This document shows positions 1 to 37,358 of a stretch of DNA of 37,358 nt, in pieces. Each line of letters begins with the position of its first letter. Positions within the stretch are counted from its first letter, which is position 1. The notes under the pieces are model-generated. The model made no database searches. It saw only the letters and a list, made by a program, of their open reading frames with translations, and was not told where the DNA came from. Position numbers and translations under genes: made by a program. This DNA comes from Folioceros fuciformis (lineage: Eukaryota), in contig JBNGIO010005973.1 of the NCBI GenBank assembly GCA_049999805.1, positions 192,154-229,511 of the forward strand, given 5' to 3'.

Positions 1-2
1 CG

Positions 3-1883
3 AGAGGGGGGCTCGAGAGCGGGGCTGCGGCCAGGGAGAGCGTGGCATGGCCATTGCTTGTGCGGAGCCTGGGGAGCGTCGTGGAGCGGGAGACGCAGGG
101 TGCGAGGAGTAAGGAGGATGGGGAGGCGGGGCTGCTGAGTACCAGCACTGGCAGTGCTATCGTTGCGACCAGGTCGAACTGGGTGGAGCGGGACGCCGTT
201 TCCTGGGCCCTGCGGGCCTACCTCTGTAAGCACAAGAATGTGGCGGCCGCGGACGCCTCGCGGATAGTGGAAGGTGCCCCTTTGTTCAACAGGAAGGTGG
301 TGGCGGCTGTGAAGGCGGGGATCGCGCCGGGGAGGTTGGGGCACACGAGCCATTTGAATGAGGAGACGTGTCGGCAGCTTGCCGAAAATATGTTCATGCG
401 CGACGACGTGAACGTGCTGGAGCCGTTTCTGGAGAGCTTGGGAGTGGATGCGGAGGATTGCGAGGATCTGGCCGGCTCGGTGACGCTGGACCTGGCCGAG
501 CTGGTGGCCAGCATGAAGGTGCTGGAGGAGGCGGGGATCCAGAGGAAGCAGATTTGGCGGCTGCTGGAGCGGGATCGGAAGTTGCTGAATTGCTCGGCCG
601 CTGATTTGGAGGTGGGACTGAAGGCGCTGTCGGAGTTAGGGTTTTCGCGGCGGGAGATTAGGGAGATCGCTTCCAAGTGTCCCGCGCTGATGCGGATAGG
701 GTTGGCGGATTTGGCAGTAGACCTGGATGAGGAGGATGGGGGTCGAGGTGAGGAGGTGGTTGGGAAGGACGGGCTTGCTGTGGTGAGGAAGAATGTGCGG
801 TATCTGAAGGAAGAGTTAGGGTTTTCAGGGAAGCAGATCATCAAGCTTGTGCAGGGCTACACCAAGACGTCCAGGTTTCTGTTGAGCGACATGGCCGTTG
901 TGATGCAGCCGAATGTGGAGCTGTTAAGGGAGATCGGGCTGACGAATGAGAATATCCGGAGAGTTTTAGGGTATTCTCCGGCAGTGATGAGCTTGACGCG
1001 GGGCAACATCGCTGACAAGATCCAGTATTTGGAGAGCTTGGGAGTGGACTGTGTCGGGAAGGTGATCACCCGGTTTCCTGCTATCCTGCAATACAACATC
1101 ACCAGCAATGTGGGACCGAAGATTGAGTACTTGAAGAGCCTGGGAGTGAAGTCGTCGGGGTTGGGAAAGGTGCTGACGCAGTGTCCGTCCTTGATGGGGT
1201 ACAATCTGGATGGGAAGCTGAAGCAGACGATAGCGTTTTTGGAGAGTCTGGGGCTGAAGGGGGACAGGTTGGCAAGACTCATCGTGACCAAACCGCCGGT
1301 GCTCTCGTACGCTGTGGATGGAAGCTATGCGGAAACGAGGGAGTTTTTGATGAACCTTGGGTTGGAGCCGGGGACGAAGGCCATGGCAAGGGCCTTCGCA
1401 TCTTCCTTCACCAGCTCTGTTGTGGCAATGCAGGCTCGTTTTGAGTTTTTTGTTGCCAGGGGCTTTCCTCGGGAGTGGGTGCGGGATATGCTCAGGGCCC
1501 AGCCGTCGCTGCTGTGTTTGAGCGAGCGCAATCTTATATGTAAACTGAATTTTTTTGAAGGCGTGGTAGACTTCTTTGATATGCCTCCATCCAGGGTCGC
1601 CATCTTCCTCTCCTTGAGTCTTGATGCCAGGGTGAAGCCCAGGTTCAGAGTCATGTCATGGCTTAAACAACATGGTCATCTGCCCATGAATTACTCCTTC
1701 CCACGTATGCTGGACGCGAGTGAGACAAAGTTTGTCAACAAGTATGTCACCCCTTATCCTGGGGCTCTTGCAATTTTTCGGGAAGCCCGACAAGCATGTG
1801 GCCGTGGCGATCGCGTTTCACAGCAAGATAGTGAGACGACTGAAAAGTCTTCCGACTCGGCACTGTTGTATGACGTTTCCTAG
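3..1883 (+). CDS. mTERF-family (organellar transcription termination factor-like) protein, 5'-partial, single exon in the window
   Basis: The frame of the 42..1883 ORF has no stop back to the window edge. It contains ~30-aa mTERF repeats (LGFSRREIREIASKCPALM, IGLTNENIRRVLGYSPAVMSL, VGKVITRFPAILQYNITSNVGPKIEYLKSLGV) and the typical plant mTERF C-terminus (LSLDARVKPRFRVMSWL...SETKFVNKYV). Confidence 0.9.
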   Translation, partial: RGGLESGAAARESVAWPLLVRSLGSVVERETQGARSKEDGEAGLLSTSTGSAIVATRSNWVERDAVSWALRAYLCKHKNVAAADASRIVEGAPLFNRKVVAAVKAGIAPGRLGHTSHLNEETCRQLAENMFMRDDVNVLEPFLESLGVDAEDCEDLAGSVTLDLAELVASMKVLEEAGIQRKQIWRLLERDRKLLNCSAADLEVGLKALSELGFSRREIREIASKCPALMRIGLADLAVDLDEEDGGRGEEVVGKDGLAVVRKNVRYLKEELGFSGKQIIKLVQGYTKTSRFLLSDMAVVMQPNVELLREIGLTNENIRRVLGYSPAVMSLTRGNIADKIQYLESLGVDCVGKVITRFPAILQYNITSNVGPKIEYLKSLGVKSSGLGKVLTQCPSLMGYNLDGKLKQTIAFLESLGLKGDRLARLIVTKPPVLSYAVDGSYAETREFLMNLGLEPGTKAMARAFASSFTSSVVAMQARFEFFVARGFPREWVRDMLRAQPSLLCLSERNLICKLNFFEGVVDFFDMPPSRVAIFLSLSLDARVKPRFRVMSWLKQHGHLPMNYSFPRMLDASETKFVNKYVTPYPGALAIFREARQACGRGDRVSQQDSETTEKSSDSALLYDVS

Positions 1884-2340
1884 TTCCTTTGAGCATTTGT
1901 ATAGCCGTAACAGAAAACTGTATACAGGCAACGCTTTCTTTCCGATCATTTGCAGCAACTTGGAAGCTAGAAGAAAGGGCCCATAATTGACACGCTTCTT
2001 ATATCATGAGCTTCCGTAGCTTCAACGTCGGAGATATTGCATTTGTACGAAATACAATTCGAAAATCTGCCCAGGATCTCCATGTTACAAACTTCTGGAA
2101 TAAGCCCGCGAAAGGACACACTGTTGATGCGTTAAGCCAAGTTCCCGGCCACAGACACGATCTGGTGGTGCGACCTCTCCAGGTGATAGACTACCGAAAC
2201 AATCCTCCGAATTTCTTGATCATTTCGCTTACGTACATGATCTCTGCCAAAAATGACCAGAGCCCGCGATAAGGGAGGAGCTCAGGGGGGTTTCCAACAC
2301 GCTCCTGCTCCAAACTGCGAACCGACCTAATTGCAGTAGA

Positions 2341-5300
2341 TTATGTACAGCCTCCAGTATCAACAGCTCCGCCGTGCCGCCTCTCCTTCTTGACTCTGGT
2401 TTCCTTGGGGTCGAAGCCGCCTTCAGATGCACCATAGACAGCCCAGTCTGGTGTGGGAGCCATGTAGTCTTCACTACTGAAAGATACCCCCGATGACACC
2501 TAGCACAAACATCGCATGCACTTCTGTCAGCAGAAAGACCTGCACCTGCACGTTAACACGCGTATTGCAACAGGTTGATCGTAGTTACCAAGTCATGGAA
2601 TTTTTCGTAATCAATCCAGGTATGCCACTTTCCCCCAACTTTGAACTTGGACTCCTTGGCGAGCAGGACACAGCAGGAATGAACATGCTCACAAGCTAGT
2701 CCATATTGTCCTCCTGATTCTGTAAGCAGAGATTCTGCAAATGCTCGGACGTCTTCATGCCAAGGGACATTCTCCATGGTCAACGAAGAAGTTGCAGTTC
2801 TGGATAGGAAGGCAGACAAGTGCATCAGTATCCGGACATCTTCGAAAAATTAAAAAGGTTGACAAAATCAGCACTTACGAGCCACAATATGTCACACCCT
2901 TGATCTCTATGAAGTCAGGTTCACCGAGCTGAAGAAGGTCGGCATAAGCCTTCACCTCTTCAGTGTTCCAGCCCTTGACTAGGGTTAGTCGGTACACGGT
3001 TCTCTGCTTTTTGCCACGAAGAGACCGCAAAGAGTCCTGTTGTTGTGCGACAGCGAGCGTTAGGCAGTCCTCGTACGACCTTCATCACAATCGGCAACAG
3101 GACATCCAACAAATTCAACAGCCTCCTTGAGCACGTACCACGAACCGCTCCCAAAAGTCTGCAAACAGAGGTCTATCTATTGCTTTCAACCTTTCCTTGG
3201 TTCCCGCATCAACACTTACATATAGCTGGCAGAACCACAGAATCCCATTGTTAGTCATATCTTCTCTACAGCTTCACACAGCATGCCGTCAAGAGATGGC
3301 AGAGCAGCTTACCTGAGTTATTGGATCTAGCAACAAGATACGATCAGGGAACTGAGCATTGGTGACCAAAAAAGTGGAAATTCTTCGCCTGTGAAGTTCT
3401 CCAACTAGTTTGTTAATCTCAGGGTACATAATCGGCTCTCCAACTAGCGACAGTGCACAATGCACAGGTGCCATTCCCTCTGCTATGCGCTCCGGTTTCA
3501 CACCTGTAACAGGGGCAAACTGCTAAGCATGCCTGCCCTACATCCATTCATCCTATTTCTGTATCAACCATACCACCTGGAACCCTTCATACCTGGAACG
3601 CCTTTCATCTGCTTTATCATCCGAACATGCTGATCGATTGCTGAGTTTACTATTTCTAAAGGATCATCCATCTTCCAACGCCAAGACCGTCCCACAGGGT
3701 TTGTATGGTGTCTCCAGCAGAAAACACATTTGTTTGCACACGCTAAACTTGGAGTTGTTTCCATACACCTGATAGCAATGCCAATCGTTAGGCACCTTTT
3801 CACCTTAACAAAAAGAAAAGCCATGGGCAGTGGTTCACCAGCTCGCTCAAGGAAAAAACATCACACTGACCGGTGGCTTTCAATTCCATAAAAAGAATGC
3901 TTGTAGCAGCCACCACGGCCGCGAAGCTGTGATTTTGTCCAGCGGCACAGCTTGACTCCACTGTGTGAACCAATGACTTTGTATCCCTACAGTCAAACAT
4001 AAAAGCTCATAAGAAGCAGATTACAGCAACTGGGGCACCTCTTTGCCGACCTAAATAAAGGTGAAGCTCTACCTGCTTCTCCAAGCTGGCACGTATCATG
4101 GGAGTAACCATTTCCTTTGCAACATCGTTGTTTGCTTTACTTACAGAAGAAACGGTGGTCTTCAGGCTAGCTTCATAGACTGGTTTATTGCCAACAATTT
4201 TCCTCACAATACCCCGTTTCTTAGATGGACCCTCAACTGACTTTGGGAACTTGCCAGCTATATCCTCCACATCAACTAAGCTGGAGCCTACACTCTGTTT
4301 GTCATCCACCTCTTCGTAATCACTGGTCACATAACTCTCCACCTCCTCGGCAGACTGGAGAGAATCTGCAGTGGCACTGCTGTAATTGGAGTCCTTGAGA
4401 TCCTCTCTTCCATCATTGTGTTGGAGTTTCTGCAGGAGATCATGAGCCCATGATGTAAACACTTCCTCCACATTGCCTTCATCTTGATCTCCCTCTCCAA
4501 GTTTCACAACCCGGATAGCACCAAGCTTGGACATGTTTTCATCAACAATTTTGCCCACTGCGTTAAACGTGGAGCCATAAGCACTGCTCCCGACCCCGAA
4601 CACAGCATACCTGCCGAGAAACACAGGACTGAAAGTCAGCAACTGAAGACTCAAGACCCTTTTATTACACCAAAAACTTACGACGAAGTTCTGTCCAGGT
4701 GTAGGAGGACTAAAACCTGCACTCACACAGCAGGCCTGAGCCAACCCTGAAGTCCTTTGCACTCTCCTCGAGCCAATTGGCCAGAAATGCTGCATTCTTT
4801 GGGGCCCTGCCATCCTCCCAGGTAGACGTGACGAAGATCACCAGAGTCTCCTTCGGCAGGTCCTCGGGTTCATACACCGCCGCATTCACCAGCTCGACTG
4901 GAAAATCCTGATCCAACAGCTGCTGATACAGCCTCTCAGCTAAACGCTGAGCTGTGCCCGTCTCCGATCCGAACAAAACTTTCGTCCTGGAATGCTCATC
5001 CTTCACACTCAAGTAACCATCCAACAATTCAGTCGGCACCGCAGCATAAGGCAACCCACCCTCTGTCCTGCAACATCCTGCACCGCAGCCCTCCGCCTGC
5101 TCCTCTGCTTCACCACCGCTTCCACCAACCCGACTGGACGAGCTCTCAGACCTTTGATTCCGTCTGCGAAGCGGCACAAGGTACTCACCCTCGTCTTCAG
5201 ACCGGCTCAAAATGTCCACTACCTTAACCTGCTGCCCAATCGGGCTATCCCACTCGTACTCGTCGTCGTCTGTATAATTGCCCTGGTAGCTGCCGGAAAC

Positions 5301-5630
5301 GCGCGTTACCCCATTCCCAGTCGCTGGCCATGCGGACGCCGTACAGCAGCGAGAACCCCTGACATCCGGAGCTACCTTCTTGCAACAATCTTCAGTGGCT
5401 GTTGGCTCTTCCACTTGGTCCTCAATCGACGGCCCCCGCTCCTTCAGCTCCGTCTCCTTCTCCTCCTCTTCCGCGTGCTTTTTCTGCGGGTCTTCCTGCA
5501 CCTGGATCGGCTCAAGCTCAATGGCCAGCGGAGCAGCCTTCCGGTACCGCACCACAGCCCAGATTGAAACGGAAACCGCCACGATCGAGGCGCACTTCAG
5601 CACGGTCAGGGTGGCGGACCGCATCGTCAT
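2341..5630 (-). CDS. TYW1: tRNA wybutosine-synthesis protein 1 (flavodoxin + radical SAM 4-demethylwyosine synthase), 9 exons, 849 aa
   Basis: Exons joined by GT-AG with consistent phase: 5630-4717, 4610-4073, 3986-3871, 3768-3593, 3503-3313, 3225-3139, 3036-2879, 2799-2589, 2499-2341 (2550 nt). Motifs: N-terminal hydrophobic anchor, flavodoxin LFGSETGTA and FGVGSSAY, GYKVIGSHSGVKLCRWTK, radical-SAM CANKCVFC, HCALSLVGEP, EIKGVTYCG, YGASEGGFDP. Confidence 0.95.
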
Positions 5631-6040
5631 GCTCTCAGCAGCAATGGCGGGCCTTCCATGCAGCTAGTCTGTGAAGCACCGCCTGCACGTTGTGAACCCC
5701 AGTGAGCCAGAACGAGCTAGTGCCGATCAAACCAGATCCTCAAGAGCGCGCAAAAATTCAGCGTTCCAGCTGATGAGAAATGGATATCCTTACCAGAAAC
5801 AGAACGAAGAAAATCGCTTCATTCAGAGACATACAGACATTCAGGTCATAGGGTGCTTGCAGAGTCTCGCGGGTGGGAATCAGCCCAGATCCCTTCGGCC
5901 AATATCATACACTCAGCTTGCATCGGAACGTTTATTAGGGTAACTCGAGGGGAGAGTGTGCCGAACCGGTGGACATGGATTTCATGGCCCTCCACGATCG
6001 GTTTCCTCATCCATGTAGACATGTATGTATGTCAGTAGAA

Positions 6041-7460
6041 CTAGGGTGGGTGAACTTTAACTACAGCTGAAACTCGAGGGTCGGTTGAGAGCGGTTCTCG
6101 GGACCTCTGGCCCCGATCTGGCTCACAGCGAAGGAATACGGCGCCCGATCGATGGAGAGCTTCGCTGCCAGCACGGTGGAGGAAGGCGAGAGACATGCAT
6201 GCTTGCTTGGAGCTGGACATCACACGATGTTTCGGACTCACAATTCGGCCATCAGTGGCGGCCTGGGAGCAACAACATTGCAAATTACTCAGTGTTGGAA
6301 ACTGTAACCCCTAACAATTTGGGAAACAGGTGAAAGAAGTGAACCACAGGATCCGGCGAAAATGTGTTAGTTGAAGGCATGAAAGGGATGGAAAACCGTG
6401 GACAATTCTTGCACCTGGAAGACTTGAGGTTTGATTCCCTGCCATTTGCCATTCTTGCGAAATTTGGAGCCCGCCGATGAGGTCTGATGCACCAGGGAGA
6501 GAAGCATGGGGTCAGTGTGAGGCCTGCTTGAAATGGTCTGCTCCGGCTGCGGAGATTTGCGGTAGTGGCTCCAGCGGAGAAGAGACGCAGCGCCGGCAGG
6601 GATGATTTCCTCATTGTCCTGTGTGAAGGCGGAGGAAGGGATGCTTAAGCTCTCAGCATTGAGCTCCAGGAGCGCCGCAGCCATGGCCTCGGACGCCAGG
6701 ATGTAGCACTTCATGAGAATGGCCATCCAGGATGCGTCCTCTGGCCCTGTACCGATGAGCGGAGCATTGGCGTCTACCACAGCCGGCGTGGACTGCACCG
6801 TGAAGGCTTCTTGTCAGATCCTGGCTATACCGTTCTGTTGATCCACATGCTCCACCTTCCCCAGGGGCGGGCCTGGAGGAATATGCCCTTTCTCGTCCTC
6901 CTGCACGCAGCAAGTGAGTTCGGTAGAGATGAAGACTGGACTTTGGAGCAATGCAGCGAGATTGTTATGCGCAGGCACTTCGATCTGCTTTTCGAGGAAG
7001 GCACGAGCCACAGTTTCCATGTTGTAAACCAGGTCGAGTGCAAATTTGTGGTTGTCGAAGAGTCCATATTCCTCCAGTGCGATGCGGATGGTGTTCAACA
7101 ACTGTTTTCTTCTTCACCCGGAGCTCAGCGCTGTTGCGTCGCATCACCATCGAAGTCTCTCCGTTGAATGGAAACCGTTAAAGCTGGTGTTGGAGGTTAA
7201 CCAGCTGTGGATGACGTCCAGATCGATGACGGGCATCTCCATCGACAGGGCATGTTGCTGGAGCTCGGACTCTGTAGGAAAGGCCTCTGCCACCTCCTGG
7301 CCAGCTCCCCTTTGAGCTTGTCCATGCGGCCGGGATTACTCCACAACATGCAAGATCTCAGGAGGTCTCTGTGGGGAGAGACAGGGGATAATCCAGCCGT
7401 ACTTGGCATAGCTGTCGTGAGGAGGCGGAGCTTGGCCACGACGGCTGTGGTGGCAGCCAT
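6041..7460 (-). pseudogene. 2-oxoglutarate/Fe(II) dioxygenase (plant DOXC, gibberellin-oxidase-like) pseudogene
   Basis: Fragments spread over several frames: EMPVIDLD (DIOX_N start, ~7240), ALEEYGLF.NH, HYRKSPQPEQTISSRPHTD (HxD), KNGKWQGIKP, and SPKHRVM...CMSLAF (distal His; the RxS arginine is replaced by Cys). Two in-frame TGA stops lie between 7114 and 7147, plus frameshifts. Confidence 0.75.
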
Positions 7461-8768
7461 GGAGCGTCTCTGCTAGGAGCTTGCAGCTTATAAGTTACGG
7501 CGAATGTAGTTTCCGGTCCTCCTGAGCTGTTCCCTCTTCAAAGGAATTATGGATTCCGTGAATTCCGTGGTTTCTTGAGGGCGTTCGGCAGTCTCCACTA
7601 AGCGCTCCTGCCGTTGGACGCTTCTTCAAGTGGTTGATGCGTATGAAATTCTTCGGCCGAGTGGTTGCCAATTTGTCCTCAGCGAAGCGTCCATTGGACG
7701 CTCCCTCAATTGTTTGATGCCTTTTGCTTCTCCTTTGTTCACAAACGCTTGATTGAAGCCGATCTCGTCCTGCTCACCCGCCTTCCCGCCTCGCATGTTG
7801 CCTATCGACGTCATTATTTTTCATTAGTACTGTAATATTATGTTATAATGGACGCTGTATGCAGTGGGTTGTGTCGGAAACGAAGTGCGAAGCGGTGGAG
7901 CGCAGCATTACGCTTCGGCCTGTCCTTCACTCTTCAGCTTACTCGCCACTTAACGCTGCCGCCTGAGTACACTTCAGCTTTAAATGCAGCTGCTCAGGGG
8001 CAATCCGTCCATCCCCGATTGCTTTCTCGCTTTCTGCATTGCGATTGTGGCTTCCAGGGAGCTTAAGCATAGCGTCGGTCTGTCTCCAGCTTCATCTGGT
8101 AGCGGAGTTGCGACTGGCGTGCCATGTTCTTGGTCGGAGGATTTCGTGGGGTAGGCGGAACTGGTGGTATATTTTGTTCCAGTTCGTTCAGTTGCGTACA
8201 CCGCCCCGTTTGTGCCAACTTCATTTGTCGTTGTGGGCCTCCACATTGCGTAGCAGCACTTTCCAATTTTGCAACTTTTTTGCTGTGCTGCGCTTTTGAG
8301 AAAGCCAGCGCTGTGGATGCAGGGTGCTGTCGAGATGCCGTAAGCATTTTGCCTTCCTTCGACAGGTTCTAAGCTCGTGGCGGAGGATAGCAGAGTCGGA
8401 ATTGTTGCTGGGACATTTGCGGTCAGCGTGTTCTCCAGTTGTCTTTTACTATCTGCGTTTCATCTTCGAATATCTGAGTGTGCCTTTTGACTGTCTGTGT
8501 TTCTCTTCCAGCAGAGACTTGAGGAAGGGAGCAGTACTTTCTGAATAGATAGTGTGAAACGCTGACGCACGTTCTTATTCTGGAATTAGTTTGGAAGAAG
8601 GTATGGGCCTTTGTTATCCAGGGCTGTAGCAAGCAATTAGTCTCCAGGGGTCTGTTGTAGTTGGCCTCAACTGTGAAAGAGCAATGACGGCGGCACGGGC
8701 CATGGTCGTCGCTGATATTCTTGGGTTGCTTTCCTGTCTGTATCCAGAGTAATTTGCCGAAGCAATTG

Positions 8769-11700
8769 ATGGGAGGGGGTTCGACGGGCTGGCAGCAGCC
8801 AGAACAGGGCCTGCCTGTTTACAATCATCCAGGCATGGCTGTCATTGAAGAGTCCCCTCGAGCTCTTTACCCACTCTCGGGTGGTGGCGATTGCCCGACT
8901 GAGGACTTCGTTGAAGCCTTCGACGATCCTATGATTGAAGCGGATGCGGAGGTCGCCGTAATTTCTGGAACCGGTGATGCTGTCATGCCTCAGCTTGGGG
9001 GCGCTCGGCTCTGTCTTGAAGAAACAAGGGTCGTGGATGTTTTCGGCGACTCTGGGACGCTACTTCCCCATCTGCCGGAGGGAGGCAGCTACACAGAAGG
9101 AGGTACTCCTGGGAATGAGACTGATGGCACAGTTGTCCATAAGCTCATGCATGTCACCTCTGACAAGCTTGACTTAAGCTTTGTGGAGAAGGTGATCGTA
9201 CCTGCTCATGAGATCCAGAATCTCTGCAATGCTATATCACCATCCGCAGCTTCACTTCGTGATGGCAAGAGCCAGTTGGACTTTGGTCTCTTAAACAAGA
9301 CCACTATGCAAGTGGTTGGAATGTATGGGAGCAAAAGGGTCCTCGTTGAAATCTTCAGGAGGCTGGGCTTGTCGTGCGTTGTTACTCTGTTGAAGGGAGA
9401 AAAGCTGGAAGCTGGTATTTATGGCTTCCGGCATGAAAGGGTTTTGTACGTGTTTTACTGGCATCTTGGGCAGCGTATGGACGAGGCATCCAGAAAGGAT
9501 GTTTCTTGTAATTTCATTCGCTATGTTATGGATTTATCTGGAACAGTTTATGTGTGTCTGGATGCCCAGGATATGGAGGCTTCCTTAGAGACTCGCCATT
9601 CAAGCGCTGGTACAAGAAAGCAACGAATTCAGAGGCTCCAAATTTCTCTGGTAAAGAAGTCGGAGAACGACTTGAAGATGAGTAGAGGGTTTGTCATATC
9701 TCCTTCCAAAGGGCTTCCTAACGGATGGTTGGAAGGGGCACAGTCTAGTACTACTGAAAGCAGAATCAATTTGACGCCCAGGCTTTTCAGTTCTCTTCAT
9801 CGTTGTGCTGTTCTCACAGCAAGACGTTGCCCTCCTCGAGCCGTCCATCACAAGCAGTCTGAAAGGCTGGCAGTGAAGGAACTCCCAGGGCTATTTCGGG
9901 CGTGGTCAAACAAGTATAATGTCGATGTAACGCAGTTACCAGATGCAGACTTGATAAACTTAGTAGAACTTGCTGATCTGGAAGGAAGTGATGACTATTG
10001 GGCGTTGATGGACGACGTCGAGCACAAAAGAGAAGCCCAACGACAGAAGTTCTGGAAGATGGAAGAGTTGTTAAGAACAGAGGAAGCCAAAGTTCTGAGC
10101 ATTTTGGGAGGAGCTCAGCAGGCCTATCTCGAACTTTCTCATCCTTGGGAGGAGACGTTTCTTAGAAACACTGCTTCATCCTTCCCAGTCGACCAGGACA
10201 AGAAGTGTGCCCGGGGTACGGCAGAACAAGGTGAGCCACAAAACACCTCCAGCAAAGCGTCTGCAGACAACCAGCTGCACGACGCACACATTGCGTTGTC
10301 CAATCTGTGGAACCGTGAACGTGACAACCCAGGATCGGATCCTCCATCTTTGATCCTCGTTGGCTCTGAAATCCAGATTCTTTTGGACAAAGGGTATTAT
10401 ATTGAACTTGGTGGCGAGGAGGAGTTTGTGATATTAAGTTCCAAACCAAAACACGGCCCTATACTATATGGGGAGGAGTTCGTTTTAAGAAAGAAACGCA
10501 ACAGTGAACCCTTTCCAGGACAGATGTTCATTGCGCATTGTGTGGAAGGCGTTTGTCCGAATGGCCCGGTGCTGTCATCTGATTATGTCCGAATTGAAGT
10601 CAAAGGTAATGCTCGCCAGTCTGCATTTTTTGAGAACACGCAGAAGACACACCGGTTGAAACTCGTGTTGCGAGGGGGCTCATCCAAAGCCATGCATGAC
10701 TGGTTGGCGTCGTACGGGACAACGGTGTTTCCCACACTGGACAAGCGAGTGGTGGACCTCGCCTTCGTGATGGGCAATCCGAATTTATTTGGTCCACACG
10801 TTTGTGCGGAGACTTTCTTTAATGTCTGCACCCTCTCCGAGTCCGATTCCCCGTTGTCGGGTTTCCAGAAGACATTTTCCCAAGAGAGGATGCATGCGCT
10901 TATTTCGAAAGCGAAACAAGCCCAACCGGATTATTCCTCTGAACGCAGGCAGGATTATCTCCGCAACCTTAACTCGTCTGAAAGACAGATGCTGATTGGA
11001 GTTTGCACCAAGGTGTATGAAGAAGCCTGCTCGCAGTTCTCAAAGAGAATAACTTGCATGGTGAAGGATTTAGTGACTCCCATGTTGAAACAGAGGATGG
11101 AAATGGAAAGGACTGTTGGGTCTGATTCACTGGAGAAGGATTCCGAGAGAGCACGTTCTGAATGTCTCAATGTCTTGCGAAGCCGACTCTCAAGTGGAAA
11201 GCTTCCAGATAAGCGCACCCTGGCAGTCAAAAGTTGCACCTTATGTACCAAACGGTGGAGTATTACCCGCTACTTCCGGAAGGCTCCGAAGGACTCGGGG
11301 GACGAAGAGGTTGAATTACATTTCGTCACCGAGGAAGTGGAAAGTGAACAAGTGGAGTGGAGAATGGTGGAGCTGACTCCGATGAAGAAAGACCTGGATG
11401 CTTTGTTGCAAAGGGATACACATGTTGTAGTTCCAGGTTGCTCTGCAAACTATAAGCTAATTGACGTGGATCCTACGTTTCAGAGACTATCCGCTGTATT
11501 TCCTATCAAGTCAGGCGAAGTACTTGTGTTTGTGGAAGATTACAGAGAATCTGCGATTCACCTCTACCTGATTCCCAAGCTGGGTCCAGACTTAGCGTCA
11601 AACCCGATCAAGACGTTCCGGAGAGGCCGGGACCTTGTGGCAGTGGATGAGGCAGCGAGGCTTGTAGCTTTCTATGACAAGGCTTTCCTCAAAATCAGCA

Positions 11701-14700
11701 TCTTTCGGTTTGATGAAAGCTTTCGGCATTTTGAATGGATTGGTGTTGAAATTCTGCTGTCAGATTATGTGGGCAGCAGGACGTTAACGTCCATGATGTT
11801 CATACCTGGGAAACGAGAGATTCTTCTGGTTGACAGCGACCTAAAAGTGCGTGTATGTGAGATAAGCCTGCCAGCCATGATGAGGCCAAGACACATTGTA
11901 CTGCCAGGTCCCGACCACAAGATGTGTATTAGCCCAGATGGGTCGTGCCTCCTTGTTTTCCGTAGCTCGGAAGCTAGGAAGGAGGACGTGCTGCATGATA
12001 CCGAGATTGAATGTGAAAGGGACAGTCAGAAAGCTGGGGAGTGCAATGACGACGAGGGGCTGACGCTTGACGTCTATCTTCTTGACGGGACAATGTCTCT
12101 TTTGAAGACGTTGAAGGTGACCGACATCTCCGGTGATGTTCGAAGAATTGATGTGAGCACAGTCGCATTTGGGTCGCAGAGTCATCTGATCCTTATCGAC
12201 ACATTGCGACCAGACAGAGGGATCTGTTCACAAGTCCTGGAGGTGACGTCGGCCTCTGAGGTTTGCCAGCTCCAAGCGCTGAGCAACACGGGTAACAAAG
12301 ACGACGTTGGAAGCACGAGCGAGGTGCAGAAGAATGTAAGCTGTCCATCCTTGGATTATGTGCACCATGTCTTTGACAAATACGCTGTCAGTCCTCCGTT
12401 GGTCTCTGGAGAAAGGGAGCTTTGTGTGCACGTTCTCTTGGAAGGTGAGCCGGAACCGAAGGCGTTCCGGTTCAAAGAAAAGTGCGTTGGGTACCTAGAA
12501 TCCTGTATCGACAAGCTTAAACGCGACAAGGGTAAGAGCTTCTCTAAGTTGAGCCTATCATTCGCATCAGACTTTGTAAGCAGATACATCTTCAAGCAGA
12601 CCCTCGTTGGGACCTGGGAAACGAGGAATTATGTCTATATGGGAGATTGGGTGCGCCTCCTGGTGTCCCTGGTTCCTATCCAGATAGCCCGAGCAGAGAA
12701 CAATGGGTTGAGGCCTCTTATCGACGGCCTGCAAATTTCATCGAACATGAATTACGCCGACGCCGTGGGACTCGCGGAGGCATTACGGTTTGGTTTCTAT
12801 GATTCCGTGCTAACACAGTGGAAGGGTCCTGTCAAGGTCATATCCTCGATGGGTAAGCAAAGCAGTGGGAAGTCGTATCTCCTGAACCACCTTAGTGGGT
12901 CCTTGCTGGACGTGGCAGGAGGACGGTGTACTGATGGTGTTTGGATGACCATGCGTGCTTCCAATGGCTGCCTTTACGTGTTACTCGATTTTGAGGGCCT
13001 GGGCAGCTTTGAAAGGAGCGAGCAGGAGGACATGTTGCTCTCCATTTTGAACGCGGCGATGAGTAACATGACCATTTTCAATAAAAAGGTAACAAATTCT
13101 ATCCTCCTGAAGGCAGAATGGGTCAGAATCCGGATCATCCAGGAACATAACACTTGCCTTGTGATGAACCCAACACTCAGAACTGACGCTGCTTAACGTC
13201 ATGATCGCAGGACTTCCATTTAGACAAGGAAACGGAGTCCGTGTTCGAGCGATTCCAAAATGGTGTGAGCATTGTAAAGGAAGACAGTCGCCTTTTCAAG
13301 GGCCTGTTCTACATGGCCATCAAGGATGTAGACATTGCTGATATCGAGGACCTGAAAGCAGAATTCTACACAAAGATTCAGCAGATCTGCAGCAAGTCTC
13401 AGGATAATTTCCTGACCAAGATGTATGGTGGCCAGGTGGAGGTTGCAGCTATGCCTCCATTCCAACGCGTTGACTACCACGACAGTGTGGCTGATATTGC
13501 TGCAGCAGTAGACGAAATAAAACCTATCCATCACAGCGGGAAAAGTTTGATGGTGGACTTGAAGTTGGTGATTGCTCAAATAAGTGCCAGGGACTGGTCT
13601 CCCCTTGACACCAAACGATTAGCTTTGAGACTGGAGCTTCTGAAAATGCACCTCATCACGGCCGTTAACCTTGGTCGGCTAGCGAGTGACTCTGATAATG
13701 TCCTGGTAAATTTCGAGACTCAAGAGCCAATTGCTGAATCGGCTTTACTCGTTGAGGGTCGAACCTTTAGCCTTGGTGACACAGGCTTGGAGCTTTCGCC
13801 TCGGCAGGAAAGCCAGGTCATGGGCGATGTTCTTGAGAACTTGAGGCAACACTTCCAGAATGGCTACCGGCGGATAGGTGACGATGACGAGGTATGGCAT
13901 TCAACATATGAGAAGTTCCTTTTGGCACTGGCAGACCGACGGAAGCTGAGGGTTTTAGAGTGGCTCCGGTGCAACACATCTGAGTTCCAGGATGATGGAG
14001 ACGTTCAGAAACTTCTCTTGGAAACGGCTGTTGTCCTGGCAGAATTGAAGCAAAGGCTCTCACTGTGCAGCAGTAAGTGCAAAAATTGTTTCCTGAGATG
14101 TGTTCGGGAGAAATCCCACCCAGGTGAAACATCGATGCACTCGTGTTTGGGAGGCCACCGCTGCCAAGAGAGGTGCTCTTTCTGCCTTATAGAATGCCCG
14201 GAGCAGAAAGAGTTCGCGAACTCCTGCTCGGATCTCAGCGGACACGAAGGTCCACATGACTGCAAGCTGAAGAGTCATACATGTGGAGAGGATTGCACCT
14301 TCATGCGCAGGTCTTCGAATTGCAACGAGTCATGCGCACTGAAGCCTGGGCATGCTGGAGACCATGTATGCAACACCAAACAGCACATCTGTGACCAAGG
14401 GTGCTCGCTTTGCGGGTGCAAAAACTCATGTATGATTTCCCTGGATTCTGGGGACCATGACCGTCACATTTGTCAGGAGCGAATGTGTCCGATGGATTGC
14501 ACAATCAAGGGCTGTAACAGGAAGTGCGGTTCGGAAGACCATTTTCACTCCCTTAGTTCCGATAGACACCTATGCGGAAATGAGCACACATGCCCTGAGA
14601 AATGCGAGTCCCCTGGAATCTGCCATATTACGACAGAGGTCGTGACGGTGTCCAAGACCTTCATAGGTAAGAGATCGGCCTTTGAGTACGAGCATGTTTC

Positions 14701-16030
14701 ACAGCAGAATGGGATCAGGAAAGCGTGTTGCATTGCCATTCCTCCGGGGGAGGAAACTCACTCTGGCAATCATTGTCATACCTCGAATCCGAATGCAGTT
14801 CACTTCTGTGAGACGAAATGCTCAGCATGTGGATACTTGTGCAATTTACCGATTTGTCACGCTGGTGTCCACGACACCACACATGGGAACATGCGGGATG
14901 TCCATTTCGCAGCAGAGGCCGCGCATATCGACCTGGAGGACAGAAAATATGAATGGGGGGAGTCCGGAAAAGCAGAGATGTGTATGATGCACTGTAAGGC
15001 TCAGGGCAGAGGGCACATTCACCTCATCCGATGTCTTGCTCATGCAATTCCCAAGGGACCTTGTGCTGAAGGATTGTATGATGGAGCAAGACATCAGACC
15101 CAGGAGTATGGTCCGGACAAAGGTGTTGCAAAAGATGAGCTTTCCCATGCAGCTTATTGGAAGCAAATGAGGTTCAAAGATCCGTGCAACGATGAAGATC
15201 AGAAGCAGTTCCAGCTGTGCAACCATTTTTGCCGTTCGGATGAACATGTTCCGGCTGCAACTTCTGGGAAAAATTCCACTGAACTTCGGTCCTATTGTAC
15301 AGAAAAAATGTGGCACGCCCCAGTTTCTAGGACTGGATCTGAATCCTCATCAGCAGGCTATGTGACGGAGGACGGACATTCCTTCGTCTGCAACCATCTG
15401 AAAAACACTGCGAACCATGTCGTGTTTGTCATAGACAGATCAGGCTCAATGGGATCCTCTGACACCAAACCAACACTCGCAAAGTTCGCTCACAGGTTCA
15501 ACAACCGGCTGGGATGTGTGTATGAAGCCATTCTTCGTTTCATCGTGACTCGCAGTCAAGCAGGGCAGCAAGATGTGGTGTCAATCATCCTGTTTGACAC
15601 ATTTGGTTCCATTGCGGTGGAACTGCAACCGATATCTGAGCACCTCGTGGACTTGCTGCTCTCTTTCAGTGTCGGAGGAGGGACCACTTACTCAAGCGGA
15701 CTCACCTTAGCTGAGCAGGTTTTGCAACGGGGGTTGCATGATCTCTCCATGCAAGCCAAGCATCCTGCTGTTGTGTTTTTGAGTGATGGTGGAAACAACG
15801 GAGGCAGCAACCCTCTGACTACTATCACAAAGATGATGGATATGGATCACCGTCTTGTATTCCACACAATTCTCTTCGGAAAAGATCATGTGGACCAGGA
15901 TATCCTTCGGAGAATGGCAAAAGCAGGGAACGGAAGCTTTCAGGTCAGTATCGACGAAGTGCAGCTAGCCAGGAGTTTTGAAGGTCTGGCCAAAAGCTTG
16001 CGTCCTAAGGTTTCATCTCTGATGAATTGA
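8769..16030 (+). CDS. Giant (~2379 aa) GB1/RHD3-type (GBP/VLIG-like) GTPase with Cys/His-rich repeats and C-terminal vWA domain; exons 8769-13088 and 13211-16030
   Basis: ORFs 8721..13196 and 13241..16030 join through a phase-0 intron 13089-13210 (AAG|GTAACA...TCGCAG|GAC), giving TIFNKK-DFHLDKETESVFERFQ. G1 GKQSSGKS (12852), G2 RCTDGVW, G3 DFEG, G4-like IKD; Cys/His repeats 14066-15400; vWA VFVIDRSGS...GGGTTY...VFLSDG. The first in-frame ATG is at 8769; the true start could lie in an upstream exon. Confidence 0.88.
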
Positions 16031-16237
16031 CAACATCAAGAGAGGTGAGGAACCGGTGCAACCACACGTCAAAATTTGGATAAAATCCGGACTTCAGCTT
16101 TAAACGTAGTTTAGCTGAGGCGTGCACCCTCACCATGAACTTTGGATAGAGTCCGAACCTAAGCTTAGCATAATTTGAAGTTTTGGAGTGCGATGATCTA
16201 AAACCCTAGACTGTTAGTTACAAATCAGGGTACGTGT

Positions 16238-17445
16238 TAGCCTCCCTTGCGGTTGATAAGGTTTGGTAGGCTCGATTGGAGCGCACAGAAACATAGTCCT
16301 CGTGGAGACACCACAGATTGCTTGCCTAAAGTTGCCCGGAGTGAGATGAAACAACGGACAACAGTTGAGTCAGGTAGGGATGAGAACAATAGGCAACAGA
16401 CACGAATGTTTGTCTCTCTCCGTCAATTCTTGCTACTTTCTGAAGGGCCAACACCAATGTCGTAGTCTTATAACCATGTTTGCAGTTCCACGCTGCGCGC
16501 ATAGCAATGGGAACGGACACAGTATGCTTGACGTCATACGTTCAAATCTCCATATCGTCGGAGCCCGATGCCGAGGTGAGCTGAGCATTCAGATCGTGGA
16601 CATGCAACACCCTATAATGTAAACAGTAGATAGCGCCGGCAGTACAGACGACAACATGCTGAGGAGAAACCCGGCGCTGCAAGAGGGTGAAGTGCACACT
16701 CCTGCAGTCCATCGTTTCAGCCTTGAGCAGTAGACAGTGTCCATGACCGGATGGCGCCGGCCTTGGCAATGGTGAAGAGCAAACACCTTGAACCCTTGGC
16801 CTCCTGATGCAGATGCCACCTGCACGTTGAAGTCGTGACCCATCTCTGTCTCAGGGTTAGTTATCTTGAGCGCAGGCAGCTCACAGTAGGTCTTGGTGAT
16901 AGGACTAAAGCACAAAAGTGTAATGGTCTGACTGCCCCCTCCCACACATCCATGTCAACAACAACCACATACCCATCGGCTGTAAAGGCAGTCAAACTCC
17001 TAGAGGTGGATTGCTTCATGCTCATATCGTTGCGTGAAAATGCCACCCTTACCTCTATGGAAGGAAGGACAAGTCTAGACCCGGGAGCCCTTTAATTGTG
17101 GGGCTTGAGCACGGCCCCAAAGCACACACCATTCGACTACCCTTGAACCTCTCCATAAGCCCATGTTCCTCCACCATGTGCCATTGTCCACCAAGTTGGA
17201 ATTACAATGGCAAGTTGGAAAGCGCTTGACAATGGCAAGGACGACAACATCTTCAATATAATATCAAGCGGGACGTTCTTGCAGAGTGACATATCCATTT
17301 CCTTGCCACCGTCACCCTCCTTCGGAACTCTGGCTAAAACAGCTAGCAGCAGCGTTCTTGCAGAGTGACATATCCATTTCCTCGTCACCATTACCCTCCG
17401 GAACTCTGTCTAAAATATCTAGCAGCAACGCAGATATCTCATGCG
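16238..17445 (-). pseudogene. F-box gene pseudogene, tandem paralog of 18217..19449
   Basis: Near-identical peptides to the neighbouring gene (LTAFTADGYVVVVDMDVWEG, FSPITKTYCELP, SVHFTL, C-terminal YQP) split across several frames by indels, with a degenerate F-box (LCKNVPLDIILKMLSSLPL). Confidence 0.85.
17274..17430. repeat. Two-copy ~79-bp tandem duplication at the 5' end of the F-box pseudogene
   Basis: CGTTCTTGCAGAGTGACATATCCATTTCCT... starts at both 17274 and 17353. Confidence 0.85.
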
Positions 17446-17722
17446 TATTCAAAATGCAGTCCGCAAGTGGATAATGAAGAAGTACTAAATATAGTCCAAC
17501 ATATGGAATCTATATTTATCAAACAAAAGTTATTTTGATTAGATTCTTTGAACAACTATGGTATATACGTATATAAATGATTGTTAGGCTAAGCATTGGA
17601 TCTCTTAAAGTATAATAATTTAAGTATAATAGATGGTTTTTAGAAGTGTGACAAAAGACATGTTTCTAGTAGATTATGCTTACTCAACTCAATGGCCAAG
17701 GTCTTTCTCAAAGAGATAGCCC

Positions 17723-18090
17723 GACAAAGCTGGAGTCCTACTAGACCAGACAAAGCTGGAGTCCTACCAGTCCAGACAAAGCTGGAGTCCTACCAGTCCA
17801 GACAAAGCTGGAGTCCTACTAGTCCAGACAAAGCTGGAGTCCTACTAGTCCAGACAAAGCTGGAGTCCTACCAATCCAGACAAAGAGCTGGAGTCCTACT
17901 AGACCAGACAAAGAGCTGGAGTCCTACTAGACCAGACAAAGCTGGAGTCCTACTAGTCCAGCCGAAGCTGGAGTACTACTAGGCGAAACAAAACTGGAGT
18001 CCTACTAGTCTAGACAAAGCTGGAGTACTACTAGTCAAAACAAAGCTGGAGTACTACTGGTCTAGACAAAGTTGGAGTACTACTAGTCCG
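17723..18090. repeat. 26-bp minisatellite, 14 head-to-tail copies, consensus GACAAAGCTGGAGTCCTACTAGTCCA
   Basis: Read directly from sequence. Copies 7 and 8 carry a 2-bp insertion, the last five copies are more diverged, and there are no spacers. Confidence 0.95.
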
Positions 18091-18216
18091 GAGCCAAAAC
18101 TATGGGGGTGTGGATTGCTACTAGATATGGCCTAGGCCTTGTCCTTACGTCCAGACTCTCATGGAACCCTCATTGCCCATGAACCTAGCACCCTTATACT
18201 CACGCTGCCAAACCTC

Positions 18217-19449
18217 CTAGAGCCAACGAGGTTGATACTCAAACAAGAAAGCCTTGCCAGCCGTGGAGGGCCCAACTTTGCATGATACCCATCTACCTTG
18301 CAGAATGTGATAGCATAGCCAATCTTCAGGTTGAAGGCCCTGATTGATGTTCCGGAGTGCCAAGCAAATCATATCACCCGCGACTCTCAGACCCTGGATA
18401 TAAAACATGTTCAGGTCATCCGAAATCGGAAGCTGGGCGAACGGCGTGGTGCACACTATCTCACACTCCCACTCTCCGTTCTTTGTATTCAGCTTCCGGA
18501 TCTGCAACATCGAATCGATTCCTATGACCACGTACAAATTTCCTGCATGCGCACACATCAATGGGTACGGATACAGATTATACTTGACATCAAGAGGTTC
18601 AAACTTCCATGTGAGCGCTCGATGGCGAGGTGAGGCATTCAAATCATGGACACGCAGTACCCTGTAATGTACAGAGTAGATAGCGTCGGCAGTGCAGATG
18701 ATGACGTTTGGAGGGAAAACCCTGCGCCGCGTAAGGGTGAAGTGCACACTGGCCGCATCCAGATTGCGCCCCGCAGTCCATCTTTTCAGCCTTGAGCAGT
18801 AGACAGTGGCCATGATCGGGTGGCCTCGGAAATGGTGAAGTGCAAACACTTTGAAGCTTCGGGCCCCTGATGCAACAACCTGTATGTTGAACTGCAGTTC
18901 TATCCCCGGTTCAGGTTGGGTGATCTTGAGCACAGGCAACTCACAATACGTCTTGGTGATAGGACTGAAGACACAGAAGTGGAGTAGCTTAACTGACCCC
19001 TCCCACGCATCCATGTCAACAACAACCACATACCCATCGGCTGTAGCGGCAGTCAACCTCCAAAAGGTGGATTGCCTCATGCGCATACTGGAGCGTCGAA
19101 AGGCCAACCTGTACCTGTCTGGAAGGAACAACAAGTCTAGGCCCGGGAGCCCTTTGATTGTGGGGCTCGAGCACGGGCCCAAAGCACACACCATCGCACT
19201 ACCCTTCACCCTCTTCTTCATCACATGCTCCTTTAGGAACTGTCCTGAAGTGATGAACTTGTACCACTTTTTGCACACAGTCGCACATTGGAACGCTCGT
19301 GGCAATGGCAAAAACGAGAGCACGCTCAATATAGCCTCATCCGGGAGACCCTTCCACAGTGTCTTATCGACCTCCTCACCATCATGGGCATCATTCAAAA
19401 CTCGGTCTAGAACACCCAACAATAGGATCGTGTTCCACTCCAGGTCCAT
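18217..19449 (-). CDS. F-box protein with putative beta-propeller/kelch-like C-terminus, intronless, 410 aa
   Basis: F-box motif LWKGLPDEAILSVLSFLPLPRAFQCATVCKKWYKFI; VFSPITKTYCELP and VYCSRLKRW segments typical of plant F-box-associated domains; C-terminal FEYQPR. Confidence 0.88.
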   Translation of the reverse strand: MDLEWNTILLLGVLDRVLNDAHDGEEVDKTLWKGLPDEAILSVLSFLPLPRAFQCATVCKKWYKFITSGQFLKEHVMKKRVKGSAMVCALGPCSSPTIKGLPGLDLLFLPDRYRLAFRRSSMRMRQSTFWRLTAATADGYVVVVDMDAWEGSVKLLHFCVFSPITKTYCELPVLKITQPEPGIELQFNIQVVASGARSFKVFALHHFRGHPIMATVYCSRLKRWTAGRNLDAASVHFTLTRRRVFPPNVIICTADAIYSVHYRVLRVHDLNASPRHRALTWKFEPLDVKYNLYPYPLMCAHAGNLYVVIGIDSMLQIRKLNTKNGEWECEIVCTTPFAQLPISDDLNMFYIQGLRVAGDMICLALRNINQGLQPEDWLCYHILQGRWVSCKVGPSTAGKAFLFEYQPRWL

Positions 19450-20128
19450 GTCTCCAAAGCCTTAGATCATAATTCAGCTGTTCCAAAAAAGAAAACCATG
19501 TCTAAGCATGCAATCATGTGCGCATTCAATAGGAGAAAGTGATATCCAATAACATCCACCAAGTATAAGAGAATGAAGAGTTAGTACAACTTACAATAAC
19601 AATCATCAAGCCTTGTACAAAGGCTGTCCAAGATGAAATGTTGCATCTAGTCTAACATATATAGAGCTGAGTCTATGTTTATCGAGAAAAAAAGGGAATC
19701 TTGATTCGATTGTTTAAGCAAGTATTAAATACATGCAAAGTTCCCGAAGGCAAACTCTATCAAAAAGGGTATCAAAAACACTACTTGTAGGACTATAATA
19801 TATATCATTTAGATGTAATAGATAACAAGAATACCCTTGTACATTTAAAGTGAAGGAGAGGTAAGTCAATAAAGAATGTGTGCACATATGGTGAATAGTA
19901 GGAGTACATATATTATATGTTGAGCTTCTTTGGCACGGGTGGTAGTCGACCTTTTTATTATTCCACATCATGATATTTTAGGAGCATTAGGCAATTCTTG
20001 TAGTTCTCGATTGTAAGCTTTTTTTTTTTTTTTTTGTTATTCCACATGGTGACATTTTTGGACGTGTTCGCAGGGGCTAGCCTCTTTTGCCATTGGTAGA
20101 TGGAACAAACTCTTGCTCTTATCTTTGG

Positions 20129-20366
20129 ATCTTTGGAGTAGATGGAATTTTCCATGGAAATAATCATTAATATATAATGGACTTGGAAGAGATGTAAATC
20201 TTTGGAGTAGATGGAACTTTCTATGTCTTTTTAATAAAGAAAAAAAATCATCAATATATTATGGACTTAAAGAAAGATGTGAATATTTGGAGTAGATGGA
20301 ACTTTCTACGTCTTTTTAATAATAGAAAGTAATCATCAACATATTATGGACTTAAAAGAGATGTGA
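20129..20366. repeat. AT-rich imperfect tandem repeat, 3 units of ~69-85 bp
   Basis: The unit TTTGGAGTAGATGGAA...ATGGACTT...AGATGT starts at 20129, 20198 and 20283. Confidence 0.8.
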
Positions 20367-20374
20367 GGACCATA

Positions 20375-20550
20375 CACCTGTCCTTGCCTTTGTAGCAGGC
20401 GGCATGCTTCCTTCTGGTTGATGACGTTGTCCTCTGCAAGAAGAACGTTTAGACCCTTTGTTGTTGACTTCATGGGAGAAGTTGTTCTTTCGTGCAGTTC
20501 CCAGCAATTACATGGTTCTTGCCGCGTATTCACACTCCCATGCGCCATTC
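20375..20550 (-). pseudogene. Fragment of a hybrid histidine kinase receiver (REC) domain
   Basis: KGLNVLLAEDNVINQKEACRLLQRQG matches the start of hybrid-HK receiver domains. No phospho-Asp segment or kinase domain was found nearby. Confidence 0.65.
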
Positions 20551-22099
20551 TGTCACACCCCCGTTTGGCTGCCTACTACTATTGCCTAGAACAATTGAGG
20601 ACCCACATGTTATGCAAGTATCGTGCACGGCTTTGGTTGCAGGATCTCCACACTGCTCCACTTACAAGGGCTGCCTCGCTTCCAGTTTCTGTTCGTGCTC
20701 ACTTCATGCTTCAATATCTACATCATTACAATGTTCCCTTGCACTTGGCTGTCCCACAGCCCCATGAGAACCGCTGAATGACAAGGCCTACTATCTTGCT
20801 TCTGCCATGGAGTCCATCCCTTGGAAGGTAGCAACATCTCTCCTGGCTTTCTCTAACCCTAAAGTGGCACGCACCTCAGACAACAACCTTGCTCTCAAGC
20901 ATGAGCTTGAAGCAGCATTTTTGGAAGGGCCGTCGGGGCGACTCAAATCGGAATCTCTAAGGCTGTCTTCCCGACTAGGCAGCAGTCGCAAGCTACACAC
21001 ATCCTCATCCTCCTCTTGTGAAAGGATGGTGCCAAGCTGGTTCACACAAGTTGCAGCTCCCAGAGATAGTGATGTAGACTTCCTATGTGACTTACCAGAC
21101 CAGAAAAGCCTATAAAGAGCTCCTGGATCAGACATGCTCCTTTCCAGAGGACCATGAGACACATACTTCGTCCTTGCCCGGTCTTCCTAATGCTGGCCCC
21201 CTCTCAAACTGCCCCCTCACTCTTCGTGTGGGGCTTGCTTTGCCTCTAGAGCAGCATGCTTGCTGCAAAGCCTCAAGAGAATGGGAATCTTGCGGGGCAG
21301 TCTAGACCTCATTCCCTGTCATAGAGGAAAGCGTATACAGACCCCTCAGCCCTATGCTGAGAAGTACTTCCTCTATAGCCGGGATGAAGCTACACAAAAG
21401 AAACCCCACTACTAGATACCCTTTCATTCTCCCCACGGTGTCCGACGAGCAAAAGACTGTCCAAAGCTATACCATACATACCTATGACAGCCAGAGTTGC
21501 ACAAGCCTTTGGAGGTGTCGACAGCGCAGACGGTTTGCCGAAATCTCCAGAATTCCAGACACGGACTTTTGCAAGACTCTGGCATTCGTAAGCTCTACTG
21601 TCGGAAGCCCAATGCCACTAGCGACCTTGATCCAGGGGAAGACGCCTTGCCTTGCCTTACGTCCAGACTGTGTTATGCGAGCATCCATCATCATCACTTA
21701 GGCTGGGGTGCATGCTGAGCATGCCCCAGCCACAGTCCTGGGTTCGACACTTTCTCAACGAGGTTCGGAATCTTGGGTTCGGCATTTGGTCAGCAAGGTT
21801 CGGAATGGCTTGTCCAAGCTCATGCCAAAGCTGCGCCCCGATACGAAGCCCTTAGGTCATGAGGAGCCGAGGAGAGCCCTAGGTAGGTTGTACACATAAA
21901 TTCACCGTTGCCTATAAGACAACTACTGTGTTGCTGGAGCGGCAATTGGGAGCGCCTACAGTGTCATCATAGCGAGCAAGTTAGTCTATTTGTGTTGGAT
22001 GCTTTGCGTGGTTTGGGCCTATTTGGGCCTCGTATTCCTCCGCTTCTTTCTGGTTATGGGCCTTGTTATTGCTGCTTAGGCCGCTTTGGTAATAATCTT

Positions 22100-22363
22100 T
22101 GAAGGATCGCTACAAGGAGCTACATGGTGAAGGAGGAGAGGAGAAAAGAGTGGTCACACTCTCATACACAGTCTCACATTGCAAGGGAGCTAAAAGGGGG
22201 TATTTATACCCTCTAGAAAAGCTCCCTAGGAACCTTCACAAGAAGCGCATAGGAAGCTTCCTACATATTAGCTTAAGCTAATATAAACTAATGGTACTTA
22301 ACTAAACACTAATCTTAGACTAAACACATTAGTCTAAGTACATTGGGCTTTATTAACCCTACA
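22100..22363 (-). repeat. 3' LTR of the copia family 1 element
   Basis: TG...CA termini, adjacent polypurine tract, and matches to 26893-27146 and 32688-32971. Confidence 0.92.
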
Positions 22364-25300
22364 ACCTCCCACTTAAAGGCCAATTTACCTTCATAGGAGA
22401 GTGGTCTACCTCATGCCCATGAGTGTCCGAGCTTGTGCGAATTGCTCCGTAGAGAGCCCCTTGGTAAGAACATCTGCAGGGTTCTGATTGGTGTGAACTT
22501 TGACAAGTTGTACCCTCTTGTCTTCCAACGCCTCTCGATTGAAGTGATACTTCACTTCCACATGTTTGGCCTTCACATGAAACACTGGATTCTTCGCCAA
22601 TTGAATAGCACTCTGGCTATCACAATGCAACACTGGCAGCTCAACCTTGATCCCCAAATCTCCCACTAAACGAGCAAGCCACATGGCTTCCTTGCAAGCC
22701 TCAGTTGTTGCACATACTCGGCGTCTGTGGTAGATAGCGTTATGCACGATTGCAAACGAGACCGCCATGAGACTGCCCCTCCAGTGCACATGAAGACATA
22801 ACCTGATGTGGACCTCCTTTTGTCCATATCCCCTACATAATCAGCATCCGTATATCCCACGACAAATGCATCTTCACTACCAAAACATAAGCACAAAGCT
22901 TTCGTACCATTTAAGTACCTCATAACTCCTTTCATTGCCTCCCAATGCTGCCTGCCAAGGTTTGAGATAAACCTGTTAACCACTCCCACTGCAAAGGCAA
23001 TGTCAGGACATGTAGCAATCATTACATACATCAAACTCCCTACCGCTGATGAGTATGGAACCTTCTCCATTTCAGCTTTGTCCTCCGTAGAGCTTTGGCA
23101 ATCCTTGCTCGAAAGTTTCACATATGGAGGCAACGGAGTACTCAATACCTTCGCCTTCTCCATGTTGAAACGTTGAAGCACCTTGTTAATGTATTCAGTC
23201 TGAGACAAATAAAGCAAATGCTTATGTCTGTCTCCACGAATATGCATGCCAAGAATATGGCTTGCCTCTCCCAAGTCTATAATGTCAAAGCAAGCATTTA
23301 GCTTTGACTTCAATGCTGAAATCTCATCACTGCTAGTCCCAACAATTAGCATATCATCCACATAGAGGACTAGAATGAGCAAGCTTTCATCCTTAGCTTG
23401 CTTCGTATAGAGGCAATTATCCTCATCGCTATGCTTGTAGCCTTGAGAAAGCATAAATGAGTGGAACTTGTAATACCACTCCCTGGGTGCTAGTTTCAAA
23501 CCATAAAGGCTCTTCTTTAACCTGCACACCAGATTCTCTTTGCTCTTCTCAAAGAAACCCTATGGTTGCTGCATGTATACCTCTTCCTGGAGATCACCAT
23601 GCAGAAATACTGACTTCACATCCATCTGGACAAGTTCCATGTCGTCCCTCGCAACTAGAGGAAGAACACATCGCAAGGTGGTCATTTTGACAACTGGTGA
23701 GAAAATCTTATCAAAGTCAATACCTTGCTATTGCTTAAAACCCTTAGCAACCAATCGTGCCTTGTACTTGGGTTTGCCACAATGGGGTATGTCCTTCATC
23801 TTATACACCCATTTGCATGGCAATGCCTGCGTGCCCTTAGGCAACCGAACCAACTCCCAAGTTTGGTTGTGATGGAGCGAATCCATCTGCGACTGCATCG
23901 CCTTCTCCCACTTGTCCTTGTTATTTACTGACATGGCCTCTTGATAACAAGAGGGCTCCCCACAATCCATTAGCATGACATAATCAAGAGATGCAACATA
24001 CTTGTCAGGAGGCCGTGAGATCCTTCCTGACCTACGAAGCACTGGCGCCTCGACCGGAGCTGGTTGCACTCTCTCCTCTTCTACAAGTGGAGGAACTTGT
24101 TCCTGCACATCACGACGTTCAACTTGCGCGGGATGGTCAAATCCATCTTCTTGGAAGACCACCCGTCGCACCTCCACAGTTGGAGTAGGCTTCTTGTGCA
24201 TCTTGGTCTCATGGAAGAACACATCATTGCTGCGAACAACCCTCTTGGCCTCTGGATCCCATAAACGGTATCCCATCTCACCAGATTTACCATAGCCAAG
24301 AAAAATACATTTTCTTGACTTGGAAGCCAACTTGTCCTGAAACTCCTTCGAAACATGGTAGAATGCCTTGCAGCCAAACACTCGTAGATGCTTGTATAAC
24401 GGCTTCTTTCCATACCACATCTCCTCTGGAACCTGCTCATCCACAGCCCTATTAGGAGATCTGTTAAAAAGATGCACTGCGGTAACCACTGCTTCTGCCC
24501 AAAATCCGTTAGGCAATCCAGAGTTTGACAACTACGCATCCTCTCCTGGATGGTCCTGTTCATCCGTTCAGCCACACCATTCTAGGGAGGAGTATATGGC
24601 GTAGTCAATTCTTTCTTGATTCCCTTGGAATCACAAAATGACTGGAAAGCCTTCGAAACATACTCTCCCCCATCGTCTGTCCTTAGACACTTCAGTCGGA
24701 GGCCAGACTGATTCTCCACAAGGGTGACGAATCTCGGAAACATTGTCACAACATCTTCCTTTTTCCTCAAAGGATAAACCCACACCTTGCGTGAGAAATC
24801 ATCTATGAACGTGAACAAATAGGATGCACTGCCTAATGATACAGTGGGCATAGGTCCACAAACGTCACTGTGAATCAATTCAAGAGGTTTACTTTTGTGT
24901 TTACCTGTTGCTCCATGTGGTGACTTCGTCTGTTTCCCATACAAACAGTGTTCACACACGAAGAAATCGGAGAAGTCAAGATCAAGGACGTAACCAAAAC
25001 GAGATAGTATCTTCATTCCTTTTTAAGACATATGTCCTAAGCGACAATGCTACAAGGAAACACTTGGCTTTTCCATTACACAAATCACATGATCCTTGAC
25101 AATGGTTACCTGAAGTGAGTACAAAGTGCCACACTTCAAGCCACGAGCTAATACAAGAGAACCTTTGGAGATCTTCCAAGAATGATCTCCAAACCAACAG
25201 TGGTAGCCAGCGTCATCCAACTGCACTGCGCTAATCATGCTTTTTGTCAACTTCGGAACATGCCTAACATACTTCAGTACGAATGAAGACTTGTTGTCGA

Positions 25301-26892
25301 ACTTTAGCTGCACATCATCAATGCTTGCACTCTCGCATGCGTAGTTATTTCCAAGCCGAACACATCCTTTCCTAGTAGCATCATAAGTGCTAAACCACTC
25401 CCTATGCGGAGTAACATGGAAAGATGCTCCAGAGTCAATTATCCAATTAGAGAATAAGTGACTTTCCACGTCTGTCAGTTGTGAAGAATCGAAGGAAGAA
25501 GAGATAAGAACATCTCCATCGTCAACAAAATTCACCTCGTCAGGCTGGATACTCGAGCTTGCCTTTTTGCCGCTCTGCTTCTTCTCCTTTCCTTTGTTCT
25601 TCTTGAACTTCTCACAGTCCCTTCTGATGTGACCCTTCTAGTGACAATGGTAAAACTCAACATTGTTACGACTACGACACTTACTACGGGAAAGACTTCG
25701 CTCCTTGTACTTCCCCTTTGAAGTGGACCTTCCTCTCACCATGAGGGCATTGGAACCTTTCAAAGGTTCCATATTCTTCCTGTTCACCTCCTCTGTTAAT
25801 AGACTCACTTCTACATTTACAGCAGTAAAACCACTGGCAGGAGCGGAATTACTCAGAGCTGTACAAAAGGTGTCCCAGCTCTCTGGTAATGTGACCAACA
25901 GAAACATAGCTCTCACGGAATGTGGGAACGAGATACCTTGAGATGAGAGCTGGTTGAAAGTGGTATTGAACTCATTCAGATGATCGGACATCTCCGTCCC
26001 TTCCTTCATCTTCAAGTCCACCAGTTGTTTCAACCAGTACACTTGAGAAGCCGCACTTTGCTTCTCATACAGGTCACACAACTTCTGCCACAGCTCGTAA
26101 CTTGTGGTCTTGTCTTTCATGTGGAAGTAGATCGACTTCGACAATGTTAGCATGATGGTAGATTTAGTAAGCTCATCTAGATCCTGCCACTCATCCTGAG
26201 TCATAATAACAGGTTTCACTCCTAGCAACTTGATGGGCTTGATCTGCTTTTTCTATACTAGAACATTATACACTTGTTCCTTCTAGAACGGGAAGTTAGT
26301 ACCATCTAACTTCTCGATATTGAACATGATGTTTTCTGAGGACGTCATGATTCAAAATCAATGCAAATGAACCAAAAAGCTAGTTAGAAAGCGGTCGAAA
26401 TGAAATGTAGATTCTGTTACCCTCACACCTCGTTCCGAATCGGCTGTCCACAATTTAGGCCTCGGCCGCTCACGATTGGAGTGTCCCAACCTCCGATTGA
26501 ATCAAAATTTGGAATTTAGCCTCCTCTCGGCCGGGATTGGTTCGACGCCCGCACCCTCGCTCTTGTTGTCGGCGTTCTGACGCTCGTATTCTGACGCCCA
26601 ACGTCTGCGACGCTCGCGATCTGGAGGGGCCTGCGCCTGGCAATCCGTCAGGCCCGGGCTCAATTGGCGCACTCGACTGGCGCCCGGGTGGCCTGGCCAA
26701 CACCCACGTTAGGCGGGTGCCTAGGTGGTCTGGCCGGTGCCTTGGCTGACGCCCGGCAGCGCCCCCCCTCCCGGGCGGCCTGGCGCCCTAGCCAGCGTCA
26801 ACGCCCTTGTCGGCGGCTCCTCGCCCTAGCCGCCACCCCACGCCCTAGCAACCATCCGGCGCCCTAGCCCACGGTCTGATGTCCTAGCCGCA

Positions 26893-27146
26893 GGAGGAGG
26901 CAAGGAGGAGAGGAGAAAAGAGTGGTCACACTTTCACACAGAGTCTCACAATGCAAGGGAGCTATAGGGGGTATTTATACCCTCTAGAAAAGCTCCCTAG
27001 GAAGCTTCACAAGAAGCACACAGGAAGCTGTGCAAGAAGCTTCCTACAGAATAGCTTAAGCTAATCTAAACTAATGGTACTTAATTAGACACTAATCTTA
27101 GACTAAACACATTAGTTTAAGTACATTGGGCTTTATTAACCCTACA
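26893..27146 (-). repeat. 5' LTR of the copia family 1 element, lacking its last ~40 bp and the primer-binding site
   Basis: Aligns to the other LTR copies, but the TGAAGGATCGCTA end and the TGGTATCAGAGC PBS are absent. Confidence 0.88.
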
Positions 27147-27559
27147 ATCTTCTGGCGTGCAGAAAATGGCAACAAATTTTGATGCTCATGATTGTGATTA
27201 TTCCGTCTGTATGTTGTATGTATAAACATGCCGTTGCCTACAAGACAACTACTGTGTTGCTGGAGCGGCAATAGGGAGCGCCTACAGTGTCGTCATAGCG
27301 AGCGAGCTTGTTGCAAGGCACATGTGCTTCCCCCACTGGTGCCTTGCGCTTGGTGCCGGCACCCAGCTCTGGCACTGGTGCTTGTGGCGACGGGGCAGGA
27401 GCCTAGCGCCCCTGTGCGAGGGGCTACGGGCTGGCGATGCTCGCTTGGCACCCGCCGTGCCTGGCGACACCCCCGGTCGGAGCCTAGCGCCCCCACTAAG
27501 GCTCGGCGCCCCCACTTGCGAGGCTAGCGGCTCCATTGGGGGCCTTTTGCCCCCCCCCT

Positions 27560-30500
27560 CCTCGATACTCTGCTTCTGTGCTTGACAAAGCAACTGTCGG
27601 TTGTTTCTTGCTTTGCCAGCTGATCATACTACTTCCCAGACTGAATGCATATCCACTAGTTGATCCTTTGTCATATGCACAACTAGCCCAATCAGCATCT
27701 GTATATCTTATCAGTTCAAGATGCGTCCTATGCTCATAGAGCAATCCAAACTCAGTAGTGCCTTTCACATATCTCATGATTCTTCTAACTGCATCCAAGT
27801 GCGGTTTCCTTGGGTTCTGCATGAATTGACTAATCAGTCTTACTGCATAACTTAAGTCAGGACGTGTGATAGTCAAGTAGATCAAACTTCCGACCATCTG
27901 TCGATACATGGTCACATTTTCCAGCTCAGTTCCTACATCCATTTGCAGCTTGACGTTCTGCTCCAATGGTGTATCCATCGCTTTGCAATCTGGCATGCCA
28001 TACTTCTACAGCATATCCTCAGCATATTGTTTTTGCAATAGCCAGATTCCTTGAGGTGTAGACACAACCTCAATTTCTAAGAAGTATCTGAGTTCACCAA
28101 GATCCTTCACCTTGAACTCTTTTTGCAGATTCGCCTTGACATCTGCAATACCATCTACATCATCTCCTATGACGATCAGGTCGTCAACATAAACGACAAG
28201 ACACACTTGTCCTACCTTGGTCTGTTTTACAAACAGACTGTGATCTGTGTCTCCAATTACAAACCCTCGCTCCTTCAAATACCTTGTGATACGAGCATTC
28301 CATGCTCTAGATGCCTGTTTGAGTCCATACAATGCCTTCTTCAGTTTGCATATGTACGTTGGAAACTTAGGATGAACGTAGCCTTCAAGCTGTTCCACGT
28401 ACACTTCCTCCTGCAACTCACCATTCAAGAAAGCATTCTTGACATCCATTTGCCATAACTTCCATCCTTTAGCTGCTGCTGATGCTATGACTGTCCTTAC
28501 AGTTGTCATCTTGGCTACTGGACTAAAGGTTTCCTCATAATCAAGACCATACTGTTGTGCATATCCCTTTGCACCAACCTGGCCTTGTAACGCTCCAGTG
28601 TTCCACCTGACTTGAACTTTAGCTTGTACACCCACTTAGAACCAATAGGAACCTTGCCATCAGGCAATTGAACCAAATCCCACGTTTCGTTCTCAACTAA
28701 TGCTGAGTATTCTTCATCCATGGCTTGACACCACTTATCATCTGTCACTACCTCAGCAAACTTGGTTGGCTCCTTACAAGCTCTGACCCTTGTCATATAC
28801 GCAGAATGTTGCGCATTGTAGCTTGTATAGGTGTACCTGTCAATGGGTTTCCTAAACCTCTCAGATCTCCTTGGTCTTGGTTCAGTTTGAACCTGCCTTG
28901 CATATCGTTGCTTCTTAGCACCTGGCGTTTCCACAGATGGAATGCCAAACTCACTGTCAATGCTCTCACTACTTGGGGATTCATATCCCTCATTTCTAGT
29001 TTTGCTGCTTTCTACTCTCCCCCTCATTGACTTGTCTGGGTCAGTGGTCTTGGGTTTACCATTCCGCAGTCTTCGAGACCATGGATTCATCGTTGGTGAT
29101 CCACCATTGGTCACATCCTCACTCTTTGCTGGAGTACTCTTAAGAGTACTCTTCCATGTGGGTTTGTCATAGGGTAGTGCAACTGAGTTGCTATACCAGG
29201 AGGCTAACTTATCAAATACCACATCCCTGCTTATCAGGATCTCATGTGTGGATGACACATAACACTTATATGCCTTCCTATTTCGTGTATACCCCAAAAA
29301 AGCATACCCCAGAAAAACACTCTCCATTGCTTTAGGATCCAGCTTCCTACGCTTCTCATCAAGTACATGCACATATGCAATGCACCCAAACACTTTCAAG
29401 TGCCTAATATCCAGCTTATAGCCATATAGTCTCTCAATTGGTGTAGCATCATGAATTCCTGCCGTAGGAGTTCGATTCAATACATACACTGTTGTCATCA
29501 CTGCTTCTGCCCAATAATCATTAGGTAAGCACTTCTCATTCAGCATTGCCCTTGCTACCTCTCTACAACACCATTCTGCTGTGGTGTGTATTTGCAAGTC
29601 AGCTGTCTTCGTATACCATGATCTACAAGATACCTGTCAAACTCATTTCAGACATATTCTCCCCCTCCATCTAATCTTAGACAAGAGATGGAGGAGCTGA
29701 ATTCATTTTCAGCATGCTTTTTGAAGTCCTTGAAAGACTCGAACACTTCATCCTTATGCTTCAATATGTACAGCCACGTGTACCTGTTGTAATCATCAAT
29801 GAAGGAGACATAGTAGTGGGCTCCTCCAAACGATGCATTCTGTGAAGGACCCCATACATCAGAGTGTATCAATTGCAAAGGTCTCGAGCTGTTCTGCACG
29901 TGTCGCACAAATGGAAACCTTGNNNNNNNNNNNNNNNNNNNNNNNNNNNNNNNNNNNNNNNNNNNNNNNNNNNNNNNNNNNNNNNNNNNNNNNNNNNNNN
30001 NNNNNNNNNNNNNNNNNNNNNNAAGGACCCCATACATCAGAGTGTATCAATTGCAAAGGTCTCGAGCTGTTCTGCACGTGTCGCACAAATGGAAACCTTG
30101 ACTGTTTTCCAAATTGACATGCAAAACACACATGACCAAGATCAGCATACTTGAACTTGGGCAATCCTTCCACCACGCTTTTCTGCTGCATAGATTTCAG
30201 CTTCTCTATGTTCACATGCCCAATCCTCTTATGCCATATTTCAACATCACGTATAGCACCTGCATCATTTGTAAACATTGCTGCCTCTAGCTCTGGAATG
30301 GATGCATCCAGAGTGAACATCCGTCCATTCCTACTACCTTTAGCAATCAGTTTGCTCCCTCTGTCATATTCTTCAATAAAGCATCCATCTTTATTGAATC
30401 GAACCTACAGATTTTGTTCAGCCATCTGTCCAACAGACAACAAGTTCTTCGTAATGGTTGGAACATGCAACACGTCTTGTAGACTCTTCTGCTGACCATT

Positions 30501-32508
30501 CGGCATTCTAAGAGGAACAATTCCTCTGTGCTTTATGTCATGTTGTGTTTCATCTCCTGTACACACATGACCATGGGGACTTGCATCCATCTTGTTAAAC
30601 CACTCGCCTTGCGGAGTCATGTGGTTTGATGCTCCTGAATCAATGTACCATCTCTCATCATTCTGCACATCCTGTTTAGAGAGATGTTGCACGGCAAACA
30701 ACCTATCCTGGTCATTTCCAGCATTACTAGAGGAGGCATAGTTCCCATGCTGCCTTCCTTTTCCTCTCATGTCTGCTTGCTGCTTATAGCAGTCCTTAGC
30801 AATATGATCAACCTTTCCACAGTAGTAACACTCCTTGTCTCTATTGGAATGGTCATGAGATTGAAAAGAACCATCTCTCCCTCTTGTGGCTCTACCTGCG
30901 TCTCTAAAACTTCCAAATCCTCTCTGGCCTTGCACATTTCCTCCACGCCAATTGTCTTGCTGATTTTGCGTGTTCCGAGCATCACCCCGTCCTCGAAATG
31001 AACCACAACCTCTGTGGCCTCTCCCACGCTGGTTAGAAAACAAAACAGTGTCTCTCCCTTGAGACACACCTGAACCTGTGTTCAGACCAAGATTAACTTC
31101 CTCATGCAGCAACAAAGCAACCAATTCATCCCAACTTGGGGACTCAACTCTCACAAAGATTGATGTGTCAAAGGACTTATATTCCTTGCCAAGTCCGTTC
31201 AGAGTAACTGCAACCATGTCATCTTCCGTCACACTTGCACCGATTGTAGCAAGCTGATCAGCTATGGTCTTCACCTCTGTTGTATACACGAGTATGGATC
31301 TGCTACTACCTCGTGACAAGTTGTTGAACTGCTGCTTCAACTGGATTTTCCTAGCATGTATGACATTTCCATAGTTCCTCATGAGTATGTCCCATGCATC
31401 CTTCGGAGACTCACATCCCATGATCTGTATGACCATAGCATCTGAAATACTTAAGGAGAGCCAGTGTAACACTTTACATGCTCTCTTAGTCTAATGCTTG
31501 TGAGCAGTCTTTTGCTCCTGTGATGAAGTACGATCCATCTCCGGTTCACTCTCATCACCTGTGCAGAGGTCCCAATAGCCTCTACCTACCAAGAAGTTCT
31601 TCATCCTGAACTTCCACAAAGCAAAATTCTTGTTATCCAACTTCTCTCCCACAACCTGAGAGATATTGTTTGATCCCTGCACGTTAGCCATGATTCAGGC
31701 TCCTTTACGCACCAACACTTGTCCTGCACCTCATTTCAGTTGCCTTCTCTTGCTTGTTGTGCCACCAAGTCCCTTGTGGACAGATTGTCAAAACACTTTC
31801 ATGCGTCTTCCAACAGATGTTTTTGACAATCTTGAGTGTAACTCCCTGCACTGCTGTAGAGCTCCAGCACTCCACAAGCCTCAATCAGATCTCAGCAATT
31901 CCTGAATGTGCAGCTGACTCTTCGCTAAGCAAAAAGAGCCTTTGCTCAAGCTTTCAAAAAACAAAAAAACAGAACATTGTTTGCCAAGCTCAGGCCTTCC
32001 TCCTCGCAAATCCTGGGCCTGCTATGGCTTCTACGGCCTGGTCGCCTCCAGTAGTTGCTGCTCCTTTTGAGTCTCTCTCCCTCTCGCGCCTCTCGCGCGC
32101 TCTTGCGCCTGTGGTGCCTGTTGCGGCTTCCTACGCCGCCTACGTCGCTGCGTCTCCCGCGCCTCTCAATGGCTTGAGTTGCCAGCCACCTTTACGCTCA
32201 CGGCCATAGCCTCAAACCCCCGCCATAGCCACCATGGCCGCTGGCGCTCTCTCTGGCTCTGATACCATGTTGAAATAACACCACTAGCTTAGATGGACTC
32301 CACAATGCATTCCTTATGGTGCATAGGATGCTACATATATAGCCTTCATGCGGGGCAACCCTCGATAAGGTAAGCCTTAGTCTCGAGGGTGCAATATCCT
32401 GATAACACTTAGGTGGTAGATAACTACGAGTTCAATATGGGATAATCTACACTATCCTAGGTGTTGTGTGCTCTTAATAGCAATTCAGTTAGAGCTTGAT
32501 TTCTAACA
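27560..32508 (-). mobile_element. Ty1/copia LTR retrotransposon (family 2), 3'-truncated within RNase H
   Basis: 5' LTR 32268-32508 (TGTTGAAAT...ATTTCTAACA); tRNA-iMet PBS GCTCTGATACCA at 32256-32267; Gag ATG at 31691 (KLDNKNFALWKFRM), zinc knuckle CYYCGKVDHIAKDC, protease WYIDSGAS, integrase IHSDVWGP, RT VYVDDL. RNase H breaks off after SSTEAEY and there is no 3' LTR. Confidence 0.92.
29923..30022. other. Assembly gap (100 N) with overlapping flanks
   Basis: 78 bp at 29845-29922 is repeated identically at 30023-30100. Confidence 0.95.
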
Positions 32509-32971
32509 GCTGGAGGCGCCTGCGATGCCTTCCTGGCACTTGTGCACCTGTACTCCTGCATCCTGGGTGCCTCGCTCCTGAAGCACACCCCTCGCTGCCT
32601 TGCACCTCGGGATGCCACACACGGATCCTCTTCACTCCGAAGCGTTGCGCACCATCATCCTTACTCGACACCCGCTCTGATACTAGTTGAAGGATCGCTA
32701 GAGGAGCTGCATGGTGAAAGAGGAGAGGAGGAGGCAAGGAGGAGAGGAGAAAGAGAGGTCACACTCACACTGAGTCTCAATAGCAAGGGAGCTCAAGGGG
32801 GTATTTATATCCTCTAGAATAACTCCCAAGGAAGCTTCACAAGAAGCGCACAGGAAGCTGCGCAAGAAGCTTTATATATATTAGCTTAAACTAATCTAAA
32901 CTAATGATACTAGATATTAATCTTAGACTAAACACATTAGTCTTAGCACATTGGGCTTTAATACCCCTATA
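32509..32971 (-). mobile_element. Remnant of a second copia family 1 copy: 5' LTR (32688-32971), PBS (32674-32685) and part of the leader
   Basis: Third LTR copy preceded by GCTCTGATACTA (one mismatch to the iMet PBS); its leader is interrupted by the family 2 LTR. Confidence 0.88.
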
Positions 32972-33129
32972 GTTGCCTTGTTCCTTGTCCCTTGTTTGCT
33001 TAGATAGGCTTGTTTAGGCCTTGATTCCTCCTGGTTACGGGCTTTGTTATTGTTTTTTAGGCTTGTATTCCTAGTTTCACTTAGAGTGTTCATATCGATC
33101 TCAGTTTTGGTAATTGTTGTCTATAGAGA

Positions 33130-33771
33130 ATGGTCATCATGGAACAATCAAACAATAGGACTGTGGCTGGAGAATTTTCCAGTTTTGTGTGCGACATCCT
33201 AGAGGGATGAGGAGGGGAGTTGGACATTAGTATTGCAAAGAGGGCACAACTTCTTGCAAGCCGCCTTGTGGCGATGGAAAAAGACCTGGAGAGCTACAAC
33301 ATTCTTCTCAAGGAAAGAGATAGCCTCCTAGAGGAAAGAGACAAGCTCCTGGAGTTTTCCGAACGGCTAAATGAAAAGAAGGAGAGGGTTCTGAAGGGTC
33401 TGGAAAAGACAATGAATGATCTTCGTTTAAACCTTTTGCAAGCCGGAGGTGTCCAAACATTGCGAGGTCTTTGGGAGTATCTGCAAGAAGATTTAATCAA
33501 TGTCTATAAGCTCGAAAGTGGTGATTGGTTTTTCAATTGGAGTTAAGTTTTAAGAAAACAAAAAAGTTTACGCGAATCTCTTCTCACCAATGATTGGAAC
33601 GCAACAGATTTACCATCCAAGTTGTTAAATAGATACAGAGTACTATCGGAACACGTACACCATAATTAAGAAGACCATAATTAAGTATGAGTTGTCCAAG
33701 ACGGGGGGACATATTGTGATTCAGCAAGATCCACTTATATTCCATCAGGTATTAGTGTCGGTGGTAACTTA
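33130..33771 (+). pseudogene. Decayed coiled-coil protein with a C-terminal helical domain ending YRVLSEHVH
   Basis: One frame runs from ATG 33130 through TGA 33208 and TAA 33544 to 33669, with heptad-like LLKERDSLLEERDKLLE. A duplicated CCATAATTAAG breaks the tail. Confidence 0.45.
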
Positions 33772-34040
33772 GGCTTTGATATCCGTATTCAACAGTAAGT
33801 TAATACTTTTTTATATAAATAATTATACATTTACATATTTCAACAGTTACTCAACCGCCTCGCTTTAGGTTGGACAAGTCATCTCGTTTTTTAGTTAAAC
33901 AGTCTCTTCATTTATGTGCTAAACAGCACTCTCCCCGACAGTAAGAGAGTAATCACAAATGTGAACACTTGCCTGCCCGGGTCCTCATGACACAGATACA
34001 CTCTTGCCCGTTACAAACACCGCCTGAACGCCCTCTACAA

Positions 34041-34350
34041 TCACGGCCCAGACAACTGGTGGTCGGGAATTTCGTGTGCGAATCGGACATCTTGCATCGA
34101 ACTAAGGAGTGCTAAGCAAAACAGGATCTCGTAAGCAGCAACGAGCCATGGCGCAGCCTGGTGTGGCGTGATGGTGTCCAGGAACCCCTTGAGCGTACAG
34201 AGACGGAGCTGCTCAGCTTCGATAAGGAGATCCACAGCCGTCTTCAACCTGGACTCCACAGCAGCTTCCAGCTCTCTTACGTCCGCGTCCACCAGCACCT
34301 TGTCGCTCCCACTCACTAAATTACTAATAACATTAATCACTGTCGAGCAT
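34041..34350 (-). CDS. Terminal exon of a DOG1-domain (DOG1-like/TGA bZIP) gene; upstream exons not resolved, may be a pseudogene
   Basis: ELEAAVESRLKTAVDLLIEAEQLRLCTLKGFLDTITPHQAAPWLVAAYEI matches the DOG1/TGA C-terminal A(D/E)xLRxxTLxxxxxILTxxQAAxxL pattern; there is a CAG acceptor at 34351-34353. Confidence 0.65.
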
Positions 34351-35064
34351 CTGCGCGCACACACAAAAAGTTCGACACCATCTTGTTTGAAGCGAGTACG
34401 ACCAGCCGAGGTAACTTGCAGAGAACTTCACAAGAAGAGACCATGTCAGTACCGGATCACCTGCAGATCGGCGACTCGCGACGAGATGCTATCTTTCTAC
34501 TCCGACGGAGTTGGAGTAGAAAGATATTGGAATTAGTTGAAGAGAGTCGGACAAAAGCCATGAGGACGTACGGGGAAGCTATGACGAGAAACCTTTGAAG
34601 CCGAGAAGAAGCTATGAATTTGAAAGGAGGAGAATTCCCTTCAAAGGAGACGTGGTAACCGTAAAGCTCCCTATCTCCACCCAGGAGACTCAGTTCCCTG
34701 CTGCAACTACGTCCATGGCACCTGGCGTCCTGTCCCAGCAGTTGGATCCCCATGTCATGCTCTTCGTGGTTGGGGAAGGACTTGGTGATGACAGCTCTAG
34801 ATCTTTCAGCACAGCAACTACTGGTCAGGAGTTTCCGACGTTGTCGAGGTATGAAATGGGAGAAGTGCTTGTACGGATGTCAGCAGAAGCTCTTGCTCGA
34901 TCCCGATGTGTGCAGAAGGCCTGTCTTGTCGAGCTCACGAGTCCAGAGTTTGCTAAGCGGAGTTTCTATCAGGCCCTTTCGAGCGCTACGCCTCCTTTGT
35001 GTGCCATTATGTGTTCTCCTGCATCCGGCTATGAGCTATCCTTGACGCCACGATTTGGGGCAAG

Positions 35065-35069
35065 AAAAA
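35065..35069 (-). terminator. RNA polymerase III terminator (T5)
   Basis: TTTTT immediately follows the tRNA discriminator base on the minus strand. Confidence 0.8.
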
Positions 35070-35143
35070 TGTCTGAACCCAGGCTCGAACTGGGGACCTC
35101 TAGTGTGTGAGACTAGCGTGATGACCAACTACACCATCCAGAC
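35070..35143 (-). tRNA. trnV-CAC: tRNA-Val (anticodon CAC)
   Basis: GTCTGGA/TTCAGAC acceptor stem, A-box TGGTGTAGTTGG, anticodon arm CTAGT-CTCACAC-ACTAG, T-arm CCCAG-TTCGAGC-CTGGG, and an upstream TATATATT near -30. Confidence 0.96.
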
Positions 35144-37358
35144 AGATATTTGACAGTCAAGTATTGGTAATATATAAAGTTTACATTTATTGCTATCTCC
35201 TGCCGAAGGAGACGGATAGCACCGGATAACGTTGCTTGGATTCCTCTTGGGTCTCATCACAAGCTCAGCTCAATGTGTGGGTCCTGATTAACAGTGACGA
35301 CGGAAACCCAAGTAGGGATTCGGGCTGCTGGCATCGGTCGCTGGAATGGTGGCTTTGCTCGCATCGTCATGACATATTACGAGCATAAACGAGTCAGAAT
35401 CTGGAAGCGCACACACAGGATCTCGATGGTCCAGCCTCGGCATCAAGAAACGGCCATTCTCTAACAGTACCCCTGGTCAATACTATGGCTGATTGTGTCA
35501 ATGCTTGTTCCCTAGAGGTCGCCCCACGAAGAGCTGATCACTAACACGTATGTATGCTTCTGCATCTGTTCATTTGTAGACTCCAAGCTTTTGCTTTCTT
35601 GATGACCTGGCGGTGACCAGCACATCCATGCCCTCGTCCAGGGTGTTCAACTTAGGTGAACGGGGTTTGTCCCCTCCGCACTGTGAGACAGCCTACTGAT
35701 TGTCTCAAGTTTGAACCATCACATGACCATCCAGTATGCAAGTTCATTTCTCATTCAGACTCACGACATGGCGTGATGTCTGCGGGTTCTCATCAACAAC
35801 ACCACTCTGCCACCTTCTGTTTCCTGCTCACAGAGCGGAAGCCAGGCCGACAGGCTGGCGGCCTGGCAGCGGATCATCCACTGATCATGTCCCACAGAGC
35901 CTGAAGACGCAAGCGCGGGTACGATCGGCTGCGTGACACTTCTGTGACTCTTGCTGTCTGAAGCTCTGACCTAATCAAGCCCTGATCCAATGTACGCAGG
36001 ACAGCCGTAAGCTCCGTGCAGACACCGGTCGTGTCTCCTGCCTTCTGCCTCCTCAGTCCTGCCTGCACACATGCTGTCCACACACAGAAGCTTCCCTACC
36101 TTCTCTTCCCGTGCTTGCTCCCGCTCCGTGCAGATGGCAGTCGTCCGGGTCAAGCGGCAGAGGAGAAGGAAACCGCCATCCGTGCATCGCCCGTGTAACC
36201 TCCCCGCAACCCTAAACCCTGCCCGCTCTGAACGGCAAATTCCGGCTGGCCTCTCTCCTGACACCAACAACAACTCCAGCCTGTGATGACCTAGGAGTTG
36301 AAGCCTCCCGGGAAGCAACCGGCTCTCGCTGACACGACGCCTGGCAGGTTTCAGTTATTCCAGTATGTACTTCCTGCCTCCCCATCAGCCCTCTGCTCAC
36401 GACCTGAGTAACTCCCTCTGCCAGTTCTTGAATGCCGCATCGCCAGGCCTGGCAGAGCCCCAACAGACTCGTCAGGCCCCTTCATCAAGCTCTGGGTCGC
36501 TCGGCCTTCCCGCCCTGAGCTCCCTCGATGCTGCCCCTTCGTGAGAGCTCCAACTCGGAGTCGTGAAGGAAGCCAGCGCCGCGCTGCAACGTCGACGTTC
36601 GTACGACCATACAGGCGGTCTGAAATTCTTGGAAGCCTGGACGGTGCTGTTGGGCATCACGCTGGCAATCCTTTCACAGGTCCCCGGTTGGAGCCCGGGA
36701 TCAGACAATAATCGTCCCTGCCATGCGCTGATTGTGGAAAGGGGGAGCGGGAGCGGGAGGCGTTACATTCTATGGCAGAGGCTGTGTCCCTCGCCTCACG
36801 CAAGCCTCCGACTTGATGGAGGCAAGGCGAAGCTCTCCTTCCCTCTCCTTTCCTTCTCTGATCGCGCTATCGTGCCGTTCACGATCGGCCGGCAGTACAA
36901 GGATGTAGAATCCAGGTACCGGGTACCTCAGACAGGTCTACATTGCGTAATGACGTAGGACATCCGTGCGAACAGGCTGCGGCGGAGAGAAGAAAATCTG
37001 GGGGTCAGATTTGGACGTACCACCACCTCCTTCGCGGAGCTTGAAGGCGCGGGATCCGCTGGCTCCGCGTTCCATTCTCCCCCACTCTGTTTCAAGGGGC
37101 TCGATTTTAAGGCGGCTGGGCGAGCGTGGGAGGAGGTGAGGCTCTGCGAGGATGGAGAGGCTCAAGGCGGAGACGGAGAGTCTGCTGCCGACGACGCCCA
37201 AGAGGAAGGCATCGTCAGGCACCGAGTACCAGCCGCCTCCGAAACAGGGTTCGAAGCGGGGGCGAGGACCCAACGCGAGCGGGGACGAGGAGGCCACCAG
37301 CAGGCTGCGGCTCCCGGGCCGGGTAGCGGACGCGGGAGCAGCTCCATCCCTGGAGAGC

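Follow-up and report, generated by a model that had tools for sequence, protein, structure and literature searches.

A two-exon gene of Folioceros fuciformis predicted to encode a giant GTPase with a Cys/His array and a vWA–MIDAS domain

Judged from its sequence, the window analysed here – a stretch of 37,358 nucleotides from Folioceros fuciformis – holds one intact two-exon land-plant gene, which encodes a soluble protein of 2379 residues and represents, within an old family spread across eukaryotes, the branch found in land plants. The parts of the protein follow one another as an acidic tail, an alpha/beta domain, a variable helical and beta part, a beta-propeller, a GTPase domain, a stalk, a Cys/His array and a vWA domain (Table 1). 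On balance we lean, if only slightly, towards reading it as a cytosolic machine whose assembly is gated by GTP and which probably serves defence, a role suggested by its relatives and by its evolutionary pattern.

In vertebrates, cell-autonomous immunity relies centrally on large dynamin-like GTPases, of which the GBPs are the classic case, and interferon control is confined to vertebrates. GVIN1 is a recent addition to this set: the human protein is reported to be a giant GTPase, induced by interferon, that forms a coat on Burkholderia in the cytosol, and is predicted to contain two large-GTPase domains with a helical linker between them (10.1101/2025.03.24.645074). The family described here provides a far more elaborate GTPase relative, present in non-flowering plants and in most eukaryotic supergroups and open to genetics in mosses, liverworts and mushrooms. 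Should the role in defence prove true, it would link the GVIN/GBP immunity of animals with a system ancestral to eukaryotes and expose a component of plant immunity that Arabidopsis and crops lack.

Domain architecture of the predicted protein

Table 1. Predicted features of the gene and its product (positions within the window; aa, residues of the spliced protein unless marked exon-2)
Feature	Position	Strand	Basis
Exon 1 (aa 1-1440)	8769..13088	+	ORF, first ATG to splice donor, ends IFNKK; homologs align from ~9120 to 13088
Intron, 122 nt, GT..AG, phase 0	13089..13210	+	Sequence and homolog continuity
Exon 2 (aa 1441-2379 plus TGA stop)	13211..16030	+	ORF, starts DFHLDKE
Acidic, Gly/Pro-rich N-terminal tail, begins MGGG (aa 1-117)	8769..9119	+	20 acidic vs 3 basic residues
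Block A, conserved N-terminal alpha/beta domain (aa 118-390)	9120..9938	+	Common to plant and non-plant members
Variable middle part (aa 392-808): helical segment, small beta domain, helical segment with ~70-residue helix	9942..11192	+	AF2 secondary structure
Block B, beta-propeller (aa 816-1170)	11214..12278	+	AF2 pLDDT about 90
Alpha/beta segment just ahead of G domain (aa 1196-1317)	12354..12719	+	AF2
Large GTPase domain (aa ~1335-1580), intron between G3 and G4	12771..13630	+	Pfam, PDB profiles, motifs
G1 GKQSSGKS	12852-12875	+	Sequence
G2 RCTDGVW	12924-12944	+	Sequence
G3 DFEG	12987-12998	+	Sequence
G4 IKD	13319-13327	+	Sequence
Helical stalk/middle domain (exon-2 aa 140-300)	13628..14110	+	AF2 helices 131-154, 204-218, 226-255, 263-283; pLDDT 67-91
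Cys/His array (exon-2 aa 281-735)	14051..15415	+	47 Cys, 37 His over 455 aa
vWA domain, complete MIDAS	15407..16009	+	Pfam, AF2, Foldseek, VIA-align
MIDAS DRSGS	15434-15448	+	Sequence
MIDAS Thr	15683-15685	+	Sequence
MIDAS Asp	15785-15787	+	Sequence

The GTPase domain carries the motifs that mark dynamin-superfamily GTPases of the GBP/RHD3 group (GxxxxGKS in G1, Thr in G2, DxxG in G3 and K/R-D in G4), and these are kept nearly throughout the family: the Gly, Lys and Ser of G1 in 62, 59 and 58 of 63 members, the G2 Thr in 61/63, the Asp, Glu and Gly of G3 in 63/63 each, and the Lys and Asp of G4 in 53/61 and 60/61. In Pfam, the domain matches URGCP_GTPase (1.8e-8), RHD3_GTPase (7.9e-5) and GBP (1.2e-4), families also found in ten (best 6e-13), nine and nine, respectively, of 11 plant homologs, to which its N-terminal half is 82% identical. 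Profile comparison with the PDB adds Sey1 (6.1e-8) and, over the G1–G3 stretch, GBP2, GBP1 and GBP5 (1.3e-8, for GBP2, to 1.8e-5).

The Cys/His array is laid out as five units of about 36 residues followed by an irregular half; the motif HxCx3-4HxCx3C occurs in four of the five units (motif positions 310, 349, 385 and 453), which we take to resemble the NF-X1 type zinc finger at the level of the motif. Of its 84 Cys/His positions, 69 remain Cys or His in 90% or more of 61 family members, enough for roughly 17 putative zinc sites.

The vWA domain scores above the Pfam cut-offs (VWA_2, 37.4 bits against 27; VWA, 30.5 against 23.8), is modelled at pLDDT 80-94 and finds vWA folds in Foldseek (E 2e-9) and VIA-align (Z 23.2, rmsd 1.9 Å over 175 residues). 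All metal-site residues of the DxSxS...T...D pattern are present and prevail across the family (Asp 55/61, Ser 53/61, Ser 57/61, Thr 54/61, Asp 52/61). These results bear out the original prediction for this half of the protein, namely a G domain of the GBP/RHD3/URGCP group with G1–G4 intact (through profiles and motif coordinates alike), a helical stalk (as helices modelled after the G domain), about 450 residues of Cys/His repeats and an intact vWA–MIDAS.

On the N-terminal 1340 residues that prediction was silent; a conserved alpha/beta domain and a confident beta-propeller are now predicted there. Homology to relatives begins only at about aa 118, with block A, whose AF2 model mostly has pLDDT 75-92. 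VIA-align relates the N-terminal model to Sey1p (Z 15.7), atlastin-3 (14.9), GBP2 (14.4) and SMG9 (14.1), the block A matches (Z 13.6-15.7) covering 206-226 residues of a 1200-residue model and being given by their first and last aligned residues only. Profile comparison of block A with the true G domain in hhalign gives a probability of 0.1%, and its sequence (aa 118-390) has no Walker A motif or P-loop. Block A is possibly a large-GTPase-like fold that lacks a P-loop – in other words, a second, pseudo-GTPase domain.

In the variable middle part, identity to the plant homologs is 17-21% and few family members align. For block B, all 50 Foldseek matches listed are beta-propellers or propeller-containing proteins (WD40, NHL, sialidase; best E 2.5e-6), and VIA-align places NHL, WD40 and sialidase propellers together at Z 13.5-15.4; since these chains tie in score, the propeller repeat family is not assignable and the likeness to NHL is unspecific. 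A weak Prp19 WD40 profile match (E about 0.1) was found as well, and no Pfam WD40 or NHL match in the window protein. The alpha/beta segment just ahead of the G domain is 41% identical to the plant homologs and holds the family-wide LVPIQIARAENN block.

Relatives and known systems

Full-length relatives, more than 100 of them with both halves in a single chain, were found in bryophytes, a lycophyte, a fern and gymnosperms, and equally in mushroom-forming fungi, oomycetes, red algae, Mesostigma, dinoflagellates, amoebae (Amoebozoa), sponges and an acoel. As the non-plant members share the core – GTPase, stalk, Cys/His array and vWA – and the conserved N-terminal blocks, the architecture is not an invention of plants. 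The sequences are named hypothetical, ‘VWFA domain-containing’ or, in UniProt for some, ‘VLIG-type G domain-containing’; for mosses, liverworts, Selaginella, a fern and gymnosperms, databases already contain orthologs, entered as hypothetical proteins. In agreement with the original prediction, a literature search found no study of the family and no characterised gene of such build.

The homology searches, which were word-seeded and length-limited, returned 13, 120 and 115 matches, none of them named as coming from an angiosperm, Physcomitrium, Marchantia, yeast or a vertebrate; given this design, the absence of angiosperms is no proof of loss. Among named members the distribution is patchy. 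At least 11 protein clusters come from Cryptomeria, on two contigs; single fungal genomes contain several paralogs and the acoel has 4. Protist members carry Pfam families at other positions, presumably RING, B-box, ankyrin, C2, kinase and AAA/helicase. The land-plant branch is old and roughly follows the order of the species tree. Against the 11 plant homologs, aa 118-1170 show 17-37% identity and the Cys/His array and vWA 52-54%, with the core as a whole at 50-82%: a variable front, in other words, joined to a conserved engine of GTPase, Cys/His array and vWA.

By sequence comparison, the closest known family is URGCP/VLIG (GVIN1), albeit below the Pfam cut-off: URGCP_GTPase (PF25683) outscores the other G-domain families in the window protein and its plant homologs, yet the score is 34 bits for the exon-1 part (a partial domain) and 31.5 bits for the full-length homolog P0004, against a cut-off of 55 bits, which makes any transfer of function from GVIN1 weak. 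GVIN1/VLIG-1 and URGCP are similar in size to the window protein (about 2000-2400 aa). Where GVIN1 is predicted to have two GTPase domains, the window protein may have a second, P-loop-less G-like domain at its N-terminus; GVIN1 is not known to contain a beta-propeller, a Cys/His array or a vWA.

The Pfam GBP family (PF02263) reaches 21.8 bits over 88 residues, against a cut-off of 21.1, and GTP-dependent pairing of G domains may be a principle shared with GBPs. The window protein is, however, four times as long as a GBP and adds propeller, Cys/His array and vWA; membership of the GBP family proper was rejected, the GBP C-terminal helical domain family being absent from the window and the 11 homologs at E up to 1. 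Plant GBPL1-3, which are reported to be nuclear-pore and condensate proteins, differ in build. Part of the N-terminal model finds its best structural counterparts in Sey1p and the atlastins (Z 14.8-15.7). An RHD3/Sey1/atlastin identity, which the original prediction had also dismissed, was rejected on the RHD3_GTPase score (22.6 bits against a cut-off of 42.4) and on the lack of a C-terminal transmembrane hairpin. No transmembrane segment was found anywhere in the 2379 residues (best 19-residue Kyte-Doolittle mean 1.44), so that membrane fusion of the RHD3/Sey1/atlastin type is impossible.

Midasin/Rea1 and the MoxR-vWA pairs likewise join a nucleotide-driven motor to a vWA with a complete, conserved MIDAS, which suggests by analogy that a substrate could be gripped via an acidic residue. 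Their motor is an AAA+ ATPase, whereas that of the window protein is a dynamin-type GTPase, and the sequence relation is limited to the vWA fold. At the level of fold only (13-17% identity), TFIIH p44/Ssl1 and proteasome RPN10 match the vWA at Z 20-22 (4wfq, 8amz, 8j4a). p44 couples its vWA to zinc fingers; unlike the window protein, p44/Ssl1 and RPN10 are small subunits of fixed complexes and have no GTPase.

Proposed role and alternative readings

In the mechanism that we favour, which follows GBPs, atlastin/Sey1 and GVIN1, two molecules would pair through their G domains on binding GTP, and the stalk would shift on hydrolysis, resulting in nucleotide-gated assembly of the protein on a target. 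The fast-evolving N-terminal half, propeller included, would choose that target. The conserved zinc array, together with the MIDAS, would grip a partner or a substrate by way of an acidic side chain, like other machines that combine an NTPase with a MIDAS. The role put forward in the original prediction, that of a sensor-GTPase-effector for pathogen or membrane targeting, is a hypothesis. The patchy named range, the lineage-specific expansions in Cryptomeria, fungi and the acoel and the swapped protist modules fit the pattern of conflict genes, and cell-autonomous defence or another genetic conflict is more likely than housekeeping; an old land-plant branch close to the species tree, together with the conserved core, would nevertheless fit a conserved cellular job too. 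Taking role by itself, defence comes first, with a little less than an even chance, ahead of some different function and, slightly behind that, housekeeping remodelling.

A bolder version, tentative and in our view rather improbable, holds that the family is an ancient pan-eukaryote group of innate-immune giant GTPases that form coats or signalosomes and combine a pseudo-GTPase, a propeller, an array of about 17 zinc ions and a MIDAS clamp. Vertebrate GVIN/VLIG and URGCP would be descendants of this family, which would have disappeared from flowering plants and most animals and expanded in conifers, mushrooms, oomycetes and an acoel. If so, non-flowering plants would possess an arm of defence invisible in angiosperm model species.

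The alternative that survives best, although we consider it unlikely, is a housekeeping remodeller that uses GTP to reshape membranes, organelles or large complexes and has no link to defence. RHD3, Sey1 and atlastin act in the ER, midasin acts in ribosome assembly, and known remodellers are built by pairing an NTPase with a MIDAS; the G-domain matches to RHD3_GTPase and Sey1, a core that plants share with fungi, oomycetes and animals, and the near-species-tree order of the land-plant clade all agree with such a job. Yet the protein has no transmembrane or amphipathic anchor, its RHD3_GTPase score is little more than half the cut-off, and lineage-specific expansions with swapped N-terminal modules argue the other way, as does the lack of angiosperm, Physcomitrium, Marchantia, yeast and vertebrate matches, a core factor being unlikely to go missing so often. 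Even a housekeeping remodeller would still be a new GTPase–MIDAS machine.

Less probable again is that the Cys/His array is the business end, binding nucleic acids or catalysing ubiquitin-type transfer in the manner of ZNFX1 or TRIM proteins, with the GTPase merely a switch. The 69 family-wide Cys/His positions in repeated units that resemble NF-X1 fingers in their motif would suit it, as would the protist relatives with presumed RING and B-box families, the propeller matches to the NHL domains of TRIM2, Brat and Lin41 (Z 14-15) and the presence of p44, with its vWA and zinc fingers, among the best vWA matches. The window protein itself, however, has no RING or B-box, and NHL propellers score no better than WD40 and sialidase ones. 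The array, moreover, matches no Pfam family at E up to 10 (HMMER filters drop weak matches to very short models), 0 PDB sequences at E up to 10 and no named Atlas cluster, and its fold was not obtained, the AF2 model being unconfident (pLDDT under 50).

Gene structure and the splice junction

The gene assembles from two stop-to-stop ORFs on the + strand, 8688-13196 (1502 codons) and 13205-16030 (941 codons). The first ATG, at 8769, lies downstream of an in-frame TGA (8685-8687), and the reading ends with TGA at 16028-16030; the spliced product comprises 1440 aa from exon 1 and 939 aa from exon 2. The predicted splice that joins 13088 to 13211, and with it both ORFs in one gene, is supported by homology only. 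In tblastn, all six full-length plant homologs run gapless across the junction, with adjacent residue numbers on either side; and joining the exons yields, with no gap, the consensus of the family, FNKKDFHLDKETE. Exon 2 is 47-57% identical over its full length to the 11 plant homologs. The intron, which starts GTAACA and ends TCGCAG, keeps the reading frame, in line with the single spliced protein of about 2379 residues first proposed. Among 12 identical contigs, from the single run matching this DNA, none bridges 13089-13210, which speaks neither for nor against the splice; in run X1, a 3445-nt contig spans 13239-16683.

That two separate genes or a decaying pseudogene should have placed these ORFs head to tail by chance, a reading on which the missing bridging read or contig has no bearing, is highly improbable: the G domain would break between G3 and G4, homologs and relatives carry both halves in one continuous chain, the intron is canonical GT..AG in phase 0, and both ORFs are stop-free over 7.1 kb with every motif intact. 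At the far end of exon 1, the MGGG N-terminus recurs in five of the 12 plant homologs inspected.

Gene model and domains of the GTPase protein

On the evidence of the sequence, the two stop-free frames of the forward strand (8688-13196, 1502 codons, and 13205-16030, 941 codons) are one spliced gene, which runs from its first ATG at 8769 – with an in-frame TGA upstream at 8685-8687 – to a TGA stop at 16028-16030, and which is interrupted by a 122-nt intron (13089-13210) with GTAACA at its 5' end and TCGCAG at its 3' end. With this intron removed, ...IFNKK runs on in phase 0 into DFHLDKE... to give 1440 + 939 = 2379 residues, the same length as in the original prediction, whose GTPase and MIDAS motifs were likewise all found in place. 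When six full-length plant homologues were compared with the window by tblastn, all six alignments stopped at 13088 and resumed at 13205-13208 with adjacent homologue residues (for example, 1096/1096 in P0003 and 1453/1453 in P0004), and the joined exon text matches the family consensus, FNKKDFHLDKETE, without a gap. Two separate genes, the competing reading of these frames, would each hold half a domain, as the intron separates G3 from G4 within a single GTPase domain. Of sequencing runs on record as RNA, none was found to contain this DNA. The one run that does, X1 – its kind being only guessed – gave 12 contigs identical to the window, which extend over parts of 9198-12643 and the whole of 13239-16683; the intron is spanned by none of the 12 and none contains a joint, so that they provide no evidence either way on the splice.

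The start codon at 8769 is supported by the N-terminus MGGG (8769-8780), shared with five of the 12 plant homologues inspected (P0004, P0005, P0007, P0008 and P0012), from liverwort to gymnosperm. The Gly residue at position 2 could be a site of N-myristoylation, a membrane-targeting signal; Thr at position 6 of the window protein fits the consensus for such a site and the Pro of the Ginkgo-like and Cryptomeria copies does not. At the other end, a long X1 contig extends 653 nt beyond the stop codon, to 16683, which would be 3' UTR if the guessed run is RNA.

Features of the window and of the GTPase protein (nt, window positions; aa, protein positions), with residues kept among family members or mean identity to 11 plant homologues
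Feature	Position	Strand	Basis or remark	Conservation
mTERF-family gene	3-1883	+	runs off 5' end of window, 153.7 bits	
Flavodoxin-domain gene	4007-5663	-	at least two exons	
N-terminal alpha/beta domain	aa ~118-390	+	model	34%
Helical segment, small beta domain, helical segment with ~70-residue helix	between alpha/beta domain and propeller	+	model	
Three middle segments				17%, 21%, 18%
Beta-propeller	aa ~816-1170	+	model, pLDDT ~90	37%
Alpha/beta segment leading into G domain	C-terminal 120 residues of model	+	model	
Pre-G segment				41%
G domain, first half				82%
G1 GKQSSGKS	12852-12875	+	verified in sequence	Gly 62/63, Lys 59/63, Ser 58/63
G2 RCTDGVW	12924-12944	+	verified in sequence	Thr 61/63
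G3 DFEG	12987-12998	+	verified in sequence	Asp, Glu, Gly each 63/63
G domain, second half				57%
G4 IKD	13319-13327	+	verified in sequence	Lys 53/61, Asp 60/61
Stalk				43%
Cys/His array				54%
vWA				52%
DRSGS (MIDAS)	15434-15448	+	verified in sequence	Asp 55/61, Ser 53/61, Ser 57/61
MIDAS Thr	15683-15685	+	verified in sequence	Thr 54/61
MIDAS Asp	15785-15787	+	verified in sequence	Asp 52/61
F-box gene	18217-19461	-		
Broken Copia-type retrotransposon frames	22666-31490	-		

Judged by motif and profile matches, the G domain falls within the GBP/RHD3/URGCP group, URGCP/VLIG being the closest family. Over exon-1 aa 1351-1438, Pfam's URGCP_GTPase scores best (E 1.8e-8), yet remains under its curated threshold (34 vs 55 bits), as does RHD3_GTPase (E 7.9e-5; 22.6 vs 42.4 bits); GBP reaches 21.8 bits against a cut-off of 21.1 (E 1.2e-4), but the protein is without the GBP C-terminal domain. 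Nor does it have the membrane anchor of atlastin/RHD3: no membrane span was found anywhere along it, the highest segment hydrophobicity being 1.44, which together with the sub-threshold RHD3 score bears out the earlier view that this is not an RHD3 with its transmembrane hairpin. At exon-2 aa 737-908, VWA_2 (37.4 bits, cut-off 27) and VWA (30.5 bits, cut-off 23.8) are matched. The same families recur in the 11 plant homologues – VWA_2 in all 11, URGCP_GTPase in ten (best 6e-13), RHD3_GTPase and GBP in nine each – and, against solved structures, the family profile finds GBP2 (1.3e-8), Sey1 (6.1e-8) and vWA proteins (7.9e-12). AF2 modelling of exon 2 from 12 sequences predicts a confident helical stalk at exon-2 aa 140-300 and a confident vWA at aa 733-933, the latter superposing on solved vWA domains with a Foldseek E of 2e-9 and a VIA-align Z of 23.2 (rmsd 1.9 A, 175 residues).

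Between them lies the Cys/His array (exon-2 aa 281-735), with 47 Cys and 37 His residues. Four HxCx3-4HxCx3C units start at exon-2 aa 310, 349, 385 and 453, with a fifth Cys/His unit among them at the same spacing of ~36 aa, followed by an irregular second half. Of the 84 Cys/His positions, 69 hold Cys or His in 90% or more of the 61 family members compared, which come from plants, fungi, oomycetes, algae and animals; this conservation, in a protein with no signal peptide or membrane span, points to zinc binding, and simple division would allow ~17 sites of four ligands each. The array matches no Pfam family and no PDB sequence by phmmer at E up to 10, an Atlas search of named clusters gave no usable match, and the 12-sequence AF2 model is unconfident here (pLDDT <50). 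At the level of the motif, the units may resemble NF-X1-type fingers. As far as sequence can tell, then, the protein is intact and soluble, its GTPase and MIDAS look competent and its Cys/His array is strongly constrained.

The predicted architecture of the front half

Mean identity to the 11 plant homologues differs strongly from one part of the protein to another (see table), and the front half, with its predicted propeller, evolves faster than the rest. Folded from a 32-sequence alignment, aa 118-1317 gave a model with a mean pLDDT of 75. Among the 50 Foldseek matches listed for it, all are beta-propellers or propeller-containing proteins of the WD40, NHL and sialidase types. VIA-align, which is independent of Foldseek, returned propellers (Z 13.5-15.4) interleaved with large-GTPase chains, namely Sey1p (Z 15.7, rmsd 3.6 A, 226 residues aligned), atlastin-3 (14.9), atlastin-1 (14.8), GBP2 (14.4), SMG9 (14.1) and GBP1 (13.9). 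These chains align from model residues 1-5 over 206-226 residues, of which only the first and last are reported; as such a length cannot fit the 120-residue C-terminal segment, the N-terminal alpha/beta domain may be read as having a G-domain-like fold – a lead from modelling, not a result. The domain lacks a Walker A motif, and Pfam searches of N-terminal pieces gave sub-threshold noise alone (Costars, Her-1, 7TMR-HDED). Internal duplication of the G domain as the source of either the alpha/beta block or the propeller finds no support in hhalign profile-profile comparison (probability 0.1% for each against the G domain). A second, G-like domain would parallel human GVIN1, for which two large-GTPase domains are predicted in a preprint (10.1101/2025.03.24.645074).

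Range and descent of the family

A search of the named database with exon 2 found 13 long proteins, all called hypothetical or uncharacterised: 11 land-plant records (Ceratodon, Calypogeia, Riccia, Selaginella and seven from Cryptomeria), an unnamed ENA protein and, from EukProt, an entry prefixed Gb and taken here to be Ginkgo. When 1.84 billion representatives were searched exhaustively with HMMER, there were 1309 matches at E<=1e-3, 696 at 1e-10 and 330 at 1e-30, many of them 2000-3000 aa long and spanning all of exon 2 at 30-38% identity. Automatic UniProt names of relatives read 'VWFA domain-containing' or 'VLIG-type G domain-containing'. From the fungal homologue P0060 (Gelatoporia), 510 matches were obtained, and the best 120 comprise 116 from named mushroom-forming basidiomycetes, several species having several paralogues, and four unnamed. 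P0025, a homologue that adjoins Galdieria, gave 115: red algae, Mesostigma, a fern, Taxus and Cryptomeria, together with dinoflagellates, many oomycetes, Stereomyxa, Pelomyxa, Reticulomyxa, the sponges Oscarella and Sycon, and the acoel Convolutriloba, which has four paralogues. The N-terminal blocks at aa ~121-330 and ~900-1080 are also present in distant members, so the whole build, not the core alone, is old.

In some members from protists, additional Pfam families are found, presumably RING, B-box, ankyrin, C2, protein kinase and AAA/helicase. Six unnamed ENA/EukProt proteins (P0026, P0031, P0289, P0291, P0345 and P0284) carry what are presumably RING and B-box, and with the NHL-like propeller matches this lends some protists a TRIM-like look. 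Three Mesostigma members (P0035, P0296 and P0052; 3438-3767 aa), apart from the land-plant clade in the tree, presumably carry an AAA+ ATPase and a superfamily-1 helicase as well; a single chain would then combine two kinds of NTPase.

In a quick IQ-TREE phylogeny (LG+G4, 910 columns) of 61 exon-2-equivalent sequences – P0028 being left out for internal repeats and P0344 for coverage <60% – the window protein groups with 15 land-plant sequences (SH-aLRT 100), and the fungi, oomycetes, Mesostigma, red algae and dinoflagellates each group together, likewise with 100. The window protein is nearest to that of the moss Ceratodon (58% identity), which places its source among land plants other than seed plants, or at any rate not near any of those listed. 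Within the plant group, bryophytes and a lycophyte are followed roughly by a fern and then by two gymnosperm paralogue groups, an order that fits vertical descent. At least 11 protein clusters were found in Cryptomeria, on two contigs. Of these clusters, all from Cryptomeria japonica, nine lie on a contig of 862,687,481 bp (SUGI_0690960 to 0691410) and two on one of 680,319,432 bp (SUGI_0197900 and SUGI_0197940); the neighbouring locus-tag numbers suggest tandem arrays. No angiosperm, Physcomitrium or Marchantia name occurs among the matches listed in word-seeded, length-limited named searches, which suggests, short of proof, loss from these lineages. Pattern scans of prokaryotic and viral contig collections, at two peptide patterns per scan and thus weak evidence, confirmed no relative.

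As sequences of the family are already public as hypothetical proteins, the window contributes one more member; the novelty lies in recognising the family and in the account of its range and of the anatomy of its N-terminal part. A literature search found no description of the combination of GTPase, propeller, zinc array and MIDAS-vWA, although tags given in supplements alone would be missed, and this agrees with the initial statement that no characterised plant gene of such architecture is known to its author. A term look-up in two conflict-system papers gave nothing on the family, and of the papers found, the GVIN1 preprint is alone in bearing on a relative.

A possible mechanism, role and surroundings

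By analogy with dynamin-superfamily relatives, GTP binding would pair G domains and hydrolysis would move the adjacent stalk, so that assembly would be nucleotide-gated; complex prediction for two copies of the G domain of the homologue P0004 (aa 1335-1650) with GTP scored 0.00 and gives no verdict. The vWA, if it acts like MIDAS proteins in general, would clamp an acidic residue of a partner, and the variable front half would be the natural place for target choice.

As to what such a machine would be for, a part in defence or conflict is our tentative first choice, at a little under an even chance. It is argued from GVIN1 and the GBPs, the closest relatives to have been studied, which coat cytosolic bacteria according to the preprint (10.1101/2025.03.24.645074), from the patchy phyletic range, from the expansions in Cryptomeria, mushroom and acoel genomes, and from the swapping of N-terminal modules. 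Some other role is rather improbable, and a conserved cellular task, that of a housekeeping remodeller, is a shade less probable still; the latter would suit the highly conserved core of the family and the old, roughly vertical plant branch, both of which count against defence or conflict.

The GTPase gene is surrounded by plant nuclear genes of ordinary kinds and by the remains of transposons, with nothing to tie them to it. The Copia-type LTR-retrotransposon frames comprise two sets (gag, zinc knuckle, Pol beta-barrel, SH3-like and RVT_2), and as they are split into several ORFs, the elements are probably degenerate or nested. The first 1 kb of the window is GC-rich (0.61).
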